Part shown: positions 1 through 64,000 of the stretch, piece by piece
Position numbering within the stretch: the stretch's first letter is position 1
Layout: the number at the start of each line of letters is the position of its first letter
Assembly (NCBI RefSeq): GCF_002753895.1
Contig: NZ_NJER01000001.1
Coordinates: 1,114,910 to 1,178,909, forward strand
DNA length: 64,000 nucleotides
Reading direction: 5' to 3'
Source of the DNA: Halobacteriovorax sp. JY17
GTDB taxonomy: Bacteria > Bdellovibrionota > Bacteriovoracia > Bacteriovoracales > Bacteriovoracaceae
Program-made: the position numbers and the translations under genes
The notes under the pieces: model-generated
The model's input: the letters and a program-made list of their open reading frames with translations, nothing else
Told to the model about the DNA's origin: nothing
Database searches by the model: none

Positions 1-2
1 AG

Positions 3-3000
3 TATGCAAGCGGAACTCTAAATACATACGGAAGTGAATATAGCTCAGGAGCAACAGTTGTTGGATATGCAACAAAACCTAAGAGTGGTGTAGGAGGCTT
101 TCTATCTTCATCCTCTACTGCAGGCCTAAATAGAGGCGCAATGATTCTAGATCATGAATTTGAATTTTTAAATGCATCAGCACAAACTGCAACAATAAAT
201 ACAGATATAGCTCTAACAAGTAGATTGAAAATTAGTCAAACTGGAAATGTAGGTATTGGTGTTGCTGACCCCGATGCAAAGTTAGAGATTAATGGACAAA
301 TAAAAATAACTGGCGGAGGAATTGGCGCTGGAAAAGTTTTAACTTCAGATGCCGATGGACTTGCCTCATGGACAACACCAACTTCAGGAACGGTTGCCTC
401 TGTTTCAGCAAATGCACCTCTATCAGTAACTAGCCCTACGACATCCCCTGATATTTCTATATCACAAGCAAATACAACTACCGACGGTTACTTAAGTTCA
501 ACTGATTGGAATACATTTAATAATAAGCAAGCTGCTCTTCCTACAGGTGGAACGACGGCGCAATATCTTCGTGGGGACTTAACTCTCTCAACTTTTTTAA
601 ATGATGTTCTAGCAAGTGTTCTCACTGGTTATACAGTTGGTGCTGACACTCCCCTCGCCGCAACTGATTCAATAGTTTCTGCCTTTGGAAAAGTTCAGGG
701 ACAAATTAATGCTAATAATACTTCTATCTCAGCAAACACTACGTCGATAGGAACGAACGCAACTGATATCGCAACGAATGCAGCGGCGATCACTGCTAAT
801 ACTACAAATATTTCTTCTAATGATACGGACATTGCCGCCAATACAGCGGCCATAAGCTCAAACGATACAGACATAGCTCAAAATGCAACCGATATTGCTG
901 CGATCAATGAATCTCAATGGACAACTACAGGTTCAGATATTTACTACAATACAGGAGATGTTGCTATTGGGACAACAACACCTGCTGCAAAGTTAGATGT
1001 AAGAGGTACACTCGGCTTAAATAATGGTACCTATATATGGAACAAGAAAGTGGGACTAGGTCACGCTGATGCGAGCTCTGGGAAAAGAGTTCTCCTAACC
1101 CTTCCAACATCAACACATACGGCAGAGGTTACGATTAGATCAGCAAGAACAACAAATGATATTACATCAAATATTCTTGCGAAATTTAACACTGTTCTTA
1201 CTCAAGAAAATACTGTTTTTAGAGTTCTGTCCGCTGAAGTCTCTGGAACGCTTGCCACTTACCAATGGTATTTTGATAGCTCTACAGGGACTCCCTATTT
1301 AAGAATTGGGCAAGGTGGAAATACATTTACATATACAATTACAGTTAAAACAAATATATCAAACGAACCTACTGCAGAACTAGATGATGGGACAGCCCCC
1401 GTATTTCCTACAGTTGAGCCTCAATATGCGTTTAGATCTACACAAGACTCTGATCTTAAAATACAGACAGCAGGTAGCGATAGAATGGCAATAGACAATA
1501 CTGGAAACGTTGGTATTGGAACAATTACACCTACTGCAAAATTAGATATTCATGATGGTTTTAATCAAATAACGAGAACGGAGAATGACTCCACTTCAAG
1601 AGGACACTTAGTTCTAAGAAGAGGCGATGGCACAGGAGCAACAGCTTCTATTAATTCTGAAAACTCAGGAGCTAATGATGTGAGCGCAATAAGCTTTCAC
1701 ATAAATTCCGCCGAAAGAATGAGAATTACAAATGCAGGAGCAGTTGTGGCCACTTCATTTCAAGGTGATGGTTCAAGTTTAACTGGCATTACTGCAGATA
1801 GCTCTAGCAACAATGTAAATGCAGTTATAAATGCCGATGCTGATTCAAATTCTTCCGGAGATATTCTCTTTCAAACAGGTGGAACAACTAGAGCGAGTAT
1901 TTCAAACTCAGGGGATATGTCTCTTGGAAGCTCTATTGATTCTGGTGCCGGAGCGAATGTTTTTAGTGTTGGATCAACGACGGAAGATAGTGTCGTAGCT
2001 CTTGGAGAAGACACAAATAATAAAGCGGATATGAAATGGAATAGTTTTACCAACTACCTATCTTTTGGAACAAAGAATGCTGGTACAAGCTACATCGATA
2101 CTCTTGTTGTTAAGGACGGAAATGTTGGAATTGGTACAGCGGCTCCAGAAACGACATTAGATGTGGCAGGAAATATTTTAATTGGGGAAAAGCCAAATTC
2201 GGGTACTCAAAAAACAAGTATAATAGCAGCTCAGCAATCAGACAATGGAGTATCAGAGGGGAATAGTGTTCCAGGTAATAACTTAGAGTTTAGGGCCGGA
2301 ATAGGTACTGGCTCTGCCGCTAATGGGGATATTAGTTTTACAACTGAACATGTAACAACTGTTTTTGGAAATGGTATAGCTCACGGTGCTGGAAGCAAGA
2401 AAATGATTATAAAGTCTTCAGGTAATGTTGGTATTGGAACAGAAAGCCCTTCACAAAAACTTCATGTGAATGGAAGCATTAAGAGTAATGGCGCCGTATA
2501 TAGTAATAAGTACTACGACAAGCCATTACAAATCCCCGATGGTTGGGTAATCGGTGACTACTGGGAAGTCGTCCAAGTAGCCCCCGAAGCATCAGGAGCT
2601 TCAGGTCAATGGAAAGTTCATCTATCAGGGACAAGAGGAAACTGGACAGAAGGTAGTACTTACAAAGTTTCCTCCACTCATGCTAGCTCATCAGTATGGA
2701 GAGAAGCTGCACAAGAATCAGAAACAACTTATACTAATATCACTAAATGTTTTACCGTCGATGTTAATCCAAATGCAAACAGTCCTAAGTTTAGAGTTAG
2801 AGCAATCAAAGCCAGTGCCAGCTGTGGTATCAGTGCAGTAATGCAGATGAAATTAAGCATTAATTCAGAGGGACATAATGCCTCATGGACAGAATTAACT
2901 GCAACAGGAAATGATACGACAGTATCCTCGTATCAATCAATGGGTAATGATTGGAATCTGTACACAGGTTCGCCTCGTAATGATAGTTACTTGGCAATTA

Positions 3001-3545
3001 GAGCAACCTCAAACGGAAGAGTCGGAATTGGAACTGCGGCGCCAAGTGAGCAACTAGAAGTTAACGGGAACGTTAAGGCAGCGGCTTACCTTTACACTTC
3101 TGATAGAAGATTTAAAAAGAATATTGCAACAGTTACAGATCCTCTTGAGAAAGTGCTCTCTCTTCGTGGTGTATTCTTTGACTGGAGAACAAATGAATTT
3201 GATCAATTTAATTTACCAGAAGGTAAAGAGTATGGATTTATCGCACAGGAAGTTGAAGAGGTCGCTCCAGAGTTAGTTAACACTGGAGAAAATGGATATA
3301 AGTCTGTTAAGTATGGAAATATCACTTCCCTACTTGTTGAGGCATTCAAGTCACTAGAGAAGAAAATATCTTCTTACTTTGAAAGTAATGATAAAGAAGT
3401 GAGAGAATTAAACAGAAAAATTGCTTCTCTAGAAGAAGAAAATAAAGAGCTTAAACAAAGCTCTGCTAATAATCAAAAACGCATTGAAAAAATGGAAGAA
3501 GACCTTCAAAATATTTTAAAACAAATGAATAAGAAGAAAGACTAA
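3..3545 (+). CDS. Trimeric phage-tail-like adhesive fibre with C-terminal Peptidase_S74 intramolecular chaperone (5'-truncated by window edge)
   Basis: Frame is open from base 3 (YASGTLNTYGSE...) into the 141..3545 ORF. It has repeated GNVGIGT motifs, an Asn-rich heptad coiled coil (IATNAAAITANTTNISSNDTDIAAN), the S74 signature YTSDRRFKKNI...LRGVFFDW...GFIAQEVEEVAPELV, and a terminal coiled coil. Confidence 0.85.
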   Translation, partial: YASGTLNTYGSEYSSGATVVGYATKPKSGVGGFLSSSSTAGLNRGAMILDHEFEFLNASAQTATINTDIALTSRLKISQTGNVGIGVADPDAKLEINGQIKITGGGIGAGKVLTSDADGLASWTTPTSGTVASVSANAPLSVTSPTTSPDISISQANTTTDGYLSSTDWNTFNNKQAALPTGGTTAQYLRGDLTLSTFLNDVLASVLTGYTVGADTPLAATDSIVSAFGKVQGQINANNTSISANTTSIGTNATDIATNAAAITANTTNISSNDTDIAANTAAISSNDTDIAQNATDIAAINESQWTTTGSDIYYNTGDVAIGTTTPAAKLDVRGTLGLNNGTYIWNKKVGLGHADASSGKRVLLTLPTSTHTAEVTIRSARTTNDITSNILAKFNTVLTQENTVFRVLSAEVSGTLATYQWYFDSSTGTPYLRIGQGGNTFTYTITVKTNISNEPTAELDDGTAPVFPTVEPQYAFRSTQDSDLKIQTAGSDRMAIDNTGNVGIGTITPTAKLDIHDGFNQITRTENDSTSRGHLVLRRGDGTGATASINSENSGANDVSAISFHINSAERMRITNAGAVVATSFQGDGSSLTGITADSSSNNVNAVINADADSNSSGDILFQTGGTTRASISNSGDMSLGSSIDSGAGANVFSVGSTTEDSVVALGEDTNNKADMKWNSFTNYLSFGTKNAGTSYIDTLVVKDGNVGIGTAAPETTLDVAGNILIGEKPNSGTQKTSIIAAQQSDNGVSEGNSVPGNNLEFRAGIGTGSAANGDISFTTEHVTTVFGNGIAHGAGSKKMIIKSSGNVGIGTESPSQKLHVNGSIKSNGAVYSNKYYDKPLQIPDGWVIGDYWEVVQVAPEASGASGQWKVHLSGTRGNWTEGSTYKVSSTHASSSVWREAAQESETTYTNITKCFTVDVNPNANSPKFRVRAIKASASCGISAVMQMKLSINSEGHNASWTELTATGNDTTVSSYQSMGNDWNLYTGSPRNDSYLAIRATSNGRVGIGTAAPSEQLEVNGNVKAAAYLYTSDRRFKKNIATVTDPLEKVLSLRGVFFDWRTNEFDQFNLPEGKEYGFIAQEVEEVAPELVNTGENGYKSVKYGNITSLLVEAFKSLEKKISSYFESNDKEVRELNRKIASLEEENKELKQSSANNQKRIEKMEEDLQNILKQMNKKKD

Positions 3546-3554
3546 GAAGGTCTA

Positions 3555-6500
3555 ATGAAAAACTATAACTTGATATTCACTCTCCTATTTACCTTCTCGC
3601 TAAACTCAAATGCAATCAATACTGTTGCAACAGGGTTTCAAGTTGCTCCTGACGAAATTAAAACTATTGTTGCTCATGGACTCTGTAAGAAAGTTTGGAA
3701 TACAAGCTCAACTGCTGAATTTATTGCAACGAAGACCTCCCCTGAATGGTTGAATTTCATCGCCAACCACCCAACAGAGTTAACAGTGAGATCTTGTCAG
3801 GCCAATTGTTCTAATCTTCAAAAAATGGGAATTACAACATCAGGAATTTATAATTTTGATTTTGATGATGCAGGCCCTATTGCCCCTTTAGATATTTACT
3901 GTGATATGACTAATGATGGTGGTGGTTGGACAAAAGTTTTTAAACACAATACAGCTGGCGGTTATTTTTCAAGTCTTACAGATGCTAAGAGCAAGAACGT
4001 TACTGCCCCCAATGGAAACCTCTACTCAATCCTAGATAAAATGGACGCTCTTAAAAGTGCCCATGGTCTAACCTTTAGATATAGAGATACAACAAATGGA
4101 AACCAAAATATTTGGTTTCAAAGAAGTAATCCAGTCTATGACACAAAAGTAATGGGCTATCGCCCGATTGAAATTGAGAATTCAAGTAATTACTGGGCGG
4201 GACTAGAGAATGGGAATAGGCTTTCAAATGGAAGAAATAATACCAACAAGTCCCTACTAGACGGATCTGTTGAGCATTCAAATTGGTGGTATAGTGTTGG
4301 AGCGACAGTTGCTCATAGTGGAAATATACCTGCCTTTAATTCAGTAAGTACTGATGAGGTTGAACTCTTTGTTCACACTGGCGGTTTAAAACCAATGAGC
4401 TGTTCTCATATTGTTGAACTTGGAGATCAAAAGGGAGATGGAATCTATACCATTTACCCTGATCAAGTGAATGCTTTAAATGTCTACTGTGATATGACGA
4501 CTCTAGACGGTGGCTGGACTCTCTTCTATGCCAATGCTGCTGATCCAGCAATGCCAGTAAAGAAATCATTTAAAGAATTTCGAGATGAAAATTACGGTCT
4601 GTCTGTTACGGCAGGAAACTATACTTCACCCAATACTGTCGGAATGTTAAACGCAAGAGACTTCCCTGCCACAACACAAGTAATGGCCAAAGATATTGGG
4701 AATTGGACTTCCGATATGTATGGAGTTCTCTCGTTTAATCATAATGGTATTTTTCAAGATTTCGTTCAAGAAAAGTTAGCAAACTCAGATGACTCTTGTA
4801 ACAACCTTCCGGGGGCGCAGAACTTCTTCTATGAAACAAGTAATGGAGCAGGCTTCTATTTTGATAAAGCTCACGACTATGGAGTAGGAAGCTTCGGCTG
4901 GTTTGACTGCTTTGCCTCTCCTCCTGCTCAAACTGCGTCTGCCACAGATGTCGAAGATTATACGAGGCACTTTATCTATAGCACAGGAGACTCTACTGAT
5001 ACGCAAAGAGTTCGTGGAGTTGCCGGATGGAACTCTGGTGATGCCAATGTAAAAGCTCGATACTTTATAAGAGATAAATTAGACAGGCCGCAAAGCTGTA
5101 TGGATATTCTCTTAAGTGGAGAATCTAAGGGCTCTGGGACTTATACTATTTATCCAAGAGGAAGTGCTATTACTGTCGAATGTGACATGACCACTCATGG
5201 AGGAGGATGGACTAAAGTCTGGCACGGTTACCCAACAGAGGCCTACGTAAATTCGACAGCAAATGAAAGCTATTCAAGATCAAATAAAATACCTTTCAAC
5301 GAAATGATGATGAAGGGGGAAAACACAGGTGAAACAGTTGTTGATCAAACTATGGAAACTGCTTATCTTGACGATACAATTGTCGGCTACTACCAGAGTG
5401 TTATCGCTCAAGCAGATGCAGCTTCTCCAACTGTGAGCTTCCATGACTTTGAGGGTAATCAAGATGTGAAACTTGTAGGCGGAAACTTCTTAAGAGGTTA
5501 CGGAAATATTTGGCGCTACTTTTGGACATGTATTAACGTAAGCTCATCATCAAATATCTATACAGGTGGAGGCTATGCACCCGGCTGTAAATCACGAGCT
5601 ACCTTCAACACCGCTTCTATTAGTACATGTGTGAGCACGAATAACGATTATTGCTCCAATGCCTTTGATAGCACTGAGATCGATAGTGGACTAGGTCTTA
5701 CTCTTAAACAATACCAAGAAACTTCAACATGGGTAAGATCTCTTCCTTCCATGACTTCATGCCGAGACATTCTCGATCAAAACTACTCTCACGGCAGTGA
5801 TGTCTACCTTATTGATCCAGATGGACCAGAAGGAAGTAATCCTCCATTTAAAACTTACTGCGATATGGAAACTGATGGCGGAGGCTGGACACTCACCTGG
5901 TCAAATACGCGGGAAGGAACAAACAAACCAGTCACAAACTTATCTTATTCTGACGCTGTCAACACACTTCCAAGGTGCTCTAGACCGGCCTCATCAAATG
6001 CATTAGACTCTTCGGGAAATTGCTCTTACATCTCTCTCTCAACTATGCCTTATAGTGATTCTAAGTATGTTAATTACTTCTTAGGACTCAAGCACTGGGA
6101 TAATATAGCTCAAGACGATGATTTTGAACTCATGTATCAATGGGAATACGCCTATAACGTGGGTATTACAAATTCTTATAAAGCAGACATTACAAACTTT
6201 AACCCTGCAGATAATTATCGACTCACAATGCATAATTATCAAACACTTCTTGGAGGAGTAATCTCTCCCCACAGCACTACTCACAATGGAGAGCAGCTTA
6301 CAACAATGGACGCCGACAATGATAATCATGCAAGCAACTGTGCGACGCTCTATTCAAATACTCCTTTTTGGTATGATGCTTGCTGGTCTGGAAATATTAA
6401 TGGAGGAGGAGAAGGTAGTGATAATAGTACTTTTCACTACAACGGAGCCTACTACACTGGCTCGGCAACACAATGGGGAACAACGAGTAATGGACAAGGA

Positions 6501-7136
6501 GCCGGAAACGGATGGTTCTTCATCAGAGAAAAGAAAAGTAAGAACTTTCCTAAAAATTGCCAAGATATTTTAGAAAGAAATCCTGACGCAACTTCAGGAG
6601 TCTACTCGATTGATATTTCACCTGGCTCACCTGATACTAGACAAATGGTTTACTGTGACATGGAAAATGACGGAGGGGGATGGACCCTACTCTTTAGCCA
6701 TAATATTAGTGGAGGGTACTGGACAGATGCAACCCAAGCGAATGCTCTTGGAAATCTAAACCCCAATCCTAATCTTGCAAAGTATTCCCTACTCAATCAC
6801 ATAAAGTACTTGCGCTCAGATGGTAAATTTACTTTTAAAATGGAGTGGCCAGGAAATGCGAATGTTAATATTTGGTCACAGACAACCGATCCTTCAATAG
6901 ATCAGCCCGTAGCTGGTTATCAAGCAATAAGTGTAGATTCGACAGGCTCCTATTGGGGAGGTCTTGAGAGAAATTGTACAGCAGGTTGTACTTCTTCCTT
7001 TGCAGATGGCTCAGTGGGCGCCTCATCAGGCTCCACTTGGTGGTATGCGATTGGTTCTTATGCTGATTATGGTGGAGGCTCAATGCCAGGGCCAAGTATG
7101 ACCCCAGTCCCTCACGTTCTACTTTGGATTAAGTAG
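3555..7136 (+). CDS. Secreted protein with five tandem fibrinogen-related (FReD-like) modules; putative lectin/adhesin
   Basis: Signal peptide. Five SC..I...SG.Y...(Y/E)CDM..(D/H)GGGW modules near 3897, 4485, 5178, 5856 and 6651. Module 4 carries the fibrinogen-C-like HNG...TMDADND...NCA...WYDACWSGNING motif. Confidence 0.8.
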   Translation: MKNYNLIFTLLFTFSLNSNAINTVATGFQVAPDEIKTIVAHGLCKKVWNTSSTAEFIATKTSPEWLNFIANHPTELTVRSCQANCSNLQKMGITTSGIYNFDFDDAGPIAPLDIYCDMTNDGGGWTKVFKHNTAGGYFSSLTDAKSKNVTAPNGNLYSILDKMDALKSAHGLTFRYRDTTNGNQNIWFQRSNPVYDTKVMGYRPIEIENSSNYWAGLENGNRLSNGRNNTNKSLLDGSVEHSNWWYSVGATVAHSGNIPAFNSVSTDEVELFVHTGGLKPMSCSHIVELGDQKGDGIYTIYPDQVNALNVYCDMTTLDGGWTLFYANAADPAMPVKKSFKEFRDENYGLSVTAGNYTSPNTVGMLNARDFPATTQVMAKDIGNWTSDMYGVLSFNHNGIFQDFVQEKLANSDDSCNNLPGAQNFFYETSNGAGFYFDKAHDYGVGSFGWFDCFASPPAQTASATDVEDYTRHFIYSTGDSTDTQRVRGVAGWNSGDANVKARYFIRDKLDRPQSCMDILLSGESKGSGTYTIYPRGSAITVECDMTTHGGGWTKVWHGYPTEAYVNSTANESYSRSNKIPFNEMMMKGENTGETVVDQTMETAYLDDTIVGYYQSVIAQADAASPTVSFHDFEGNQDVKLVGGNFLRGYGNIWRYFWTCINVSSSSNIYTGGGYAPGCKSRATFNTASISTCVSTNNDYCSNAFDSTEIDSGLGLTLKQYQETSTWVRSLPSMTSCRDILDQNYSHGSDVYLIDPDGPEGSNPPFKTYCDMETDGGGWTLTWSNTREGTNKPVTNLSYSDAVNTLPRCSRPASSNALDSSGNCSYISLSTMPYSDSKYVNYFLGLKHWDNIAQDDDFELMYQWEYAYNVGITNSYKADITNFNPADNYRLTMHNYQTLLGGVISPHSTTHNGEQLTTMDADNDNHASNCATLYSNTPFWYDACWSGNINGGGEGSDNSTFHYNGAYYTGSATQWGTTSNGQGAGNGWFFIREKKSKNFPKNCQDILERNPDATSGVYSIDISPGSPDTRQMVYCDMENDGGGWTLLFSHNISGGYWTDATQANALGNLNPNPNLAKYSLLNHIKYLRSDGKFTFKMEWPGNANVNIWSQTTDPSIDQPVAGYQAISVDSTGSYWGGLERNCTAGCTSSFADGSVGASSGSTWWYAIGSYADYGGGSMPGPSMTPVPHVLLWIK

Positions 7137-7149
7137 TAGCTACTATCTT

Positions 7150-8589
7150 TTAAGAGAAGAAGCCTCCACCCCATTTTCCACCTTTCTTACGAGGCTTCTT
7201 TTGTTTTTGACCAGGCATTCCAGGTAGTCCGGGCATTCCCCCGCCAGGCATTCCAGGCATCCCCGGCATTCCTCCACCTTTCATCATCTGCATCATTCCT
7301 CCCATCATCTTTTCCATTTGACGGAATTTTTGAAAGAAGTCTTTTACCTGAGCATCAGTTGTTCCCGACCCTCCAGCAATTCTCTTCATGCGAGACTCTT
7401 TAACGATCTTATAGTCTTGTCTTTCTTTCTTAGTCATTGAATTGATGATGACACGCATGCGTTTCATCTCATCTTCTGCCGGAGAGAGATCTCCAACTTG
7501 TCTAAGCATTCCTCCCATACCTGGAATCATTTTTAGGATTGATGACATAGAACCTAGGTTCTTCATCATATCCATTTGCTTCATGAAATCATCGACAGTG
7601 AATTTACCTTTTTCAAGGTTCTTCATCATATTCTCTGCGTCTTTCTCATCAATGGCATCTTGCGCTTTTTCAACAAGAGAAACCACATCTCCCATATCGA
7701 GAATTCTTCCAGCAAGCCTATCAGGATGAAAGAGTTCAAGATCTTTCATTTTTTCGCCAGTAGAGATATATTTAATTGGAACACCTGTTACGTGTCTAAT
7801 TGAAAGGGCTGCACCACCTCTGGCATCTGAATCCATCTTCGAGAGAACTACACCAGTGAGGTTCACTGCCTCATGGAAGACTTTTGCAACATTTACTGCT
7901 TCCTGCCCCGTCATCGCGTCTGCAACCATGAGAACTTCAGGTTTAAAAACCTCTAAGGACTCTCTCACCTCTTTAATTTGTCCCATCAACTCATCGTCAA
8001 CATGAAGACGGCCGGCGGTATCGACAATGACTACGTCGTAAGAATTTTCTTTTGCAAAGGCCATGGCCTTTTCAGCAATGATCTTAGGATGTGTTGAAAG
8101 ATCAGAGTCAAACCAGTCCATCTCCATGCTCTTAGCAAGAGTTATCAACTGATCCTTTGCTGCAGGTCTAAATGTATCCGCAGGGACAAGGAGAACTTTC
8201 TTATTCTTTTTCTTAGTTAAATGTAGGGATAACTTTCCAGAGAAAGTCGTCTTTCCTTGACCGTTAAGCCCAACGACTAGAATAGGAACAATTCCATCGC
8301 GCTCAAGATCTACTTCTTCATTAGCCGTTCCCATAATGAGAGCGAGTTCATCGTTTACAATTTTTATAAATTGCTCTTCTGGATTGACTCCAGAGATAAC
8401 TTTTTCGCCGAGAGACTTCTCTTTAACAGCGGCAATGAATTGCTTCACAACTTTGAAATTTACATCGGCTTCAAGAAGGGCCGTTCGCACTTGCTTAAGG
8501 GCATCTTCAATATTGCTTTCAGAAATTTTCCCCTTACCTTGAAGGTTCTTAAAAGCATCTGCAAATTTTTCACTTAAATTATCAAACAT
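7150..8589 (-). CDS. ffh: Signal recognition particle protein Ffh/SRP54
   Basis: MFDNLSEKF N-domain, ALLEADVN, GLNGQGKTT, DTAGR, SKMDSDARGGAALS, Met-rich M domain. ATG at 8589 follows an AGAGGA RBS. Confidence 0.97.
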   Translation of the reverse strand: MFDNLSEKFADAFKNLQGKGKISESNIEDALKQVRTALLEADVNFKVVKQFIAAVKEKSLGEKVISGVNPEEQFIKIVNDELALIMGTANEEVDLERDGIVPILVVGLNGQGKTTFSGKLSLHLTKKKNKKVLLVPADTFRPAAKDQLITLAKSMEMDWFDSDLSTHPKIIAEKAMAFAKENSYDVVIVDTAGRLHVDDELMGQIKEVRESLEVFKPEVLMVADAMTGQEAVNVAKVFHEAVNLTGVVLSKMDSDARGGAALSIRHVTGVPIKYISTGEKMKDLELFHPDRLAGRILDMGDVVSLVEKAQDAIDEKDAENMMKNLEKGKFTVDDFMKQMDMMKNLGSMSSILKMIPGMGGMLRQVGDLSPAEDEMKRMRVIINSMTKKERQDYKIVKESRMKRIAGGSGTTDAQVKDFFQKFRQMEKMMGGMMQMMKGGGMPGMPGMPGGGMPGLPGMPGQKQKKPRKKGGKWGGGFFS

Positions 8590-8598
8590 CACTATCCT

Positions 8599-9267
8599 CT
8601 ATATTATTTCTCTTTCAATTATTTCTAAACAATCAATTGGAGTCTTCGCCTTAAAACTTGGACCAACTTCATCCAAATACTCTTCATTCACATGAGTACA
8701 CCAAAGTGCTGCGATTGACTGACACCCAAAGGATTTCGCACCTTGGATATCAGTTATACTATCCCCAATCATAATGACTTTACTCTTATCTACATTCTCT
8801 AGCATTTCCTCTAGTCCTTTAGGATGAGGTTTAGGAATGGTGTCGTCTAGGCATCTAAATTCGTAAAAGAATTTAGCCACATCAAGAGATTTCAAGATGG
8901 CCATTGTACTCATTCTGTCACGGGCAGTCCAAACATAGAGCCTATAGCCTGACTCACCAAGCTTAATCAGAAGCTCTCTCATACTATCAAATAAGACATA
9001 TTTAAGCTGATCTTGATTTGAAATCTCAATCCATCTCTTAAATAAGGCATCTCTAATTGTTTCATCTGAGATATTTAGTCCAAAGCGTAGGGCCAAGTCA
9101 TACATATCAGCCGTATATTTTTCAACCACTTCAGATCTCGGCACTTCTCGCTTTAAAACTTCTGACATTAGCTGCTGAATGCCTTTGATTATCCCCTCTT
9201 GACTAGAAATAAGTGTGCCATCGCAGTCAAAAACTATATGACCCTTAAATTCCTCAATATTAGGCAT
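8599..9267 (-). CDS. HAD-superfamily hydrolase (phosphoglycolate phosphatase-like)
   Basis: FDCDGTL motif I, KPHP, MIGDSITDIQGA motif IV. Start taken at MPNIEE (9267). Confidence 0.9.
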   Translation of the reverse strand: MPNIEEFKGHIVFDCDGTLISSQEGIIKGIQQLMSEVLKREVPRSEVVEKYTADMYDLALRFGLNISDETIRDALFKRWIEISNQDQLKYVLFDSMRELLIKLGESGYRLYVWTARDRMSTMAILKSLDVAKFFYEFRCLDDTIPKPHPKGLEEMLENVDKSKVIMIGDSITDIQGAKSFGCQSIAALWCTHVNEEYLDEVGPSFKAKTPIDCLEIIEREII

Positions 9268-9321
9268 AAAAAAACTCCAATACAGCTTCCCGAATCTGTA
9301 AGATTTTGCTAAAAACTCGCC

Positions 9322-10413
9322 ATGAATATTACACAAGTTACACCATTTTCAAAAGGTCTGCAGGAAAAAATCGATCTTCTCTCTAAAAGACGTGAAGCAA
9401 TACAACTTGGCAGCGTGTCATTCGCTTCACCTTTACTCCTAGCTCCTATGTCAAATATCTGCGCCTTTCCATTTAGACTACTAATGGAAGAGCTAGGTTG
9501 TGGTGGAACTGTTAGTGAGCTCATTTCTTGTCACGGCATTAATTATGGTAATGAAAAAACCATCAGAATGCTGAGCATTCACCCAGAAGAAAAGCATGTC
9601 GGAATTCAACTCTTTGGTGAGGATGCCGAGAGTATGGCAAAGGCCGCGAAGGTTGCTCTTGAGAGCCGTCCAAAATTCATCGATATCAATATGGGTTGTC
9701 CTGTAAGAAAGGTTGTGACTAAAGGTAGTGGCTCTGCTCTTTTAAAAGACACAAGCAAGCTTGGAAACTTCTTTGGAACAATAAAAAAAGCGATAGATAT
9801 TCCTCTCACTATTAAAATTAGAACTGGCTGGGACGATGATATGATCAACGCCAAAGAGGTCATTCATATAGCGAGAGAAGAAGGTGTTGAGTTTGTGGCC
9901 ATTCATGGGCGAACCAGGACTCAACAATATAAAGGTCAGGCCAACTGGGAACTTCTAGAAGAGATTGCTTCCGAGAGCCCTCTTCCTATTATTGGAAACG
10001 GCGATCTTCATAGCGCAAGCCTTGTAAAAAAGAGAATGGCAAAATCTGAATGCGACGCCTTTATGCTAGCGAGAGGGCCACTGCGAGATCCATTTATTTT
10101 CTTAGAAAGCTACATCAAAGATAACGAAGAGATTACTTTTACCCCTAGTGATTACTGGGAAATCACAAAGAGACTCTTTGAATATAATCAAATGTATACT
10201 GATAGAGAAAGGACTCTTCTCGTTATTATGAGAAAGCATATGGTCTGGTTTGCTGCAGGTTTGAGTAATGCAGCCAATTTTAGAAATATGATTTTCAAAT
10301 GCCCTGAACTTGATGACTCTATGAAAATTGCAGAGGACTACTTTCTCTCACTAGAGACAGCGAGAAAGCAGATAAACCCCGACGAAGCATTTATGACATC
10401 GGGGCATGGATAA
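9322..10413 (+). CDS. dusB: tRNA-dihydrouridine synthase (DusB-like)
   Basis: LAPM, QLFG, IDINMGCP, GSGSALL, KIRTGWD, IHGRTR, GNGD motifs. Confidence 0.92.
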   Translation: MNITQVTPFSKGLQEKIDLLSKRREAIQLGSVSFASPLLLAPMSNICAFPFRLLMEELGCGGTVSELISCHGINYGNEKTIRMLSIHPEEKHVGIQLFGEDAESMAKAAKVALESRPKFIDINMGCPVRKVVTKGSGSALLKDTSKLGNFFGTIKKAIDIPLTIKIRTGWDDDMINAKEVIHIAREEGVEFVAIHGRTRTQQYKGQANWELLEEIASESPLPIIGNGDLHSASLVKKRMAKSECDAFMLARGPLRDPFIFLESYIKDNEEITFTPSDYWEITKRLFEYNQMYTDRERTLLVIMRKHMVWFAAGLSNAANFRNMIFKCPELDDSMKIAEDYFLSLETARKQINPDEAFMTSGHG

Positions 10414-10779
10414 TTATTTCTTTTGTAACATACCTACAAATCTAGTCTTAGATAGTGAGTGAACATAGGCTGCAATATCTTTAATTTCAGCTGGAGTTAA
10501 TTTCTTAACTTTTGCCATCATCATTGAAGTATTCTTAGTTTTTCTCTTCTTATTCTGAATAGCTGTTACCTGCTCGACAATATAAGCTTCATCTAGACCA
10601 GCAATCTGTGGTCCTTTAAGTAGAGCAACTTTTCCGTTCTTCGCTTTCCCCATCGCATCTGCATTATGGCAAAGAGCACAGTTTACTTTTTTAAACGCTT
10701 TCTTACCTTTAGCAATGTCACCTGCAAAAGAGCTCATTGAAAAAAGCACTACGCCAATCATTAAAAATGTCTTATTCAT
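10414..10779 (-). CDS. Periplasmic monoheme class I cytochrome c (c553-like)
   Basis: Signal peptide, CALCH heme motif, P.IAG...YI..Q, distal Met region, DIAAY. Confidence 0.9.
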   Translation of the reverse strand: MNKTFLMIGVVLFSMSSFAGDIAKGKKAFKKVNCALCHNADAMGKAKNGKVALLKGPQIAGLDEAYIVEQVTAIQNKKRKTKNTSMMMAKVKKLTPAEIKDIAAYVHSLSKTRFVGMLQKK

Positions 10780-10872
10780 AAAAATATCTCCTCAGTTTAA
10801 AATGAATTTAGCAAATTATTTCTATATTTTGAATCTATTTAAAGAAATTGCAACAATTTGCTGCATGCATTA

Positions 10873-11514
10873 CTACTGATATATGTCATATAAAGCGCTC
10901 TCAATTACTTGCCGTTGCTTTAAATGAGATTTATGTAACCAGACAAAGAGCTCTATATCAAAAACTTTTATCATTTTGTAATTTCTAGATATCCGGAAGC
11001 TCTTAAGGCCTCCTTGGGAAACTAAGAAACTAGATACTCTCTTTCTATCGTAAGATTGTACTAACTGATAAACACTCTTGGCCTTAAATAATTTCTCTAC
11101 TCTCATTTTATTTGCAATGTCCTCCATCCATTTCCATCCATGCAATAATCCAAGAGTTCCTTTATAATTTAAAAGGTCTTCTTTATTCTTTAAATGATCT
11201 GAAATAAGAACTCCGATAGAGCTTGATATTCTTGGACCAATTAGGACTCCGGATTCCCCCAGATAATCTGCGTAACTTCTAATTCTTCCGATCTCTCCTA
11301 CATATTGTCCTGATTCGAAATCTTTTGTCGCCCTCTTCCCTGGAAAGTAATCCACATTAATGCATATCCCCTTCTTGCTTAATTTATACTGAAGACTTTC
11401 TGCTAGATCTTTATTTACAATCGGAGAAACAAACTTATAGCAATTCGCTGCAAGAATAGGTTCTACACCAAAAAACATAGAGAAAACTAAAAGTAGAGTA
11501 GATCTTATTCTTAT
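10873..11514 (-). CDS. Exported protein, probable periplasmic substrate-binding-protein-like fold
   Basis: The ORF track gives 10873..11478. The in-frame upstream extension IRIRSTLLLVFS completes a signal peptide, and GGAGG lies 6 nt before the ATA at 11514. P.KRA...FESG...GEIGR and G..HGW segments resemble SBP family-3-like proteins (weak). Confidence 0.5.
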   Translation of the reverse strand: MRIRSTLLLVFSMFFGVEPILAANCYKFVSPIVNKDLAESLQYKLSKKGICINVDYFPGKRATKDFESGQYVGEIGRIRSYADYLGESGVLIGPRISSSIGVLISDHLKNKEDLLNYKGTLGLLHGWKWMEDIANKMRVEKLFKAKSVYQLVQSYDRKRVSSFLVSQGGLKSFRISRNYKMIKVFDIELFVWLHKSHLKQRQVIESALYDIYQ

Positions 11515-11722
11515 CGTTTTCCTCCAGTTAGCAAAAAGTAAATTATACCAAGAAAATCTGCTCCTCTTAAACTAAAGATTTCTTATTAAGAAAAAGGATA
11601 TAAACCATTTTCTATTATTACCTACATAAAAAACTTCTCTTGCCAATATTCTATGGCGACTCACTTTGCGGCTAATTTACCTAACATCCTGAAATAGCGC
11701 CCCACTTACCCGATCGTTTCAC

Positions 11723-11749
11723 TAAAGTTTTTAAATTTAAAACCGATAA
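11723..11749 (+). promoter_or_regulatory. sigma28 (FliA)-type promoter
   Basis: TAAAGTTT-N11-ACCGATAA, one mismatch to TAAAGTTT-N11-GCCGATAA, 40 nt upstream of the 11790 start. Confidence 0.8.
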
Positions 11750-11789
11750 GCCATAATAGGAATATAGGGTTTCTTGAGGAAAGAATTAT

Positions 11790-13946
11790 ATGAGTATTAA
11801 GAATTTATTCTATTCATTTATCGTACTTGCTACCTGTTCTCAGGGAATAAGCGCTCTTGCCAAAGAGGAAAGTCCTAGGTGTATAGAATCTAAGAAAGCT
11901 CTTAAAGTTCTAGAAAAAAGTGTTTTTGATGAAACGATCACTCTAAATAACGTACCTACTACACTTAGAAATCTTGAAATAAAGAAAGCTTCTCTTGAGG
12001 CCCAGAAATCTATTTTAGATACTTTTTCAAATATTCATAAGCAGAGGGAAGATTTTGAAAAGAGATTAAATCCGACAAATCCAAACTCATTCTACTCTAA
12101 GAATATGGATACAAAGACTGCCGTTCAAGAAACTCAAAAACAAATTATTAGTAATTATATTCTCACTTCGATCACTAGTAGTATCTCAGCCATTTTAGAA
12201 AAAGATGGTTTCTTAGATACAAGCGATGAAGGCTTAAAAGGAAGTGAAGAATGGATTAATGCAAAAGATAATGTTGAAAAATTTAGAGTATTATCAGATG
12301 GGAATGCCTACGGATTCATCAAAGAAAGATGTCAAGAATTAGGTTTAAAAGGAAACTCTGAGGATCCTTGTACTAACTTTACTGATGTTCAGGAGAAGGC
12401 CTTAATCACTCTCTTTACTCAAACCAATCAAGACATGGTTGGAGATGTTACAAATAACTTCTTTAAGGCCTACTATACATCAAAGACTAAAGATAATGGT
12501 ATAGGTGATGAAGCTTTAAAGAAGATACAACGAGAACAAATAACAAAACATGTTAGTATAGAGAACTTAAATTCTGAAAGAACAATTCTTCTCTCTTCCC
12601 TACTAGAAAAGAATGAGAAAGATGGTTTATTTGATACTGAAAATCTATCAAATTTCTTCAAAGTAAATACTATTAATCCTTCGATTAAAAATTTTTCAGA
12701 TAAACCTTTTCAAAAAAGAACCATGTCTTCTACTGATAAGTATAGTGTAGATAGCATTAAGAAAATGGAAGATGAATTTGAAAGTGCGAAGAAATGCTTT
12801 ACCAAGAAGCAATTTGGAATTCAAGTTGATTGCAGTGGAGAGAAATCTATTGCAAACTTCTTTAACAAAATAAATGATCTTGATTATAAGAAGACAAGTG
12901 GAAGCGGAGAAGAAGTTGAAGAAAGTCTTAGAAAGAATGCCGAAGTAAGTAAGTTCAATGCTAAAAATATAGTAAAGAATATAGCGCAGAAAGAATTGAA
13001 AACACTAGACCTACTTGGGAGCAGTCCCATTTCAGATGAAGAGAAGTTCAAGCAGATGAAAGCGATCTGCAGCAGTTTAAAACCTCTCTCTCACTCGGGC
13101 TTTGCAGAATCTCTTTGGAACTGTGTTGATAAACTAAATGCGAACAGTGGAACAGAAGAAGGTCTTGCTTCCAAGAAGAGCAAGTTAGATAGCGAGATCA
13201 CACAGGTAGATGCGGATTTACAAAAGGCAAGGGCCTCTTCAAATAATAAGTACGGCAATCTTGTTAAGTATGCCGCTGCTACCGCTAAAGAGTACTGTGC
13301 CGACACTCTTGGAGAATATAAGGGAAGTTGTATTGGCAGTGATGCTAAAGTAACAAACCTTGTGTTTGGAGATAATGAAAATTTTCTTACAAACTTAGAT
13401 AATATTGAATGGAACCTCTCTGGTAAGAAAGAAACGGAAGAAATCCTTAGTGGCGTAAATCAGCAGTGTAGTCCAATATTAACAAAGGCTAGACAAGCGG
13501 CAGCCGCGACGGCTCAAACTTCCGCAAAAAATACTGATAGCTCTATACCAAACCTTCAAAGTTTATGTACATTTGCCAAGAACGATCTAAGAAATCTAAT
13601 CGTTAGAACTCCTTCTGAAGAACAAAAAGAGTTCAGAAGAACTTATACCACTAAGTATAATCGTTTATCTGGCGAGATGGAGTATAAGAAAAAGACGGGA
13701 ATTGGGACAATGGTTTTAAAGTCAGCAGGAACATCACTGCTTAACAATGGTCTCCCACTCTACTTACAAAATTCTGCTTTTAAGAATAACCTTCCTTATC
13801 AAACACAGATGGCGATTCAACAGAAGAACTATATGTATATGATGAATAATCCACAATACTGGAGCACCAGTATGTTCAACGGCTACGGGGTATCTAATCC
13901 TTTAAACGGCTACGCTTCATCTGGTTACTATAATTTTGGAAACTAG
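11790..13946 (+). CDS. Exported hypothetical protein (718 aa, helical/coiled-coil, scattered Cys, aromatic/Asn/Gly-rich tail)
   Basis: Long ORF with GAGGA RBS and signal peptide; no recognisable family. Confidence 0.75.
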   Translation: MSIKNLFYSFIVLATCSQGISALAKEESPRCIESKKALKVLEKSVFDETITLNNVPTTLRNLEIKKASLEAQKSILDTFSNIHKQREDFEKRLNPTNPNSFYSKNMDTKTAVQETQKQIISNYILTSITSSISAILEKDGFLDTSDEGLKGSEEWINAKDNVEKFRVLSDGNAYGFIKERCQELGLKGNSEDPCTNFTDVQEKALITLFTQTNQDMVGDVTNNFFKAYYTSKTKDNGIGDEALKKIQREQITKHVSIENLNSERTILLSSLLEKNEKDGLFDTENLSNFFKVNTINPSIKNFSDKPFQKRTMSSTDKYSVDSIKKMEDEFESAKKCFTKKQFGIQVDCSGEKSIANFFNKINDLDYKKTSGSGEEVEESLRKNAEVSKFNAKNIVKNIAQKELKTLDLLGSSPISDEEKFKQMKAICSSLKPLSHSGFAESLWNCVDKLNANSGTEEGLASKKSKLDSEITQVDADLQKARASSNNKYGNLVKYAAATAKEYCADTLGEYKGSCIGSDAKVTNLVFGDNENFLTNLDNIEWNLSGKKETEEILSGVNQQCSPILTKARQAAAATAQTSAKNTDSSIPNLQSLCTFAKNDLRNLIVRTPSEEQKEFRRTYTTKYNRLSGEMEYKKKTGIGTMVLKSAGTSLLNNGLPLYLQNSAFKNNLPYQTQMAIQQKNYMYMMNNPQYWSTSMFNGYGVSNPLNGYASSGYYNFGN

Positions 13947-13962
13947 ACGGCCATAGACAAGT

Positions 13963-13990
13963 AAAATTGGCGACTATTATGGCCAATTTT
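13963..13990 (+). terminator. Possible intrinsic terminator
   Basis: Inverted repeat AAAATTGGC...GCCAATTTT just after the 13946 stop; the loop is long. Confidence 0.4.
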
Positions 13991-14153
13991 ATCTAGCAGA
14001 AACAATATCTCTTATTCACCCCATTTTAACCTTTAATTACAAAGAGTTAGATAGGTCATTTTCTTTCCTTCTTAATCTACCTTTTCACTCTGTTACTGTC
14101 GTAAAATAGAGAAAAGACTATTTTTCCTAGCCCTAAGAAATTAAGTCTTTTTT

Positions 14154-14180
14154 TAAACAAAGCTCATAAATACCCGAATA
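14154..14180 (+). promoter_or_regulatory. sigma28-type promoter
   Basis: TAAA-N15-CCCGAATA; same CCGAATA -10 variant as upstream of the flagellin gene. Confidence 0.65.
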
Positions 14181-14204
14181 GATACTGAGGAGTAGAGCTT
14201 CAAT

Positions 14205-17200
14205 ATGAACTTTAAAAGAATTTTCAACATTCTCATTTTACTATTCGCCTTCACACTTGTGTCTTGTGTTGATGCGGGAAGTGGTGGAAAGAGAAAGACT
14301 GCGACAGCAAATCAAGGGGCAACCACTGATGACGTTGATGATTCTAATAGTGGTGAAACATTAAATGCTTATTGGTTCTTCAATGGTCAAAAAATTGAAG
14401 GAACAATTACCGTTAATCAAAATGTTCAAACAGTCGCCTACCTACGCGGTAAAACTATTCATAATTTTTTAAATACAGAGAGCAATGCTGCGAAGAAATA
14501 TTGTCTAGTAGGAAGTTACCAAGATAATACTGTGACTAAGAATACACTCAACGTAAGAGCGGTTCCTATCGTCATTACAAACTTTACGACTAAGAGTATT
14601 GAAAGACTTCTTAGAATAGACTTGATTGACGAGTCAGTTAACTCCACTCAATGTGCAGGCCCTGTTAGTGTATTAGATGTAAACGGAGAAGTTGACATCA
14701 CGAGAGCACCAAACCCAGGTTTTTCGCCCACAACGATTTGTCCAAATTGTACGAGTGCATTCACCACAAGTAATATTAGTTTATATGAATACTCTTCTCT
14801 TTCAATTAATGATGGAACAAAAGTAGATCCTTCTCTAACAGGACTTGCTACAACTAATCTTAGAATTAATCCTACTAATACGGCAACAGATCCTGTGAGT
14901 AGTTGTAGCAATAGCGAATGTATTGCCAAAGGGTTTAACTGTTGCCTAGAAGGACAATGTGTTAATGATGCTTCTGTGAAGCCAAATGTAGATCCTTTAA
15001 GTACAGAGTTTCTTCAGGCAAAAGCTGAAGTTGAAACTGATCCTCTGAATTTTTTAAAGTGGCCAAATGTTTACTTTATTTGTCCAAATATAGTTAGACC
15101 TGAGCCACAAGATCCAGTAATCACCGATCCAAATCCAGGAGCAGATGAAAGATTCCAGGCCCTCCTTAAGCAATATAATTGCCTTACGGGTGCAGAAAAT
15201 ACGGAAGGAGCGGACTACTCTGCCTGCGAACCTACATTTGATGATGCCGCTTATGACACAATAAAGAATGATGTTTGGGATCAGTGTGGTTGTGAAGCTG
15301 TTGGTGCAGAAAGAGAAGTGAAATGTCCGGACTTTGGTTTAAAGCCTGTTTTAAATACAAACGATGAAATTGTAGAAATTATTTGTAAAATTCCACCTCC
15401 GCCAAGTGACCCTACTCCAGTTCAATACACTAATGAGCCCGTTCCTGTAAGAAGTGTTCCTCATAGATTCTTTGATACAACAGGAAAACTTTGGGATGAC
15501 TTAACTAAAATTGACAGTGCTTCTATAGTTCAAGAAGGACAAAGTTTTTCCTACACTGATACGTCAGGAAAAACCGATCCTACACCGACTCAATTTAGTA
15601 TGAACGCAATTCTAGGGCCAATGAATGTTCAATTAACAGGAGCAGTACCTGCCAAGAAATTAGATATTGAATTTGATCAAGTCTATGTCATTTCAGTAAA
15701 TAGTGGTTACTACACTCCTTGTCCGCAATGTGCTGACGATGCGTGGTTCTCAACTTTTAAATCACGTCCGCCTTCATATAATGGAACAGGACTCCAGGCC
15801 GTAGGACACTCTACTTCAAGAGATGCTTACGACAATAATACGAATGCAGGAAACTATGAAGATACGATCTTTGGTAGAGCGTGCTGGCTTCCTCCAACAA
15901 TGATTCCATTCTCTCATAATCCAAATAATAATTTAAAGACTCAGAGAATGAATAGGCTTATCACTCAATCAGCTCTCTACGTTAACGGATACCAAAGAGA
16001 TTGGTATGGTTTTAACCAAGGTGCACTCATTGGTTCTTTCAATGGAGTCAATTGGTTTGCCATTGGAAAAGGAAGAAGAGTCACTTCTACTTCTAATAAA
16101 CTCTATCTTGCTATTAATGGAGCCTACGCAGATCTTGCAGATAAAACTGATCTTCTTGTGAATGTTGTAACAGATCAAGGTGGCGGAACGGCTGCGGATT
16201 ACGATTACGACCCTAACCTAGAATTAAATGATTCAAGACAAAACCAAGGTGCCTCTTGCCAAGAGGCCCACCAATGCCAAGTTGATAGTGACTGCGTCAC
16301 CAAATTAGGTTGGGAATATGTTTGTGCGGATGTAAATCAGCATAAATCAAAGTGGCCAAAATTTAACTTAAATGCTGACGAACAAGCGGGACAAGAAAAC
16401 GAATCCCTCTCTTTTAATCAAATTATTTTTGGTGTTCAAGCCGCTTCGGCATCTTCAAAGCGATGTGTTTACAGAGGTTCAGGTTCTGTGTGCTCAAGCT
16501 CTAGAACAGATCTGGGAGCTGCTTCAAAATTATTTCAATGTGCTCCTAACTTCTACTGTGCCAAAATGGATGAATCTGAATTTAATTCAGAAGTAGTTAG
16601 AACTCCTAACCTCATTTCAAATATCCTCTTTGGACAAGAAGCCGATGTCCTAGGTAGACCGATGTATTACTTAGGTGGCAATGGAACTCAGTCGCTTGAG
16701 TCTAACCTCTCTGTAAACCCTGATGGAACATTAAAGTTTAATATTAGCACTCCACCAGAGAGTATTGTTTTAAATCAAATAAAGCATAATATGGCAGCCT
16801 ATTTTTCTAACAATGAAGCCGATGTTCGTCTAAATGATATTGGCGTTTGTAGACCTGGAAAAGATATTACACAGGCAACACAAGAACAGATGCAACAAAG
16901 TAAAGATAGCCTAGGAAGAACTGACTATATTAGCCAGATATCTTCTTGTGATTCTACCGCAACGAATGGAACTCTAAGAGCTAGGGCATGTCCAGTATTT
17001 GATACTGATGGAGATTATGTAAACTCTCCACAAATAGAAGATGTGAATGAGCAAAATATGTGTGGTGGTGAGTCTGTCTCAACAATCAACGGGACACCTC
17101 AATCTGTCTTCTTTGAAATTGAAGCACTAGATCTGGGAGCTCTTCCTTCTTTAGTAGATCCAAGAGTTGTGCAAAATGCTTGTCTAAGAAAAGCAGGCGC

Positions 17201-19304
17201 AATTTGCCAAACTAATTTAGATTGTGGACCAGGAAAACTTCACGCAGAGACGGCGCTCTTCTATGATCAGTCTCACTTTGGTGATACAGAAGCAGAACAT
17301 AAATTCTGGCAAGAAGGACTTATTTGTGGTCAGGCTCAAAAGAAGCCAAGCTTTAATAGTGACAATTTTAACTCTTACGATATGTCTCAGAATAGATGTT
17401 GCCGCGAAACGGGCGCAACGCTTACAATGTTTACCGAAGGTCCGACTTCTCTTGTTCCAAGTAATGTTTCAAGCAATAACGTAGGATCAGAACTGACAGT
17501 TACGAGATATCCACAAAATGGTCCATCTGCCAACGGAAGATACTCACGCTACTCTATTGTCACCGCTCAAGATAATCTTACGGCAGCTATTACAAGTGCA
17601 ATAATTACAGATACTGCGATTGATCAAGCTCCTATCGTTGCTACTGCTGCTGCCCCAAAGGCTTTCCAGTGGAAGACAATTAACGATACAGCTCAAAGAA
17701 CTTGCTGTGGTCGTGGATGGGTTAGAAAGTTTGCTGACGGTACAAATGATTGGGGAAATTCAAGTAGACTGAATATTAATCCAAATGACTTTAGCTGTTT
17801 AAATACACAATCGAAGCTTCAATTTACGAATAACCCTGAAGCTGATTTATCCATTAACAGTGAAAACTATTATGGTGACTTCTCAAAACTTTGCCAATCA
17901 CCTGCTGACAACGGTGGTTGTATTCAAAGACCTATCTTTAAATCAAATGAATTTGAAGTACTCACTCCATCAGCAGCAGGAGCGGCGGGAAGCCTCACCT
18001 TAACAACTCTACCTGATGAAAACCCTAGTAGTGGTACTCTTCTACAAGTTAATGGACTGAGTTCAAATATTCCATATATGCCTACTCCACTTAGACATGC
18101 AGAGAACCTTTCAAGTGAAGGTCCTTATAACTACTTTCATAATAGTGATTTTCATTTAGCAATTAGAATGATTATTCCCGCATACATCTCAGTTCTAGAC
18201 GATTCATCGTTGGGTCTTATTCAAAACATTGCCGCAGTTAGAGTTAAAGATGGTTCTTCAACAACTGTAAACCTATTGTCTCCAAAGGTGCCTATTACTT
18301 GTGATGGTGGCCTGCAACTCGAAAACTCATATTGCTTACGAGAAGTTAATGGAAAAATAGCTCTAGACGTAAGAATTTCTCCTGAACAATCAGGAGCTGC
18401 AGACGACGCTGATGACAGTAACAACTTTGATTACGCTGGACTTAATATAACGTTCTTAAATCAGAACTTCCAAAATCCTGGAGAAGAACCAATGAGTCCA
18501 GGAAATGATCTCTACTACCTTACAAAGCTTGGGCGTCTTGAACTTCTTGGAATACCTCAAATTGTGTATGAGCCACTCTACTGTAATTCAGATAAGAGTA
18601 AACTTGTTGGTGGGATTTATAATCAAAAAACAAGAGCTGGGTTCGATGCAAATTCTTTTGATTACAATAATGTACAAAATGCCAATGGGAGAACAATATC
18701 TCAAGCATACGATATGTCTGCACTAGACACCGAAGCGAACCCTGGAGACCGTGTTGTCAACGCAGATGGAATTATTCAAACTCAAGTATGGTCAGACAAC
18801 GAATTCATGTGTTGTCTTAACTTAGGTGAAGAGACTGATGCCCCGGGGCTCTGCTGTAGTGGCTTCGCTCCAGACCCAGGAAGCGACTCGACAAGTACAG
18901 ACACAAAGAGAACGTGTAAACTACCTTCTGGAACAGATTTAAATGTTTACTTCAATAAATTCGTTTCAGGAGACGGAATGGGAGAAGATCAGCCAGGTGG
19001 CGGTCTAGAAGATTCTGACTTTATTCCTGAGACTGGTGAAATAAAGCTAAACTCTACTGCCTACTCTAAAGTGAGAGCTCTAGGTTCTGCTTATTGTGGT
19101 TCTGGCGAAATTAGAGGTGGAGCAGCATTTGGCTACTTCTACGCAGAACCTAATACTGGGAATTACTTTCAAAATGGCTCTCTAGAAGACAGTAAGATGT
19201 GGTCTATTACTGACTCTAACCTCGATTACGATGATGCCAATGATAATGGATTTGTAAGATTCTTAGAAGGTTACAGATGGAATCATCATACATATTGTAA
19301 ATAA
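14205..19304 (+). CDS. Very large Cys-rich lipoprotein (1699 aa), putative surface adhesin
   Basis: Lipobox TLVS-C at residue 21, dozens of Cys with CC pairs and C..D.DC motifs, GAGGAG RBS. Confidence 0.8.
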   Translation: MNFKRIFNILILLFAFTLVSCVDAGSGGKRKTATANQGATTDDVDDSNSGETLNAYWFFNGQKIEGTITVNQNVQTVAYLRGKTIHNFLNTESNAAKKYCLVGSYQDNTVTKNTLNVRAVPIVITNFTTKSIERLLRIDLIDESVNSTQCAGPVSVLDVNGEVDITRAPNPGFSPTTICPNCTSAFTTSNISLYEYSSLSINDGTKVDPSLTGLATTNLRINPTNTATDPVSSCSNSECIAKGFNCCLEGQCVNDASVKPNVDPLSTEFLQAKAEVETDPLNFLKWPNVYFICPNIVRPEPQDPVITDPNPGADERFQALLKQYNCLTGAENTEGADYSACEPTFDDAAYDTIKNDVWDQCGCEAVGAEREVKCPDFGLKPVLNTNDEIVEIICKIPPPPSDPTPVQYTNEPVPVRSVPHRFFDTTGKLWDDLTKIDSASIVQEGQSFSYTDTSGKTDPTPTQFSMNAILGPMNVQLTGAVPAKKLDIEFDQVYVISVNSGYYTPCPQCADDAWFSTFKSRPPSYNGTGLQAVGHSTSRDAYDNNTNAGNYEDTIFGRACWLPPTMIPFSHNPNNNLKTQRMNRLITQSALYVNGYQRDWYGFNQGALIGSFNGVNWFAIGKGRRVTSTSNKLYLAINGAYADLADKTDLLVNVVTDQGGGTAADYDYDPNLELNDSRQNQGASCQEAHQCQVDSDCVTKLGWEYVCADVNQHKSKWPKFNLNADEQAGQENESLSFNQIIFGVQAASASSKRCVYRGSGSVCSSSRTDLGAASKLFQCAPNFYCAKMDESEFNSEVVRTPNLISNILFGQEADVLGRPMYYLGGNGTQSLESNLSVNPDGTLKFNISTPPESIVLNQIKHNMAAYFSNNEADVRLNDIGVCRPGKDITQATQEQMQQSKDSLGRTDYISQISSCDSTATNGTLRARACPVFDTDGDYVNSPQIEDVNEQNMCGGESVSTINGTPQSVFFEIEALDLGALPSLVDPRVVQNACLRKAGAICQTNLDCGPGKLHAETALFYDQSHFGDTEAEHKFWQEGLICGQAQKKPSFNSDNFNSYDMSQNRCCRETGATLTMFTEGPTSLVPSNVSSNNVGSELTVTRYPQNGPSANGRYSRYSIVTAQDNLTAAITSAIITDTAIDQAPIVATAAAPKAFQWKTINDTAQRTCCGRGWVRKFADGTNDWGNSSRLNINPNDFSCLNTQSKLQFTNNPEADLSINSENYYGDFSKLCQSPADNGGCIQRPIFKSNEFEVLTPSAAGAAGSLTLTTLPDENPSSGTLLQVNGLSSNIPYMPTPLRHAENLSSEGPYNYFHNSDFHLAIRMIIPAYISVLDDSSLGLIQNIAAVRVKDGSSTTVNLLSPKVPITCDGGLQLENSYCLREVNGKIALDVRISPEQSGAADDADDSNNFDYAGLNITFLNQNFQNPGEEPMSPGNDLYYLTKLGRLELLGIPQIVYEPLYCNSDKSKLVGGIYNQKTRAGFDANSFDYNNVQNANGRTISQAYDMSALDTEANPGDRVVNADGIIQTQVWSDNEFMCCLNLGEETDAPGLCCSGFAPDPGSDSTSTDTKRTCKLPSGTDLNVYFNKFVSGDGMGEDQPGGGLEDSDFIPETGEIKLNSTAYSKVRALGSAYCGSGEIRGGAAFGYFYAEPNTGNYFQNGSLEDSKMWSITDSNLDYDDANDNGFVRFLEGYRWNHHTYCK

Positions 19305-19353
19305 TCACTTTTTTAATGTAGACGCTCTCCGCAAGCGCCGTTAAAATTATTCT

Positions 19354-20073
19354 ATGCTCAAGCTTTTAACTCTTATCATATTAAGTACCTACGCCACAGA
19401 GGTTAAGTTCCTTCCCTATATGGCGGAACATGAGAACTTAGGCTGTCCGTCGAACTCTCAGTGTTCAAAGAAAATTGGAATTATAAGACATCAGCTACTG
19501 GGAATTGCCAAGTCAGCTGATAAGAATAAGATCAGCAAAATGCGCTCCTTTACGGCCTCATACGGGGCACTTCTTCCCGTTTGGGGACGCCAGATTGCAG
19601 AAAAGAATCAAGACCTCATTCTCTGGGACTCATCCTGTAAAGCTCATAATAAAGAGAAGATTGAATCGATGAAGTTGATTGAAGTTTTCTCTAAAAATTT
19701 AAATACTCTGAAAAAAGAAAAAGATCTCTTTGTTCCAAACGCTCTTATGATAGATAGAAAATCAAAGAGAGTGAGAAGCGTGATCAGAGGGGATGCTCCT
19801 ATTCTCATCGATGGTGATGATCTCATTTATATACGAGAGAATGAAGGCTTTTACTACGGTCTCAGAATTCTCGCCAGTGGTGAAATTCGCATTGAAGACA
19901 CTCCTAAAGTTCAAAACTACCCAAGTGAAATTGGCTGCTCAGAAGAAGTGACAAGAGAGCTTCTCGCCCTCTCACCAGTAAAACACTTATACCAAGGAAG
20001 TTACTGTAAAATTATTTGGAATAAGAAATCTAGAAAGTATGAAACTCTAGCGTTTGGTTGGAGCTGCGATTGA
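19354..20073 (+). CDS. Exported hypothetical protein with Cys pairs
   Basis: 239-aa ORF, hydrophobic N-terminus; stop overlaps the next start. Confidence 0.65.
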   Translation: MLKLLTLIILSTYATEVKFLPYMAEHENLGCPSNSQCSKKIGIIRHQLLGIAKSADKNKISKMRSFTASYGALLPVWGRQIAEKNQDLILWDSSCKAHNKEKIESMKLIEVFSKNLNTLKKEKDLFVPNALMIDRKSKRVRSVIRGDAPILIDGDDLIYIRENEGFYYGLRILASGEIRIEDTPKVQNYPSEIGCSEEVTRELLALSPVKHLYQGSYCKIIWNKKSRKYETLAFGWSCD

Positions 20074-21053
20074 AGAAGAAAGAATTTTCCATATGTTCAT
20101 TTAACGTAGAAAACCTCTTCCTTCCTCCTTATAGTAAAGAAGAGTCTTACGCTCTCTACAAGTATGAAAAATCAAAAGATAAAGTTGAAAGGCTTGCCAA
20201 GGCGATTAGAGATATCGATAGTGATATTATTTTTCTCTGCGAAGTTGGTGGAGAGGACTCACTTCAGAACTTTGTTGAAGTTCATCTAGAAAATGAATAC
20301 CTCTACTCACTCATGCCAGGCAATTCAGAGCGTGGAATTGAGCTTGCGTACTTAATAAAGAAAGGTACGGATTATACTTTTAAACATCTCACTCATAAGA
20401 GACGACCTTTAAACTTTAACTACCCTCATGAAGAAAAAGAAAACTACTATCAAATGAGTATGGGAAAAAAGAGAGTCTACCCTTCACATCTCCCTTCAAG
20501 AGATATTGCCGAGCTTCGAATTTTTAAAGGTGACAGTGAAAAGCCATCTCTCATTCTTCTCGGTGTTCACTTAAAGAGTCAGCTCGATAAAGAGGGAATT
20601 GACTTTGGAGGAAGACTTAGAAGAAAGGCAGAGTTCAAACAATTAATTGAAACTTATAAAGTTTTAAATAAGCGCTACCATCAAAAAGTTCCAATCATTC
20701 TTCTGGGAGACTTTAATGGGAAGGCCTGTAGAGATGAGACTGATTCTGAATTTACAAACCTCTATGAGACAACAGATTTAGAAGATGTTCTAGAAGTCAT
20801 CAATGAGCCTAAAGAAGCGAGAGTCAGCATCCACATTTTCGATAAGCAGGGAAATGACCTTGGTCACCAACTCGATTATATTTTTCTTCCAAAGATGCTC
20901 CACTCTAAGGTAGACCCAAAACGCAGTGGCCTCTATAATTATAAGAACGAGGAGGGTGCCCCTTTTCCTCGCCCAACATCTCTGTACGAGAGATACCAAC
21001 TCCCTTCCGATCACTTCCCTATTGTCTGTACTTTAAAAGATTTCTTAACGTAG
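20070..21053 (+). CDS. Endonuclease/exonuclease/phosphatase (EEP) family protein
   Basis: SFNVENLF, LCEV, VHLKS, LGDFN, LDYI, SDHFPI motifs. TTG at 20070 overlaps the upstream TGA, with GGAG 6 nt before it. Confidence 0.9.
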   Translation: MKKKEFSICSFNVENLFLPPYSKEESYALYKYEKSKDKVERLAKAIRDIDSDIIFLCEVGGEDSLQNFVEVHLENEYLYSLMPGNSERGIELAYLIKKGTDYTFKHLTHKRRPLNFNYPHEEKENYYQMSMGKKRVYPSHLPSRDIAELRIFKGDSEKPSLILLGVHLKSQLDKEGIDFGGRLRRKAEFKQLIETYKVLNKRYHQKVPIILLGDFNGKACRDETDSEFTNLYETTDLEDVLEVINEPKEARVSIHIFDKQGNDLGHQLDYIFLPKMLHSKVDPKRSGLYNYKNEEGAPFPRPTSLYERYQLPSDHFPIVCTLKDFLT

Positions 21054-21113
21054 AATCAATTCCTTACGGCAACGCACAATGACTTAATCTAGCGAGCTTG
21101 CCATATTTCTTCC

Positions 21114-22478
21114 ATGAAAATTTTACTGCTAATACCTCTCTATTTATTCTCAATGAATTCGTACAGCGCAACTGCCGCAATTTTAGACAACGGAGTTGAT
21201 CACACTCATAGTGAGCTTGAGGAAAATATCTATAGAAATTTAGATGAGAGACTTAACGGTTACGACGACGATCAAAATGGCTACATAGACGATATTCTAG
21301 GTTGGAACTTTGTCACTATGACAAATTCTACTTTTGATTTCTCTAGAGAGATCTACTTAACAACTGATATCGAAAGATACTATCACCTAAGAGCGAAGAA
21401 CTCCCTTGGAACAATTACAGAAGAAGAAACAAGAGAATATAATAAATTAAAGAAAGACTCTGATCTCTCGGATAGAAGAAAGGATTTTGTTTCTTGGATG
21501 CACGGAACCCATGTGGCAGGAATAGCCGCCAATAGCGAAGATCTTCCACAGGAAATTAACTCTAGTGATATAAAAATCTTCTCTGTCACCTATCTAGGTG
21601 ACGCGAAGTCTGGTCCAGCGAAAGCTCCAGAGTTTGAGGCCTTAAATACTAATAGTACATTTGCTGGGCAAAGACATCTTGAAAATTATTGGAAGAGTTT
21701 TCTTAAGTGGCAACTTAATAAATTTCAGCTTGGAGTAGATTACGCAGCATCAAAGGCCTCTGTCGTAAATGGATCATTTGGTCAAAGCTTTGAAGGTATT
21801 CAAGAGCGTATGGAAAATTATTATAAAGATCAATTTGGAAAAGAGATGAACTCTAAGGAGTCATTTGCAAGAACCACTACCTTTATGAAAGAGCTCATAG
21901 AGAAGTCTACACGAATTTTAAGTAAGCACCCTAATACACTCTTCGTTTTCTCCGCCGGCAATAAGAAGAATAACTCCGATGAGTATATTCACTTTCCAAG
22001 CGCTATTAGACTAGAGAACTCACTCTCAATTGGAGCCTCATTTGATTTTAAAGAAATGGCCTATTTTTCAAACTTTGGAAAGAAGACTGTAGACCTCTTC
22101 GCCCCAGGAATGGCCATTAGAAGCACTATTCCAAGACAAGGATACCTTGCAACAAATGGAACCAGTCAGGCTTCGCCATATGTTGTAAATATTGCGATCA
22201 AAGCACTAGCTCAAGCAGAGAGACTTGGTATTAAATTAAAAATTTATCAATTAAAAAATATTCTTCTTCAAACAGTCATAAAAAAGAGTGAACTTACTGA
22301 CCTATCAGTTTCAGGTGGAATTATTTTTCCAGAGAGAGTTTATCAGACAGTAAGAAACCTCAGACGATTTAACCTGACCAATTCCATCCAGTACGCAATC
22401 AGAAAGTATCCGACAAAATCAGTAACAGTAGAAAAACTCAATGACAATGGGCTATTTCTAGAGCTTCCTGAAAATTAA
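21114..22478 (+). CDS. Secreted S8 (subtilisin-like) serine protease
   Basis: Catalytic triad motifs AILDNGVD, HGTHVAGI and NGTSQASP; FSAGN oxyanion; DDDQNGYIDD insertion; signal peptide. Confidence 0.92.
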   Translation: MKILLLIPLYLFSMNSYSATAAILDNGVDHTHSELEENIYRNLDERLNGYDDDQNGYIDDILGWNFVTMTNSTFDFSREIYLTTDIERYYHLRAKNSLGTITEEETREYNKLKKDSDLSDRRKDFVSWMHGTHVAGIAANSEDLPQEINSSDIKIFSVTYLGDAKSGPAKAPEFEALNTNSTFAGQRHLENYWKSFLKWQLNKFQLGVDYAASKASVVNGSFGQSFEGIQERMENYYKDQFGKEMNSKESFARTTTFMKELIEKSTRILSKHPNTLFVFSAGNKKNNSDEYIHFPSAIRLENSLSIGASFDFKEMAYFSNFGKKTVDLFAPGMAIRSTIPRQGYLATNGTSQASPYVVNIAIKALAQAERLGIKLKIYQLKNILLQTVIKKSELTDLSVSGGIIFPERVYQTVRNLRRFNLTNSIQYAIRKYPTKSVTVEKLNDNGLFLELPEN

Positions 22479-22531
22479 TTCGGAAATTTATTCGCTTATT
22501 TTTGTGGATATAATTTAGATCTCTAAATTAT

Positions 22532-22558
22532 TCAAATTCCCTGAAAAACTCCCGATAA
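22532..22558 (+). promoter_or_regulatory. sigma28-type promoter
   Basis: TCAA-N15-CCCGATAA, 37 nt upstream of the 22596 start. Confidence 0.6.
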
Positions 22559-22595
22559 GTGGTATAGGAATATCTTGATTAAGGAGTGATCTTCC

Positions 22596-23510
22596 ATGTT
22601 TAGTAAAACAAATTTAACTACTGCACTTACACTTGGCTCTCTCTCACTATTTTTAGCCTCATGTTCATCAGGCTATTCATATAAGAAGCCAGAGTCTTTT
22701 GATGAAAAGATTAGTCGCTACCAGTCTCGTAGCATGAATACAAATCTTGTTCCAGAAGTCCAAGTAAATGAGAAATTCTCTTATAAATCTAAGCGAAGCA
22801 GAGGTCCAGCTTCTGTTCAAACTGAACAAGAAAGAGATGATGGTCTAAATCAATATAACAATAAGAGATTATACTTTCTTACTCTCTACTCTCAATATCA
22901 ATCTCTAAGACCTTTTGCTTCTAATGAAACAGTGGGACTAGAGATTAATCACTGTCCTAGTTTTCATTCAAGCTATCTAACCTACAATGAGAATTCATCT
23001 ACTCCTTCAAGTAAGAGAGAATATAAGCTCCCTTTTACGGATATGGCGATGATGGAAAATACAAGTTTCATGGCAAGTTATCCAGAGTTCTACCTACCTG
23101 TCTCTAAAAGTAGTGTTAGACCACGAGTTATTGATGTGGCAATTAAAGAAAAACTTAGTGCAACAGAGACGAGAAAATCAATTTCAAATGCTATTAATAT
23201 TCACCTAGCAAAGACCTATAGTGAACTAAGTGAATTATGTGAAACTGGTTCAAGTTCAAACTACTATGTTTATGAGAACTTAATGACTCACATTAAAACT
23301 AGGGATAAGATTTCAGCTAATGGTACTGGACTAAAGACTCTATTTAAGACAACACTATTCTCTAATATGGCACTAACAAGCTCGATCAAAAAGAATCAAA
23401 GAGTTAAGTCTAGAGGAATCGCTTCCTACGCTCAAAAGCAAAGCTTTGATAAGGAAGTAATCAAAAGACTTGAAGTTCCTTGGGTCGAGAGCTACTTACA
23501 AAGTAAATAA
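22596..23510 (+). CDS. Hypothetical lipoprotein
   Basis: Lipobox FLAS-C, AAGGAG RBS; contains RGPAS and RGIAS motifs. Confidence 0.75.
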   Translation: MFSKTNLTTALTLGSLSLFLASCSSGYSYKKPESFDEKISRYQSRSMNTNLVPEVQVNEKFSYKSKRSRGPASVQTEQERDDGLNQYNNKRLYFLTLYSQYQSLRPFASNETVGLEINHCPSFHSSYLTYNENSSTPSSKREYKLPFTDMAMMENTSFMASYPEFYLPVSKSSVRPRVIDVAIKEKLSATETRKSISNAINIHLAKTYSELSELCETGSSSNYYVYENLMTHIKTRDKISANGTGLKTLFKTTLFSNMALTSSIKKNQRVKSRGIASYAQKQSFDKEVIKRLEVPWVESYLQSK

Positions 23511-23519
23511 TTCAAACCT

Positions 23520-23542
23520 AGGCCCTAATCAGGGCCTTTTTT
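23520..23542 (+). terminator. Intrinsic terminator
   Basis: AGGCCCT-AATC-AGGGCCT followed by a T-run. Confidence 0.8.
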
Positions 23543-23564
23543 CATCTCTATGCTATAATGATTT

Positions 23565-23981
23565 ATGACTAAAAAAGTAATCGTAAGCGCCTGTCTCGCC
23601 GGACTAAATTGTAGATACGACGGAGATAATAAGAGGCGTGAAGACATTGTTGAAATGGTTAAACGCGGAGAAGCTATCCCTGTGTGCCCTGAGCAACTTG
23701 GAGGCCTTAGTACCCCCAGAGAGCCTGCTGAAGCTGTAGAAGAGAAGGTACTCACAATCAATGGTAGAGATGTCACTTTTGAGTATAGTAGAGGTGCAGA
23801 TGAGGCCTTTCTAATTACACAAATGTCAGGAGCAACTGAAGCCCTATTAAAGAGCAAGTCTCCCATGTGTGGTGTGGGCTCCGTCTATGATGGGAGTTTC
23901 ACAGGTACTATGAAGAATGATGATGGTATTTTTACCAAACTCTTAAAAAAGGCCGGTATAAAAGTCACTCCAGTAGACTAG
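23565..23981 (+). CDS. DUF523 family protein (2-thiouracil desulfidase TudS-like)
   Basis: VSACL.G..CRYDG, PVCPEQLGGL.TPR and LKSKSP.CG motifs. Confidence 0.88.
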   Translation: MTKKVIVSACLAGLNCRYDGDNKRREDIVEMVKRGEAIPVCPEQLGGLSTPREPAEAVEEKVLTINGRDVTFEYSRGADEAFLITQMSGATEALLKSKSPMCGVGSVYDGSFTGTMKNDDGIFTKLLKKAGIKVTPVD

Positions 23982-25438
23982 AGATTTGTTGGAAACTCAA
24001 GAGTGATTGTTGTATTTTCTTTTGAGTTATCTATAAAAAGTCTTCCATTATGTTCTTTAGCTGTTGAAGAAGAAATACTTAATCCAAGTCCTGTTCCCTC
24101 ACCAATATCCTTCGTCGTAAAAAAAGGTTCGAACATTTTCTCTTGAATTTCTCCAGGAATCCCTCCCCCACAGTCTACGACAGAAAAGCTTATTAAATCA
24201 TCACCTTTCACTACAATTAACTTAATCCAAGGCTTGTCCATTCCCTTTATTTCGTCGCGAGCATTATTTAAAAGATTTATTATAACCTGAGTGATCTTAA
24301 CTTCCTGACATTGAATCTCAGTCGAAAAATCAAAACCTATAAACTCTGTAGTAATATCTATTCCCTTTTCATTGAGAGACATTTGACAAAGATCAAGTAG
24401 TCTTTCAATTAAATCATAAATTACAACAGTCTCAAACTTCTCTCCAGCAGTATCTCTTGATAACCTCTTCAAAGAAGTAATCGTCTTAGTCATTCTCTCA
24501 ACAGTCCTATTTATCATACTCCCAAAGTGCTTCAATCGATCTCGGTCTAATTCATCATCACGTAAGAGGTGAAGGATTTTCTTTCCACTAAATGATAGAA
24601 CTGTAAGTGGATTATTAATTTCATGAGCAATATTTGCGGCCATCTCCCCTAGACTGGCAAGTCTAGCAGAATTTATTGAAGCGGATTTTTGAAGCTGAAT
24701 CTCACGTTCTTGTCTTTGAATTTTCTCATTTGTTTCAAAGTTTGCTCTCTCAACTCTCTCTAACATATTATTAATTGAGTCTTTCACATAATCTAATTCA
24801 TCAATATCTGGACTTCCCTTCTTTAAGGAAAGCCTCTCAATATTTAGTGAGTTAAGATCTGCCTTCTTTAAGAAATTAACAATATAATCGAGATGCTTTG
24901 TCACCAAAATTCTAAAGAGATAGAGCATCGCTAAAATCACCATTAGAGTCTTAACAAATTGGGCCAGAAAGAAGTTAATTAGCTTCGAGATTAAATTTTC
25001 ATTAATATGAGCTTTTGTCGCCCAAATAACAAGCTCTCCAAGTTGATGAGAATATTTATTCTCTTTTAAAAAGAGAGGGAACTTTGCAGAGAATTTATCA
25101 AGCATTTTATATTCTGCTTCAGTATTTTGATAATAGATCTGTCCATCTTCATCATAAATAGCAACTCCTACAATATCTCGAAGTTTTAAAATGGAGTCCA
25201 GCTGTACTTGAATCTGTAAATCATCTAAGTTCCATAAAGATCTCGACAAGGACGTAGAATTTGAACCTCCAATATGAGTCAAGGTTTGATTCAAGTAAGC
25301 TAAATCTCTCTTATATTCAATGTAATACTGAAGTGCTGTTGTAAATAACGTAATGACAGAAGAAGCAAGTAGAATGGCAACCATAAGCTTTCGCCTAAGA
25401 GAGATAAATTTTTTAAATTTTAGATTATCTACTGCCAT
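23978..25438 (-). CDS. Membrane-bound sensor histidine kinase (orphan in this window)
   Basis: Two TM segments around a periplasmic domain, H-box AHEINNPL, N-box NLLNNA, D/F/G boxes DCGGGI, FEPFFTTK and GTGLGL. Confidence 0.93.
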   Translation of the reverse strand: MAVDNLKFKKFISLRRKLMVAILLASSVITLFTTALQYYIEYKRDLAYLNQTLTHIGGSNSTSLSRSLWNLDDLQIQVQLDSILKLRDIVGVAIYDEDGQIYYQNTEAEYKMLDKFSAKFPLFLKENKYSHQLGELVIWATKAHINENLISKLINFFLAQFVKTLMVILAMLYLFRILVTKHLDYIVNFLKKADLNSLNIERLSLKKGSPDIDELDYVKDSINNMLERVERANFETNEKIQRQEREIQLQKSASINSARLASLGEMAANIAHEINNPLTVLSFSGKKILHLLRDDELDRDRLKHFGSMINRTVERMTKTITSLKRLSRDTAGEKFETVVIYDLIERLLDLCQMSLNEKGIDITTEFIGFDFSTEIQCQEVKITQVIINLLNNARDEIKGMDKPWIKLIVVKGDDLISFSVVDCGGGIPGEIQEKMFEPFFTTKDIGEGTGLGLSISSSTAKEHNGRLFIDNSKENTTITLEFPTNL

Positions 25439-25500
25439 AACTATAAGAACTTTTGTTAATTGATATAAATATTTTACATGAAAATTAGCAATAGCATAAT

Positions 25501-25526
25501 AAAAAAGGCCTCACATTCGTGAGGCC
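25501..25526 (-). terminator. Intrinsic terminator of flagellin gene
   Basis: GGCCTCAC-4nt-GTGAGGCC hairpin with a U-run on the minus strand. Confidence 0.85.
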
Positions 25527-25558
25527 GGTATGCAGGTATTTAAATTTTAAAAATCTAA

Positions 25559-26392
25559 TTAACCGATAAGCTTAAGAGCTGCTTGTCCTTGAGAGTTAGA
25601 CTGTGCAAGAACCGAAGTACCAGCATTTGTAAGAATATTAAGTTTAGTATTCTTAGCAGTCTCTGCAGCAAAGTCAGTGTCTCTAATTCGAGAGTTTGCA
25701 GCATTTAAGTTCTCAGAACTAATTTGTAGGTTATTGATAGTAGAACTTAGTCTGTTCTGCTTCGCACCTAGCTCCGCTCTTTGTCCAGAAACCATTTGAA
25801 TCGCTGTATCTAATGACTCAAGCCCTGTCTGAGCATCATCTTTAGAAGATACTGATAACCCGTCTACTCCCATATTTGAGATTGAAGAGTTCAGTACTTG
25901 TGTATCAAATGAAATTCTATCCTGGAATTCATCGTTGTTAATACCGATTTGGAAGTCATACTTATCTCCAGCACCATTTAATAGCTTCTTACCGTTAAAT
26001 TCAGTTACTTGAGAAATACGTTCCATTTCTTGCTTTAAATTTTGATATTCTAAATCAGTAAACTTTCTCTCCGCATCACCAACTGTGTCCGATGCTGATT
26101 GAACTGAAAGTTCTCTCATTCTTACTAGGATGTTACCAATCTCTGATAAACCGCCTTCTGCAGTTTGGATCATTGAGATACCATCGTTAGCGTTTCTTTC
26201 TGCTTGATTTGTAGACTTGATTTGAGCTTTCATCTTTTCAGAGATCGCTAAACCTGCAGCATCATCAGCTGATCTTACAATTCTTGTTCCAGAAGATAAT
26301 TTGTTTAAAGTCTTGGCCTGTTCACCATTGTTAACACCCAAAGTTCTTTGAGCTGATAGTGAAGTTGTGTTAGTTGCAATACGCAAACCCAT
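25559..26392 (-). CDS. fliC: Flagellin (short, 277 aa)
   Basis: [50 protein letters not shown] end. Confidence 0.97.
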
Positions 26393-26514
26393 ATGATTCC
26401 TCCTTGTTAGTCCGTCCTTTCTAAGACTTGATCACCGTACCGTGAGGATCAATAAGCATACTGCTATAGATGAATTTTAATGAAACAGTCGTTGTGACCT
26501 TTGTTTCATAAAAC

Positions 26515-26541
26515 TATTCGGAGACGATCAGATATACTTAA
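26515..26541 (-). promoter_or_regulatory. sigma28-type promoter of fliC
   Basis: TTAAGTAT-N11-TCCGAATA on the minus strand, about 120 nt upstream of the flagellin ATG. Confidence 0.65.
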
Positions 26542-26628
26542 GACTTTTTTTAACATTTCTTAAAAATAATACCTGACAAAAGTGCTACCAACCCATTAAA
26601 AATATTCACTATAAAGGTAAGTTCCTAG

Positions 26629-26655
26629 TAAACTTTGAGCTTAAAATGACGATAA
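26629..26655 (+). promoter_or_regulatory. sigma28-type promoter of the CheY/CheX operon (possibly leaderless)
   Basis: TAAA-N15-GACGATAA ending 6 nt before the ATG at 26662; no RBS in between. Confidence 0.6.
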
Positions 26656-26661
26656 AATAGC

Positions 26662-29361
26662 ATGAGTACAAAGCCACTTATATTTATATATCCCCTTTCA
26701 GAAACAATGAAGAAACTCAAAGAAGCAATTGAGGAAATTTCAGAATCTGAAGGTGTTGAGATCTATGAAGTCGATGACTTAACGGAAGTGGCCCAGCTTG
26801 TTCCTACAATTGGACAGTCTCTATCTATCTACGGCGCCCCTAAGAAATGTGCCATGGCCCTAAAGCAATTAAAGAAAATTAATTCCAAACTTAACTCAAA
26901 AGTTCTTCTCTTAAATGAAAAATCTATTCCAAGAAAGACGTTAGATAAGTTTTCTAAAATAGGTCTTACTGAATTTATTCAAGAACCTGTTCCAGCGAAA
27001 ACACTACTCTATAAAGTAAAGCTCCAGCTAAAATCGATAGTGAATGACGAATTTGACGAAGAAGAGGAAGAAGTTGGAGTTAAATCTTCTAATGAGTCTA
27101 CTGAAGAAGCTGATGAATCTGTCTACAAATCTTCGAAGAACAATAATCAAGGCGATGAAGAAGATGACGGTCTTGATTATTTAACAAAGAAGAAGAAAAA
27201 GGCAGCTTTTGAAATAGAACAAGCGGAAAAAAAGAAAAAGAAAAGTAATTACCATGAAGAAGAAATAGATTCTCACTGGCAAGGGAAGTTAACAAAAGAA
27301 GAACTCTCTCTAGAAGACGTAGATCTCCCAGAAAAAGAAAAAGCTAACGAAAACCTCATTGATAATTATCTTAGAGGAAAACAAGATACTCACGAAAATA
27401 TTGGTGATGAAGAAGAGCAAAGAAGAAAGAATAACTATAGAGATGAGATATTAGACGAGAACTTAAGCTCTAATGCAAAGAGAGATAGTCTCGAGGCAGA
27501 CTACGCTACCCACAAGAACAAAGCTCATACAGAACTAGACCTTGATGACATAAAGAAAGATCTCCAAAGAGAGCTACAATCAGACCTCACCCACTACAAA
27601 GGCTCAGTTAGCACTCATGAAGAAGAGAGTGAAGACGAGGAAAAGAAAAAGAAGAAAGGATCAACTATTTTAAATGTTGAGCAAGAAAAAGACTTCACCG
27701 ACTATGATGAAGATGATGAGCACCTTTCCAAGAAAAAGAAAAAACCTCTCACTATTTTGAATATGGAAGAAAAGGAGCTCACACAAGAGCACTACGAAGA
27801 AGAAAGTGAAGAAAAGAAGAAAAAGAGTCATCAAGAGACTCTAGAGGTAGAAAAACCAGCTTCTGAAAGTCTAGTAGAGCATCTTAATAGTGAAGAAACT
27901 AGCGGAAAAGGATCCACAGATAAACTCGACAAGTACCTTAGAGGTGGTTCGGCCAAGAAAGGTCAAGAGGAAGAAAATAAAGAAGATGAGAAAGACTTAA
28001 AAACGTCGGCAGAGATTAGCTTAGAAGAGAATGATTTAGACCTAGATGATCAAGAAGAGAATGAAGATAAGAACTCTAAAGACTATAATAAAGATGCGGA
28101 ACTTAAAATTGATCGAGCAAAGAAAGATTTAGAAAAAGAAGAACACTCTTATGAAGAAGAGAGTGAGGATTATCTGAAAAAGAAGAAAAGTGTCGATTTA
28201 CAATTTGATCCTTCTTCAAAAGAAAAGTCCGAATTAGAAGAGGAAGAAGAAAGAAACTATCAGCACAAAAAAGAAAAGTCCGCAGAGCTTGAAGAGAGAG
28301 AGAAGCAGGCTAGAACGAAGCAAGAGATAGAAGAAGAAAAGAAGAATAAAACTCATGAGTCTAAGACTGATAACTTGACCAAAGAGAAAATGAAATCCGA
28401 TAGTAAAGTTGACAAGATTCAGACTCATTATAGCAGTGAAGCAAGCGTTAGCCACGTAGACGATGATTGGAATTTTTCGAAATCTGAAAAGAAAGTCGAA
28501 AAAGAAGAGTCACTTAGAAAAGACCTTAGCGAAAGTATGAGCTATGGAGAAAAAGTGGATCTAGGTGAGCAAACTATTGATTATAGAAAACTAAAGGATG
28601 AGTTTGGCGGAATCACCATTGATAGATCAGGAAACTCTCTTAAGAAAACTGGTCCCAAATACTACGGCGGAGGTCCAGGTCGAAAAGCTAAAACACCAAG
28701 CTATTATAGAGATGATGAAGAACAAAGCGAAGAACTACTAAATGAAGAGAGTACTGAAGAGCAAATGACTTCTGAAGATCAAATATTTGAGCCTATCTCA
28801 AAGGGTCTAGAAAATATAATTAAGGTCTTAAATTTCTATAACCTTAACAAAGATGCTGATGAGCAGGCCTATAAGTATGTCTCTAAGATTATTCAAAGTA
28901 ACTTCAATGGTGAAATGGCCTTATTCTACTATGATGAAAAAAAATCTAGAGTTAATGAAGCTACTAACTCTCTAAACCTTTTAGGAGATATGGAACTCGA
29001 AGCCAAGAAACCTATATGGGATAAATTATTTTCAAGAAGCTATAGGTCATGGAAGGATATTAAACTTCCAACATGGAGTGATGAAACATTTCAAGATGAT
29101 AATATTCAATTTATCTACCCCTATTTTGAGGGAGCAAGCCTCATGGGATTTGCTGTGACATGGTTTACAAATAAGTTTGATGAAAAAAGATGTCGAGAAC
29201 TAGAGGTCACACTTGAAACTCTTAGAGGGTTTCTCATCGCAAATTTTAGGAAAGGAATGCACACTGGTGAATATAATGGGCAAGAGAAGAAAGAAGAGAA
29301 AGTAAAATCAAATCCTATAAAATCCTTATTTGGAAGTCTATTTAAAAGGAAGGCATCTTAA
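26662..29361 (+). CDS. Pseudo-receiver + about 580-aa charged low-complexity region + C-terminal GAF-like domain
   Basis: N-terminus ends GLTEFIQEPV..KTLLYKVK, like a receiver beta5-alpha5 without the conserved Lys. Residues about 127-705 are E/K/D/S-rich. C-terminal YPYFEGASLMGF...FDEKRCRELE resembles a GAF end. Confidence 0.6.
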   Translation: MSTKPLIFIYPLSETMKKLKEAIEEISESEGVEIYEVDDLTEVAQLVPTIGQSLSIYGAPKKCAMALKQLKKINSKLNSKVLLLNEKSIPRKTLDKFSKIGLTEFIQEPVPAKTLLYKVKLQLKSIVNDEFDEEEEEVGVKSSNESTEEADESVYKSSKNNNQGDEEDDGLDYLTKKKKKAAFEIEQAEKKKKKSNYHEEEIDSHWQGKLTKEELSLEDVDLPEKEKANENLIDNYLRGKQDTHENIGDEEEQRRKNNYRDEILDENLSSNAKRDSLEADYATHKNKAHTELDLDDIKKDLQRELQSDLTHYKGSVSTHEEESEDEEKKKKKGSTILNVEQEKDFTDYDEDDEHLSKKKKKPLTILNMEEKELTQEHYEEESEEKKKKSHQETLEVEKPASESLVEHLNSEETSGKGSTDKLDKYLRGGSAKKGQEEENKEDEKDLKTSAEISLEENDLDLDDQEENEDKNSKDYNKDAELKIDRAKKDLEKEEHSYEEESEDYLKKKKSVDLQFDPSSKEKSELEEEEERNYQHKKEKSAELEEREKQARTKQEIEEEKKNKTHESKTDNLTKEKMKSDSKVDKIQTHYSSEASVSHVDDDWNFSKSEKKVEKEESLRKDLSESMSYGEKVDLGEQTIDYRKLKDEFGGITIDRSGNSLKKTGPKYYGGGPGRKAKTPSYYRDDEEQSEELLNEESTEEQMTSEDQIFEPISKGLENIIKVLNFYNLNKDADEQAYKYVSKIIQSNFNGEMALFYYDEKKSRVNEATNSLNLLGDMELEAKKPIWDKLFSRSYRSWKDIKLPTWSDETFQDDNIQFIYPYFEGASLMGFAVTWFTNKFDEKRCRELEVTLETLRGFLIANFRKGMHTGEYNGQEKKEEKVKSNPIKSLFGSLFKRKAS

Positions 29362-30392
29362 TGGCCATTACAGATAATTACTTCTTTATCGAATTAGAAG
29401 ATCTTTCTGAAAAGAAGATTTTTCCTTATCACCTCTTTGTCTTTAATCCTGCCAATGAATCTGTCAGTCCTTTCTTAAAAGCAAATTCTCCTCTCGTTGG
29501 TGATAAGCTTGATTTTCTTGAGTTTATATTAAGTAAAGGTGGTCGCTTAGCAGTCGATAGGAAGCAAAAGAAAACTTTTTTAAGTACTCATTCTTTAATT
29601 GAAGAAGAATTTAAGGGCCTTCAAGAAACTATTCATTACTTGGATGAAAAGAGGGCTGAAAAAATTCAAGAACTAGAGAAACAGACTAGTATTCTGGGAG
29701 AGATGAAGTTTAAAGAAGAGCTTCTAAGCTCAATCACTGATGATGACTATATGTCTATGATTGAAAGAGTAAGGCTAGAGACTGATACTTTTAGTGCACG
29801 AGTCTCCCACACAGTAAGCTTAGCCAGCTACTTATGTGAAAAACTCTTAGTTGAAGATAATTTTGTGAATAGAGTTGTTGCAGTCTCTTACTACTTAGCA
29901 AAGAACTGCGATATGAAAGACGAGCAGACGCTAGGAGATTTAATTTGTGCTGCATTCTTTAGTCATATTGGAATGACTCAACTAGATTATAACCTAGGTC
30001 ATAAAGCACATTTAGAATATAATAAGAGTGAGTTAAAAGAATATAAGAAACACCCTAATCTCTCTCACCACTTACTAAATAAGAGCGAAGTTGAGCTTAG
30101 TAATAGATGCATGAATATTATATTCCAGCATCATGAAAGAAATGATGGTTCTGGCTTTCCAATGTATAAGAAAGGGGAACATATTGATCAACTTTCATTA
30201 ATACTTGGTGCAGTATCTCATATATTTGAATACTCAGAAGGAAAAGTGACTGGAACAAAGACGAATATGACAACAGTTATAAGAAATTTAAAAAATAAAT
30301 CTTTCACTGCTGGACTAGAGTTCGAGTTTGGAGATAAAATATACGAAAGCTTAGTAAATATAATTAACACAGAGACAGAAGAAGCTGCTTAG
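29361..30392 (+). CDS. Degenerate HD-GYP-domain protein
   Basis: QHHERNDGSGFP...KGEHI and KKHP..S motifs are present. The HD dyad position reads AAFFSHIG and GYP reads GFP. Start overlaps the upstream stop. Confidence 0.8.
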   Translation: MAITDNYFFIELEDLSEKKIFPYHLFVFNPANESVSPFLKANSPLVGDKLDFLEFILSKGGRLAVDRKQKKTFLSTHSLIEEEFKGLQETIHYLDEKRAEKIQELEKQTSILGEMKFKEELLSSITDDDYMSMIERVRLETDTFSARVSHTVSLASYLCEKLLVEDNFVNRVVAVSYYLAKNCDMKDEQTLGDLICAAFFSHIGMTQLDYNLGHKAHLEYNKSELKEYKKHPNLSHHLLNKSEVELSNRCMNIIFQHHERNDGSGFPMYKKGEHIDQLSLILGAVSHIFEYSEGKVTGTKTNMTTVIRNLKNKSFTAGLEFEFGDKIYESLVNIINTETEEAA

Positions 30393-30400
30393 GAGAAAAG

Positions 30401-30793
30401 ATGGCCCTTAAAAGTGATATGAAAATTCTTGTCATTGACGACATGGCAACGATGAGAAAAATTATCAAGAACATGCTAAAACAAATTGGTTTTACCAATA
30501 TAACTGAAGCAGATGATGGTGCTACAGCATGGCCAATGATTCAAGAGGCGCTTAATAGTACTGCTCCTTATGAATTTATCGTCTCAGATTGGAATATGCC
30601 TCAAATGAGTGGTCTCGACCTTCTAAAGAAAGTAAGAGAAACAGAAGAGCTTAAGAAGCTACCATTTCTTATGATTACAGCAGAAGCTGAGCAAGGGAAT
30701 GTTGTTATCGCAGTAAAGGCCGGAGTTAGTAACTTCATTGTTAAGCCCTTCTCTGCTGCAGTCTTAAAAGAGAAAATAGAAAAGATTTTTTAA
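30401..30793 (+). CDS. cheY: Chemotaxis response regulator CheY
   Basis: ILVIDD..TMRKII, DWNMP.MSGLDLL, MITAE, KPF; single-domain enteric-like CheY. Confidence 0.9.
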   Translation: MALKSDMKILVIDDMATMRKIIKNMLKQIGFTNITEADDGATAWPMIQEALNSTAPYEFIVSDWNMPQMSGLDLLKKVRETEELKKLPFLMITAEAEQGNVVIAVKAGVSNFIVKPFSAAVLKEKIEKIF

Positions 30794-30805
30794 AAGGGCC
30801 TAAAA

Positions 30806-31309
30806 ATGAGCTTATTAAATGATCCATCAATGAAAGAAGTTGTAGATGAATTCTGTAATGAATCAATGGAACTCTTTAATGAATTAGAAGAAATTCTTGA
30901 AGAGTTTGAAGATGATCCTACACAGACAGATAAGCTTGAAAAGTTTGGACAAATAATTGATAGAGTCATGGGATCTGCTAAAACGATTGGAGCCGATGAA
31001 ATTGCGACTTTCTGCGAACTAGGAAAGGTCATTGGTTATAAATCAAGCCAAGTTAAGGATACTGCCCTACTTGAAGTTGTTTGCGCCATTATGTTTGACT
31101 CGTTAGAGCTTTTAAAGAAAATGATTAAACAAATTGAAGAAGGTAACTCTTCTTCTTTTGAACAAGTAAGTTCCGTCACATTTGTAACTAGACTAAAATG
31201 GCTTAAAGAAAAATTTAACGATATTGAACGTTCCTCTTGTGCTGCTGATCCAGAGGGCAATCTCACTCAGACATCTATTGATGATCTAATGAGTAGTCTC
31301 GGATTATAA
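30806..31309 (+). CDS. HPt/CheA-P1-like protein lacking the phospho-His, with CheZ-like C-terminal peptide
   Basis: EF.NES.EL..ELE..L.E.EDDP and IIDRVMGSAKTIG align with FRAAHTLKGSA. The protein has no His at all and ends QTSIDDLMSSLGL. Confidence 0.7.
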   Translation: MSLLNDPSMKEVVDEFCNESMELFNELEEILEEFEDDPTQTDKLEKFGQIIDRVMGSAKTIGADEIATFCELGKVIGYKSSQVKDTALLEVVCAIMFDSLELLKKMIKQIEEGNSSSFEQVSSVTFVTRLKWLKEKFNDIERSSCAADPEGNLTQTSIDDLMSSLGL

Positions 31310-31321
31310 TTTGGAGAAATA

Positions 31322-31831
31322 ATGACAAAGCAAAGTAATTTTTTAACATTCTCAAAACCTTTCATAGATGCTGCTAAGAATGTTTTTGAAACAATGGTTT
31401 TTACAAAATTAGATCCACAAAAGCCTACTATTAAGACAGACTCTCTTTCTAAAGGTGATATCTCTGCAGTACTAGGTCTAAATGGCGAAGTTGAAATAGA
31501 TGGCGAAACAAAGCCTTACCGAGCGATGTTAGTTATCTCATGGCCCTATGATACCTACTTCAAAGTAGCGAGTGCCATGCTTATGGATACTTTTATTGAA
31601 TATAATGATGAAATCGCTGATGTTGGTGGAGAAATCTGTAATATGATAATGGGAAATGCTAAGAGAGACTTAGCGACTCAAGGTTATACTTCTAATATGG
31701 CCATTCCTTCGATGATCGAAGGAGCAAACCATAAGATTAAGTATCCTGCAGGAACTACAGTTATACTCATTCCAATAAAATCAGCTCACGGCGATATGTT
31801 TATTGAGCTATGCTACTCTCAAGCGGATTAA
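31322..31831 (+). CDS. cheX: CheX-family CheY-P phosphatase
   Basis: PFI.A...VF.TM, DISAVLGL.G, catalytic GEICNMIMG (ExxN), P..I.G. Confidence 0.9.
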   Translation: MTKQSNFLTFSKPFIDAAKNVFETMVFTKLDPQKPTIKTDSLSKGDISAVLGLNGEVEIDGETKPYRAMLVISWPYDTYFKVASAMLMDTFIEYNDEIADVGGEICNMIMGNAKRDLATQGYTSNMAIPSMIEGANHKIKYPAGTTVILIPIKSAHGDMFIELCYSQAD

Positions 31832-32976
31832 GAGAATTCTTCAAAGGGGAGATTCGTTCTCCCCTTCCATATATTTAAATTTATTTCATACTCTTCTTTC
31901 TTAGCATCAAGAATGTCCACCTGAGCAAAAGACAATTGTTCACCAGAAGGATTTTTTCCAAAATCAAGATTATACATTCTTGTCCACGTACCTGTATTAA
32001 TGAATATTCCCCCATCAGAAAAAGATCTAAAACTAGGGTCATGAGTATGTCCTACAATTAGGCACTGAACTTCTGGTCTCTCTCTAAAGAAATCCATTGT
32101 CATTGTCTCGTAGTCTTTAAAGAGCTCTAGCTCGTTCATACAATGTTTGTACATCTTCTTTAAACTTCTCTCTTGCTTAAAGAGATAAATAGAGCGAACC
32201 ATTATAAAGTAGTAACTAGTTGCAAAGAGAAACCTTAGTGTGAAGAAAGTGTCATAAATAAGTCCGTTAATTATAAATTTCCTAATTGGACGAACGGCAT
32301 TAACATGATCTCTTTCCTCTTTAAACTTATTGATAACTCTTGTTACATAGTAAGATCCCCAAGGAGGAAGAAAATATTTCTCTCCGTCTTCAGACTCTAC
32401 AATAGACTTAACAGGGTGAAAGTGATGAGCGAGCTCATACTCGTGTCCATGCTTTAGAACAACACCAGGAGTTGGTATATATTCCCCATTATTATTAAGC
32501 TGAATATTCACACGTTCCCTATTCTTCTCTTCAAATAAGTCATAGAAGCGATCTCTTAAAGATTCAAAGACAAACTCAGCATCATGATTACCAATAATAT
32601 AAACTAGCTTTTTATTCTTATGTGAAACAAAGCGGTCAAGGGCCTCTAGAACTTCAGAGTGCGCCTTAATGATCATTTCGAGTTTACTTAGAGCTGCCTT
32701 CTCACTCCAGAACTCATCATCGAAGTAATTAACAAATGGCACAGCAAGAAGATCAAAGAGATCTCCATTAATAATTAACTCAACCTCCCTAGAAAGATAA
32801 TCATGTGAGGAATAGTAATCAAGAAAATCTACCAGCTCTTTATCAAAGTGAAAGTCTTCAAGATAATTTCTCTTTCCATTTACCATTACTCCTGCACCTA
32901 AGTGAATATCAGAAATAACGAGAATGCATTTATCAATTTTATTCTTTCGAAGGAATCTCATAGGCCTTTTTTCCAA
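31828..32976 (-). CDS. Calcineurin-like metallophosphoesterase
   Basis: SDIHLG, NGDLFD, GNHD, HGH and GHTH motifs. Confidence 0.9.
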   Translation of the reverse strand: MEKRPMRFLRKNKIDKCILVISDIHLGAGVMVNGKRNYLEDFHFDKELVDFLDYYSSHDYLSREVELIINGDLFDLLAVPFVNYFDDEFWSEKAALSKLEMIIKAHSEVLEALDRFVSHKNKKLVYIIGNHDAEFVFESLRDRFYDLFEEKNRERVNIQLNNNGEYIPTPGVVLKHGHEYELAHHFHPVKSIVESEDGEKYFLPPWGSYYVTRVINKFKEERDHVNAVRPIRKFIINGLIYDTFFTLRFLFATSYYFIMVRSIYLFKQERSLKKMYKHCMNELELFKDYETMTMDFFRERPEVQCLIVGHTHDPSFRSFSDGGIFINTGTWTRMYNLDFGKNPSGEQLSFAQVDILDAKKEEYEINLNIWKGRTNLPFEEFS

Positions 32977-33298
32977 AGTCTAAAATCACTTTCTGAAATG
33001 AAGGTGAAAGTGGAATGAAGTAGTATTTAGTATTCTTATAAAATTTGAGTTCTACAGATTTATACTTACCTGGTTTAATAGTAACCATCTCTCGTAGAAC
33101 TCCCTTATCTGTAACGATCTCACCTATTAGTTTTACGAGAGTTTTATTTTCAATAATAACACTTACTTTATTAGTTCTTTTCACAGGTGATAGAACCTTA
33201 AACTTATTTGTATAGGCAGTAACTATAAAAGCCTCAGACTTTTCAACTGAAAGGGTTGGAAGGCTAATGAAGAATAAAAAGAGTAATAGATATTTCAT
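32939..33298 (-). CDS. Small exported hypothetical beta-rich protein
   Basis: Signal peptide, 119 aa; overlaps the phosphoesterase start, so likely co-transcribed. Confidence 0.65.
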   Translation of the reverse strand: MKYLLLFLFFISLPTLSVEKSEAFIVTAYTNKFKVLSPVKRTNKVSVIIENKTLVKLIGEIVTDKGVLREMVTIKPGKYKSVELKFYKNTKYYFIPLSPSFQKVILDFGKKAYEIPSKE

Positions 33299-33398
33299 TT
33301 AATCATTCTATCAAGTTATTGAAATTATTTGGAACGGCAGATTTTTCCAAATGAAAGTCCTTATTCATCTCTCCACCCTAAGTAACCGAAAAGTAAGT

Positions 33399-33914
33399 AT
33401 GAGTAGACTACTATCCATATTCAAACAGTCAAAGAAATCTTTAAATTTTCTAAATAGAAGTGAGCACGCGTGGTTCTTTGAGTCTCAACAAGTAGCAGAG
33501 GTTTTTAGTACGCTTTACCTTGTGACTGAAAAGCATAAGAATGTAAGACAGTTTTTAAACCAGACAATCTTCACTCCAAGTAATGGGCAGTATGCTAGCG
33601 CAGTAAAAGCAAATGTAAATCTTATTATCATTTACCCTGAACTCACCTACTTAATGAAGTCAGGAAAAGCGAATCAAGCAATTGGAATTCTCTTCCATGA
33701 AATAGGTCATCTTATTCTCGATCATCAGGGAAGGGGTACTTCTAATGAACTCGCGCAAATTGAAGCTGATCTCTTTTCTCTTGAATTGGGCTACGGAGAA
33801 TTCCTACTATCTTTTCTAAATGAACAAAGAAGGTCCGAGCAAATAGAAAAGAGGATTTTAGCTCTAGAGAAAGTTCTTAGAATAAAGTATTCTTCTGATT
33901 CTCTTCAAAATTAA
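33399..33914 (+). CDS. Putative HExxH zinc metallopeptidase
   Basis: LFHEIGHLILDH followed by EADLF...LGYG (M48-like). Start chosen at the second Met. Confidence 0.6.
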   Translation: MSRLLSIFKQSKKSLNFLNRSEHAWFFESQQVAEVFSTLYLVTEKHKNVRQFLNQTIFTPSNGQYASAVKANVNLIIIYPELTYLMKSGKANQAIGILFHEIGHLILDHQGRGTSNELAQIEADLFSLELGYGEFLLSFLNEQRRSEQIEKRILALEKVLRIKYSSDSLQN

Positions 33915-34437
33915 GAATTAGATCATTAGAGAAATTCATCTCATAAATTCCATCATTACAAAAAACAAATCTAACATCTGAGACTTTTTGAGTTCTCTTA
34001 GATTTATTAAAAATAACTATTGGATAACGAGTCCCATCTGAGCAGAGCTTTTTAAAGTTCTGTCTTAGCGTCATTGAATTAAAAGAATCAACATGGTTGT
34101 AAATACTTCGAGAAGAGAAAGTGACAAAGTCTCCTGACTTAAGAAGCTCTAGAACATCTCCTGATAGGGCTGAAACACCAGTATTTGTATAGGCCTTACT
34201 CATATAGTTAAAAATATATGTAAGTGTAATCGAGGTCCCAATACAGTTATGGCAAGTCTCTTCGGGAACTTTACACATTGTAGCTTCACCACAGAGATCA
34301 GAACAAAGCGTATCATTTTCACCACAATAGAAGCTTATTTCTTTCTGATACTGGTCATTCCAAGAAGATTCAACAACTGCTGAAAAAGAAGAAAGAGTAA
34401 AAAGAAGAGAGAATATAAAAAGAGAATAAATTTTCAT
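33877..34437 (-). CDS. Exported Cys-rich hypothetical protein (186 aa)
   Basis: Signal peptide, eight Cys; start overlaps the stop of the 920-aa gene (TAATG). Confidence 0.75.
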   Translation of the reverse strand: MKIYSLFIFSLLFTLSSFSAVVESSWNDQYQKEISFYCGENDTLCSDLCGEATMCKVPEETCHNCIGTSITLTYIFNYMSKAYTNTGVSALSGDVLELLKSGDFVTFSSRSIYNHVDSFNSMTLRQNFKKLCSDGTRYPIVIFNKSKRTQKVSDVRFVFCNDGIYEMNFSNDLILNFEENQKNTLF

Positions 34438-37199
34438 TAGTTAACCCTTCTCATCGAGCTACATGAGCTTGGAACAGTATACTTCCCTACTCTGCACGAA
34501 TTTGTATCAGAATTACTATATGTTCTAATCGTAATTGGTTTATCGCAGCTAGACATTTTAACCTGAGCGCGAGAACCATTGAGAGTTTTTATACTAACAA
34601 TACTTCCGTATAACTCTTCTGTCAGTTTCTCAGCAATAGACTCTTCACAAGAGTCCTTCAAACAACGATCACCCTTTATAAGTGATCTGACACAAGACTT
34701 AGGAATTTCACCAAAACGTCTATAAGTTTCCGAAACATAATTAGGATTAGCGTCCCACGATCTTGGAATATTATGAGGATCTTTAAGTCCCTTATAAAGT
34801 CTAAAGACGGCTCTAAATAAGAAGAACGTTGGCCCCACTTCGCTAGATAAATGAGTCAAAGAGCTAGCAACACTTTCAAAGTTTAGACGACAACTAATAC
34901 ACTCAGAGTGTCCTCTTGTCGCATTATCATCCATATCAGAAGCTGTTCGAACATTTAGATTATTATCTTCATTCTCGTTACAAGCTCCAACACTTACACC
35001 ACCAAATCTATAATTATCATATGGACTATTGGCGCGTCCTGAAATTGAGACCATGCAAGGAACACCTAGAAGTGGTCCAAAGTCAGCAGCTAAAGATGTC
35101 GTAATACTCGTTCTATCATAACGAGTATCATATGAAATTCTTCCGTCCTTCACTAACTGATTAAATGAAGTAACTTGCCCTGGTTTTAAATCTAGTCGCC
35201 CGTAAATTACTCCAGGGGTAGCGACAGAAAGTGCTGCTTGAGACATATCAGTAAATAAGTTAAAGAGAATAGACTTTGTCTTAAACCATGGATCGTAAAC
35301 TTTACAAGCCGTTCTCTCAGCGTATGGATTAAAGAGAGCTGGAGTCTTAATTTCTTGTTCTAAGTTCCAAAATGTCGATGCATACTGAGCGACAGAATAG
35401 AGGTCGATAACTGACTTCAAAATTCGTCTTGAGCAATCACTTGAGTTTGCGCAAATAACATCTTCAATTGATTTTGATGTTGCAAATGTTTTCCATGCAA
35501 TAAGAGGCTTATTGGTTTTTAAGTAGTCTTCTATTTTTTCATTATAAGTAGATTTAAACTTATTTTCATAAACTTTTTGAACATACCACGGAGAAAACCC
35601 GGTTTTATCAAGAGTGAAACTATCATTCCAAATTCCCTTCTCATTCAACTTAGCACAACCGGCCATAACTTTATCGGCAATCTCTGAATAGAAGTCAAAG
35701 AGCTCTTTTGTCTTATTATCTGATATTTCAGATGCAAGTCCATCAATAAGCGTTGTCTCTCTTAAGACTTTCAATTTACCTTTTAAAAAACTAAATTCAT
35801 CATGATCGGCAAAATTAAACTCTGCACAGAGATAGTAAAGATCATTCTTAAGTTCAGTATTATTTGTTTCAGGATTAGAAATAAGAGTTGAAAATCTCTT
35901 CTCTAAGAGCTCTGATACTTTCTGAGAGCTAATGTTAGCCTTGGCTATATTTAGAGTTGAAATTGCATGAATTAATTTCTTCTTCATTAGAGCACGCGTT
36001 CCAGAGAAATTTTCTTTGAAGTTTACAAGCCAAGACTCTGCGTTAGCAAAACCACCAAGGTCTAATTCATCAACATTTACAGAAGTAAATGGGTCTGAAA
36101 GTAAATCATCTTGTGGACCTTCAGGAACATTGGATAGCACATCTAAATTAAGGGCCGTTTCTCTAAAGTCTTCTTTTGCAAACTCTCTCATTGCCTGAGT
36201 AGCAAGGAAGTCCCCATCGCATTTTGGAATAGTAATTGACTTACAACCATTTGGAACAATTAAAACAGAATCTTCAATTGCAACACCTTTAAAGACGCTC
36301 GCAAATGGAGAAGCTATTTGCTTCATCTCTGGTGCATTTCTAAATGCCCATGAGAAGTATAATTTAAGAGAATTCCAATAATCAAATCCCTTATCTTCCC
36401 ATCTCTTTTCTTTTATATTAGGTATTTCAAGTTGATAAGCAGCAACTTGTAAATTTGTTTGCGCTTTAAAATCATCACATGCAGCGAGGTACTTACTTGA
36501 GTCGAGAGCTGCTTTAGCAATTGATTCAAGAGCTGCTTTGTCAGGCTTTGTTCCATAAAGGTGGGCCTGTAGAGGAGAGAATTTCTTTAAGTAGTTACAC
36601 TTTAACTCAGTAACTCTCTCTTTATCTTCAAAATTCTTTTCAAGAATATAGCTATCTTTTGAGTGAAAATTATCAACTGTATAAAACGCTACAACTTTTG
36701 CGGCTGCAGATGTTTTCTTCGAAGTAATTTTCCAAATTTTTTCAATGTAGGAATCAAGACCCGTGCAGTATTCATCGTTACGACAATTTGCCATAACGTT
36801 CTTATAATTTCCCGGAAGATGTAAATCATCACGCGAGATATCTGCAGGTAGCAGAGGTAACTCTCTATTCATAATTTTCTCATGAATAAGTTGAATCATC
36901 TGAACAACAGAGTATCTAAAAACTTCTATTCCGTACTTAGTTAGAGCATCAGAGTCTTCACCTCTAAGTTTTGCTAGTCTATAAACAGCTTTAGCAACGT
37001 CAGTATTAGTGATAAGAAGAAAAGATGAATCAGTTGGGACTTTCGAGTCTAGAGCGCATCTCGCTCTATTGGAGAATCTCATATTATTTAGATCAAATTT
37101 CAAAGAATCCTTATCAACCGACATCCACTCAGTCCCCTGAGCGAATATAGGTAAAGAAAATGTCATACAGAGCATTGCTGCTAAAACTATTCTTCTCAT
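34437..37199 (-). CDS. Large exported Cys-containing hypothetical protein (920 aa)
   Basis: Signal peptide ending IFA-Q, GGAG RBS; no recognised family. Confidence 0.8.
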   Translation of the reverse strand: MRRIVLAAMLCMTFSLPIFAQGTEWMSVDKDSLKFDLNNMRFSNRARCALDSKVPTDSSFLLITNTDVAKAVYRLAKLRGEDSDALTKYGIEVFRYSVVQMIQLIHEKIMNRELPLLPADISRDDLHLPGNYKNVMANCRNDEYCTGLDSYIEKIWKITSKKTSAAAKVVAFYTVDNFHSKDSYILEKNFEDKERVTELKCNYLKKFSPLQAHLYGTKPDKAALESIAKAALDSSKYLAACDDFKAQTNLQVAAYQLEIPNIKEKRWEDKGFDYWNSLKLYFSWAFRNAPEMKQIASPFASVFKGVAIEDSVLIVPNGCKSITIPKCDGDFLATQAMREFAKEDFRETALNLDVLSNVPEGPQDDLLSDPFTSVNVDELDLGGFANAESWLVNFKENFSGTRALMKKKLIHAISTLNIAKANISSQKVSELLEKRFSTLISNPETNNTELKNDLYYLCAEFNFADHDEFSFLKGKLKVLRETTLIDGLASEISDNKTKELFDFYSEIADKVMAGCAKLNEKGIWNDSFTLDKTGFSPWYVQKVYENKFKSTYNEKIEDYLKTNKPLIAWKTFATSKSIEDVICANSSDCSRRILKSVIDLYSVAQYASTFWNLEQEIKTPALFNPYAERTACKVYDPWFKTKSILFNLFTDMSQAALSVATPGVIYGRLDLKPGQVTSFNQLVKDGRISYDTRYDRTSITTSLAADFGPLLGVPCMVSISGRANSPYDNYRFGGVSVGACNENEDNNLNVRTASDMDDNATRGHSECISCRLNFESVASSLTHLSSEVGPTFFLFRAVFRLYKGLKDPHNIPRSWDANPNYVSETYRRFGEIPKSCVRSLIKGDRCLKDSCEESIAEKLTEELYGSIVSIKTLNGSRAQVKMSSCDKPITIRTYSNSDTNSCRVGKYTVPSSCSSMRRVN

Positions 37200-37343
37200 T
37201 TAATCTCCAAATTCATTGCCTGTTTTAGCAGAATTTGAGTTCTCGTTAGTCTTTATTGAATTTTTTTCTCTATGAATATTCAATAAAAACAGTAAATTAA
37301 GGTACCCTTAAGGTTGCCCTTAAGAAGTACCAAGTTTTGCAAA

Positions 37344-37865
37344 TTATTGCATTGTACAACCATTCGCTTTGTTCATGATTGTCGTATAGAACATGATCAT
37401 TGCTTCATCAGCAGGAGTGAAACCTCTTCTAGTTCCACCCTCTTCTGTCATTAGTCCGTACATATATCTGTTGATTGCATAGTAAACAGATCTTGGTGTT
37501 CTAATTCTCTGAGTACATTGTCCTCTAGAATACTTAACAGTAAATCCCCAAAACTCAGAGTCTCCACCAGTTTGGTAACCTGATCCACCAGTATAAATAG
37601 TAGTTCCAGAGTTATTATTTTGATCCCCTTCACCAACGTTGAAAGATACTTCAAATCCACCATAATTATTAGTCACTGCATGAAGAGTACAAATTCCAGC
37701 ATCACAAGCAAGTTCAGCATCTTGATCAATTGCTAGAAGAATACTGTCATCAGCAAATCTTTCAAATTCAAATTCTCTCTCTCCACCAGCAAATAGGTCA
37801 TCAACATTCGTTGCGAATGTGAGAGATGATATAAGTAAGCTCATTGTTAATATTATTCTTTTCAT
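37344..37865 (-). CDS. Exported hypothetical protein (173 aa)
   Basis: Signal peptide, GGAGG RBS, four Cys, beta-hairpin-like FEVSFNV / WGFTVKY segments. Confidence 0.75.
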   Translation of the reverse strand: MKRIILTMSLLISSLTFATNVDDLFAGGEREFEFERFADDSILLAIDQDAELACDAGICTLHAVTNNYGGFEVSFNVGEGDQNNNSGTTIYTGGSGYQTGGDSEFWGFTVKYSRGQCTQRIRTPRSVYYAINRYMYGLMTEEGGTRRGFTPADEAMIMFYTTIMNKANGCTMQ

Positions 37866-37890
37866 AATTACCTCCGAAGTAATTGTCCTA

Positions 37891-39282
37891 TTAATTTTCT
37901 AATATTATTAAAGTTCCGCCATTAGGAATAAATACGTGGTTACTGTGGTACCCATCTGCAGTAAATTTCTCGATACACGCTAAAGGGCTTGCCACAGGTA
38001 GTCCCGTTGTTTCCCCACAGTTCAAAGAATCAGTAAATCTAGAGTCATCGTTATGGTTAACACTGTATGAAGAATTAGAGTTACCATTTGAAGAATCTTC
38101 ATGGTCTAAAACGAATTGTTCGTACGCAAGAGATGTGACGAATTGAACTTGGCACACCTGCAGAGATGGATCGTTGTTTCCATTTCCATTTCCGTTCGTA
38201 CTTCCGTTCGTATTTCCAGGAATGGCAGATATTGGGTGACATAACTTAACTCCCTCATCAACTGGAGTAACCTGATCTTCAGTCAGCTTCACCTCTAAAG
38301 AAGTTATGACCTCAATCGCATTCAAGTTCCATGGTCTAAATGTCTTACTATCTTCTTTAAAGTAATGTCTCACTCGACAAAAGCTTACGCCATCAACAGA
38401 ACCAACTTGAGGAAATAACTCGCTCATCTGGCTTGGAAAAATAGAAAGGGCCTCATCAAATAAATTAAAAATGTAATCATCTTCATCAGTACATTCAATA
38501 TCTGTTCGAGTTAAGATTTCAGCTGAGTCTACATAGGTTTGGCCAAAGAGTTGCTTATTTTTAAAACTATACTTTGGAGTAAATTCAAACTTACCCGCAA
38601 AATCTTTATTAATATTCTTCCAACATAGATCTACAAAATACTCCGTTCCATGTAATTCAGAACCGAGTTCAAAAGAGAGACTATTATTTCTAAGTACATA
38701 GTTTTCAGGAGTATGTGTTGCAACGACAAACCCTTCTCCATCAATAGAACCAGAATTATGAATTGCGATTGAAGTCTTAGCTTGACTAGTCCCTGCCCAG
38801 AAATTCTCATCTCCAATATTCTCTAGCTCTTCATTGTCAGCAAAGATTCTTCCACTATACTTCATGAAGTCTACATTATTTGGACCATCGCTAGTTCCTG
38901 AACAAATACAATCACAGCTTGAAGTCTCTGGCGAACAAGAGATAGAAGGGTTACAGGAAACAGCAGGGTTTGTTCTTAAGTAACAAACTCTCGAGTTTGG
39001 CTTCTCATGCTTAATTCCAGCGTTACAAGCATAGACAATTCCGTCACTTAAGCTTTCAGCACTAGATCCACACTCCCCCACAGAGTCGTGAGAATGATTC
39101 TTTAAGTGTCCATGAACAGCTGAGAAATCTACACATATATTAACGAAGTGAGGATTATTCTCACTTCCAGCGTGACAAATAGTAATCTTGTTTAACTTAT
39201 TATCACCGCAAATATTTCCCGCACGAACTGGTGCCGAAAAAATTGCAAAAATAAATAGAAGCGCTAGAGTTACCTTATTCAC
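37891..39282 (-). CDS. Exported Cys-rich protein, paralogue of 40921..41853 with extra KxxCH modules
   Basis: GTG start 2 nt after the upstream stop. Shares CNAGIKH, CY.RTNP..SCNPS, SCDC.CSGT, LGSEL.G.EY..D.C and FCRVR...FRPW with the 310-aa protein. Confidence 0.8.
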   Translation of the reverse strand: MNKVTLALLFIFAIFSAPVRAGNICGDNKLNKITICHAGSENNPHFVNICVDFSAVHGHLKNHSHDSVGECGSSAESLSDGIVYACNAGIKHEKPNSRVCYLRTNPAVSCNPSISCSPETSSCDCICSGTSDGPNNVDFMKYSGRIFADNEELENIGDENFWAGTSQAKTSIAIHNSGSIDGEGFVVATHTPENYVLRNNSLSFELGSELHGTEYFVDLCWKNINKDFAGKFEFTPKYSFKNKQLFGQTYVDSAEILTRTDIECTDEDDYIFNLFDEALSIFPSQMSELFPQVGSVDGVSFCRVRHYFKEDSKTFRPWNLNAIEVITSLEVKLTEDQVTPVDEGVKLCHPISAIPGNTNGSTNGNGNGNNDPSLQVCQVQFVTSLAYEQFVLDHEDSSNGNSNSSYSVNHNDDSRFTDSLNCGETTGLPVASPLACIEKFTADGYHSNHVFIPNGGTLIILEN

Positions 39283-39284
39283 AA

Positions 39285-40841
39285 TTACCTACTACACTTA
39301 ATTGACGGAAAAGCTTCAATGGTTCTTGCTGTATAGTCGTCTCCATAAAAAGACTTCTTAGAAAATTTAAGATTTTCTAGACTATACTTTCGGTCCTCTT
39401 CTTTAAGTTTGAAGTTAACAGTGAACTCTAAGAATTTATTACCATTCTCAATACAACTCCCTTTATCACTACAAATTTTTTCATATAGAGGTGGCCAGTA
39501 CTTATTATTTAAATAAGACTGTAGAGTTCTTAAAGATCTATCTACTCCATCAAGAGAGCCGTCAAAATCAAGTTGCCCTATAATATCAATTAATGGAATA
39601 GTTTGACCGTTAACAATAGTGTGAATAAGAGGAATGAAGCCAATACGACCTCTTGATGAAAGTCCTCCTATATTATTATTATTTAAAAATAACCTTCTTG
39701 TAATATCACCATCAAAGTATTTAAAATCAAAGTTTGGCTCTCTATACTCTATTCTCACTCTGTAATTAGAGTTTGCCTCTAGAACACCTTTTTCGATTTG
39801 TCTTCCTGCTCCGTATAGGATTCCTTGCCACTGTCCAGGGGCAACTGCTCCATCATACCAACTAGTAAGATACTCCCACTGACCTTCTGTAAATACTTCT
39901 AAAGTATGTTCTGCAATAATAGGTTGAGCATAGTCGCATGGAGAAGAGCATAGTCCACCAGAACACTTTCTCTCGCAACGAGTATCTACTACTGTAGGAA
40001 ATTTAAACTCTAATAATCTTCCTCTAGAGCGAACTTCTGGCTCAGCAAGATGAATTTCACTTACATTGAACTCTGATGGAAACACTGGTCTTAATACTCC
40101 GAAGTCATCAGCAGGCTTTACAAGTTCAGCAATTGGATTCACCGAGATTCTAAGCTCTGATCCACCGATAGCAACAAGGTCAGAGTTTTTTCCTGTAGCT
40201 GAATCGGAAGTATATATATTTAGGATTCCATTAAAGTCTTTTGCCGTAACACCTAACTCTTTTAGACCCTCAACAGTTTTACACTTTTGAGTCACGCCTA
40301 ATTCAACAGAGATATTGCTATTAAAGCCCGGTTTGAAATAACAGAAACGACCTGTAAAGTCCGCAGCGTGCTGAGAAATTCTCGTTATATCACAACCCGC
40401 TTGGTTTTCAGGGATTTGTAATCCTCCAGGCCCAAGTTCAGTAACCTTTACAACTAAGCACTTATTTAGAAATTCTCTCTTTAGAGCAATTTCTTCACCT
40501 TGATCAGCTGCTGAAATAGGATTCTTTAAATCTGAATTAATGATTGAACACTGACGTCTAATTCCATCCTCAGATAATGAATAGGTCTTATTCTTATTAT
40601 TTAAAACCAAGTCCTCTACACCGAGCGCCAGCATTATATATCTTCTCTTGGCCGCAGTAAGTTTACAGTTACTAATTGACGAATAAGCAGCCGAGCTTAG
40701 GATTTTTTCTGCTGTATAAAAAATTTCTTGCTCATATTCAGAAGAGATTGCAATATTCATTTGCTCAGGAGCTATAGCTTCACAAGCAAGTACGTAGCTT
40801 GAAGAGCATAGCATGAATAATGTAATTAATAGCTTCTTCAT
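39285..40841 (-). CDS. Exported Cys-containing hypothetical protein (possible lipoprotein)
   Basis: Start MKKLLITLF with GGAG RBS; signal peptide ends VLA-C. Confidence 0.75.
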   Translation of the reverse strand: MKKLLITLFMLCSSSYVLACEAIAPEQMNIAISSEYEQEIFYTAEKILSSAAYSSISNCKLTAAKRRYIMLALGVEDLVLNNKNKTYSLSEDGIRRQCSIINSDLKNPISAADQGEEIALKREFLNKCLVVKVTELGPGGLQIPENQAGCDITRISQHAADFTGRFCYFKPGFNSNISVELGVTQKCKTVEGLKELGVTAKDFNGILNIYTSDSATGKNSDLVAIGGSELRISVNPIAELVKPADDFGVLRPVFPSEFNVSEIHLAEPEVRSRGRLLEFKFPTVVDTRCERKCSGGLCSSPCDYAQPIIAEHTLEVFTEGQWEYLTSWYDGAVAPGQWQGILYGAGRQIEKGVLEANSNYRVRIEYREPNFDFKYFDGDITRRLFLNNNNIGGLSSRGRIGFIPLIHTIVNGQTIPLIDIIGQLDFDGSLDGVDRSLRTLQSYLNNKYWPPLYEKICSDKGSCIENGNKFLEFTVNFKLKEEDRKYSLENLKFSKKSFYGDDYTARTIEAFPSIKCSR

Positions 40842-40880
40842 TTCTTCTCCAAAAATCAGCATGAAATATTTTAAACATAG

Positions 40881-40905
40881 AAAAGTGCTGGGTTATCCCA
40901 GCACT
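40881..40905 (-). terminator. Intrinsic terminator between first and second gene of the cluster
   Basis: AGTGCTGGG-4nt-CCCAGCACT perfect 9-bp stem followed by TTTT on the minus strand. Confidence 0.8.
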
Positions 40906-40920
40906 CATATAAACTATTTA

Positions 40921-41853
40921 TTAAAGAGTAGGCTCTTCAATTGAAGTTTTAGTACAAACTTTAGCAGCTTGAGTTTTCCATGGTCTAAATTGATCTTTTC
41001 CACCTAGATCAGTCGCTTCAGAGAATGTGTATCTAACACGACAGAAAGTTGGAGCTGATTTACCTGGACCTGTGATGTTCTGACCACCAGTAGCGATTGC
41101 AGTACTGTAACCAAGACTTGCGTTAGTGATTAGAGAATCAGAATCATTACCAGCAAATACTGTTGAACCTGGAACAAAGTTAAGTGCGTTTGGTTGACCA
41201 GAAACTTGGTAGTCACAAACGATTTCTGAATTAACTTTAAGACCTGCAACAGCTGCGTAGCTAGCATATCCACCAGTTAAATCTTGAATTGTCGCTTCAG
41301 CTTTAGCTTCCCAATTAGTTTTGATTCCAGCAGTTGCGTAATCAATTTGTGGTCCTCTAAAACATACGTCTAAGTAGTACTCAGCACCAAAAAGCTCTGA
41401 ACCTAAATTGAAGTTTAAAGTTGTAAGTTGCTTATCAAAGTAGTTACCTGAAACTTTTCCGTTTGCATCAACGTTATTTGAAAATAAGAAGTTCTTATTT
41501 TGGTCAGCAGCAAAAGTAGCTTTTGTAGAAGATGGGTAAGTTTCGTTGTGGTCAGTCCAGTTAGCATAAGTTGCTTCTGCAAAGTCCATTAAGTAACTAC
41601 CGTCAGTTCCTGAACATACACAATCACATGATTGACCTTCTTCACAAGCACTTGGGTTACAAGAGTTTTCTGGGTTTGTTCTTTCGTAACAAACTACGGC
41701 AGCAGCTTTCTTGTGCTTAATACCAGCGTTACATGGGTAAATAGATGCCCCTGAAGAAAAAACAGAGAAATCAAAACTTACTTCAATAGCTGAAGCAGAG
41801 TTAGCTGCAACTAGTAAAGCGATTGCTAAAAAGGCTTTTTTTAATACATTCAT
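40921..41853 (-). CDS. Exported Cys-rich protein, putative abundant structural subunit (310 aa)
   Basis: Classic signal peptide (ANSASA-I), AAGGAG RBS, 11 Cys. Codon choice resembles flagellin/sucCD by eye (GCT/GCA, TAC, AAC). Confidence 0.85.
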   Translation of the reverse strand: MNVLKKAFLAIALLVAANSASAIEVSFDFSVFSSGASIYPCNAGIKHKKAAAVVCYERTNPENSCNPSACEEGQSCDCVCSGTDGSYLMDFAEATYANWTDHNETYPSSTKATFAADQNKNFLFSNNVDANGKVSGNYFDKQLTTLNFNLGSELFGAEYYLDVCFRGPQIDYATAGIKTNWEAKAEATIQDLTGGYASYAAVAGLKVNSEIVCDYQVSGQPNALNFVPGSTVFAGNDSDSLITNASLGYSTAIATGGQNITGPGKSAPTFCRVRYTFSEATDLGGKDQFRPWKTQAAKVCTKTSIEEPTL

Positions 41854-42328
41854 TTGTACTCCTTAAGTAAAAAAGCGGTTATTAAATAAACAAATTATAA
41901 AATTTGATTCATTCGTTTCTTTATTTAACTTAGATAAAATCAAACTGCTTCCATCTAAAATTAAATTACTTTTATTAACTTCTCTTTAATATCAATATGA
42001 TGCATAAAATCATCAAGTTTTCTAGACATTAAGTGAGAATAAAGTTCTGTAATTAAAGGGGGTTCTACACCTTTTTTTTAATCTTGAATCTAAATTTATT
42101 CTTAAGAGCATAGAAGTTGATTTTGGTAATTTTATTTACCAAAGATAAGCAGTTAATTTTACTGATAAGTTAAGACTACCTATAGACAATAAAAGCTATT
42201 TTCATAATATATAATTACAATAACTTATAACTTAAAGCAAAAGCGAACATAAAGAACAACTTTAGATAAGCATAATTTTTCAGGGCAAAAAAGGTCTTCT
42301 AAAAAAGTCTAAATATTTTACAGGAACT

Positions 42329-44347
42329 TCATAGTAATAAACGAATTTCCCTTAATGATTTTATCTCATCGCGGATTTTTGCAGCAAATTCAAAGTCTAA
42401 TTCTTTAGAGGCAAGCTTCATTTTCTTATTTAATTCTTCTATTTGTTTATCAAGAGACTTTGCATCTAACTCTCCTGAGAGCTTTGACTTAGGCCCTTTG
42501 GAAGTTTTATTTCCTTTTGCTCCACGAAGAGTCTCTATAACTCCCCCTGAGACTTTCTTTGAAATCGTAATTGGAGTTATTCCATTTTCTTTATTGTACT
42601 GCTCTTGAATAACTCTTCTTCTCTTTGTTTCTCCAATGGCCTTCTCCATACTCTTAGTGTTCTTATAGGCGTAGAGAATTGCTCTTCCTTCGGAGTTTCG
42701 TGCAGCACGCCCAATAGTTTGAATAAGCGATCTCTCTGATCGCAGGAAGCCTTCTTTGTCAGCATCTAAAATAGCAACAAGAGAAACTTCAGGAATGTCT
42801 AATCCTTCTCTTAAAAGGTTAATTCCTACGAGAACATCAAATTCACCGAGTCGAAGATCTCTGATAATTTCCATTCTTTCTAAAGTATCTATATCAGAGT
42901 GAAGATACTTAACTTTTATTCCAGCTCCTTGATAGTAACTAGTAAGTTCTTCTGATAATTTCTTTGTAAGAGTAGTAATAAGAACTCTCTCTCCTTTTTT
43001 AATAACTTTTTTAACTTCTATTAGTAAGTCATCAACTTGAGTTGTAGCGTCTCGAACTTCAATGATTGGATCAAGTAATCCGGTCGGTCTAATCACTTGT
43101 TCTACATACTCTCCCTCAGTTCTTTCTAGTTCATAATTTCCTGGAGTCGCAGAGACATAGAGAACTTGATCAAGTTTCTTTTCAAACTCTGGAAAATTTA
43201 ATGGCCGATTATCAAGAGCAGATGGAAGCCTAAAACCAAAGTCCACAAGGTTTTGCTTTCTCGCTCTATCCCCTCTATACATTCCACCAACCTGAGAAAC
43301 TGTAATGTGAGACTCATCAATTATCATGAGAAAGTCATTTTTAAAAAAGTCTATTAAAGTTGGCGGTGGATCACCTTCACTACTGCCTGTGAGATGTCTG
43401 GAATAATTTTCGATACCAGAACAAAATCCCATCTCTTCCATCATTTCTAAATCGAGAAGAGTTCTCTGCTCTAACCTTTGTTTTTCCACTAATTTCTCTT
43501 GCGACTGTAACTCTTGCAACCTAGACCTAAGTTCTGTTTTAATTGTTCCAATTGCCGTCTCAAGCTTCTTCTCACTTACAACGTAGTGGGACTTCGGATA
43601 AATAACTATCTTATTTAAACTCTGTAAGACCTTACCTCTAAGAGGATCAACAATTGAAATAGATTCAACAACATCATCAAAGAACTCAATTCTTATAACA
43701 TCAGAATCCTCAGATGCTGGAAAAACTTCAACCAGATCCCCTCGTACTCGAAAGCACCCTCTAGAGAAATCAATATCATTTCTTTGAAATTGTATGGAAA
43801 CTAGGTCCTTTAAAAATTGGTCACGATCAATTTCATCATCAATAAATAAACTCAACTTTTGAGATTCATATTCATCGGGAGAACCAATACCGTAAATACA
43901 GCTCACACTCGCAACGACAATAACATCATCTCTCTCTAATAGACTCCTAGTGGCACTATGGCGAAGTTTATCAATTTCATCATTAACACTAGCGTCTTTT
44001 TCAATGAAAGTATCAGTTCCAGGAACGTAGGCTTCAGGCTGATAGTAGTCATAGTAAGAGACAAAGTATTCTACAGCACTTTCGGGAAAGAATTCTCTAA
44101 ACTCCGCGTAGAGCTGGGCCGCCAAAGTTTTATTGTGAGCAAGAATAAGAGTTTTCTTACCTAGATTTTGAATAAGGTGGGCCATGGTAAAAGTCTTTCC
44201 AGAACCCGTAACTCCTAACAAGGTTTGCTCTCTTTCCCCTGCCTCAAATTTTCTAGTTAATTGTTCAATCGCGGCTGGTTGATCACCACATGGACTAAAC
44301 TCTGAATGTATTTTAAAAACGTTTTTTTTATCTTTCATGTTATTCAA
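42329..44347 (-). CDS. uvrB: Excinuclease ABC subunit B
   Basis: [52 protein letters not shown]-terminus. Confidence 0.98.
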
Positions 44348-44366
44348 TTTCAGTTAAAATAAATTT

Positions 44367-45602
44367 ATGAATATTAAAAGCCACCTATCATTAAGCTATA
44401 AGAAAAATAAATTATTTATAGATGATCACTGTATTAATTCTATAACTAAAGATCTTAAAACACCATTTTATCTCTATAGTGTTAAGGCCCTTGAAAGCAA
44501 TTATTTGAATTTCTATTTAGCAGCTTCTAATAATGGACTTAGTAACCCACTAGTTTGCTATGCTTTAAAGGCGAATCCAAATCTAAGTCTACTAAAGTCC
44601 CTTAAAGTGTTAGGAGCAGGAGCAGATATCGTTTCCGGTGGAGAGCTTAAACAAGCACTAAAGGCAAAGATACCTGCCAGTAAAATTGTTTTCTCTGGAG
44701 TTGGAAAGACAGAAGATGAGATTAGGCTTGCTCTTAAGTGTCATAGAGATGGTATTTACTCATTCAATGTCGAAAGTATTGAAGAGTTAGAAATGATTGG
44801 AACTGTCGCTCAGTCATTAAATAAAAAAGCAAGAGTCGCCCTAAGACTAAACCCCCAAGTAAATGTTAAAACGCACAAGCATATTTCAACAGGTGGAAAG
44901 AGTCACAAATTTGGAATATTAAAAGTTGATATTGAAAAGTCTCTTAAAAAGAAAAGTCTCTGGAAGAATATAGATCTAGTAGGACTATCCATGCATATTG
45001 GATCGCAGCTAACATGTCTAAAGGCCACAGAGAAGGCCCTTAAAGAAATTGTAAAATTAGCAAGCGCTCTCCCCTCTCCCTTAGAGTTTATTGACGTTGG
45101 AGGAGGTCTAGGAGTTCCTTATAACGAAGATCATCCTCTAAGCTCCTTAGAAGAGTATATGAGCCTAGTTGCTAAGACTCTCAAGTCAAATATGAAAGTT
45201 ATTCCGAGAGTAGTCTTTGAGCCGGGAAGGTTTATTGTCGCCAATTGTGGAGTTCTTGTGACAGAAGTCATAAGGATAAAAAAATCAGAAGAAAATAAAT
45301 TTATTATTGTTGACGGTGGAATGAATGACTTCGTGAGATCCTCTCTCTATGGAGCCTATCACCACGTTCTTCCTCTGTCTAAGAGGTCTGGCAACCCTAG
45401 TCCTTGTCATGTGGTTGGTCCAATTTGCGAGACAGCAGATTCCTTTGCTAGCAATCGATCACTGCCACCAATTAAATCAAGGGATAGAATTTGTATAGGA
45501 GACGTGGGCGCTTATGGCCATAGCATGAGCTCCACTTATAATATGAGAGAGAGAACAAAAGAATATATACTTGATGTTGATGGTAACTTAAAAACTAACT
45601 GA
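44367..45602 (+). CDS. lysA: Diaminopimelate decarboxylase
   Basis: YALKANPN, VSGGEL, HIGSQ, DVGGGLG, EPGRF, GPICETAD, GAYG..MSS.YN.R motifs. Confidence 0.95.
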   Translation: MNIKSHLSLSYKKNKLFIDDHCINSITKDLKTPFYLYSVKALESNYLNFYLAASNNGLSNPLVCYALKANPNLSLLKSLKVLGAGADIVSGGELKQALKAKIPASKIVFSGVGKTEDEIRLALKCHRDGIYSFNVESIEELEMIGTVAQSLNKKARVALRLNPQVNVKTHKHISTGGKSHKFGILKVDIEKSLKKKSLWKNIDLVGLSMHIGSQLTCLKATEKALKEIVKLASALPSPLEFIDVGGGLGVPYNEDHPLSSLEEYMSLVAKTLKSNMKVIPRVVFEPGRFIVANCGVLVTEVIRIKKSEENKFIIVDGGMNDFVRSSLYGAYHHVLPLSKRSGNPSPCHVVGPICETADSFASNRSLPPIKSRDRICIGDVGAYGHSMSSTYNMRERTKEYILDVDGNLKTN

Positions 45603-45622
45603 TCAGGATCTCCCTGATCAGA

Positions 45623-46096
45623 TTAATTAAAATACTCGTCAATAGCTGTACTTACTTTCTTAGAGTCATCTCCATTAGAAAGAGAAATCTCTTGAGCAAG
45701 TAAATCTCTACACTGCTCTAACATTTTCTTTTCACCAAAACTTAAATTCTTCTTATCTTTAAGAAGAAATAATGCGCGCAGAACTTCTGCAATTTCTAGT
45801 AAAGAGCCTGTTTTAATCTTGGTCATGTACTCGCGGTATCTTCTATTCCAAGTTGAATTATCAATTTGAATATTATGATCTTGTAAAAGTTCATAAACCT
45901 CATTGATTTCATTCATACCAACAAGTTCTCTAATTCCATTTTCAGAATTTGTAGGAACCATCACAGTCATACCATTGGCAATAATTTTGAGGATGTAAAA
46001 AGATAACTTCTCAGCACCAACCTCGCGTTCTTCGATATCGCATACCTGTCCTACTCCGTGTCCGGGACATACTGCATAATCGCCAATATTAAACAT
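45623..46096 (-). CDS. carD: CarD family transcriptional regulator
   Basis: F.IGD.AV.PGHGVG, MVP, WNRRYR, G...EIAEVLR. ATG at 46096 follows a GGAGG RBS. Confidence 0.93.
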   Translation of the reverse strand: MFNIGDYAVCPGHGVGQVCDIEEREVGAEKLSFYILKIIANGMTVMVPTNSENGIRELVGMNEINEVYELLQDHNIQIDNSTWNRRYREYMTKIKTGSLLEIAEVLRALFLLKDKKNLSFGEKKMLEQCRDLLAQEISLSNGDDSKKVSTAIDEYFN

Positions 46097-46244
46097 AGTA
46101 ACCTCCGTAAATATACTCTCTTCATTTATATCTTGATGCGGTGCTTTTAACAATTGCCCCTGAAATAAATACAGGTGGTGTGGACTTTGTAGACAGAAAA
46201 TTATAAATGCCAGGTCCTTAAAAATCAAGTACTTAAACAAGAAA

Positions 46245-46264
46245 GCCCTGACTTACGCCAGGGC
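46245..46264 (-). terminator. Intrinsic terminator after ndk
   Basis: GCCCTG...CAGGGC hairpin followed by TTTCTTGTTT on the minus strand. Confidence 0.6.
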
Positions 46265-46307
46265 CCTACTATGAATTAAATAAAATCTTATTAGACTATT
46301 TTAGAGA

Positions 46308-46730
46308 CTAGAATCTTCCTAGAACTTCATTTTTGTCAAAAAAGTAGTTAATCTCTCTATCAGCAGATGCTTGAGAATCAGATCCGTGAACAGCGTTCTC
46401 ACCGATTGATTTCGCATATAGCTTTCTAAGAGTACCTTCCGCAGCTTCGGCTGGGTTAGTTGCTCCCATAATTTCTCTGTTCTTATCAACAGCACCTTCA
46501 CCTTCAAGGGCCATAATCATTACTGGCGCTGAAGTCATGAAAGATACTAATTCACCAAAGAATGGTCTGTCTTTGTGCTCAATATAGAAACCTTCTGCTT
46601 TTTCTTTTGAAAGTTGAACAAGTTTTGCAGCAGCAATTCTTAGTCCTTCACCTTCAAACTTAGCGATGATATTTCCGATATTATTATCTAATACAGCATT
46701 TGGCTTAACGATACTTAGTGTTCTTTCCAT
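46308..46730 (-). CDS. ndk: Nucleoside diphosphate kinase
   Basis: [37 protein letters not shown]. Confidence 0.98.
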
Positions 46731-46753
46731 TATATTTCTCCTTATAAAATATT

Positions 46754-47629
46754 TTATTTCTTACCTAAAACTTCTTCCATTTTGTGACCAAGTTCAGCAG
46801 GTGATCTAGCAATAGTTACACCACATTCTTCTAGAATTCTGAACTTTGCCTCTGCTGTATCATCTCCACCAGAGATAATAGCACCAGCGTGACCCATTCT
46901 CTTTCCTGCAGGAGCAGAAGCACCAGCGATGAAAGAAACAACAGGCTTAGTCATATTTTTTTGAATCCATCTACCTGCATCAGTTTCAGCATTACCACCG
47001 ATTTCTCCGATCATAATAACTGCGTCAGTATCTGGATCTTTTTCAAATAGTTCTAGTACGTCGATGAAGTCTGTTCCATTAACTGGATCTCCACCAATAC
47101 CAACACAAGTTGATTGACCAATGTCTCTTTGAGTTAATTGGAAAACCGCTTCGTAAGTAAGAGTTCCCGAACGAGAAACAACACCAACTCTTCCTGGCAT
47201 ATGAATATGTCCTGGCATAATTCCAATCTTACACTCACCCGGAGTGATAAGGCCTGGACAGTTAGGACCGATTAAACGAGTACTTGATCCTTGAAGAGCC
47301 GCTTTAACTTTTACCATATCAAGAATAGGAATTCCTTCAGTAATAGCAATAACAAGAGGCATTCCAGCGTCAATACATTCAAGAATTGAATCAGCTGCAA
47401 ACGGAGGTGGAACCATAATCATGGCCGCATTCGCTTCTGTTTTATCTACAGCTTCTCTAACAGTGTTAAAAACTGGAAAACCTTCGTGAACAGTACCACC
47501 CTTACCAGGAGTTACTCCACCAACAAAGTTTGTTCCATAATCTCTTGATTGAAGAGAGTGAAAAGTTCCCTGCTTACCAGTGAAACCTACAGTAATTAAT
47601 TTCGTGTCTCTATTAATTAGAATGGCCAT
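46754..47629 (-). CDS. sucD: Succinyl-CoA synthetase alpha subunit
   Basis: [37 protein letters not shown]. Confidence 0.98.
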
Positions 47630-48801
47630 TACGCCTCCCCTTTTGTTGCTTCAACAACTTTTACAGCAGCATCTGCAAGGTCGTCGGCAGCAATAATAGT
47701 TAAATCAGACTCGTTAAGAATTTTCTTCCCTAGAGCTACGTTTGTACCTTCAAGTCTAACAACAAGAGGAACAGTAACACCAAGTGATTTAGCTGCAGCA
47801 ACAACACCTTCGGCGATGATGTCACATTTCATAATCCCACCAAAGATATTTACTAAGATGGCCTTAACGTTCTTATCTGAAAGAATAATTGAAAAAGCTT
47901 TTTCAACAGTTTCTTTAGTCGCTCCTCCCCCTACATCTAGGAAGTTTGCCGGCTCACCACCGTGAAGCTTGATAATATCCATTGTACCCATCGCAAGACC
48001 GGCACCATTTACTAGACAACCAATATTTCCATCAAGAGAAATATAAGAAAGACCAAACTTAGCAGCATCAAGCTCTTCAGCAGATTCCTCAGTTGGATCT
48101 CTCATCTCTTCAATTTCAGGATGTCTAAAAAGAGCATTGTCATCAAAATTTAACTTCGCATCAAGAGCAATCATCTCACCACTCTTAGTTTTCACTAAAG
48201 GATTGATTTCTGCAATTGTACAATCTGTTGCGATATAAAGGTCGTATAAACCTTTAAAGAATTTAGTCGCTTCTTTAACAAGCTCCTTATCTTTAATACC
48301 GATTCCGTAAGCGAGCTTTCTTCCAATAAATGGAGTAAAACCAGCAGCTGGGTCAACAGCAACTTTTATAATTTTCTCAGGAGTTTCTTCTGCAACTTTT
48401 TCAATCTCTACACCACCTTCAATAGATGCCATAAATGTTGCTTTACCAGTTGCACGATCAAGTACGATACCTGCGTAATATTCGTGTTCAATTTCACAAC
48501 CCTCTTCGATTAAAAGTGTTAACACTTTCTTTCCTTCCGGTCCTGTTTGATGAGTCACTAGAGTCTTACCTAGAATGTCGTCAGCATGTGCCTTAACTTC
48601 ATCCATATTTTTAGCAAGTTTAACTCCACCAGCTTTTCCTCTACCACCAGCATGGATCTGAGCCTTTACAACCCAAATATTTCCACCAAGCTTCTTGGCT
48701 CCTTCAACGGCTTCGTCGACGGACTTAGCTACCTGACCACCAAGAACTTTTATTCCAAACTTCTTCATCAGTTCTTTGGCCTGGTACTCATGTACGTTCA
48801 T
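47629..48801 (-). CDS. sucC: Succinyl-CoA synthetase beta subunit
   Basis: [47 protein letters not shown]. Confidence 0.98.
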
Positions 48802-48957
48802 GAATCTCTCCTAAGTTTTGTATTAAAAATTTGTTCCCATAATAGTGGCAAGTCGTGCATCATACTAGGTGCTATGCTTCATAACAGATTGATTTTTGAT
48901 GCTTTTGTGGCGACAATCTCTATATACTAAGAGATTACTATAAAAAAGGTTGAATAC

Positions 48958-49842
48958 ATGCAACGCAACACAGAGTATTTTTGTCTAGAACCTGCTAAAT
49001 TTCGTTTAGACGGTGGAGCCATGTTTGGAATCATTCCCAAACCTCTTTGGAATAAAGTTCATCCAAGTGACGAGCAAAATAGAATTGACCTAGCTCTTAG
49101 ACTTATCCTTATAAAGGATGAAAATAAGAATATCTTAATAGATACAGGGATCGGTGATCACAACTCCGAGAGCTTCAACGAGAGATTCGACGTCAGAACA
49201 GAGATGAAACCTCTTGAAAAAGCTCTCAAAAAAGCTGACCTAACACCTGGCGATATCACAGACCTTATTCTAAGCCATCTTCACTTTGATCATATTGGAG
49301 GAATTGGTGAGCTTATCGATGGAGTGATGACCCCCATTTTTAAAAATGCAAACTGCCATATCCATAAAGAGCATTATAATTATGCTCACTCTCCAACGAT
49401 GCGAGATGCGGGATCATTTCACTGCAAGAACTTTGAGCCCATTATTAAATGGTATGAAGAAAACTCTAAACTCATCTGGCATAAAGGTGAAGAAGGGAAA
49501 ATTCTAGACTTAGACAGTGGACCACTAAACTTTAAATGTTCTCACGGCCACACACCTTATCTGATGCACCCCTACGATGACAGAATGATTTATCTGGCCG
49601 ACCTCATTCCAACTTCTAATCATATCCATATACCTTGGGTCATGGGCTATGACATTAGTCCTGGAGTCACAACAAAAGATAAGGAAGAATTTCTACAATT
49701 TATTTACGATAGAAATTTAACTATGATCTATGAGCATGATCCTATCTACTGGGGCGGAAAACTCACTCCGAGTAAACATGGTTTCAGTGCAGGTGAAAAT
49801 TTTAAGAAATTTGATCAGCTCGCGTATAAAATAGAATTATAA
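48958..49842 (+). CDS. MBL-fold metallo-hydrolase
   Basis: LDGGAMFG..PK.LW, DTGIG, SHLHFDHIGG, HGHT, AD and YEHD motifs. Confidence 0.92.
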   Translation: MQRNTEYFCLEPAKFRLDGGAMFGIIPKPLWNKVHPSDEQNRIDLALRLILIKDENKNILIDTGIGDHNSESFNERFDVRTEMKPLEKALKKADLTPGDITDLILSHLHFDHIGGIGELIDGVMTPIFKNANCHIHKEHYNYAHSPTMRDAGSFHCKNFEPIIKWYEENSKLIWHKGEEGKILDLDSGPLNFKCSHGHTPYLMHPYDDRMIYLADLIPTSNHIHIPWVMGYDISPGVTTKDKEEFLQFIYDRNLTMIYEHDPIYWGGKLTPSKHGFSAGENFKKFDQLAYKIEL

Positions 49843-51444
49843 CTTTAGATTCTTAAGTTCGAGTCCAGTTTCATGGGCCTTTGCTTTAGAAGTTTCTTGA
49901 AGAAATAATGAGCGTTTTATAAATAACTTCATAAGACGTTCTCTATTCTTCTTTCTAAGTCTGTTCACTTTCTTCGTCATCGTAACCATATCAGATGACA
50001 TTTCTCCAATCCTCTTTCCTTGCTCTAATAATTCTTCAAACTTTCTAGCAATGATAGGATCTGAAACTTCAAACTCTTTATATTGTTTATGAGTCTCTAA
50101 GATCAGTCCCTGCAAGACTGGGCCAATATTCTTACTGTAAAGAATTTCAAAAGACTCAATTTCCTTTCCTCTACGAATTGAAGTTAAAACATCTTCATAC
50201 GTTTTATAAATTTTAGTAGAAAGCATTGAAAATGTTTTATATCCCTCTAAAATGTGAGTATAAGGCTTTTTCTTTTCAATTAGGTTTTTCTTTTTAAATT
50301 GAGAGAGATTCTTATCGAAATCCTCTCTCGTCCCAGGAAAGATCAGACTCTTTCCTCTAAAGCGAAGTTGCTCAGCTGGTTTAAGCAGGCCAAGAGAGAG
50401 CTTTGAATAGAGGTATTTAAATGCTCTCTGCTCTACTCCTGTAGGAATGGCCAGTAGCTGAACATAGTACTCACCCGAAGCGAAGTGATCCCCTTTTACA
50501 ATCTTAACTTCTGGAAATTTTGCAACTCCATTAATCAACATTCCCATCGCAGTTGCCACAACTTTCTCTTCGGCAAGAACCTTATCTTGCACCGAAGTAA
50601 GAGTTAAGTAGACTTTAGATTTATGCTTAATATTCGCAGCAAGAATTAACTCTTTAGAGTCTTTTGACATAAAGATCTCGGCCTGAACATTATTCACAAA
50701 GGGAGCTTTTCTAACCTCTCCAATACGATCAATTGTAATGGCAGAAAAATCCTCTAAATTCACATAGGACTGTGTACTTTGATATATTAAATAACCTGAC
50801 AAGATCAAAATAATAAAACAAGAAGCAACAGCAGTTATCAACTTATAGTTAAAAGGCTTCTTCTCTACCTCAGCTTCAATCTCTAGCCAGATGTCTTCTT
50901 CAGCCTCTTCCTCATCAATAGAGTCTGGTTTGGGAATAAAAAGAGGCGCGGGTTCAGCTTCGATTACAGGTTCAATTGCAGAAATAGTCTCCGCGACTTC
51001 CACAATCTCCACCACCTCAACAATTTCTGGAAATTCTGGAAGAGCTTCTTCTTCCTCTTGAATTTCAAATGGAATCTCAGGGAAGTCTGGTAACTCTTCT
51101 TCAATACTCTCCTCAGCAACAACTTCTAATAGAACTTCTTCACTTGGAATTGAAGGTAGCTCCGGAACTGCAGGAAGTTCAATTATTTCTTCTAAAGCAA
51201 AATCTTCAACAATAGGAAGATCCGGTAACTGAGGAAGATCGGGAAGATCACTTGGAGGATCAATTAAAGTTTCTACTGGCTTAAATTCCTGAAACTCTTT
51301 CAAAGGGTACCAGTCATCTACCCCTTCTTTCCAGAGAGGAACTTCATCATCGACCTTGCCATTTTGCAACATTTCTCTAACTTCTTCTGTTGAAAATGGT
51401 CCTAAGTGATGATCAGATTGAAAAATAAACCACGTTTTTTCCAT
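49837..51444 (-). CDS. GYF_2 (DUF4339)-domain bitopic membrane protein with Pro/Glu-rich linker
   Basis: N-terminal W......GPFS..EV..M...G.......W.EG..DW motif, PDLP/PELP/PEIP repeats, one TM segment, large C-terminal domain. Confidence 0.8.
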   Translation of the reverse strand: MEKTWFIFQSDHHLGPFSTEEVREMLQNGKVDDEVPLWKEGVDDWYPLKEFQEFKPVETLIDPPSDLPDLPQLPDLPIVEDFALEEIIELPAVPELPSIPSEEVLLEVVAEESIEEELPDFPEIPFEIQEEEEALPEFPEIVEVVEIVEVAETISAIEPVIEAEPAPLFIPKPDSIDEEEAEEDIWLEIEAEVEKKPFNYKLITAVASCFIILILSGYLIYQSTQSYVNLEDFSAITIDRIGEVRKAPFVNNVQAEIFMSKDSKELILAANIKHKSKVYLTLTSVQDKVLAEEKVVATAMGMLINGVAKFPEVKIVKGDHFASGEYYVQLLAIPTGVEQRAFKYLYSKLSLGLLKPAEQLRFRGKSLIFPGTREDFDKNLSQFKKKNLIEKKKPYTHILEGYKTFSMLSTKIYKTYEDVLTSIRRGKEIESFEILYSKNIGPVLQGLILETHKQYKEFEVSDPIIARKFEELLEQGKRIGEMSSDMVTMTKKVNRLRKKNRERLMKLFIKRSLFLQETSKAKAHETGLELKNLKL

Positions 51445-51547
51445 ATCTTAGTATGTTAACTTGCTATATGGAATTGCTCAAGCTTATAGATTTATAAAAT
51501 TGCTCTATCACTTTGCTTAATTTCATTTCTTGCTCTAATATGCCGCC

Positions 51548-52468
51548 ATGAAAGAAGACATCAAAGATATTCAAACACAACTCGATAAGAGAGCGGCCTC
51601 TAAACTAAGAATTGAACCCCTTAACGATTTCAAAAATAGCAATCTTAAGAATATATTTATTCTAAGTGAATCCGACTTAGGGGTTGTTAGAAATGGAGGA
51701 AGAAGAGGAGCGGCCTTTGGGCCAAAGGCCATCGTCAACACTCTTTTAAAAATGACTACCCATAAGCAAAAAGAGAATGGGTTAAAATCTATTAGAAGTC
51801 TCCAGCCTTATACTCCTTTTACTCAGCAACAAAGTGAAGATATTTCTTCAATTACCGAAATCTTGAAAAGTTATACTTATTCTCATATTTGTCACCTAGG
51901 AGGAGGACACGATCACATCTACCCTCTCTTAAAAGCGTTAAATACGAGAACAAATAAAATCGCAGTAATAAATATTGATGCCCATCTAGACACAAGGACA
52001 GACCTAGAGACTCACTCTGGAACTCCTTTTAGACAATTTGCCAACGAAGTCGAAGGAGACTTTAAATTAATTCAGCTAGGTATTCACGACTTTGCAAATG
52101 AAATAAGTAACTATACTCCACTTAATAAGAGCGAGATGGAAATCTATTCTGTTTCTCAACTAAGAAAAGAGACCTCGAACTTTACAGCGGTTCAGGCCTT
52201 TATGGATAAAGTCACTCAAGATCTTTGTGAGTTTACAATAATTCTAAGTTTAGACTGTGATGCCATTTCCTCCCAAAGTATGGAGGCCGTAAGTGCTGTT
52301 AACCATAACGGACTTGAGCTCAGCTTTGTGAGAGATATTTTCTCTTGGTACTACTCGTTAGACCAGAAGCAGAAATTTTGTGGAATTTATGAGTACAATC
52401 CAATTTTTGATAATTTGTCCAATAAAGGGGCAAGAGCATTGGCCTCATTAATTGAGCCATTTCTATAA
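51548..52468 (+). CDS. hutG: Formimidoylglutamase (arginase family)
   Basis: GV.RNGGR.GA..GP, LGGGHD, INIDAHLD, DCD and E.NP motifs. Confidence 0.75.
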   Translation: MKEDIKDIQTQLDKRAASKLRIEPLNDFKNSNLKNIFILSESDLGVVRNGGRRGAAFGPKAIVNTLLKMTTHKQKENGLKSIRSLQPYTPFTQQQSEDISSITEILKSYTYSHICHLGGGHDHIYPLLKALNTRTNKIAVINIDAHLDTRTDLETHSGTPFRQFANEVEGDFKLIQLGIHDFANEISNYTPLNKSEMEIYSVSQLRKETSNFTAVQAFMDKVTQDLCEFTIILSLDCDAISSQSMEAVSAVNHNGLELSFVRDIFSWYYSLDQKQKFCGIYEYNPIFDNLSNKGARALASLIEPFL

Positions 52469-52475
52469 AAAAGAC

Positions 52476-52514
52476 GAAAAAAAACCCATGAAGAAATTCA
52501 TGGGTCTTTTTTTT
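52476..52514. terminator. Bidirectional intrinsic terminator
   Basis: ACCCATGAA-GAAA-TTCATGGGT (52484-52505), flanked by an A-run and a T-run. Confidence 0.85.
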
Positions 52515-52572
52515 GAGAGACATTTTTTGGAGATATGAAAAAATCCTTTCTTCGTAACTCCTACACACACAC
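52476..52572 (-). ncRNA. Putative sigma54-dependent small RNA (about 95 nt)
   Basis: Lies between a consensus -24/-12 promoter and a terminator; no credible ORF; AAGGA sits in a predicted hairpin loop. Confidence 0.45.
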
Positions 52573-52581
52573 TTAATATAT

Positions 52582-52597
52582 AGCAAGACGTGTGCCA
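52582..52597 (-). promoter_or_regulatory. sigma54 (-24/-12) promoter
   Basis: Minus strand reads TGGCAC-ACGTC-TTGCT, an exact consensus with correct spacing, in intergenic DNA. Confidence 0.75.
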
Positions 52598-52694
52598 ACT
52601 TTTCGATTGTCCCTAATAAATATAACTATCTGTATTTACTGGATTAAGAATGCGACGCTTCCGCCATTTTTATGACAAGGACCGATTTCAAGAG

Positions 52695-52943
52695 TCAACT
52701 TACTGACTCACCTCTTAGAAATTTTCCGAGATAGTAACTCGCATCTTCCAATGCGTCATGAGCCGATTCTCTTCCAAAAATAGATTTAACATGCTTCCAA
52801 ATTTTTCGTGTCTCGATCTGAACAATATCAATCTCGGCCATAAAACCGTCTTCAATTTGATTAACAGATATTCTTCCCTCACGGAAGTCATCTGTTTCAA
52901 TTTCAACAAAGAATTCTTTTGGAAAGTCTTTATTCAATTTCAT
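52695..52943 (-). CDS. Small hypothetical protein (82 aa)
   Basis: ORF with AGAGAG RBS-like sequence and a protein-like composition. Confidence 0.65.
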   Translation of the reverse strand: MKLNKDFPKEFFVEIETDDFREGRISVNQIEDGFMAEIDIVQIETRKIWKHVKSIFGRESAHDALEDASYYLGKFLRGESVS

Positions 52944-52971
52944 CTCTCTTTAATAATTAGTGCCTAGTCTT

Positions 52972-55900
52972 CTACTCTTTCTTTACACCATTATCAATAA
53001 TTTCATTAAAATCTTGTAGAGAAAATCTCTTTCTTGCTTTCTTCTCTTCTACAGGTTCTTTCTTAACCGATGCAGGCGCCCTTTTGGAGAGAACTTTTTC
53101 GATAACTGCTGCGGAAGTCTTATCTTTTTCAATAACTTTAATTTCACCAGTTCTTTCATCTTTTTCTAGGATAATTTCTGTTCCACCTTGAGTGATGACT
53201 TCAGTACCATACTCAGAATAGAGTTTTGCAAGCTCGCTCTGGTCAGCTGATCGTACTTCGTTAATATTTTGATATGATACAACACTTACATTACTAGAAT
53301 TTTGAAGCTGTGAATCTTCAATCTGAGTTGCGCTCAGTAATGCTCCTGAAGAACTTCTAGGAGCTATGGAACTAGAGCCTCTCGAAGCTTCACTATCGAG
53401 AGAGCCTCCTGCGGAAGACGTGCTCGATGAGTACTGAGAAGGAGCTGAGTTTGGAGTGCTTGATTGTGATTCAGTTGAACTCTGAGAAGAACGACTTGCA
53501 CTTCTCTGTGGAGTTGAACTCGCCTCAGCAGCTCTCTTACTTCTAGTTGACGAGAAAACACTTTTAGAGTTCTCTCTCTCTAAAGAATTAGAGTCTAATT
53601 TTGAAACACTTTCTCTCGTTGATGCCGGAACTCTTTCCTTCTTCTTTTTCTTCTCAGCCTTTTTCAATTCAAGTTCAGATTTTGCAAGCTCTAACTTCAT
53701 TTTTTCTAAATCAACTTTTAACTTATTAAGCTCTAACTGGTCTTTCGTTGTTGTGTTTTCTTTACTAAAACTATTCTCTGTCGGATTAACTTCTCGCGAC
53801 TTACTATTATCAATTTTTGTTATTTGTTGAGTTGCTGAATTTTGCAATCTCTCCTCAAGATCTTGAATCCTCTTTTCCATTAATTCTTCTTTACTAAGCT
53901 CTCTTTCTTCTTGTTGACGATTATTAAACTTGGTGTTTCCAAGCATGAAGTCACTAGTATTAGAATTAGAATTAAAATTCATTACAGGTTTAGTATCTAG
54001 CGGTACAGATGAGTCGAAACTCGACTTAGACTCGACGACAGAAGGAACTTCGCTCCTCTCCAAGTTCGTACTTTCAAAGTCAGAAATTTCTTCACCACTC
54101 TCTACCGGAGTATCAACAGTACTGGCTACTTCTTTTACTGACTCTGTAGCGTCGCTTATTGCATCTTCAACGGGAATATTTGCAAGTTGTGGCTCTTCCA
54201 CCACGATTGCTTTAGGTATATTCTCACTCGCTCCCTCAGGATTAGGATTGGATAGAGCTCTATCAATAATATCTCGAACGGCATTATCCACTGGGCTTGA
54301 GTTGTAGAACTTTGAGACATCTATCACAAAACTTCCGCCTCCCCAATTGATAACGTTTCCTCCACCATAACTATTAGTCGGATTTAAAAGAGCCCCAGTC
54401 CCTTTACCAGTGTAATTTCGCCAATCAAATGATAAAGAAAGGTTTTCCTTATCACTTTCATCTGAGCCTGCAACATATAAGTCAACAATTTGATTACGTT
54501 TACCTGTCGCTAAAGTTTCTGACATTTCCATAGAAACGCCTGTAGAAAAGTCTACATTATTTAATTTCTCATCTTCAAAATTAAGTATGGCATAAGCGTT
54601 TAAAGGCTTACTTTCATCCACTAACTTCTTAGAGCTATTTGAAAAGAAACTTCCGTATCTTTTAAAAATAGAATCAAAGACTCTTGACTCTGATTTATTT
54701 TTAGCTACACAGTAGAGTTGATCAAATTTAAATTTATCGTTTTTATACCTATTCTCTCTTACTTTCTTTGCTGTTTCTTCGTTTAAAGAAAAGCTCAGTC
54801 TTGGCTTAGGATCAGATATAGCAGCACAAGAGTCTTTCATAGTTTTAACTAATTTCTCACACTTATTATTTAATTTCTCATTTTGCTTATCTTCCATAAA
54901 ATTCTCAAGAGATGCGATAATTTGAGGTAACTCAACTTTAGATCTTTGAAAAATTTTATTTGGATACTGCTCACTAAAGTAATCAATATACTCACCTACA
55001 GATTTTTTTAGACTGACGTCGTTAGTATAGAAGTAAGGCTTATTAGGAAAGTTATCTATTCCCTTAAACAGGTAGAAGTTTTTCATACTTACTAGAAAAG
55101 CTGTATCCATTCTTCTTTGGTAATCAGCTAACCCCACTGCTGCATAGAGATTCGCGTCAGTTCCCCTCCACTTAGCCTGAAGTCTTCTAGCAATATTTTC
55201 TACTAGCTCCTTATGTTGAAAATTTCCAAGCGACTTATATTTAGAGTCATTATTTGGGTATCTCTTATTAATCTCATTTAATTTAAAAGCATCTGCATCT
55301 GTTTGTTTTAAAAAACTTTCATTTACCCAGTGAGTTGGAAAGTAGATAAAGTCCTCACCTGAAGTTCTCTTTTTTCTTAGTTCAGGAGCTTGCGGCATAG
55401 AATCTATGTCCATTCCAACACAATTCTTGCAGTCTTTTAATGAATCAGAGAAGCTCTCTTTTAATGCAAGGAGATCTGACTCCTTACAAAAAGGCTTTAT
55501 TTCTTCCATAAGTGTCTTTGAGTCATCACAGGTTTGTCTAGAGTAAGAATCTAAATACTTCATACCATTATTACTTGATGGCATATTGGCAATTTCTCTA
55601 TTCTTTTCTTCTCTATATTCTTTAAGCGCTTTAAAACTATTTAAAGCGATATTCTTCTTACTTTCTTTTATAAGATTTTCATCAAACTTTTTAAGATCTT
55701 CATCTGTAACTTTTTGCTCGTAAGTTGATTCACCAACGCATCCGCAAAATCTATCTTCGTCAGTATATTGGTCGCAGTAATTATAAAGACCAACTTTCAT
55801 CAACTCACTCAATTGTTCGTCAACAATACCTTCTCTATTTCCTTCACAAATAGCTTCAGCCATTTCTCTTTGGGCCTTAGCGGCTTCCTTAACTTTCTCA

Positions 55901-56028
55901 ATAGAGATTTCTGCTCCTCCCTGCTCAACTCCCTCAACTTTTTGTGCTCCTTCCCCAGGAAGTGCCTGCACTGACCAAGTGGTAAACAAGAAGAATGTAA
56001 ATATAATTGCTGTCTTTACTTTATCCAT
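52972..56028 (-). CDS. Large exported hypothetical protein with coiled coil and Ser-rich C-terminal region
   Basis: Start MDKVK after AGGA, signal peptide, N-terminal Cys cluster, acidic linker, coiled coil, Ser-rich tract, RVPAS/RAPAS motifs. Confidence 0.8.
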   Translation of the reverse strand: MDKVKTAIIFTFFLFTTWSVQALPGEGAQKVEGVEQGGAEISIEKVKEAAKAQREMAEAICEGNREGIVDEQLSELMKVGLYNYCDQYTDEDRFCGCVGESTYEQKVTDEDLKKFDENLIKESKKNIALNSFKALKEYREEKNREIANMPSSNNGMKYLDSYSRQTCDDSKTLMEEIKPFCKESDLLALKESFSDSLKDCKNCVGMDIDSMPQAPELRKKRTSGEDFIYFPTHWVNESFLKQTDADAFKLNEINKRYPNNDSKYKSLGNFQHKELVENIARRLQAKWRGTDANLYAAVGLADYQRRMDTAFLVSMKNFYLFKGIDNFPNKPYFYTNDVSLKKSVGEYIDYFSEQYPNKIFQRSKVELPQIIASLENFMEDKQNEKLNNKCEKLVKTMKDSCAAISDPKPRLSFSLNEETAKKVRENRYKNDKFKFDQLYCVAKNKSESRVFDSIFKRYGSFFSNSSKKLVDESKPLNAYAILNFEDEKLNNVDFSTGVSMEMSETLATGKRNQIVDLYVAGSDESDKENLSLSFDWRNYTGKGTGALLNPTNSYGGGNVINWGGGSFVIDVSKFYNSSPVDNAVRDIIDRALSNPNPEGASENIPKAIVVEEPQLANIPVEDAISDATESVKEVASTVDTPVESGEEISDFESTNLERSEVPSVVESKSSFDSSVPLDTKPVMNFNSNSNTSDFMLGNTKFNNRQQEERELSKEELMEKRIQDLEERLQNSATQQITKIDNSKSREVNPTENSFSKENTTTKDQLELNKLKVDLEKMKLELAKSELELKKAEKKKKKERVPASTRESVSKLDSNSLERENSKSVFSSTRSKRAAEASSTPQRSASRSSQSSTESQSSTPNSAPSQYSSSTSSAGGSLDSEASRGSSSIAPRSSSGALLSATQIEDSQLQNSSNVSVVSYQNINEVRSADQSELAKLYSEYGTEVITQGGTEIILEKDERTGEIKVIEKDKTSAAVIEKVLSKRAPASVKKEPVEEKKARKRFSLQDFNEIIDNGVKKE

Positions 56029-56369
56029 ACCTGTCCTGATCGGTCGGTTACTCAAAAATACTTAGTTACTCAAGAAATATTATATCGCGTTAGATAAGAT
56101 TAAAGCTCTTTATTAATGCCTAGTTAGTACCCCCTCAAAAAATCCAAATACTTACGCCCCTCCACAGATAATATTTACATATAGATTCGAGCCATTAAAT
56201 TTGGGCGAATTCTCAACAAATTACAAATATTGCTCCAGAAGAAAATTGCCTCATGGCCATTAGCAACATAAGAAATCACTTAATTTATCGTAATTACAGG
56301 AGTACAATCTGATCAATTCAACAAAACTGAAAGAAAACCATTCACTTATTTTAAAGGGGTAAATATCCT

Positions 56370-57044
56370 ATGGCTTCATCAATGCTAAAGTATGCGACTT
56401 CTTCGGTCGTAAAAAAACAAGTTATGGGCATTACGGGCCTACTGCTTTGTGGCTTCTTACTGTCACACTTAGCCGGTAATTGCTTAATGTACTTCGGACC
56501 AGAAGCGTTTAACACTTACGCTCACACACTTGTCACAAATCCATTTATCTATGTGGCAGAAGCGATTCTCGCGGCAATTTTCTTAACCCATATTGGATTG
56601 GCGGCAAAGCTAACAATTGAAAATAATCGAGCAAGACCACAGAAGTATTATATTAAGCAAAAGACGGGAAGAGGGGCAACGTTCGCTTCATCGACTATGC
56701 CTTACACAGGGCTTTTAATTCTTATCTTCATGATTCTTCACCTTATTCAATTTAAGTTTGGTCCTGTCTACACAATCACTCATGGTGGTGTAGAGATGAG
56801 AGATATTTATAAAACGGTTGTAGATTACTTTCAAAGTCCTCTCGCAGTTCTTTGGTATATCTTCTGTATGATTGGACTAGGAATACACGTGAGTCACGGT
56901 TTCTGGTCAGCATTTCAATCAATTGGTTTTTGGCACCCTAAGTACACTTGTCTTCTAAAGTGTTTAGCAAAAATTTTTGCTGTCGTAGTAACAATTGGTT
57001 ACTCTGCCCTACCAATTTTCTGTTACCTTCAGGGAGGAAATTAA
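56370..57044 (+). CDS. sdhC: Succinate dehydrogenase/fumarate reductase cytochrome b subunit
   Basis: Five TM helices with conserved His (SHLAGN, THI, LHL, IHVSHG..SAFQS.G). Confidence 0.92.
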
Positions 57045-57045
57045 G

Positions 57046-58977
57046 ATGACTGAAATAAAGAAACTAGATGGAAAAGTTCCTGCGGGAAAACTTCAAGAAA
57101 AATGGGATCAACACCGTTTCAATATGAAACTTGTGAACCCTGCAAATAAGAGAAAGTATAAAGTTATCGTTGTGGGAACAGGACTCGCTGGAGCCTCTGC
57201 TGCTGCAACACTTTCAGAGCTAGGATACGAAGTAAGTACATTCTGTATTCAAGATTCTCCAAGAAGAGCACACTCTATTGCCGCTCAAGGTGGAGTAAAC
57301 GCAGCCAAGAATTATCCAAACGATGGTGATTCAATTTGGCGTCTATTCTATGACACTATTAAAGGTGGAGATTATAGAGCGAGAGAGGCCAATGTTTATA
57401 GACTGGCCCAAGTTTCAAATAATATTATCGATCAATGCGCGGCTCAAGGTGTTCCTTTTGCTCGTGAGTACGGTGGTACCCTTTCAAATAGATCATTTGG
57501 TGGAGCACAAGTTTCAAGAACATTCTATGCTAGAGGTCAAACTGGTCAACAACTTCTCTTAGGGGCTTACTCTGCTCTTATGAAAGAAGTTGGAAAAGGA
57601 AAAGTAACTTCTTATACAAGAAGAGAGATGGTTGAACTTGTTGTTGTAAATGGTAAGGCCAGAGGGATTATCACAAGAAATGTTGTAACTGGTGAGTACG
57701 AGAAATTCTCTGCTGACGCTGTTCTTCTTTGTACTGGTGGTTACGGAAACGCTTACTTCCTCTCTTCCAATGCTATGGCCTCTAATGGTTCTGCGGCATG
57801 GAAGGCCTATAAAAAGGGTGCGATGTTTGCAAACCCTTGCTACACACAAATTCACCCAACTTGTATTCCTCAACACGGAGACTTCCAATCTAAGCTAACG
57901 CTCATGTCAGAGTCACTTAGAAATGATGGACGAGTTTGGGTTCCAAAAAATAAAGATGAAACAAGAAAAGCAAATGAAATACCTGAAGAAGATAGAGACT
58001 ACTACTTAGAAGAAAAGTACCCTTCTTTTGGTAACCTTGTTCCAAGAGATGTTGCTGCAAGAAATGCAAAACAACAAGCGGATATGGGAAAAGGAGTTGG
58101 TTCAACAAAAGTTGCCGTCTACCTTGATTTTGCAGATGCAATTAAAAGAGAAGGAATCGAAACAATTAAAGCTCGTTACGGAAATCTCTTTGATATGTAC
58201 GAAAGAATTACTGATGAGAACCCATACGAAGTTCCAATGAGGATCTTCCCTGCTGTTCACTATACAATGGGAGGCCTTTGGGTTGACTATAATTTAATGA
58301 CAACAGTTCCAGGTTGTTTTGCCCTAGGTGAAGCAAACTTCTCGGATCACGGTGCAAATAGACTTGGAGCTTCAGCTCTTATGCAAGGTTTAGCAGATGG
58401 ATACTTCGTTATTCCTTATACATTAGGACACTACCTAGCAAGTGAAGGACTAATTAATGAAAACATTGATGATAGCGCTCCTGAATTTGATGAAGCTCTT
58501 AAATCATCACAAGCAAGATTTGATAAACTTCTAGCAATCAATGGTTCTAAGTCTGTAGACACTTTCCACAGAGAACTTGGTGTTGTGATGTGGGACTATG
58601 TTGGGATGGCGAGAACTGCAGAAGGACTAAAAACTGCAATCTCAAAAATTCAAGCGATTAGAGCAGACTTCTGGAAGAACGTAAAAGTAACAGGAAGTGC
58701 AGACGGAATTAACATTGAGCTTGAGAAGGCCAATAGAGTTGCAGACTTCTTAGAACTTGGTGAACTCATGGCGAGAGACGCTCTTACTAGAGAAGAGTCT
58801 TGTGGTGGACACTTTAGAGATGAGTACCAAACTGAAGAGAATGAAGCTCGAAGAGAAGATGATAAGTTCTGTCATGTTGCAGCTTGGGAATATACTGGTG
58901 ACGAGAAAGAGCCAATTAGAAATATTGAAGAGCTTGAGTTTGAAAACGTTGCTCTAACACAAAGATCATACAAGTAG
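57046..58977 (+). CDS. sdhA: Succinate dehydrogenase/fumarate reductase flavoprotein subunit
   Basis: [50 protein letters not shown]. True start at MTEIK (57046). Confidence 0.96.
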
Positions 58978-58997
58978 GCCAAAGGTAGGAGATTAAT

Positions 58998-59765
58998 ATG
59001 AGTTCTGATAATTTATTGACTTTAAATCTAAAAATTTGGCGTCAAAAAAACAACAAAGAAAAAGGTGAAATCGTTGATTACACAATTGATGGAGTTTCAC
59101 CAGATGCATCTTTCTTAGAGATGCTTGATATTCTAAATGAAAAGTTAATTGCAGAAGGCAATGACCCTGTTGCCTTTGATCACGACTGTAGAGAAGGTAT
59201 CTGCGGAATGTGTTCACTGATGATTAATGGACAGGCCCACGGCCCTGAAGCAGAGACAACGACTTGTCAGCTCCACATGAGAAAATTCAAAAATGGTGAA
59301 ACTATTGTAGTAGAACCATTTAGAGCGAGAGCATTTCCAGTTCTAAAAGATCTTATGATTGATAGATCAGCCTTCGATGACATTATCGCTTCAGGTGGTT
59401 TTGTTAATGTAAATACTGGAAACGCGCAAGATGCTAATGCGATTCTAGTGCCAAAAGAAAATGCTGAACTTGCAATGGACGCGGCTTCTTGTATTGGTTG
59501 TGGAGCCTGTGTAGCTTCATGTAAGAACGCTTCTGCAATGTTATTTGTTTCTGCAAAAGTTTCTCAACTAGCACTTCTTCCTCAAGGAAAACTTGAAGCT
59601 GAAGAGAGAGTAAAGAATATGGTTTCTAAAATGGATGAACTCGGTTTTGGAAATTGTACAAACGAAGCTGAATGTGAAGCCTCATGTCCGAAAGGAATTT
59701 CAATTAGCAATATTGCTAGAATGAATAGAGACTTTCTTTCTGCGGCTGTAAAATCTAAAAGTTAA
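58998..59765 (+). CDS. sdhB: Succinate dehydrogenase/fumarate reductase iron-sulfur subunit
   Basis: [27 protein letters not shown] and CTN...C...CPKGI clusters. Confidence 0.96.
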
Positions 59766-59771
59766 AGAGTT

Positions 59772-59794
59772 GGCCCTCGAAAGAGGGCCTTTTT
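59772..59794 (+). terminator. Intrinsic terminator of sdhCAB
   Basis: GGCCCTC-GAAA-GAGGGCC-TTTTT. Confidence 0.9.
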
Positions 59795-59800
59795 CATTCT

Positions 59801-60892
59801 ATGCAAGTTTACTCTAAAGCGACTCAGAAATTTCTAAAAATTTGTAAGGCCAAGGCCAAAGAAATTCTTATTCAAGAAATGAAAATTGACTTTAATAGAT
59901 CAAGAGTCAAATGGAAGAACTACTCTGTCCCCCTAAGTTTTGTTGTCTTTGAACACCAAACAAATCTTGGATTCTTCAATCATCATCTCTATCAAATTGG
60001 TCTAAATAAGAGATTATTACTTTTAAATGACTTCAAAGTTTTGGCGGATGTTATTCGCCATGAGCTCGCGCATTTTGAGGCCTACTTAAGATATGGAAGT
60101 TCTATTAACGATCATGGAACCGAATACAGAGATATCTGTAAATCCCATGGTTGGAATGAAGATATTTATGGGGCCAAACTTAAACTTAGTGAAACTCTCC
60201 CCCATTTTAAAGCAGATAATACTAAGAATGAGAAATTGATTTCAAGAGTTCAAAAGCTTTTAAGTTTAGCTAACTCCGATAATTTAAATGAGTCACGTTT
60301 AGCAACTGCAAAGGCAAATGAGCTTCTTCTAAAGTTTAATTTAACAGAAGAAGACTTAAGCGAAGAAGAAGATGAAACATTTCTTTTAAGAGTCCTTGAA
60401 GGAACAAAAGTAAACGCTAAGGCCAAGGCCATTTACGAAATCCTCACAACCTTTAATGTTCAACCTGTTTTTAGTCACGCTAAAGGACATTATTATCTTG
60501 AGGTCGTAGGCTCTAGAGTCAACGTAGAGCTCGCCCACTACGTCTGCGACTACCTTGTCCATGAACTCGACTACCTATGGAAGGAAACACAGAAGGAGAA
60601 TTTGGGTCTAAAAGGACTTGGTGCTAAGAACTCCTTCTTTCGAGGAGTGGCCACTGGCTACAAAGAACAAATTCAAGAAATACAAAGCTCATCTTTTTCA
60701 AATAAAGATCTTATGATTTTAAAAGAAGATCTAGAAGTGCGAGTTAAGAATGTCTACTCTCGTCTCTCCTACTCAAGTAGTCAGAGAATAAAGAATAACT
60801 CTAGGAGTGCAGATCTTGGAAAGTCGGCTGGAAAGAATTTGAAGATAAAGAAATCAATTTCAAACTCATCAATTATAAAACTCTTGAGGTAA
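59801..60892 (+). CDS. SprT-like zinc metalloprotease fused to DUF2786-like domain
   Basis: RHELAH...HG.EYR.IC (SprT-like), then KL.SRVQKLL.LA.S.N.NE...A..KA.ELL.K.NL (DUF2786-like). Confidence 0.8.
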   Translation: MQVYSKATQKFLKICKAKAKEILIQEMKIDFNRSRVKWKNYSVPLSFVVFEHQTNLGFFNHHLYQIGLNKRLLLLNDFKVLADVIRHELAHFEAYLRYGSSINDHGTEYRDICKSHGWNEDIYGAKLKLSETLPHFKADNTKNEKLISRVQKLLSLANSDNLNESRLATAKANELLLKFNLTEEDLSEEEDETFLLRVLEGTKVNAKAKAIYEILTTFNVQPVFSHAKGHYYLEVVGSRVNVELAHYVCDYLVHELDYLWKETQKENLGLKGLGAKNSFFRGVATGYKEQIQEIQSSSFSNKDLMILKEDLEVRVKNVYSRLSYSSSQRIKNNSRSADLGKSAGKNLKIKKSISNSSIIKLLR

Positions 60893-60895
60893 TTT

Positions 60896-61336
60896 ATGAC
60901 TCCCAAAGAACTAGAGACACTCTTTAGAAAAATTTCAAATTTTGACAAGCACCTAGGTCTAGAGTTTGAATTAAAGGGTCCTGGAAAAATAGAATACACT
61001 CTTCCAATAACAGAAAATCACTTAAGTAGTCCAAAGACCTGCCATGGGGGGGTTATTTCAGCAATGATGGATTGTGTTCTAGGTTTAACAGTCCTTTCCT
61101 ATTCTGTAACAATTGATAAATTGTGCTCAACGGTTGAATTTAAAACGAATTTTATTACACCTGCAAGTCTTGGTGATACAATTAAAGGAACTGCAGAACT
61201 TGATTACGTTGGAAATTCCTTAGTAGTCTGCAACGGCTCTATCACATGTCTAGAGACGGGAAAAATTGTAGCAAAGGGAATGGGAACTTTTAATCTCTAC
61301 CCACTTTCAAAAAAGGATTTAGAAAAATGGAGCTAA
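60896..61336 (+). CDS. PaaI-family thioesterase
   Basis: H......HGG.ISA.MD...G and TVEFKTNFI.PA..G hotdog motifs. Confidence 0.9.
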   Translation: MTPKELETLFRKISNFDKHLGLEFELKGPGKIEYTLPITENHLSSPKTCHGGVISAMMDCVLGLTVLSYSVTIDKLCSTVEFKTNFITPASLGDTIKGTAELDYVGNSLVVCNGSITCLETGKIVAKGMGTFNLYPLSKKDLEKWS

Positions 61337-61728
61337 AGAGAACAAATCATAAAATCATTGCGGGAGCATTACTTATGGCCCTCGCCGTTGCTCTAGGGGC
61401 AATGGGTGCACACGCTCTCGAGAAAACTCTTACAGTGAAAAACCTCGCGACTTTTAAGACGGGAGTTCAATACCAAATGCTCCACGCTTTTGGTCTAATA
61501 TTTCTAGGAATATTAGATAGAGTTTTCAATGACCGCTTTAAGATTGAAACAGCATTATTCACTCTAGGTATTATACTCTTTTCATTTAATTGCTATATCT
61601 ATGCTTTAACTAGCATCAAGATCTTCGCGCTACTCATTCCTGTTGGAGGGGTTACATTTATCTTTGGATGGTTGTCTCTAGGCCTTAGGTTCTTCAAGAT
61701 TTCTCATAAAAACAGCAGCTTACCTTAG
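61327..61728 (+). CDS. DUF423 family membrane protein
   Basis: ALGA.GAH.L, F.TG..YQ..HA, G..LFS...Y, PVGG..FI.GW. Confidence 0.9.
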   Translation: MELKRTNHKIIAGALLMALAVALGAMGAHALEKTLTVKNLATFKTGVQYQMLHAFGLIFLGILDRVFNDRFKIETALFTLGIILFSFNCYIYALTSIKIFALLIPVGGVTFIFGWLSLGLRFFKISHKNSSLP

Positions 61729-61800
61729 ATGGTTTTCCTTTAGAAATCCTCAAGCTATACCGAATAGAATAAAGTAAGTAATTTAGCTTCGAGGATTTCT

Positions 61801-62163
61801 GTGTCGACAAAGAAACAAATTGATAAATATATTACGACATGTACGACGACATTTAAAATGTTTGATCATGAAGTGATTGTTTCTAAGAATAAAGCAAATC
61901 TCTGGCACTTTACAGCGAAGAGAAATGAGAAGAAGTATCTTGTCTACTGCGCGCCGAACCTATCTAAAGTTAAATCCATTATAAAAATTGCTCTAAAGAA
62001 AGTTCCTGCTGATTCAAAGCTTGTGGTTATTTGCAATGCTTTCACTGCCGATGAAAAGGCCCTCGCAGATGATTCAAATTATGCTCTCGTTGATATGATT
62101 ACTCTAAAGAAGTATGGAATGGAAATGTTAGAAGCCAAGAGTGATTTACCTATGGCCGCTTAA
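61801..62163 (+). CDS. Hypothetical protein, possible restriction-endonuclease-like (Mrr_cat-like) fold
   Basis: GTG start with GAGG RBS. C-terminal LVVICNAFTADEKALA....ALVD...L resembles the Mrr_cat tail (weak). Confidence 0.5.
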   Translation: MSTKKQIDKYITTCTTTFKMFDHEVIVSKNKANLWHFTAKRNEKKYLVYCAPNLSKVKSIIKIALKKVPADSKLVVICNAFTADEKALADDSNYALVDMITLKKYGMEMLEAKSDLPMAA

Positions 62164-62861
62164 ACCTGTTTTTCGTCTGGGCCAAAGAGCCACTTATGCT
62201 GCTGGCCTATAACTCTAAATAAACTTCCCCCTTCTTCATTCCACTTAATAACATTTCTAAAACGCTCAAGAGGAAATTCCTCATTTAAATTATAAGACGG
62301 TGTTAGACACCACGGAAAGTTAAGAGAGCTATTCATCGACAAGAGCTCATTATACATATCTACAGTCGCTCTATAGTCTTCTTCTGTTTCAACAACCGCT
62401 TTTATCTGAAATTTTCCAGGGTAATTTTGGATAAGTTTATTTAAGGCCTGAACACGAGTTTTCACTCCCGTAGAAGGAGTTTTAAAATCAAAACTTATGA
62501 AATCTAATTTATTAAATATTTCATCAACGACTCTTGTTCCGGCTGCTTCGATATTAACAAAGTATCCTCTCTCTTTAAGAGTTTCAACAAGACTTAAAAC
62601 CTGATCAGTGTGACTTGGGTGTAGAGGATCGCCGCCAGTAATTGAAACGCGCTTCATTCTCTCGCCACCAGCATCTTCAATCCCCGTTAGAACTTCTTCT
62701 AATGTCCAATTGCGTCCAGTAAAATCCCAAGTATCTTTAGAGTCACAGTTAAGACATCCGATTGCACATCCCTGAAAACGTACAAAGACCTGAGGTGTTC
62801 CAATATGAACTCCTTCGCCTTCTGTCGCGGGATAAATAGAATTTATTAAAAACGATTTCAA
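62160..62861 (-). CDS. queE: 7-carboxy-7-deazaguanine synthase (radical SAM)
   Basis: IY...EGEG...G.P.VFVRF.GC...C..CDS.DTW, ITGGDP, Q.HK end. Confidence 0.9.
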   Translation of the reverse strand: MKSFLINSIYPATEGEGVHIGTPQVFVRFQGCAIGCLNCDSKDTWDFTGRNWTLEEVLTGIEDAGGERMKRVSITGGDPLHPSHTDQVLSLVETLKERGYFVNIEAAGTRVVDEIFNKLDFISFDFKTPSTGVKTRVQALNKLIQNYPGKFQIKAVVETEEDYRATVDMYNELLSMNSSLNFPWCLTPSYNLNEEFPLERFRNVIKWNEEGGSLFRVIGQQHKWLFGPDEKQV

Positions 62862-63002
62862 ATGCTTAACCTTCCTCTAGCCCTCACTTATATCATAGAA
62901 TCAGCGCTTAAAAGGCCAGAGTCTGTAGTCTTTACACAGCTTTTTTAACACTAGCAAGGCTCTTGCTGATAAAAGTCTAAACTTTTGCTATATTTAGAAG
63001 CT

Positions 63003-63470
63003 ATGAAGGATAGAAAAGATAAATTAGGTAGAGAAATTGATATTAATTCTATTGATAGAAATAGACTTAAACTCAACGCAAGTGATCTCCCAGGTCTAGT
63101 CGCCTACGCAACAAACGCCAGTAGCGCTCTTATAAATCCAGAAGATGAAGGTAAGATAAAGAGTAAGGCCCTAAGGGCCATGCATCAGCAAACAGCAAAA
63201 CAAATGGACCAATTGTTGGAGCAAATGCAGCCCCTAATTGAACAGGCCGCAAAGTTAAAGAAGAGAGTTGAAGTTAGTGAACTTATCTATGGTGCCCATA
63301 TCTCTTTTGAGCCCATGATCGGAGAAATTTATCACTTATACCAAAAAGAAAATGAAGAACACCTACTCTCAATTATTGCCCCTAACGAGTGGGGAGAAAG
63401 TATGCCTTATAAGTCGTGGATTGCAACAGTAGAGCTATTAGCCGACCACACTTGGCAAATCATAGATTAA
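63003..63470 (+). CDS. DUF2452 family protein
   Basis: FEP.IG.IYHLY......LSIIAPNEWG and V.LL.D.TW motifs; ATG at 63003 preferred over the TTG at 62985. Confidence 0.75.
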   Translation: MKDRKDKLGREIDINSIDRNRLKLNASDLPGLVAYATNASSALINPEDEGKIKSKALRAMHQQTAKQMDQLLEQMQPLIEQAAKLKKRVEVSELIYGAHISFEPMIGEIYHLYQKENEEHLLSIIAPNEWGESMPYKSWIATVELLADHTWQIID

Positions 63471-63883
63471 TTTAAAATATAGTCCTTCCACATTTCAAGA
63501 AGAATAGAATTTGATACGAATGTTTTCTCATCAACAATACATCTCGCATCATCATCCCAAAACTTTTGGTCATTAAATTTATATTTAATAATTTGTGGAG
63601 AACCTTTTAATTCACGACAAACTTTAAACCCAGGAGAGCCCATAGTTGAAGCATACTTGCGTAGATCGACAGGTCTTTTAAAAGGCTCTTTTAAAAAGTG
63701 ACACTTTCTTTCGGAACAATTTTGAGAGTAAATACTTCCTCCCTCGCTCTCTTTACAAAACTTCAGATTCTGTACGATCTCTTTTTGATTTTTGATATAC
63801 TTAATTTGCCCAACGCCGCAGACTTCTTTTGCATATACTGGCTTACCCAAGAATAGGGAAAGTAAGATCACCTTATTTAACAT
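63467..63883 (-). CDS. Small exported Cys-containing hypothetical protein
   Basis: Signal peptide, six Cys, GGAG RBS; overlaps the upstream stop. Confidence 0.7.
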   Translation of the reverse strand: MLNKVILLSLFLGKPVYAKEVCGVGQIKYIKNQKEIVQNLKFCKESEGGSIYSQNCSERKCHFLKEPFKRPVDLRKYASTMGSPGFKVCRELKGSPQIIKYKFNDQKFWDDDARCIVDEKTFVSNSILLEMWKDYILN

Positions 63884-63998
63884 AACTCACTCCATGCATC
63901 GACTCTCGTAAATACTCTTCAGGCATCCAGTGGTTTCCTCCACCAGAATTTGTTCTAGAATCATAGGAAGATCCCTTTGTTCTTCCCCAGCTATTTCT
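63873..63998 (-). CDS. 3' end of a papain-like (C1) cysteine protease, truncated by window edge
   Basis: Minus frame reads RNSWGRTKG...GNHWMPEEYL...YVK*; RNSWG is the catalytic-Asn motif of C1 peptidases. Not in the ORF track. Confidence 0.65.
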   Translation of the reverse strand, partial: RNSWGRTKGSSYDSRTNSGGGNHWMPEEYLRESMHGVSYVK

Positions 63999-64000
63999 TA

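Follow-up and report, generated by a model that had tools for sequence, protein, structure and literature searches.

A five-headed fibrinogen-like protein encoded directly behind an S74 fibre gene in Halobacteriovorax: a possible prey-glycan adhesin

We analysed a 64 000 nt stretch of the genome of Halobacteriovorax sp. JY17, a predatory bacterium of marine habitats (the window, to which all coordinates refer) and identified an open frame on the forward strand (3555..7136, +) that codes for a 1193-aa protein with five YCDM..GGGW heads, directly behind the gene of a phage-like S74 fibre. By its sequence, the protein is composed of one full fibrinogen-like domain (FReD), located in the fourth module (M4), and four head-bearing derivatives (M1, M2, M3 and M5). 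We propose, with the scales about level, that this gene product is a Sec-exported, multivalent, lectin-like adhesin, paired with the S74 fibre through their common two-gene unit and directed at glycans of the prey envelope. The proposal builds on the observed domain composition, conservation, operon linkage, cassette swap and phage relationship of the protein.

Results

Five heads and a single full FReD

The motif C[DE]M..GGW was detected five times in the 1193-aa protein, with its Cys at aa 116, 312, 543, 769 and 1034. Five stretches were matched by Pfam Fibrinogen_C (PF00147; E 4.7e-51) and likewise by NCBIfam GGGWT_bact (NF040941; 245.7 bits against a curated cut-off of 30 bits). When the whole genome (3.47 Mb) was searched, all five GGGW hits fell within this frame at E 1e-13 to 5e-18, each singly above the NF040941 cut-off, indicating that the five-head match is not a chance event; the frame is the sole GGGW gene of the genome. 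The Cys...Cys clamp and the GGGW turn of the A subdomain were present in all five modules, and the clamp cysteines were invariant among orthologues. The five CDM..GGGW modules reported by the first-pass annotation were thus confirmed by motif, Pfam, NF040941 and genome search.

That annotation had also described the protein as a five-module fibrinogen-like lectin array and had proposed HMM domain parsing as a check. Parsing recovered the five heads, but M1, M2, M3 and M5 alone matched only positions 1–64 of Fibrinogen_C, corresponding to the A-subdomain head; the protein therefore has the head in every module, but a full FReD in only one. The DxDxD calcium site and the NCA...C disulfide of the P subdomain were found in M4 only and are absent from the sequences of the other four. 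The profiles of M1/M5, M2 and M3 were aligned with that of M4 by hhalign over the heads only (approximately 50 aa), so that this profile–profile comparison gave no evidence on the module bodies. In a Foldseek search with the full-length structure model, the best PDB matches were FReDs (E about 1e-8), with animal FReD proteins as the top structural hits. This FReD-only result is probably due to M4; the search output does not resolve ranges by module. The model was poor in the C-terminal half of M1, the P-loop of M4 and the body of M5, the last probably because most orthologues bear another fifth body.

Module 4 (5739..6536, +) was identified by Pfam, PDB hits and alignment as a canonical FReD with A, B and P subdomains. 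It matched Fibrinogen_C over positions 4–187 of 221 (E 1.5e-21), its PDB matches included MFAP4, ficolins and FIBCD1, and its type profile matched tenascin at E 9.5e-18, the B subdomain being recognisable. The calcium-site and disulfide motif, D919-A-D921-N922-D923 ... N-C929-A ... Y933 ... C943-W944 (6309..6383, +), aligns with H.G..FST.D.D.D..NCA..C of MFAP4 and tenascin. D919-x-D921-N922-D923 ... C929 ... C943 was invariant in 27 orthologues, and the P-subdomain pattern previously noted for this module stands. In common with the animal FReDs of ficolins, tachylectin 5A, FIBCD1, MFAP4, tenascin and angiopoietin, M4 has A, B and P subdomains, DxDND and NCA..C. The residue past the second Cys is Trp in M4, whereas it is His in the aligned MFAP4 and tenascin, and an insertion of approximately 55 aa behind the head of M4 bears an extra Cys pair (C808, C823).

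Unlike the animal FReD proteins, the bacterial protein combines five modules per chain, and neither a collagen nor a coiled-coil oligomerisation stalk was recognised in the Pfam search of its 1193 aa. Four of the five modules also differ from animal FReDs in missing the calcium site and pocket region. The analogy with ficolins and tachylectin, lectins for acetylated sugars, drawn by the first-pass annotation is therefore direct for M4 only, as M1, M2, M3 and M5 are without the calcium/acetyl-pocket region of those lectins.

Bodies of modules 1, 2, 3 and 5

Module 1 (3786..4382, +), defined by profile, consists of a FReD head and a short body (HN.AGGYF, YSIL, NIW.Q..NP, WGGLE, DGSV..W.YAIG) that lacks both the calcium site and the NCA..C disulfide. 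Module 5 (6537..7136, +, stop codon included) is its C-terminal counterpart, delimited by comparison with M1 and by phage matches. Across 179 aa the two modules were 38% identical (E 1e-41), which bears out the previous reading of M1 and M5 as internal paralogues and, on sequence grounds, makes them true paralogues of a shortened FReD type. The profile of this type aligned with the tenascin FReD over positions 4–166 of 199 (E 1.6e-11), despite its head-only alignment with M4.

Module 2 (4383..5078, +; profile and full-length model) carries a head and a body that is possibly intelectin-like. The sole extension of the match past the head was to intelectin-1 (profile positions 4–126 of 230), with a score dominated by the shared head. 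Among the intelectins or X-type lectins (human ITLN1, Xenopus XEEL and lamprey serum lectin), the lamprey protein was the best PDB hit of the M2 profile; the part aligned with M2 ends at position 126, short of the ligand site of intelectins. The region of aa 271–440 was modelled with pLDDT of mostly 83–90, and the second half of M2 is the least conserved stretch within modules 1–4.

Module 3 (5079..5738, +; stand-alone model and alignment) has a strongly diverged, Cys-rich body behind its head and, at a mean pairwise identity of 65%, is the module best conserved in orthologues. M3 was selected for stand-alone folding (pLDDT 84.6, pTM 0.84) because its body lay out of reach of the sequence comparisons. 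Foldseek of the model returned only FReD or intelectin folds (TM 0.26–0.40), with good local fits over approximately 107–133 columns, suggesting that M3, as modelled, retains roughly the first 110–130 residues of the FReD fold and diverges beyond.

Signal peptide and N-terminal domain

The protein begins with a signal peptide (MKNYNLIFTLLFTFSLNSNA; 3555..3614, +), recognised in the translation and aligned in position across Bdellovibrionota homologues; the cleavage site is a predicted one. The peptide contains no lipobox cysteine. Secretion to the surface is predicted, the signal peptide alone being no proof of surface exposure. Next comes an N-terminal domain of approximately 57 aa (aa 21–77; 3615..3785, +; AINT..G[FY]..H..CKKV.N..TKT..EW..F), defined by alignment and modelled with pLDDT 84–87. 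This domain was common to all 17 aligned Bdellovibrionota FReD proteins and missing in three Bacteroidota homologues. It had no match in Pfam or PHROG and no second copy in its own genome, and may serve for docking or anchoring.

The upstream S74 fibre gene

The window opens within the partner gene, of which the 3' 3.5 kb (1..3545, +) are included, the frame being open at the left edge. The start of the full gene (L036:8420–14455), which encodes 2011 aa, lies 2490 nt before the window, and a sigma-28-like motif is present upstream of the gene. The full fibre ORF carries a signal peptide, matches Pfam Peptidase_S74 at E 8e-16 and matches PHROG tail-fibre families. The intramolecular chaperone/protease domain (3099..3278, +; Pfam PF13884, aa 987–1046 of the fibre ORF, P0002) begins with SDRRFK at 3099, and a coiled coil lies C-terminal to it. 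SDRRFK conforms to SDxxxK, the S74 motif as defined for the mosaic adhesive trimeric (MAT) fibres of Bdellovibrio bacteriovorus (PMC10769870). From its signal peptide, its long fibre and the S74 domain with SDxxxK at its C-terminus, the gene product is predicted to be a fibre of the MAT S74 type, which resembles phage tailspikes.

Between the fibre stop and the FReD start lies a spacer of only 9 nt (3546..3554, +), and a GAAGG ribosome-binding site overlaps the fibre stop (TAAGAAGGTCTAATG). The single GGGW gene and the single full-size S74 fibre gene of this genome are thus adjacent to each other. The locus is flanked by ffh, a HAD hydrolase gene and Dus; no glycopolymer-synthesis genes were found at the locus.

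Distribution and synteny

The closest homologue of the FReD protein was that of Halobacteriovorax marinus (75% identity), and the family extends to Bacteriovorax, Peredibacter and Bdellovibrio. A same-strand S74 gene was located directly upstream, either overlapping or separated by at most approximately 10 nt, in 16 of the 31 domain-positive Bdellovibrionota genomes sampled, including 8/10 of its own family and 8/13 of the Bdellovibrio family. The pairing was seen in named records of B. bacteriovorus, Pseudobdellovibrio and Bacteriovoracaceae, and also in five Bacteroidota loci with differing architectures; no Pfam match was obtained among the genes neighbouring the Flavobacterium pair. The B. 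bacteriovorus cassette comprises the S74 fibre gene followed by two FReD genes. Three-module forms in Bdellovibrio have the same N-terminal domain and no adjoining S74 gene, indicating that adjacency is not obligatory.

The head family itself occurs in Bacteroidota, Myxococcota, CPR bacteria and phages, and is not new: it is already annotated as NF040941, after which RefSeq names the orthologues (fibrinogen-like YCDxxxxGGGW domain-containing proteins). The NF040941 model covers the 46-aa head only and is silent on bodies, function and gene context. Literature searches on fibrinogen- or intelectin-like proteins of bacteria and on tail fibres in Halobacteriovorax returned nothing on these proteins. 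Against the literature searched, the S74-fibre adjacency, the shuffling of modules with a swap of the C-terminal cassette, and the presence of the M1/M5 body in gp35 of Vibrio phage KVP40 are new.

We considered and rejected, as very improbable, that the predator recently gained FReD genes from animals by horizontal transfer. M4 does hold the complete animal-type motif set, but is related to animal FReDs only distantly (E about 1e-12 to 1e-17), the family is deep and diverse in bacteria and phages, and the GC content of the gene (0.37–0.43, against 0.39–0.44 in the flanks) gave no compositional anomaly. As NF040941 is already annotated and widespread in bacteria and phages, the suggestion of the first-pass annotation that a predator repurposed eukaryote-like domains is not supported. 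The mosaic, multi-module nature that it described holds, in a secreted protein that does belong to a predator.

Variable C-terminal cassette and phage relatives

The order of modules is shuffled between genera, and the order M1-M2-M3-M4-X was found here only in Halobacteriovorax and Bacteriovoracaceae. Relatives with 73–79% identity in M1, M3 and M4 showed only 14–17% identity in the fifth body. In one relative (G095) profiled by sliding window, the break in identity occurred just past GGGWT. The C-terminal body (M5, aa 1046–1193) is thus swapped as a cassette behind a conserved head in close relatives. The fibre tip ahead of the S74 domain is likewise not conserved, and no obvious co-variation between tip and terminal cassette was observed among close relatives.

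Without its head, the M1/M5 body showed 36–50% identity to two segments of the N-terminal region of KVP40 gp35, and matched phrog_16097 at E 1e-26. Phage proteins with FReD heads were also detected (phrog_10681 and BFVD hits).

Discussion

Because the FReD gene is conserved directly behind a phage-like fibre gene, both products probably act together in gripping prey. The fibre and the FReD protein would be made together from the two-gene unit; the S74 chaperone would cleave itself off, and the fibre would then present its variable beta-helix tip. The array, either docked on the fibre via the N-terminal domain or standing beside it on the predator surface, would add several differing carbohydrate-binding sites for glycans of the prey envelope. 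Shuffled modules, together with a C-terminal body that is exchanged while its head stays constant, would allow specificity to be retuned. Within this scheme, we infer the lectin function of the array, the prey as its target and its physical contact with the fibre.

The fibre side of the scheme has an experimental precedent in the MAT fibres of B. bacteriovorus, which were shown to be prey-glycan adhesins and are the first prey-recognition adhesins identified (PMC10769870). The upstream partner shares with their S74 subgroup the signal peptide, long fibre, S74 domain with SDxxxK and variable tip (Caulton et al. 2024, PMC10769870). The FReD protein would likewise serve to recognise prey, but is no MAT fibre itself and is a separate polypeptide encoded downstream; fibrinogen-like partners are unmentioned in that paper and its searched supplements.

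Tentatively, the FReD array may serve as a trans-acting receptor-binding subunit of the fibre, its N-terminal domain docking on the beta-helix tip bared by S74 self-cleavage. If so, predatory bacteria and some Bacteroidota would recognise targets by a device of two components whose cassettes can be swapped, much as phages pair a fibre with an adhesin, and the association of lectin heads with S74 fibres would be explained despite the discarded C-terminus. It is also possible, though we hold it doubtful, that the protein is an independent secreted lectin or agglutinin, which has nothing but its operon and regulation in common with the fibre, never touches it and binds glycans of prey or other origin alone. 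The three-module Bdellovibrio homologues away from S74 genes, the many bacterial GGGW proteins without S74 neighbours and the lack of co-variation between tip and cassette are consistent with such a lectin; the very tight junction (overlaps or gaps of 2–9 nt), conserved in two phyla with different architectures, and the covalent inclusion of an M1/M5-type body in a phage tail-fibre protein argue against it.

The targets might also be other than prey, such as chitin or particles in the sea, matrix polymers, or glycans on the envelope of the predator itself. FIBCD1, an animal FReD protein that binds acetylated polymers such as chitin, is among the PDB hits, but predatory lineages are where the family is concentrated, the fibre class with which it is paired has been shown to bind glycans of prey, and the locus is devoid of glycopolymer-synthesis genes; we regard this option as unlikely. 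Phage fibre chaperones or adhesins are classically encoded immediately downstream of the fibre gene, so position and conserved synteny would also suit an accessory for fibre assembly or maturation, like phage tail-fibre assembly proteins, rather than an adhesin. This role appears more unlikely still: the fibre already has its own S74 intramolecular chaperone, and 1193 aa of lectin-type modules, including a canonical calcium-site FReD, together with a hypervariable terminal cassette, are features typical of receptor binding, not chaperoning.

It has long been an open question how Bdellovibrio-like predators recognise their prey, and the lectin-type partner gene conserved downstream of S74 fibres offers a genetically testable second component in the tractable B. 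bacteriovorus. Its importance is limited by the prior annotation of the domain family and by the inferential nature of all functional statements. Outside animals, the fibrinogen head appears as an unchanging adaptor followed by interchangeable bodies of widely differing kinds, one of them shared with a phage tail-fibre protein. That protein, KVP40 gp35, is the 'hinge connector of long tail fiber' and counts among the closest known systems, together with FReD or tail-fibre-like proteins of cyanophages. The domain of gp35 is part of the fibre protein by fusion and is interrupted by approximately 180 aa of inserted sequence, whereas in the FReD array the body is repeated, stands behind a YCD..GGGW head and belongs to a free-standing protein.

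FReD heads and module composition of P0001

The single open frame at window 3555..7136 (+) encodes a protein of 1193 aa (P0001) with a Sec-type signal peptide lacking a lipobox. A motif search detected C[DE]M..GGW, characteristic of the head (A subdomain) of fibrinogen-related domains (FReDs), at aa 116, 312, 543, 769 and 1034. Five stretches were likewise matched by Pfam Fibrinogen_C (E 4.7e-51) and by NF040941, the curated bacterial NCBIfam model of the fibrinogen-like YCDxxxxGGGW domain (245.7 bits against a cut-off of 30 bits). When the complete 3.47-Mb genome was searched in six frames, five head matches appeared, all in this ORF, with no further heads outside it. The five CDM..GGGW modules read in the first-pass annotation are real and far above chance.

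Cutting at the heads gave modules M1 (aa 78–276), M2 (277–508), M3 (509–728), M4 (729–994) and M5 (995–1193). M4 alone covered most of the Fibrinogen_C profile (E 1.5e-21; positions 4–187 of 221). In M1, M2, M3 and M5 the match was confined to profile positions 1–64, the A subdomain. M4 matched MFAP4, ficolins, FIBCD1, angiopoietins and tachylectin 5A in the PDB, and the M4-type profile aligned with tenascin FReDs across both the B and the P subdomain (E 9.5e-18). The fibrinogen-C P-subdomain pattern noticed earlier in M4 was borne out by its Ca motif and disulfide, D919-x-D921-N922-D923...N-C929-A...C943, which were invariant in 27 orthologues. Alignment further revealed that M4-type modules have ~55 aa inserted behind the head, including an additional Cys pair. 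M1 and M5, rightly taken as internal paralogues, share 38% identity over 179 aa (E 1e-41). Both are of a well-conserved type, ~200 aa long, in which neither the Ca motif nor the second disulfide is present and whose profile aligned with tenascin FReD at positions 4–166 of 199 (E 1.6e-11).

The best PDB match of M2 was lamprey serum lectin, and its alignment with intelectin-1 ended at position 126 of 230, with the head dominating the score. The second half of M2 showed 45–48% identity per 100 aa, even against close relatives, and may be a second variable, ligand-facing region. The lowest conservation within modules 1–4 lies in this half, at window 4750-5050 (aa ~400–500). Beyond its head, M3 gave no sequence match. 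Folded alone with 26 orthologues, it yielded a confident model (pLDDT 84.6, pTM 0.84), for which Foldseek returned FReD and intelectin structures only; these matches were weak (E about 3e-4, TM 0.26–0.40), with local fits good over about 107–133 columns. The model suggests that M3 retains about the first half of the FReD fold, the ligand-binding half probably being replaced. Alignments between module profiles by hhalign were restricted to the heads, and the full-length model (pLDDT 67.3, pTM 0.68) gave FReDs as top PDB matches. In sum, the only canonical FReD in P0001 is M4; M1 and M5 are shortened derivatives of the domain, M2 may be intelectin-like, and M3 is strongly derived. Of the proposed five-module FReD array, the five heads stand, and a full FReD is present in M4 only.

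Cassette exchange behind the conserved head

We classified the modules of 120 homologues each against M1–M5. With X as a terminal module, the order was M1-M2-M3-M4-X in Halobacteriovorax, M4-M5-M5-X in Bacteriovorax and Peredibacter, and M4-M1-M5 or M4-M1-X in Bdellovibrio. Among 27 five-module orthologues, mean identity was 53–65% in modules 1–4, and identity in the fifth body (the part behind the head, aa 1046–1193) fell to as little as 4%. Two relatives were 73–79% identical to P0001 in M1, M3 and M4, yet only 14–17% identical in the fifth body, while their heads were still ~60% identical. In a sliding comparison with the homologue of genome G095, the identity break lay directly behind GGGWT(L). 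The M1-like fifth body of P0001 was found in only two orthologues. Among terminal bodies, the one seen most often ends ...GNEGIVPAY.ATEVCYSGKG.C.F.F.LR; it recurs as the last module of some Bdellovibrio forms. The conserved head thus behaves like a fixed adaptor, and the bodies that follow it are interchanged.

Distribution and phage relationship

The nearest homologue of P0001 is that of Halobacteriovorax marinus (75% identity), beyond which we identified ~25 five-module orthologues. The number of modules is four in the Bacteriovorax and Peredibacter forms and three in those of Bdellovibrio. Every homologue with an NCBI name bears that of NF040941; the domain family is already known and annotated, and hence represents no new kind. 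Of 201 genomes sampled from the phylum Bdellovibrionota, 31 had the head; outside the phylum it occurred in Flavobacteriia, Myxococcota, CPR bacteria and others, as well as in the phage family phrog_10681 and in cyanophage proteins. A domain of ~57 aa directly behind the signal peptide was common to 17/17 aligned Bdellovibrionota FReD proteins and absent from three Bacteroidota homologues in the same alignment. It was confident in the P0001 structure prediction, had no paralogue in the JY17 genome and no family match in Pfam or PHROG, and is the natural candidate for anchoring or docking the protein.

The M1/M5 body without its head matched phrog_16097 (E 1e-26). It was also 36–50% identical to two N-terminal segments of gp35 from Vibrio phage KVP40, a protein that carries the annotation of long-tail-fibre hinge connector. 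In gp35 (894 aa; gene 35, L115:3212-5896), a body of the M1/M5 type lies N-terminally inside a tail-fibre protein, begins at the head's G(D)W, and is split by an insertion of ~180 aa into residues 9–80 and 264–341.

Pairing with an S74 fibre gene

The ORF leaving the window's left edge is the 3' part of a fibre gene (L036:8420-14455) encoding 2011 aa, with a signal peptide, a long fibre, Peptidase_S74 (E 8e-16) with SDRRFK and a terminal coiled coil; PHROG tail-fibre families also matched. The same architecture is found in the S74 subgroup of Bdellovibrio mosaic adhesive trimeric (MAT) fibres, which are prey-glycan adhesins by experiment (PMC10769870). The mature tip (about aa 1556–1833) was unconserved even against H. 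marinus, and the S74 chaperone showed 72–82% identity, which is the MAT mosaic pattern. Only 9 nt, with a GAAGG ribosome-binding site, separate the fibre stop from the P0001 start, and since ffh, the next gene downstream, is convergent, the unit consists of two genes. The JY17 genome holds a single GGGW gene and a single S74 gene of full size, side by side. Its other Peptidase_S74 match, G000:C3:280614-280793 (-), lies in an open frame of just 166 aa, perhaps a fragment, perhaps an S74 protein of very small size.

We counted a pairing when an S74 gene lay directly upstream on the same strand, with an overlap or a gap of at most about 10 nt. By this count, for which relatedness means that the genomes are not independent of one another, the pair was present in 16 of 31 domain-positive genomes: JY17 (G000), G009, G095, G058, G190, G050, G138 (twice) and G088 in its own family, and G072, G152, G164 (these last two from coordinates only), G156, G136, G099, G126 and G192 in the Bdellovibrio family. 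Named records include B. bacteriovorus Bd16, s4 and YOA24, Pseudobdellovibrio and Bacteriovoracaceae MAGs. Several Bdellovibrio-family units run from the S74 fibre gene to a 475-aa and then a 488-aa FReD gene; no such S74 neighbour was seen beside the three-module genes of Bdellovibrio or for most proteins of other families that have a single head. In B. bacteriovorus strain kdesi (L042:5043-8655), two FReD genes follow a 234-aa ORF with no S74 score by phmmer, an unrelated N-terminus and an S74-tail-like coiled coil at its end, possibly the remnant of a truncated fibre gene.

Bacteroidota pairs showed another architecture, an S74 protein of ~320–330 aa followed after 2–6 nt by a FReD-head protein of ~450 aa, in Aquirufa, Sediminibacterium and Flavobacterium (L081:4342-6690, L086:4328-6657, L087:4304-6648 and L089:183-2522). 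Pfam, applied to the partners in L081 (Aquirufa) and L087 (Flavobacterium), detected F5/8-type-C (discoidin) plus the FReD head in both. The Flavobacterium pair sits in a co-directional cluster of large proteins without Pfam matches. In an uncultured Bacteroidetes pair (L077:2342-6630), Pfam detected collagen repeats plus S74, then collagen repeats, PKD and the FReD head; the second protein shares with ficolins the layout of collagen plus fibrinogen-like head. Fibrinogen-like partners are unmentioned in Caulton et al. (PMC10769870) and the supplements examined, and we found no literature on S74–FReD partner proteins.

Possible role of the FReD protein

The observed module composition and its conservation, the linkage of the two genes in an operon and the exchange of cassettes are best read as those of a secreted, multivalent, lectin-like adhesin working with the S74 fibre in prey recognition, a reading with about an even chance of being correct. 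P0001 would then lie at the cell surface, bind carbohydrate with prey as the target, and dock physically. It would serve as a trans-acting partner supplying a lectin to the fibre, an arrangement favoured because S74 fibres discard their C-terminus and cannot bear a C-terminal lectin tip as non-S74 MATs do. An independent lectin, co-regulated with the fibre, is a credible but unlikely alternative. In its favour, the fibre tip showed no visible co-variation with the terminal FReD cassette among the relatives compared. Against it, the pair recurs in two phyla and in several architectures, which points to a functional connection between the two genes. It is improbable that the lectin is directed to non-prey polymers, and slightly more so that P0001 is an accessory to fibre assembly.

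A recent transfer from animal to bacterium is very improbable: the head is widespread in bacteria and phages and the GC content of the P0001 gene is unremarkable, and therefore capture of an animal gene gained no support. The first-pass interpretation, a multivalent prey-glycan sensor made of eukaryote-like domains repurposed by a predator, holds in part: prey-glycan sensing is a putative function, and the eukaryotic component is unsupported. New relative to the papers searched are the conserved pairing of S74-fibre and FReD genes, the exchange of cassettes anchored at the head, and the gp35 relationship, which deserve a test in B. bacteriovorus.

Additional features of the fibre gene

A direct repeat of 300 nt (82% identity, 1395 nt apart) lies inside the fibre gene, at window 449-748 and, upstream of the window, L036:9964-10263; in the protein, a segment of ~200 aa (GYL.STDWNTFNNKQAALPTGGTTAQYLRGDL...) is duplicated. 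A sigma-28 (FliA)-like motif, CAAAGAAATCTTCAACATACCGATTA, was detected 46 nt upstream of the fibre start, within the 170 nt of intergenic sequence that precede the gene. It lies outside the window, at L036:8349-8374 (window coordinates about -2561..-2536). The loose pattern HAAA-N14-17-RCCGATWW matched at just 4 places when both strands of about 75 kb were scanned, including window 11723.

Follow-up and report, generated by a model that had tools for sequence, protein, structure and literature searches.

Five adjacent genes of Halobacteriovorax sp. JY17 form, on the reading that we favor somewhat over doubting it, a single sigma28-type operon of the flagellar regulon that supplies the response-regulator and signal-termination half of a single chemotaxis pathway, working by the mechanism proposed below. 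The locus itself was confirmed as first described, and the original prediction of its function was partly supported. The DNA is from assembly GCF_002753895.1 (contig NZ_NJER01000001.1, positions 1,114,910 to 1,178,909, forward strand). All coordinates are positions in this 64,000-nt stretch (the window), and the locus studied covers 26629-31831. The conserved operon layout offers testable roles for several uncharacterized proteins.

Operon and promoters

The features of the locus are as follows.

25559-26392, minus strand: fliC, flagellin (277 aa; Flagellin_N 4e-38, Flagellin_C 8.5e-23)
26514-26541, minus strand: sigma28-like box 5' of fliC, TTAAG-N14-CCGAATAG, a conserved block in the intergenic-region alignment
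26629-26655, plus strand: sigma28 (FliA)-type promoter-like box, TAAA-N15-GACGATAA, matching 11 of 12 consensus positions
26662-29361, plus strand: gene for P899 (899 aa; ORF call)
26662-27036, plus strand: P899 N-terminal pseudo-receiver domain, aa 1-125 (AF2 (beta/alpha)5 fold)
27037-28797, plus strand: P899 central charged low-complexity region, ~585 aa (composition)
28798-29253, plus strand: P899 C-terminal domain, possibly GAF-like, about aa 713-864 (AF2 and Foldseek)
29317-29358, plus strand: P899 basic amphipathic tail at the C-terminus, IKSLFGSLFKRKAS; orthologues have the conserved form (K)SFFGxLFKKKA
29361-30392, plus strand: degenerate HD-GYP gene (343 aa; ORF call)
30401-30793, plus strand: cheY (130 aa; ORF call)
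30806-31309, plus strand: hptL, encoding the His-less HPt-like protein HPtL (167 aa; ORF call)
31322-31831, plus strand: cheX (169 aa; ORF call)
31828-32976, minus strand: calcineurin-like metallophosphoesterase (382 aa; PF00149, 1.4e-7), convergent

The ORF calls gave gaps of -1, 8, 12, and 12 nt, identical to those first reported for a five-gene operon, with the start of the HD-GYP gene overlapping the P899 stop as TAATG. The back-to-back arrangement with fliC, on the minus strand, was also as described. The genome has five flagellin genes, this fliC among them, and a flagellin gene adjoins the operon in most of 58 loci. Three of the five products had been called degenerate, and the pseudo-receiver protein, the HD-GYP protein, and HPtL indeed all lack catalytic residues.

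Control of the sigma28 type, as originally proposed, agrees with a phylogenetically conserved -10 box and with the presence of fliA in the genome. Five orthologous loci carried GACGATAA unchanged, and in most of 30 loci a (G/C)xCGAwAA box lay 6-14 nt 5' of the first-gene ATG. Boxes like that of fliC also precede other flagellin genes of the organism. A genome-wide scan with the strict sigma28 pattern failed to single out flagellar genes, so it is the consensus match and conservation alone that argue for this promoter class. Because the box ends 6 nt before the P899 ATG, and Shine-Dalgarno sequences precede genes 2-5 but not gene 1, the sequence suggests that the first-gene mRNA may be leaderless or nearly so.

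A probable output half of the single chemotaxis pathway

Both CheY and CheX are intact, in line with the first description. CheY (PF00072 Response_reg, 3.5e-25; CheY model NF007901, 148 bits) carries D13, D14, D63 (within DWNMP), T93, and K115. It matched V. cholerae CheY3 at 1e-43 and E. coli CheY at 1e-37, with DWNMP identical, and by sequence is of the canonical CheZ-partnered type, like E. coli CheY or Vibrio CheY3. CheX (PF13690, 64.9 bits, 7e-18) retains its ExxN motif (E104 and N107; nt 31631-31642) and matched PDB CheX chains down to 4e-27, the closest solved chains being 3H2D and 6VPW.

The genome encodes one CheA, in a cheA-cheW-MCP-cheR-cheB cluster 489 kb from the operon, and a search of that cluster for cheY found none. 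Thus, the early description of a module without CheA, CheW, or receptors holds for the operon but misleads about the genome. Among the genome's CheY candidates, the operon protein scored 149.8 bits and the next best 90.5. The operon CheX was the only CheX match in the genome, searches of the same genome for CheZ and CheC found neither, and none of 251 genomes of the phylum had a CheZ over the cut-off; CheX is the genome's only recognizable CheY-P phosphatase. A cheA cluster without cheY, the best CheY of the genome, and its only phosphatase together indicate that the operon provides output and termination for the ordinary single chemotaxis pathway and is not an orphan module.

Comparable arrangements are known from B. 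burgdorferi CheX-CheY3 and T. maritima CheX (PDB 3HZH, 1XKO), where an ExxN-intact CheX, the sole recognizable phosphatase of the CheC/CheX class, is likewise encoded beside its CheY. By contrast, the Halobacteriovorax CheX is joined by an HPt-like protein with a putative CheY-P docking peptide, a degenerate HD-GYP protein, and a giant candidate scaffold. B. burgdorferi CheX is known to act without a helper, so HPtL may be dispensable for dephosphorylation.

HPtL and a proposed mechanism of termination

The HPtL body scored 25.2 bits against the Hpt family (cut-off 24.6). It aligned with T. maritima CheA P1 (E 0.003, Asp aligned to His) and with the P1 domain of the genome's own CheA (hhalign E 5e-4). 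Asp52 occupies the phospho-His position (QIIDRVMGSAK, nt 30950-30982), and the protein contains zero histidines. Across 141 diverse family representatives sharing at most 50% mutual identity, Asp52 was present in 137, and Asp52, Arg53, Met55, Gly56, Lys74, Asp98, and Arg129 were near-invariant, a pattern expected of a functional surface more than of a passive spacer. HPtL and CheA P1/HPt domains (PF01627; T. maritima CheA P1, PDB 2LD6, 1TQG) share a bundle in register over about 105-115 residues and a G-x-A-x-x-x-G turn after the phospho-site. HPtL differs in that the phospho-His is Asp and the following Lys is Met, and in being a stand-alone protein with an added tail that would dock on CheY-P.

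That tail, TQTSIDDLMSSLGL (nt 31265-31306), follows a linker and resembles both CheZ residues 201-214 and the FliM N-terminus, including the genome's own FliM (LSQDEVDALL). Its alignment with SQDQVDDLLDSLGF of E. coli CheZ runs end to end, and the family consensus is sQdsIDdLLksLGL. With only 14 residues, an E value of 0.62 against the PDB, and an hhalign probability of 7%, the match to CheZ is persuasive only through its position and conservation. The CheZ C-terminus and the FliM N-terminus prefer phosphorylated CheY. In E. coli cheY-cheZ (CheZ, PDB 1KMI), as here, a DWNMP-type cheY is directly followed by a gene whose helical product has a terminal peptide for docking on CheY-P. However, the HPtL body is unlike CheZ, with no PF04344 match and an alignment limited to the last 14 residues, and the catalytic D143/Q147 pair of CheZ has only a candidate counterpart in HPtL, Q49-x-x-D52.

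In the mechanism we propose, CheA-P would phosphorylate the operon CheY, and CheY-P would bind the N-terminus of FliM at the motor. HPtL, encoded where E. coli has cheZ, would capture CheY-P through its C-terminal peptide in competition with FliM, and its P1-like bundle would dock at the active site of CheY, Asp52 taking the place of the phospho-His. HPtL might then present CheY-P to CheX or directly accelerate hydrolysis; either route would shorten the lifetime of CheY-P. A role in signal termination had been foreseen, and the intact CheX and the docking peptide agree with it.

The degenerate HD-GYP protein and a possible link to cyclic-nucleotide signaling

The 343-aa protein matched HD_5/HD-GYP (PF13487, 4.5e-16, 59.5 bits), with a small N-terminal DUF3391-like domain and a helical linker before the HD-GYP domain. 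Aligned to the active enzyme PmGH (4MCW), it has SHIG for HDIG (SH at aa 201-202), H287 where the last Asp ligand is expected, and GFP for GYP. The Tyr-to-Phe change is particular to this species, as orthologues retain GYP; HHExxDGxGYP is conserved among them, their HD dyad reads SH, CH, AH, HH, or HE, and the first His varies. The protein, in which the HD aspartate and further metal ligands are missing, would serve as a non-hydrolytic sensor or adaptor through which CheY-P turnover is tuned by a nucleotide second messenger or by a partner protein.

The analogy drawn at the outset with Bd1817 of B. bacteriovorus (PDB 3TM8; DUF3391-HD-GYP family) turned out closer than expected, because Bd1817 is the divergent neighbor of the HPtL orthologue in a B. 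bacteriovorus genome. A cheY-cheX-degenerate-HD-GYP operon lies 4 kb from this pair, so that Bd1817 shares its genomic company (HPtL orthologue, cheY, cheX, and degenerate HD-GYP) with the Halobacteriovorax protein, as well as the small N-terminal domain, helical linker, and unconventional HD-GYP. The Halobacteriovorax protein aligned with Bd1817 at an hhalign probability of 93% and with the 459-aa protein of the Bdellovibrio cheY-cheX operon at 95% over 254 columns. The degeneracy is common to the family and to the 459-aa protein. Whereas Bd1817 keeps the HD dyad and has no GYP, the Halobacteriovorax protein and the 459-aa protein (LLHNIG / GTGFP) have lost the HD aspartate and kept most of the GYP loop. 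The true Bdellovibrio counterpart is the 459-aa protein rather than Bd1817.

These neighborhoods also bear on a different reading, which we regard as rather unlikely, in which HPtL, as an adaptor, signals the presence of CheY-P to HD-GYP proteins or relays in the opposite direction, and the operon couples chemotaxis output to cyclic-nucleotide signaling, with termination of the CheY-P signal not its main task. Once bound by the HPtL tail, CheY-P would change how active Bd1817-type and degenerate HD-GYP proteins are, or which partners they have. In its favor, loci of five further families in the phylum have hptL directly beside an HD-GYP gene, usually divergently oriented, and both Halobacteriovorax and Bdellovibrio encode a degenerate HD-GYP protein together with cheY-cheX. 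The Bdellovibrio HPtL gene adjoins Bd1817, not cheY, an arrangement that a connection of HPtL with HD-GYP proteins explains no worse than termination does. Deletion of Bd1817 gave no detected phenotype (PMC3188283); in that paper chemotaxis is nowhere mentioned, we found no flagell- or chemotaxis-related assay, and motility switching was apparently outside the assays. Against this reading, the tightest pairing in Bacteriovoracales is cheY-hptL, often without a nearby HD-GYP gene. We also know of no contact between HPt and HD-GYP domains, which counts against it as well.

P899 as a candidate scaffold

The N-terminus of P899 was modeled as a (beta/alpha)5 receiver fold (AF2 pLDDT 89.5). Nearly all of its top 50 Foldseek matches were receiver domains, with two flavodoxin-like (E 4e-5 to 4e-4, TM 0.5-0.7), and a receiver match sought by sequence alone was negative or weak. 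The domain lacks equivalents of the acidic DD, the phospho-Asp D57, and K109. The central region (E 18%, D 10%, K 17%) contains five short motifs of the form KKKK-x(2-4)-hydrophobic-x-hydrophobic-E, and compared with seven orthologues its length and composition are kept while its sequence is not. It is probably disordered. The whole protein has a net charge of -59.

The C-terminal domain (AF2 pLDDT 69.7) has the conserved columns LPxW..F...PY.(E/D)G..xG and was found only in family f1, in 29 of 50 genomes. Its best Foldseek matches were GAF, LuxR autoinducer-binding, and CodY GAF domains (E 0.01-0.1, TM 0.4-0.55), and at E 0.01 or worse the GAF-like assignment of this model is weak. The terminal tail, where AF2 confidence is low, spaces its hydrophobic residues at i, i+3/4, and i+7/8 and may be a MinD-like membrane-targeting helix.

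P899 could be pictured as an acidic scaffold at the membrane, with an architecture like that of Helicobacter ChePep, on which the termination machinery would be concentrated, probably close to the flagellated pole. ChePep, described only from Epsilonproteobacteria, has an N-terminal response-regulator motif, is largely disordered (77%) and D/E-rich (~30%), and localizes to the pole (Howitt et al. 2011, PMC3143842). The two proteins share great size, a very acidic composition, disorder over most of their length (probable for P899), and an N-terminal receiver-like domain, a likeness at the level of architecture. In later work, H. pylori ChePep reportedly forms a complex with CheZ(HP) and regulates chemotaxis. 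In both systems, an acidic protein would work with a termination protein directed at CheY-P, separately from the CheA, CheW, and receptor genes. Unlike ChePep, P899 also contains about 17% Lys, the GAF-like domain, and the amphipathic tail, and its partners would be an HPt-derived protein and CheX instead of a CheZ homologue.

Other explanations and conservation of the gene order

The original prediction was of a dedicated motor brake or stop unit, independent of ordinary chemotaxis, that responds to c-di-GMP and possibly stops swimming when prey is contacted. The co-location and probable co-regulation of the operon with flagellin, its degenerate HD-GYP protein, and the predatory habit of the host organisms (Bdellovibrionota) would suit such a unit, which we nevertheless consider improbable. 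The idea of a separate unit did not survive the genome-wide comparison: as the only strong CheY, in a genome whose sole cheA cluster has none, the operon CheY must serve ordinary chemotaxis. Moreover, a family search of the operon proteins found no PilZ/YcgR-type brake, and CheX and the CheY-P docking peptide point to signal turnover rather than braking.

It is similarly doubtful that HPtL is a competitive inhibitor, a His-less P1 mimic that occupies CheY or CheA P4 and damps phosphotransfer without acting on CheY-P. Its P1-like body, an acidic residue where His would stand, and the replacement of the catalytic Lys51 equivalent by an invariant Met are all expected of a mimic. Yet the conserved tail resembles peptides that prefer phosphorylated CheY, and a cheZ-like gene position in a phylum with no CheZ over the cut-off in 251 genomes fits a role after phosphorylation.

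That the five genes are mere neighbors without a functional unit is scarcely credible, given gaps of -1 to 12 nt, the TAATG overlap, and an order that dozens of species share even where protein identity falls to 33-45%, a recurrence that is not chance. Conservation of the gene order had been named as the point on which the original prediction could fall, and the order proved conserved across Bacteriovoracales: about 38 of 58 species loci had the full five-gene order, and 49 of the 58 had the CheY-HPtL gene pair. The convergent metallophosphoesterase, for which an NCBIfam search returned no match, is also a conserved neighbor; its gene overlaps the 3' end of cheX by 4 nt and adjoins cheX in about 45 of the 58 loci.

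Genomic setting of the operon

By re-deriving the open reading frames, gaps, and domain matches, we found that the original prediction had described this sequence accurately. Five open reading frames of 899, 343, 130, 167, and 169 aa occupy 26662-31831 on the + strand, with gaps of -1, 8, 12, and 12 nt, and a 277-aa flagellin (fliC) is divergent from them. The first junction, between P899 (the 899-aa product of gene 1) and an HD-GYP protein, is a TAATG overlap. Pfam and NCBIfam name four of the five products, including the CheA-P1/HPt-like protein encoded by gene 4 (HPtL), and neither collection matched P899. No intrinsic terminator was found 3' of cheX, where the sole stem-loop (31844-31866) falls inside the convergent coding sequence and has no T-tract.

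Features of the operon and its upstream region (window coordinates)
26514-26541, - strand: sigma28-like box of fliC, conserved
26629-26655, + strand: sigma28-type promoter-like box, TAAA-N15-GACGATAA, one mismatch to the sigma28 consensus
Gene 2, + strand: HD-GYP protein, 343 aa (PF13487, 4.5e-16, 59.5 bits vs. a cut-off of 27.2)
Gene 3, + strand: CheY, 130 aa (PF00072, 3.5e-25, 88.8 bits)
Gene 5, + strand: CheX, 169 aa (PF13690, 7e-18, 64.9 bits vs. a cut-off of 27)

The window corresponds to G000:C1:1114910-1178909 in the 3.47-Mb, 100% complete genome of Halobacteriovorax sp. JY17 (G000). This genome has nine MCP signaling-domain matches and encodes a single CheA, in a cluster (MCP...CheA-CheW-sCache-MCP-CheR/REC-CheB) located 489 kb from the window and containing no cheY. 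When the receivers of the genome were ranked with a CheY model, the operon CheY scored 149.8 bits vs. 90.5 bits for the runner-up. The operon CheX is the only CheX in the genome, and searches of the genome for CheZ and CheC found neither (nothing above the cut-off for PF04344). The locus had originally been described as a CheY control module without CheA, CheW, or receptors. It is not an orphan CheY unit, because the single cheA cluster lacks cheY, the operon CheY is the best in the genome, and its CheX is the only one. The operon encodes the output regulator of the one chemotaxis pathway in this organism, together with its only recognizable phosphatase.

Promoter

We defined a sigma28 promoter as a TAAA-N15-GCCGATAA-like box in front of a gene of the flagellar regulon, with FliA encoded in the same genome, and this is the arrangement found at the operon (FliA of the genome, 271.6 bits). 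The -10 half of the operon box shows no change across five orthologous loci, and most of 30 loci carry a (G/C)xCGAwAA box at 6-14 nt 5' of the ATG. Each of genes 2-5 is preceded by a Shine-Dalgarno sequence. Because gene 1 alone has none, the operon mRNA is likely to be leaderless or near-leaderless. A strict genome-wide search for the sigma28 pattern returned 20 matches in which the nameable downstream genes were not flagellar, with no flagellar enrichment and no regulon-level support. One of these matches (G000:C1:221424-221457, - strand) has the same geometry as the box at the operon, with GACGATAA, 6 nt, and an ATG before the gene for a 600-aa PLD-like protein. A further sigma28-like box, with one mismatch, is in the window at 11723-11749 (+ strand), 40 nt upstream of a 718-aa open reading frame at 11790 without a Pfam match.

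CheY and CheX

Taken singly, CheY and CheX are unremarkable. All the features by which we defined a CheY are present in the product of gene 3: a receiver domain with an acidic pocket, the phospho-Asp, equivalents of Thr/Ser87 and Lys109, and motor-binding CheYs as the closest relatives. It retains every catalytic residue (D13, D14, D63, T93, and K115) and is nearest to CheY3 of V. cholerae (1e-43) and CheY of E. coli (1e-37), with DWNMP identical. Against the enteric CheY equivalog NF007901 it scored 148 bits, under that model's 189-bit cut-off. In CheX, the catalytic E-x-x-N is intact, as EICN at aa 104-107 (E104 and N107) aligned with EITN of solved CheX chains.

A histidine-less HPt-like protein with a CheZ-like tail

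HPtL barely passed the Hpt model (PF01627, 25.2 bits vs. a cut-off of 24.6), and matches to CheA P1 back the domain assignment, the body of HPtL being in register with the P1 domains of CheA from T. maritima and from its own genome. The phospho-His of CheA P1 is aligned to Asp52 of HPtL, which has no histidines at all and lacks the phospho-accepting His that defines an HPt. Among 141 family representatives sharing <=50% identity, Asp52 is conserved in 137, Arg53 in 132, Met55 in 129, and Gly56 in 131, together with Gln49 (101), Lys74 (138), Asp98 (132), and Arg129 (140).

The last 14 residues of HPtL align end-to-end with residues 201-214 of E. coli CheZ (SQDQVDDLLDSLGF) at 50% identity. This match ranked third of 177,635 PDB sequences, although, being so short, it carries little statistical weight (E 0.62). 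The tail is also like the FliM N-terminus of the same genome (LSQDEVDALL). Moreover, hptL lies directly downstream of cheY, the position held by cheZ in E. coli, and no CheZ above cut-off was found among 251 genomes of the phylum. The idea that HPtL is itself a divergent CheZ was ruled out: the PF04344 search gave no signal and found no CheZ helical-hairpin body with its D143/Q147 active site, and the hhalign alignment covers the last 14 residues only. In the sources, HPtL is labeled only as "Hpt domain-containing protein," "hypothetical protein," or, automatically, "CheA."

The genome also encodes a second, shorter HPtL paralogue of 143 aa, which has Asp-Arg at the phospho-His site (QMVDRIYGTA) but not the CheZ-like tail. 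Encoded within 6 kb of it are another CheY-like receiver, of 135 aa, and a protein of 370 aa that carries a FliG_C domain (locus L035, G000:C1:1296000-1308000; features at 2749-3861, 5909-6340, and 8566-8973, all on the - strand).

P899 as a candidate scaffold

Sequence comparison did not link the N-terminal 125 residues of P899 to receivers: there was no Pfam match, a search of PDB sequences with a domain HMM gave chance matches only, and the hhalign alignment with CheY had a probability of 24%. Only structure prediction and Foldseek settled the question, and we accept a receiver fold on these grounds. AF2 predicted a (beta/alpha)5 domain (pLDDT 89.5), and its Foldseek matches, at E 4e-5 to 4e-4, were receiver domains with few exceptions. 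The DD pocket is replaced by YPLS, the D57 region by IYG, and the Lys by a change of KP to EP, and these replacements are conserved among orthologues. Judged from the predicted model, then, the N-terminus is a pseudo-receiver.

The central ~585 residues are 18% E, 10% D, and 17% K, and the net charge of the whole protein is -59. Within this acidic region, aa 176-511 (window 27187-28194) contain five KKKK-x(2-4)-hydrophobic-x-hydrophobic-E/D motifs, which also occur in orthologues, in up to 7 copies and at positions that do not align; we regard them as candidate short linear binding motifs. For aa ~713-864, the best Foldseek matches were GAF or GAF-like ligand-binding domains, though weak (E 0.012-0.1, TM 0.4-0.55, model pLDDT 69.7). 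The last 14 residues (IKSLFGSLFKRKAS) are conserved, basic, and amphipathic, and by inference they could form a MinD-like membrane anchor. The C-terminal domain is restricted to the window's own family, where it was found in 29 of 50 genomes, vs. none of 200 elsewhere.

Helicobacter ChePep is reported to have an N-terminal response-regulator motif, to be polar, 77% disordered, and ~30% D+E, and to occur only in Epsilonproteobacteria (PMC3143842). P899 is alike in its receiver-like N-terminus and long acidic region, a likeness of architecture only, drawn from the published description of ChePep (PMC3143842).

A degenerate HD-GYP protein

The product of gene 2 could be aligned to the active enzyme PmGH (4MCW) at 7e-6. 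Relative to PmGH, SH stands at the HD dyad, and His287 replaces the last Asp ligand. Orthologues have SH, CH, AH, HH, or HE at the dyad. Among them, the HD fold does not conserve its first His, but HHExxDGxGYP and a G-x-T-Q motif are conserved. Phe in place of Tyr (GFP for GYP) was seen in this species only. Because the protein lacks the full set of catalytic metal ligands (H...HD...H...HH...D) and GYP, we class it as a degenerate relative rather than an enzyme, and hydrolytic activity appears unlikely. Still, the remodeled pocket is strongly conserved, which suggests that it can still bind a ligand or a partner.

Conservation across the phylum

The order fliC< P899> HD-GYP> CheY> HPtL> CheX> <metallophosphoesterase recurs in 14 loci of the genus and family and persists down to ~35-45% protein identity. 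A scan of species representatives recovered 58 HPtL-encoding loci, nearly all labeled Bacteriovoracales or Bacteriovoracaceae, with the full operon order in ~38 and the cheY-hptL pair in 49. Of 251 genomes across the phylum, 72 encode a member of the HPtL family, including 29/50 in the window's own family (f1), 21/26 in f9, 7/22 in f14, and 6/20 in f4.

Genes flanking the operon also keep their positions. The gene for the calcineurin-like metallophosphoesterase (31828-32976, - strand), a 382-aa protein that NCBIfam does not name, shares 4 nt at its 3' end with cheX and is convergent to cheX in ~45 of the 58 species loci. It is possible that this protein is functionally tied to the operon, for example through nucleotide hydrolysis. 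Directly downstream of fliC is a CHASE5-HisKA-HATPase sensor kinase (23978-25438, - strand), which holds this position within the genus and has no cognate regulator adjoining.

A single-contig 3.73-Mb genome of B. bacteriovorus (G093) contains one open reading frame matching Bd1817, an unconventional HD-GYP protein (PDB 3TM8), at an E-value of 2e-181. Its gene is back-to-back with that of an HPtL orthologue (172 aa, with VDRIMGGAK and the C-terminal end SEIDDLLKKLGL), and an operon encoding CheY, CheX, and a 459-aa protein lies 4 kb from this pair.

Features of the Bdellovibrio locus L123 (G093:C1:1711000-1727000)
7122-8598: Bd1817 and the HPtL orthologue, back-to-back
12171-14530: cheY, cheX, and the gene for the 459-aa protein

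The 459-aa protein aligned with the HD-GYP family of the window over 254 columns (probability 95%) and is likewise a degenerate HD-GYP protein, with the motifs LLHNIG and GTGFP. We rejected Bd1817 as the direct orthologue of the window protein in favor of this cheY-cheX-linked protein; phmmer with the window protein missed Bd1817. A Rosetta-stone relationship, with the P899 pseudo-receiver corresponding to the N-terminal domain of the 459-aa protein, was also discarded, as the two showed no similarity. In loci of four other families, an HD-GYP gene directly adjoins the HPtL gene. Given this arrangement and the Bdellovibrio layout, the association of CheY, CheX, and HPtL with an unconventional HD-GYP protein holds phylum-wide.

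The structure paper on Bd1817 reported late-stage expression and detected no deletion phenotype, with no mention of chemotaxis (PMC3188283), and a census of HD-GYP proteins assigned Bd1817 to the DUF3391-HD-GYP family. The layout found here places Bd1817 in a chemotaxis context that goes unmentioned in the structure paper. Because its gene is beside an HPtL orthologue and near cheY-cheX, a concrete hypothesis is that Bd1817 affects how often the motor switches and how fast CheY-P turns over. The main rival to our reading of the operon takes up the same neighborhood: HPtL would couple CheY-P to HD-GYP proteins, and the module would be a branch to cyclic-nucleotide signaling. We consider this improbable.

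A proposed termination module

We favor on balance, with modest confidence, the reading that the operon belongs to the sigma28 class and supplies the output and termination half of chemotaxis. The identities of the domains, the degeneracy of three products, the split from the cheA cluster, and the conservation of the locus were observed here, whereas the interactions, the localizations, and the activities of the degenerate parts are what we infer. CheY would be phosphorylated by the distant CheA and then bind FliM. HPtL could capture CheY-P with its CheZ/FliM-like tail, while its P1-like face would dock on the active site. The phosphoryl group would be hydrolyzed by CheX, possibly together with HPtL. 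P899 may act as the scaffold of this machinery at the membrane or pole, and the degenerate HD-GYP protein may modulate the system without hydrolysis. The brake applied on prey contact, as envisaged in the original prediction, is without specific support and seems to us very unlikely.

A further-reaching proposal, which we put forward only tentatively and think rather doubtful, is that HPtL represents a new type of protein for ending the CheY-P signal, convergent with CheZ, and is the functional CheZ of Bdellovibrionota, that it links chemotaxis to cyclic-nucleotide signaling, and that P899 is the first ChePep-like scaffold outside Campylobacterota. HPtL would have originated from a histidine-phosphotransfer scaffold, with the phospho-His of the P1 bundle replaced by the invariant Asp and with a Gln one helical turn earlier. 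This Asp would enter the CheY-P active site as the CheZ/FliM-type C-terminal peptide tethers the substrate. By way of its conserved Bd1817-type and degenerate HD-GYP neighbors, HPtL would also connect chemotaxis physically to cyclic-nucleotide signaling.

HPtL, P899 as a putative scaffold, and the link to HD-GYP proteins are uncharacterized, and the literature searched contained nothing directly relevant on the five-gene combination or on a His-less HPt with a CheZ tail. Apart from the enteric CheZ model, the way in which CheY-P signals end is known only in part, and what inactive HD-GYP proteins do has yet to be settled. The locus described here is a compact, conserved system for the study of CheY-P termination and is genetically tractable. 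It unites a CheZ-type CheY and CheX with an HPt-derived protein that ends in a CheZ-like, putative docking tail, a putative scaffold resembling ChePep, and a degenerate HD-GYP protein. In predatory bacteria, the control of runs, reversals, and stops bears directly on prey finding.

Other chemotaxis genes of the genome

The cheA cluster (locus L033, G000:C1:1626000-1645000, at 13840-17114) includes a 620-aa CheR-receiver fusion. Its CheB is 469 aa long, with an extra N-terminal extension of ~125 aa, and the 709-aa CheA has no Pfam-recognizable P2 domain. Elsewhere, at G000:C1:21333-22751 (loci L002, L004, and L005), a 509-aa open frame contains three tandem CheW domains and has two MCP genes nearby (19389-19850 and 29088-29684). 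Its product resembles a coupling protein of an unusual, triple-CheW kind.

Follow-up and report, generated by a model that had tools for sequence, protein, structure and literature searches.

What can a protein with the fold of a histidine phosphotransfer domain do in chemotaxis when it contains no histidine? The question is raised by a gene (30806..31309, + strand; 167 codons and a stop) in a 64,000-nucleotide stretch of the genome of Halobacteriovorax sp. JY17, the whole of which is referred to here as the window. The gene follows cheY, precedes cheX, and encodes a His-less P1/HPt-like protein, here termed HPtD, whose C-terminus resembles that of CheZ. Phosphatases of CheY-P are found in few folds, those of CheZ and of CheC/CheX/FliY, and also in the linker region of CheA3, and all known examples, to our knowledge, insert an acid/amide pair into the receiver active site. 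A literature search on the HPtD family (Hpt, CheX, CheZ, pseudo-HPt, Bd1816/Bd1818) found no paper.

Fold and acceptor site of HPtD

The Pfam Hpt model (PF01627) matches residues 11–110 of HPtD at 25.2 bits (cut-off, 24.6), and the top NCBIfam match falls in the N-terminal part of a CheA model. Among solved structures, the P1 domain of T. maritima CheA (2ld6) is matched by the single sequence with an E-value of 0.0027 (HMMER), and by a profile of 29 orthologues with an E-value of 2.5e-6 over residues 9–117. The AF2 model, built on the alignment of the 29 orthologues, has a mean pLDDT of 74.7 (85–96 in the bundle) and consists of helices 7–36, 42–61, 64–80, and 86–112, a fifth helix 123–145, a disordered segment, and a short last helix 155–164. 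The first four helices form a P1-type bundle (helices A–D, residues 7–112; 30824..31141, +), and the fifth (31172..31240, +), in which R129, L130, and W132 are nearly invariant, is placed as helix E of CheA P1. The linker that follows (residues 146–153; 31241..31264, +) is variable, is modelled with a pLDDT below 50, and is about 6–14 residues long among homologues, 313 of which were found.

The top Foldseek matches of the model are CheA P1 domains (2ld6, 1i5n, 1tqg, and 3kyi; TM by target, 0.66–0.81). HPtD has the same fold as the P1 domains of T. maritima CheA (2LD6, 1TQG), Salmonella CheA (1I5N), and R. sphaeroides CheA3 in its P1–CheY6 structures (3KYI/3KYJ), with detectable homology, and it keeps the F-x-x-E motif of helix A, Pro38, and the G-x-A-x-x-x-G pattern that follows the His position. 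Unlike CheA, it is a stand-alone protein without P2–P5 and without the His, and it carries an extra linker and a peptide of the CheY-docking type. Judged from sequence and model, HPtD probably descends from a CheA P1 (HPt) domain.

There is no histidine anywhere in the 167-residue translation. The helix B signature L44-E-K-F-G-Q-I-I-D52-R-V-M-G-S-A-K59 (30935..30982, +) lies where CheA has its phospho-His motif, and a GAT codon (30959..30961, +) puts Asp52 in place of the phospho-accepting His; in both the single-sequence and the profile alignments, D52 pairs with H45, the phospho-His of T. maritima CheA P1. In the profile alignment, Met55 pairs with K48 of T. maritima, and Lys74 of helix C (31025..31027, +) pairs with E67, the His-partnering Glu of CheA P1. 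We take K48 and E67 to be the equivalents of E. coli K51 and E70, which form the P1 catalytic triad together with the His and tune it; all three triad positions are therefore changed in HPtD. The HPt fold, the lack of histidine, and the replacement of the phospho-His by Asp, each proposed in a preliminary description of the locus, are borne out by these comparisons.

When 1.84 billion representatives were searched exhaustively with the profile, 438 matches reached E ≤ 0.001, 210 of them also E ≤ 1e-10, and conservation was read from an alignment of 124 near-full-length representative clusters among the best 150 matches. The possibility that homologues mostly retain the His, raised in the same description, was checked in this alignment: position 52 is Asp in 120 of the 124 representatives (97%) and His in none. 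R53 (93%), M55 (92%), G56 (94%), A58 (90%), and K74 (98%) are likewise conserved; position 45 is Glu in 70% and Asp in 6%, and position 49 is Gln in 70% and Asn in 14%. The spacing i, i+4, i+7 brings Glu45, Gln49, and Asp52 onto a single face of helix B. Members of the family that are devoid of the C-terminal peptide all keep Asp52.

Because the replacements of His by Asp52, of Lys by Met55, and of Glu by Lys74 are themselves conserved at 92–98%, the site has been rebuilt and has not decayed. The invariance of D52, R53, M55, G56, and K74 points to a site that is active or a hot spot rather than dead, and a site that is both rebuilt and invariant argues for gain rather than loss of function; what has probably been lost, on these alignments, is the ability to carry phosphate. 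HPtD is a member of the HPt/P1 fold superfamily but is without the features that define its function, the His and its helpers, and should therefore not be filed as a phosphotransfer protein.

The C-terminal peptide and the comparison with CheZ

HPtD ends in a putative CheY-P-docking helix of the CheZ/FliM type (31265..31306, +), assigned by its conservation and by comparison with the E. coli CheZ tail. Its extreme C-terminus, LTQTSIDDLMSSLGL, stands against ASQDQVDDLLDSLGF in E. coli CheZ (b1881, read from MG1655), the longer ends compared being TQTSIDDLMSSLGL for HPtD and SQDQVDDLLDSLGF for CheZ. From the Gln onward, 7 of 13 residues are identical and 10 of 13 similar, and the consensus common to the two is [ST]Q-x-x-[IV]-D-D-L-[LM]-x-S-L-G-[FL]. 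The 29 orthologues all have Q155, S157, I158, D159, L161, L165, G166, and L167, and the tail is carried by HPtD in nearly all syntenic loci and by about 55–70% of the wider family. Of the 5401 six-frame ORFs in the whole genome that reach 50 aa, HPtD is the only one with even a loose version of the motif at its C-terminus, and the match to CheZ is thus more than chance. The FliM of the same genome has an N-terminus that resembles the tail (it starts MAQVLSQDEVDALLN, with LSQDEVDALL), and the N-terminal motif of FliM is the classical CheY-P-binding motif.

The CheZ-type tail reported in the preliminary description therefore stands, on its 7/13 identity to E. coli CheZ, its conservation in homologues, and its uniqueness in the genome. 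The term "chimeric", used there for the whole protein, needs care because only the terminal peptide of HPtD resembles CheZ; the body is not CheZ-related. Pfam CheZ (PF04344) gives no match to HPtD at E ≤ 1. Homology of the body to CheZ was rejected on an hhalign value of only 19%, anchored on the tail, in a comparison of the 124-member family with a CheZ alignment of close enterobacterial sequences, whose low diversity makes the test not very sensitive. In that comparison, the catalytic helix of CheZ (D143/Q147) is paired with helix D of HPtD, not with helix B. E45-x3-Q49 of HPtD, with the acid-x3-amide spacing of D143-x3-Q147 in CheZ, may be a counterpart of that catalytic pair; it is 70–84% conserved, and hhalign does not pair it with D143/Q147. 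The HPtD segment FGQIIDRVM looks like TGQVIKRMM of CheZ, a likeness kept solely as a possible functional analogy. Pfam likewise gives no CheC/CheX match in HPtD.

HPtD and CheZ (PF04344; structure 1KMI) are alike in having a terminal amphipathic peptide after a flexible linker, and the HPtD gene follows cheY as cheZ does in E. coli, whereas the HPtD bundle is short and of the P1 type and CheZ is a long dimeric hairpin. CheX, CheC, and FliY belong to the same pathway, and CheX is the product of the neighbouring gene, but their alpha/beta fold is unrelated to that of HPtD. The joining of a CheY-binding peptide to a phosphatase body is the design of FliY. By sequence, HPtD is not a member of the CheZ family and appears to have no more in common with CheZ than the docking peptide and, possibly, the logic of catalysis.

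The stop codon of cheY (TAA) and the start of HPtD (30791-30808) are in frame and 12 nt apart, and the same in-frame arrangement, with TAA as the sole type of intervening stop, is found in 13 related loci. As a modelling device, a fusion of 302 aa was built in which the TAA is read as Gln and followed by KGLK and then HPtD, with an alignment of 116 rows (the query, 13 other in-frame read-throughs of this kind, and 102 rows in which CheY and HPtD were unpaired). The AF2 fusion has a pTM of 0.51, so the arrangement of its two domains is not confident. The pLDDT of the tail helix rises from 38–41 in the HPtD monomer to 61–68 in the fusion, a weak and indirect indication that the tail has a packing partner within the modelled fusion.

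The same genome encodes a tail-less paralogue of 143 aa (C1:1301905-1302330, −, corresponding to L086:1504-1935; core EEVGQMVDRIYGTAATLG), in which Asp52 is kept, as it is in other tail-less members of the family (L077–L079). A CheY paralogue, 33% identical to the CheY of the window, lies about 2.3 kb from this gene (C1:1304586-1304969). In a distant branch (L094:1793-2221, −; L095:4547-5113, +; L096:2565-3098, −), Asp-Gly replaces Asp-Arg within the core AQKIDGIMGCAKTMG, and the tail differs, ending ...EEDEKNLRKRFGM.

Operon and gene order across Bdellovibrionota

In the window, HPtD belongs to an operon in which a gene for an 899-aa protein, an HD-domain gene, cheY, HPtD, and cheX follow one another with gaps of −1, 8, 12, and 12 nt. 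The first gene (26662..29361, +) encodes a protein characterized here by composition and alignment and called the scaffold, which contains 16% Glu, 15% Lys, and 8% Asp and has no Pfam or NCBIfam match; the C-terminal region of this protein is conserved, and its N-terminal domain (residues 1–126) is receiver-like but without an acidic pocket. The second (29361..30392, +) encodes an HD-GYP-like HD-domain protein of 343 aa (Pfam HD_5, 59.5 bits), in which the canonical HD dyad is apparently missing (FFSHIGM) and GFP stands at the GYP position. The cheY gene (30401..30793, +; 130 aa; Response_reg, 88.8 bits), which lies in the same frame as HPtD, has the NCBIfam CheY model as its top match at 147.9 bits, under the 189-bit cut-off of that model, and its product fits the model best among the CheY paralogues of the genome. 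The cheX gene (31322..31831, +; 169 aa; Pfam CheX, 64.9 bits) encodes the motif DVGGEICN (D-x3-E-x2-N) and is followed by a terminator-like hairpin, identified by pattern match only (31844..31866, +).

A divergent flagellin gene (25559-26392, −) lies upstream of the operon, beside the gene of a CHASE5-HisKA-HATPase sensor kinase (23978-25438, −), and a gene for a calcineurin-like phosphoesterase of 382 aa (Metallophos; 31828-32976, −) is convergent with cheX. The Metallophos gene occupies the same position in most related loci, with 42–92% identity. The main cheA-cheW operon of the genome lies elsewhere (C1, about 1.634–1.637 Mb), with no cheY paralogue listed beside it.

Gene order was compared in 80 related loci, nearly all of them labelled Bacteriovoracales or other Bdellovibrionota. 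In most, cheY is directly upstream of HPtD, with a gap of 2–25 nt or a 4-nt overlap, and cheX, which is syntenic in most, either follows HPtD directly or lies about 1.5 kb upstream; the HD-domain and scaffold genes remain in the cluster even in loci with a rearranged order. A cheA gene was never seen beside HPtD in the loci examined. The link to CheY and CheX proposed in the preliminary description is thus backed by gene order that is conserved across the phylum.

A sample of 151 Bdellovibrionota genomes contained no Pfam CheZ above cut-off, and there is no CheZ in the genome of the window, which is 100% complete. The HPtD profile matches 40 of the 151 genomes, the weakest matches being P1 domains of CheA-sized ORFs, and CheX is also present in 39 of the 40, a figure that is descriptive only since related genomes are not independent. 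Named records of the HPtD family come from Bdellovibrionota only, along with one contig that bears the label Flavobacteriaceae, possibly through mis-binning.

In the Bdellovibrio family, the HPtD homologue is full length and 34% identical, with the core YGNNVDRIMGG and the tail RQSEIDDLLKKLGL. It divergently adjoins Bd1817, an unconventional HD-GYP protein (PDB 3tm8), as seen at L087:5070-5996 (−), where the Bd1817-type HD-GYP gene adjoins the homologue, and cheX is 4–8 kb away. Between the HD protein of the operon and the Bd1817-type HD protein there is marginal similarity only (BLASTP E 0.01). In other families, the cheY, CheX, HD-domain, and HPtD genes cluster in different orders: L094–L096 combine cheY, a protein of roughly 290 aa that ends in a CheX domain (checked with Pfam for L094), an HD-domain protein, and an HPtD-like protein, while the order in L097 is cheX-cheY-HPtD. 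The N-terminus of the L094 CheX fusion was considered as a pseudo-receiver scaffold domain, an assignment that is unsupported (hhalign 11% over 26 residues).

The scaffold domain was detected in 26 of the 151 genomes, some of which have no HPtD, and was not found in the Bdellovibrio family within this sample; the partnership with HPtD is therefore not obligate. In metagenomic members of the HPtD family that are 327–378 aa long (P0137, P0147, P0164, P0195, P0399, and P0400), the first ~125 residues show homology to the scaffold's N-terminal domain (BLASTP E 1e-13, 9e-11), and these natural fusions functionally link the scaffold and HPtD. The neighbours of the fusion genes are housekeeping genes. 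Some of these pseudo-receiver–HPtD fusions have lost Asp52/Arg53 and kept a tail, which argues that the bundle and tail can be useful without Asp52. The scaffold recalls ChePep, a chemotaxis regulator of Epsilonproteobacteria that is very acidic and has a receiver-like N-terminus (PMC3143842). The likeness is one of architecture only, and HPtD, as the partner of the scaffold, is P1-like, not CheZ-like. ChePep, for its part, is reportedly found in a complex with CheZ(HP).

Possible roles of HPtD in CheY-P signalling

On balance, sequence and models tilt slightly towards HPtD being a tethered terminator of CheY-P, acting either as a phosphatase itself or through CheX. In such a protein, a flexible linker and a C-terminal peptide of the CheZ/FliM type would have been added to a P1-derived body. 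Like the tail of CheZ, that of HPtD would dock on CheY-P at the alpha4-beta5-alpha5 face and thereby supply affinity for CheY-P through a CheZ-like tether. CheA P1 binds CheY, and the docked tail would hold the P1-like face of HPtD over the CheY active site in the way that P1 docks on CheY. The carboxylate of Asp52 would then come to the position of the His N-epsilon, flanked on the same helix face by Gln49, Glu45, and Arg53. As Asp is shorter than His, a water molecule could fit in line with the acyl phosphate, and Asp52 may position this water and so speed hydrolysis, in the manner of Asp143/Gln147 in CheZ and of Glu/Asn in CheX. Alternatively, CheY-P bound by HPtD would be handed to the neighbouring CheX.

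How far HPtD is catalytic by itself is more doubtful. Intrinsic activity towards CheY-P, argued from sequence and by analogy, seems to us a serious proposition that nevertheless falls somewhat short of an even chance. The stronger claim, that the phosphotransfer domain of the kinase has given rise in HPtD to a CheY-P phosphatase of a new structural class, which fills the role of CheZ in Bdellovibrionota, is advanced tentatively, and we would sooner expect it to fail than to hold; in this case, the change of His to Asp, together with Lys74 and Arg53, would have turned the acceptor position into a water-positioning catalytic site. Against catalysis, the amide at position 49 is present in only 84% of representatives and the acid at position 45 in 76%. 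A second phosphatase is also not obviously needed, as an intact CheX adjoins HPtD, and the fusions that keep the tail without Asp52/Arg53 are more readily explained by binding than by catalysis.

HPtD could accordingly be a pure adaptor, with the tail capturing CheY-P and the helix B/C face binding CheX and/or the pseudo-receiver scaffold; it would then give CheX the tether that it is missing, as FliY and CheZ carry CheY-binding peptides of their own. To this role we assign a minor share of the probability, and hold it unlikely. The proximity of CheX in many families of the phylum and its near-constant presence in genomes with an HPtD profile match (39 of 40) are what an adaptor would lead one to expect, as are the natural fusions of HPtD to the scaffold N-terminal domain and the retention of the tail in several fusions without D52/R53. 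CheX and a P1-like domain would, moreover, compete for one CheY surface, so that only one of them could sit on the active site. An adaptor explains less well why D52/R53/K74 are just as invariant in Bdellovibrio, in which no scaffold was found and cheX is 4–8 kb away, and why they are invariant in tail-less paralogues too; no fusion of HPtD with CheX was seen, and CheX acts alone in spirochaetes.

If HPtD covers the CheY active site without promoting hydrolysis, it would be a buffer or shield that prolongs or sequesters the signal in competition with FliM and CheX. HPt binding can indeed shield a phospho-Asp from water, as Ypd1 protects phospho-Ssk1 in yeast, and Arabidopsis AHP6, a pseudo-HPt with Asn for His and no docking tail, is a competitive inhibitor in the plant phosphorelay. 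AHP6 and HPtD have in common the HPt fold and the replaced phospho-accepting His, which precludes a phosphate relay, but they are unrelated in lineage and context, and AHP6 has no rebuilt site. We regard shielding as improbable: an HPt fold without a phospho-acceptor suits it, and a tail of the same kind as the N-terminus of the organism's own FliM makes competition at the motor-binding face plausible, yet simple shielding would not need the rebuilt, invariant polar site D52/R53/K74, the genomic partner of HPtD is a phosphatase gene, and a phylum without CheZ would need terminators more than stabilizers. A role away from CheY-P, as a P1 decoy that enters the catalytic site of CheA P4 as a non-phosphorylatable or phospho-His-mimicking pseudo-substrate, with the kinase inhibited in a feedback loop by way of tail-bound CheY-P, is given very little credence. 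CheA P1 domains are the closest sequence relatives of HPtD, and the cheA-cheW operon of the genome has no listed adjacent cheY paralogue; however, HPtD was never beside cheA in the loci examined, its conserved linkage is with cheY and cheX, and a decoy would have no need of the tail.

If HPtD is a terminator of CheY-P, a phosphatase or phosphatase cofactor built on an HPt domain would represent a very short path from phosphodonor to phosphatase, with one docking surface kept and one residue swapped, and the family would provide a natural test of how an HPt–receiver pair chooses among transfer, protection, and hydrolysis. HPtD is also a candidate partner for Bd1817, an HD-GYP protein that is structurally solved but functionally obscure. 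For the predatory bacteria of this phylum, which do without CheZ, such a protein would help to explain how the chemotaxis signal is terminated.

Follow-up and report, generated by a model that had tools for sequence, protein, structure and literature searches.

The window, a 64,000-nucleotide stretch of the Halobacteriovorax sp. JY17 genome, contains on its minus strand six co-directional genes, here termed A to F, with uvrB and unrelated genes on their flanks; synteny of uvrB and of the genes downstream does not extend beyond close relatives. All six open reading frames have the positions and sizes that the original prediction had given them. The longest open reading frame of B covers 39285-40862, and the later start listed in Table 1 is the likely one because a GGAG motif lies 7 nt upstream of it and the orthologues agree. 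Gaps of 79 nt (A-B), 2 nt (B-C), 25 nt (C-D) and 144 nt (D-E) separate the genes, while E and F share a 1-nt overlap in the sequence TAATG. The short spacings from which coupling of the genes had been argued (2 nt, 25 nt and the TAATG overlap) are all correct in the coordinates of the reading frames.

Table 1 Genes and predicted RNA features of the locus (window coordinates)
Feature	Position	Strand	Description
Gene A, 310 aa	40921..41853	-	Open reading frame; predicted to be exported, likely abundant component
Terminator-like hairpin (10 bp, 6 GC) and T-run	40883..40906	-	Between A and B; from scan
Gene B, 518 aa	39285..40841	-	Likely start 40841; predicted to be exported
Gene C, 463 aa, GTG start	37891..39282	-	A-family paralogue
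Gene D, 173 aa	37344..37865	-	Predicted to be exported; second codon-optimised gene
Hairpin and U-rich tract	37301..37331	-	In the 144-nt D-E spacer; from RNA fold
Gene E, 920 aa	34437..37199	-	Predicted to be exported; most conserved member
Gene F, 186 aa	33877..34437	-	Predicted to be exported; start overlaps stop of E

Expression architecture and export signals

Gene A carries the ribosome-binding site AAGGAG 6 nt 5' of its ATG. Its codon usage falls in the 0.8th percentile on the main axis (PC1) of 1795 long open reading frames of its own genome, at the same end as the genes for ribosomal proteins S2 and S1 and EF-G, which argues for high expression of A in Halobacteriovorax. D follows at the 3.7th percentile, and B, C, E and F are average. 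The hairpin and T-run behind A probably act as an attenuator. When the A-B spacers of 23 loci were folded, a GC-rich hairpin of -14 to -32 kcal/mol appeared in about 15 of them, in the same place but with different sequences across these diverged loci. A strong ribosome-binding site, codons typical of high expression and a terminator of its own had all been foreseen for the first gene, and each was recovered.

The spacer between D and E holds a possible second attenuator: the RNA fold of 37195-37350 (minus strand) reaches -42.3 kcal/mol with z = -6.6. Outside the genus this hairpin is not conserved, since many D-E gaps are shorter than 30 nt. A scan for the sigma-70 consensus did not exceed shuffled expectation, and no sigma-28-type promoter was found upstream of A in the window. 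The interval 33000-42600 yielded no Rfam elements and hence no c-di-GMP riboswitch.

Judged by eye, the N-termini of all six proteins resemble signal peptides: a basic n-region is followed by a hydrophobic core and an AxA-like site, a pattern that is kept in the orthologues. The cleavage sites of A, C and D are of the AxA type, without a lipobox. In most orthologues of B a Cys stands right behind the cleavage site. B might therefore be a lipoprotein, but its positions -3 and -2 are closer to a signal peptidase I site than to a lipobox, and this Cys is missing from some clades. The mature proteins contain 11 (A), 14 (B), 17 (C), 4 (D), 22 (E) and 8 (F) Cys residues, in agreement with the signal peptide and multiple Cys that had been claimed for every protein. 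Across 19 sequences of E, 18 Cys are invariant; D and A have 4 invariant Cys each, and F has 6. The counts in D, E and F are even and conserved, F having its 8 Cys in almost all orthologues. Nine of 12 A orthologues have 11 Cys, an odd number that may leave one residue free for an intermolecular bond.

Protein families and predicted folds

Searches of all six proteins against Pfam and NCBIfam returned only chance-level matches, with no family at a Pfam E-value of 1 or below. The same held for Pfam searches with each member of the A and B alignments (for B, no match in 17 of 17 members), and neither the A nor the E alignment, used as a profile against PDB sequences, produced a match. Phage or defence-system genes were rejected as an identity for the module, PHROGs giving two chance-level matches only (E 0.024 and 0.076) and PADLOC none to the module proteins. 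The hhalign alignments of B with A and of F with D were confined to a short chance stretch or to the signal peptides, and we regard the families A, B, D, E and F as mutually unrelated. The legacy database names "protease", "pilus assembly protein" and "cation-transporting ATPase" are unsupported and should not be carried forward.

A and C are paralogues, with 32% identity across 290 residues in BLASTP (E 1e-27). The extra domains that had been ascribed to C correspond to N- and C-terminal extensions, accompanied by a Gly/Asn-rich linker. Most complete loci hold a second A-family gene of variable size and position; at least two A-family genes occur in most loci, with a maximum of six in locus L060. 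The family comprises 134 clusters without a Pfam domain, the named ones all from Bdellovibrionota, and it has expanded and diverged more rapidly than D and E. Its invariant polar residues are N42, E153, D162, R274, E279 and R290. The mature N-terminus forms a conserved strand in which hydrophobic residues alternate (AIxLxFKFxVFSSG).

AlphaFold2 models A, at moderate confidence (pLDDT 63.7, pTM 0.67), as an all-beta, jelly-roll-like sandwich that is complete and closed, with the N-terminal strand inside its own sheet. Foldseek found no PDB match to this model with E < 1e-3. Its weak neighbours are mostly glycan-binding jelly rolls, namely PNGase F, CBM61 (probability 0.69), the sugar-binding domain of Fbs1 (0.57) and Eph ligand-binding domains, all of them non-significant (E at least 3.9e-3, TM at most 0.30). 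The best pilin matches, CfaE and the Streptococcus pyogenes major pilin, reached E-values no better than 9e-3 and TM scores of at most 0.22.

The model of E is more confident (pLDDT 81.3, pTM 0.78) and consists mainly of alpha-helices, besides two beta domains, one at about residues 665-770 and one at the C-terminus. Foldseek returned best E-values of 0.2 against the PDB and 0.056 against BFVD, and matches of phage tail-tube or baseplate proteins to a part of about 130 residues had probabilities of at most 0.10 and were rejected as noise. As modelled, E has a novel fold without a counterpart in the PDB. Among 1.84 billion representatives searched with a profile, 149 matched, all of them E-like. 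Across 63 sequences, the only invariant residues besides Cys, Gly, Pro and aromatics are N44, R95, E460, N624 and D636, with no invariant His or Ser; having so few invariant polar residues, E resembles a scaffold rather than a hydrolase. In the alignment of D, an acidic N-terminus and a Gly/Asn-rich centre precede a conserved C-terminal domain between Cys residues. B is unlike an outer-membrane barrel, being Cys-rich and devoid of a C-terminal aromatic signal.

Co-inheritance and expression in predatory Bdellovibrionota

Loci were collected from the genomes of eight relatives, 24 metagenome contigs and ten further Bdellovibrionota genomes. A search of genome contigs with a single protein query returned two close relatives only, and searching metagenomes with an alignment was far more productive. 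Thirty of the 40 tabulated loci contain all five of the families A, B, D, E and F; 19 of these 30 are metagenome contigs, and the genera with the five-family module are Halobacteriovorax, Bacteriovorax and Bdellovibrio. Identity of E among the co-occurring loci falls as low as 26%. All-against-all clustering of the open reading frames in the loci revealed no sixth family travelling with the five. As far as the sequence searches reach, the module is restricted to predatory Bdellovibrionota, to which it had been tied from the outset. It was found in 71 of 401 sampled genomes of the phylum and is on this ground accessory.

Gene order is shuffled between loci (A-B-C-D-E-F, D-E-F-A-B-A' or divergent) and the flanking genes differ. 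Two units are kept despite the shuffling, A-hairpin-B and D-E-F. A always precedes B (pairing in 25 loci, median gap 55 nt), D always lies directly upstream of E, and E and F overlap by 1-4 nt (median gap -4 nt in 35 loci). On the two points at which the original prediction had exposed itself, block conservation and family membership, the genes thus turned out to be conserved as a block across Bdellovibrio-like predators and to belong to no family recognised in Pfam, NCBIfam, PHROGs, PADLOC or PDB sequences. One further explanation, that the six are unrelated exported proteins that are neighbours by chance, could appeal to the lack of functional data tying them together; it is effectively refuted by the co-occurrence of five families in 30 loci despite new gene orders, new flanks and strong divergence of E.

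Bdellovibrio bacteriovorus HD100 carries two diverged copies, Bd0749-54 (copy 1) and approximately Bd2925-31 (copy 2). In the accessible part of the HD100 RNA-seq data, copy 1 counts as silent both during attack phase and 3 h into growth (PMC3627812, Table S1). Its values there are 0-0.9 RPKM in attack phase versus 5-37 at 3 h, below the expression threshold (PMC3627812); at 3 h, A stands at 37.4, D at 28.4, B at 10.3, E at 8.3 and F at 5.1 (PMC3627812, Table S1). The A-family protein Bd2927 of copy 2 is among the least abundant in the accessible portion of a quantitative proteome (log10 about 5.0-5.4). Copy 1 adjoins an ECF-type sigma factor gene (Bd0743 region, the tag coming from our own reading of the neighbourhood). 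This gene is convergent with copy 1, not co-transcribed with it, and absent at the Halobacteriovorax loci. The literature searched contained no paper discussing the module, and no Halobacteriovorax transcriptome paper was found in it.

A putative assembly outside the cytoplasm

That the six genes are a real, co-inherited module without a known family or fold is directly supported by their co-inheritance, expression architecture, export signals, conserved Cys residues and absence of known homologues. From these features we infer physical assembly, disulfide bonding, a cellular location and a biological role. Tentatively, and with a little less than an even chance of being right, we favour a disulfide-stabilised heteromeric assembly outside the cytoplasm of which A and D would be the abundant parts.

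The module would then be a self-contained, Bdellovibrionota-specific set of proteins that act jointly outside the cytoplasm, all six reaching it via the Sec pathway and probably being stabilised by disulfide bonds. From the first unit, A, a jelly-roll-like beta sandwich, would be produced in excess, and the hairpin 3' of A would pass part of the transcription on to B and a divergent A-family protein, here C. In the second unit, D would be the more abundant small protein, followed by E, the putative large helical scaffold, and by F, which would be translationally coupled to E. The stoichiometric majors of a heteromeric assembly in the periplasm or on the cell surface may be A, its paralogues and D, with B, E and F as low-copy partners that anchor or assemble it. 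This division into abundant A and D and scarcer B, E and F is drawn from codon usage and from the HD100 values at 3 h. Several observations count against the proposed assembly: the low expression of HD100 copy 1 and the low abundance of Bd2927, as far as the accessible data go, as well as the accessory status of the module, the moderate confidence of the A model and the judgement of the signal peptides by eye. In a fuller version, the module may be a self-sufficient Bdellovibrionota pathway that builds a disulfide-cross-linked extracellular or envelope structure from A-family jelly rolls and the Gly/Asn-rich D, with E, F and B as a helical platform of new fold in place of usher, secretin or chaperone; so complete a pathway appears improbable to us.

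The co-inheritance suits a set of secreted proteins directed at prey equally well, with no lasting structure being formed. The A family would in this case be lectin-like and bind glycans on the envelope of prey or of other targets such as grazers or competitors, with different specificities among the paralogues and with B, D, E and F delivering or activating them. The glycan-binding jelly rolls among the weak neighbours of A point this way, as do the rapid expansion and divergence of the A family, the patchy distribution of the module, its two diverged copies in B. bacteriovorus and the invariant polar residues of A, which could form a putative binding site. None of these structural matches is significant, however; no catalytic or toxin motif was found, the accessible part of the published attack-phase and 3-h data shows no induction, and four conserved partner families would be an unusual need for a lectin or effector. 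We give this explanation a small chance only.

The low expression in HD100 would be accommodated if the genes encoded an envelope or developmental structure that the predator makes only conditionally, at a stage or under a stress that was not sampled, such as late septation or exit, starvation, biofilm growth or host-independent growth. The slight, still sub-threshold growth-phase bias of copy 1 in the available values, the neighbouring sigma factor gene and the lack of a sigma-28-type promoter upstream of A in the window are consistent with such a role. The codon usage of A in Halobacteriovorax indicates routine high expression instead, and the sigma factor gene is convergent and missing from the Halobacteriovorax loci, which leaves this possibility doubtful.

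The original prediction had envisaged an extracellular fibre or polymer. A would form a disulfide-linked surface filament or layer, C or A' would serve as its tip or as a minor subunit, and assembly across the outer membrane would fall to B, D, E and F. The layout (major subunit, attenuator, paralogous subunits, with two or more A-family genes in most loci) agrees with a fibre, and so do the alternating-hydrophobic strand at the mature N-terminus of A, its odd Cys number and the abundance suggested by its codon bias. Against this, the module lacks an usher, secretin, beta-barrel, ATPase or sortase, the model of E is helical and the Cys-rich B is not barrel-like. No member matches a Pfam pilin, curli or TasA family. 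A is modelled as a complete sandwich with no significant pilin match, and the model of E is without a fold neighbour. Moreover, expression is almost nil in attack-phase Bdellovibrio in the accessible data, when prey-contact fibres would be needed. Of the pilus-like layout, the abundant first subunit, the attenuator, the paralogue and the low-copy partners withstood the analysis, whereas a translocator or pilus family was not found. With no member matching an usher, chaperone, curli, type V pilin, TasA or secretin family and with a helical model of E, the fibre is not supported, and we consider a surface filament or layer of this kind quite unlikely.

Although Bdellovibrio and related bacteria are under study as living antibiotics, no role is known for most of the proteins that they secrete. 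In this module, five families are co-inherited across the phylum, one of them with a confidently modelled fold that is new to the PDB. If the favoured heteromeric assembly is a machine for building a structure, it would be of a new kind and, were the full pathway to apply, a new class of bacterial surface assembly tied to the predatory lifestyle; if the proteins are directed at prey or the environment, they would add to the predatory toolkit. With its HD100 locus tags, its two-unit architecture and a predicted stoichiometry, the module can be tested directly in an organism that is amenable to genetics.

Among known systems, chaperone-usher pili (Pap, Fim, Caf1) share with the module an abundant beta-rich subunit encoded first, an attenuating hairpin, paralogues, low-copy partners and Sec export of all products. 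They differ in having an usher (PF00577, a beta-barrel of about 800 aa), whereas the 920-aa E is helical (pLDDT 81), and a PapD-like periplasmic chaperone of two Ig-like domains (PF00345/PF02753), whereas B, D and F match neither Pfam nor NCBIfam. Their pilins have an incomplete Ig fold that a donor strand completes; A has a conserved N-terminal strand of alternating hydrophobic residues, which the model (pLDDT 63.7) places in the sheet of a closed sandwich. Like the module, curli (CsgA/B with CsgE/F/G) derive from a small, all-exported operon without an ATPase, and D has a Gly/Asn-rich segment. However, the module has no match to CsgG, CsgE or CsgF and encodes Cys-rich folded domains instead of amyloid repeats; curlin repeats are absent, and the alignments of D and A show no internal repeats. 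Type V (FimA/Mfa) pili, whose pilins are made as lipoprotein precursors, differ in that A, C and D have no lipobox and no FimA/Mfa match in Pfam or Foldseek.

In the cysteine-rich outer-membrane complex of Chlamydia, the exported proteins OmcA, OmcB and MOMP are disulfide-cross-linked into an envelope layer in a stage-specific manner. The module has no sequence or fold relation to this complex and consists of five families in a fixed set, with cross-linking of its products being putative. The periplasmic proteins of F-like conjugation systems (TraN, TraU, TraH, TraW and TrbC) are likewise exported and Cys-rich and act together in the envelope. No module protein matches a Pfam Tra family (E up to 1), and no ATPase, pilin or coupling genes lie nearby; what the two share, as an analogy only, is a group of several Cys-rich exported proteins that includes a large one with about 22 Cys.

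Two gene units and the hairpins within them

Six co-directional minus-strand ORFs, named A to F (33877-41853), lie downstream of uvrB. Their coordinates confirm the spacings given in the original prediction, with 2 nt between B and C, 25 nt between C and D and a TAATG overlap between E and F; the A-B and D-E spacers measure 79 nt and 144 nt. B would have 525 aa if the longest possible ORF were taken.

Features of the window and copy 1 of the module in B. bacteriovorus HD100 (window positions, except HD100 coordinates for Bd0753; A', second, divergent A-family gene)
Feature	Family	Position	Strand	Length	Remark
uvrB		42329-44347
Conserved stretch		41860-41900	minus		directly upstream of A start
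A	A	40921-41853	minus	310 aa	AAGGAG 6 nt upstream of ATG
Hairpin		40906-40883		10 bp	GC-rich, with T-run; 3' of A
B	B	39285-40841	minus	518 aa	ATG preceded by GGAG; same start in orthologues
C	A'	37891-39282	minus	463 aa
D	D	37344-37865	minus	173 aa
E	E	34437-37199	minus	920 aa
F	F	33877-34437	minus	186 aa
Convergent ORF		33351-33914	plus	187 aa	38-nt overlap with 3' end of F
Bd0749	A'			277 aa	legacy name: pilus assembly protein
Bd0750	B				legacy name: hypothetical
Bd0751	A				legacy name: putative protease
Bd0752	F				legacy name: putative cation-transporting ATPase
Bd0753	E	713824-716520			legacy name: hypothetical
Bd0754	D				legacy name: putative protease

Two units were invariant across loci. 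In one, A precedes B with a median spacer of 55 nt; in the other, D comes immediately before E (median gap 31.5 nt) and the F start codon overlaps the E stop codon (median -4 nt; -1 or -4 nt in 15 of 35 loci). The terminator proposed to follow A was found as a hairpin with a T-run, and upon folding, the A-B spacers of about 15 of 23 loci likewise formed a GC-rich hairpin (-14 to -32 kcal/mol) followed by a T-run, also where the gene order is D-E-F-A-B. Its position is kept and its sequences are unrelated between loci, which is the pattern expected of a functional intrinsic attenuator and points to such a role. In the window, D too is followed by a hairpin with a U-tract (spacer z = -6.6), but this second hairpin is confined to the genus.

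The stretch upstream of A (TTTGTTTA..TTA..AACCGCTTTTTT..TAAGGAGTACA) also occurs in the related loci L020 and L021 and is common to three Halobacteriovorax species, the remaining 200-475 nt of the AT-rich leader having diverged. It matched no Rfam family and may be a 5'-UTR or promoter-proximal element. The 187-aa ORF convergent with F encodes a HEIGH (HExxH) motif without a signal peptide and gave weak matches to M78, M48 and Lit-like families (E 0.002-0.02). Six Halobacteriovorax-like loci have this ORF in synteny with the module; the Bdellovibrio loci lack it.

Conservation and distribution of the module

Among 40 genomes of relatives, A was detected in seven and B and E in eight, spanning four to five genera of the same family. 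The genes were always adjacent in these genomes, which belong to the Halobacteriovorax / Bacteriovoracaceae group. Scanning metagenomes with the E alignment gave 24 loci (E identity 84% down to 26%), and the E profile matched 71 of 401 genomes of the phylum, among them 39 of 100 from the family of the window and 23 of 53 from a second one (Bdellovibrio). When HMMs of the A, B, D, E and F families were run on all fetched loci, 30 contained the full set; the others were truncated by contig ends or belonged to one clade (L026, L037, L038 and L042) with no HMM-detectable A-family member. This clade carries B (in some cases twice), D, E and F, and E of L037 and L038 is extended at its C-terminus by 200-250 aa (1123-1162 aa overall). 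A candidate for a very divergent A substitute is an ORF family of 268-484 aa, seven members of which lie near the module in three loci, L026 among them.

The order is A-B-(A')-D-E-F in Halobacteriovorax and relatives and D-E-F-A-B-A' in Bdellovibrio and some others, with divergent arrangements in L051 and L056. This co-occurrence, kept through rearrangement, is strong evidence that the five families are functionally linked, as judged from gene neighbourhoods. Most complete loci hold a second, divergent A-family gene; the largest expansion seen, in L060 (G235:C1:496000-513000), comprises six A paralogues, five of them in tandem after F. The flanks of the fetched loci contained no conserved genes, and a sixth family accompanying the module was not found. 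In L054 (B. bacteriovorus Tiberius, 641-2257), a gene for an ECF-type sigma factor, with two small genes after it, is convergent on the end of copy 1; judging by its neighbourhood, we take it to be probably the RpoE-like Bd0743 of HD100.

Only 149 E-like proteins emerged when 1.84 billion representatives were searched exhaustively with a profile. Among the source names seen for E- and A-family matches, all were Bdellovibrionota except for two Micromonospora-labelled contigs of about 1 kb. Their fragments are at least 90% identical to B. bacteriovorus E (protein cluster of P0285) and most likely represent Bdellovibrio DNA contaminating those assemblies.

Expression, families and folds

Codon usage was compared by PCA of relative synonymous codon usage over 1795 long ORFs of the whole genome. 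The low end of PC1 is occupied by ribosomal proteins S2 and S1, EF-G and similar genes, and A lies among them (0.8th percentile), which bears out the earlier impression of high-expression codons; D behaves likewise (3.7th), and B, C, E and F fall between the 35th and 54th percentiles. Copy 1 of HD100 was assigned by coordinates and lengths in Table S1 of Karunker et al. (PMC3627812). The 3 h growth values listed there, the only transcript data found for the module, agree with the two-unit architecture (RPKM: A 37.4, D 28.4, B 10.3, E 8.3, F 5.1, A' 0). All copy 1 genes remain below that paper's expression threshold of 50 RPKM, and in attack phase they reach 0-0.9 RPKM and are classed as silent. 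The expression design of the module favours abundant A and D and scarce B, E and F.

Copy 2, whose E is CAE80707/Q6MJ54, probably lies at about Bd2925-31, since the neighbouring pairs are Q6MJ51 = Bd2932 and Q6MJ56 = Bd2927; its exact tags are inferred from these pairs. The accessible part of a quantitative predation proteome lists Bd2927 with 11 peptides near the bottom of the scale (log10 about 5.0-5.4; PMC12546842). Within the literature searched, the text of papers did not mention the HD100 module tags, and no Halobacteriovorax transcriptome was found.

As anticipated, no recognisable family emerged. Pfam and NCBIfam gave only chance-level matches for the six proteins, individual Pfam scans of 17 B and 12 A orthologues gave none, PHROGs and PADLOC were empty for the module, and PDB sequences did not match the profiles of A and E. 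C proved to be a paralogue of A, as proposed (32% identity over 290 residues, E 1e-27), with extra segments at both termini; relationships of B to A and of F to D were ruled out by hhalign. Together, the missing family and fold matches and this unrelatedness make the module a set of five independent orphan families. The legacy names of Bd0749-Bd0754 and the current RefSeq name 'protease' for the A family found no support in family or fold searches, and these names are still spreading to relatives.

The AlphaFold2 model of E (63-sequence alignment; pLDDT 81.3, pTM 0.78) consists mostly of alpha-helices, plus a beta domain at about 665-770 and a smaller one at the C-terminus. Foldseek found no neighbour for it in the PDB (best E 0.2, TM <0.2) or BFVD (best E 0.056); the fold, as modelled, is not represented in the PDB. 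The weaker model of A (12 sequences; pLDDT 63.7, pTM 0.67) suggests an all-beta sandwich. Its best matches were non-significant (E at least 3.9e-3, TM at most 0.30) and were a mixture of jelly rolls, some of them glycan-binding (PNGase F, CBM61, the sugar-binding domain of Fbs1, Eph ligand-binding domains) and others from viral capsids; two pilins appeared at chance level only.

All six N-termini show a basic n-region, a hydrophobic core and a small-x-small site, a pattern kept in orthologues and judged from the sequences rather than by a predictor, which suggests export. The alignments show 18 invariant cysteines in E (19 sequences), six in F and four each in A and D. Mature-protein counts are even in nearly all orthologues of D (4), F (8) and E (22), and 9 of 12 A orthologues have 11.

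A module of exported, cysteine-rich orphan families

Our findings define a self-contained module, restricted to the phylum, whose five orphan families are cysteine-rich and predicted to be exported. As the best explanation we favour, tentatively and at somewhat less than even confidence, a heteromeric assembly that is stabilised by disulfides and lies outside the cytoplasm. Its building blocks would be A, the A paralogues and D, with B, E and F present in low copy as platform or anchoring parts. Residues that never vary in E are mostly Cys, Gly, Pro and aromatics, and neither His nor Ser is conserved, which fits a scaffold better than a hydrolase.

A lectin-like protein complex that binds prey or other targets is unlikely, and a conditionally made envelope structure still less probable; both fit the data about as well as the surface fibre of the original prediction, analogous to chaperone-usher, curli or type V pili. 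This narrower claim was not borne out and is now quite doubtful: all defining components of those systems were sought in vain, nothing in the module could plausibly carry a polymer across the outer membrane, and the Bdellovibrio orthologues are off in attack phase in the accessible data (PMC3627812). Chance co-location of the genes is excluded.

The proteins belong to no described family, and the module is undiscussed in print within the literature searched. Its orthologues are expressed at low levels in the model predator under standard conditions.
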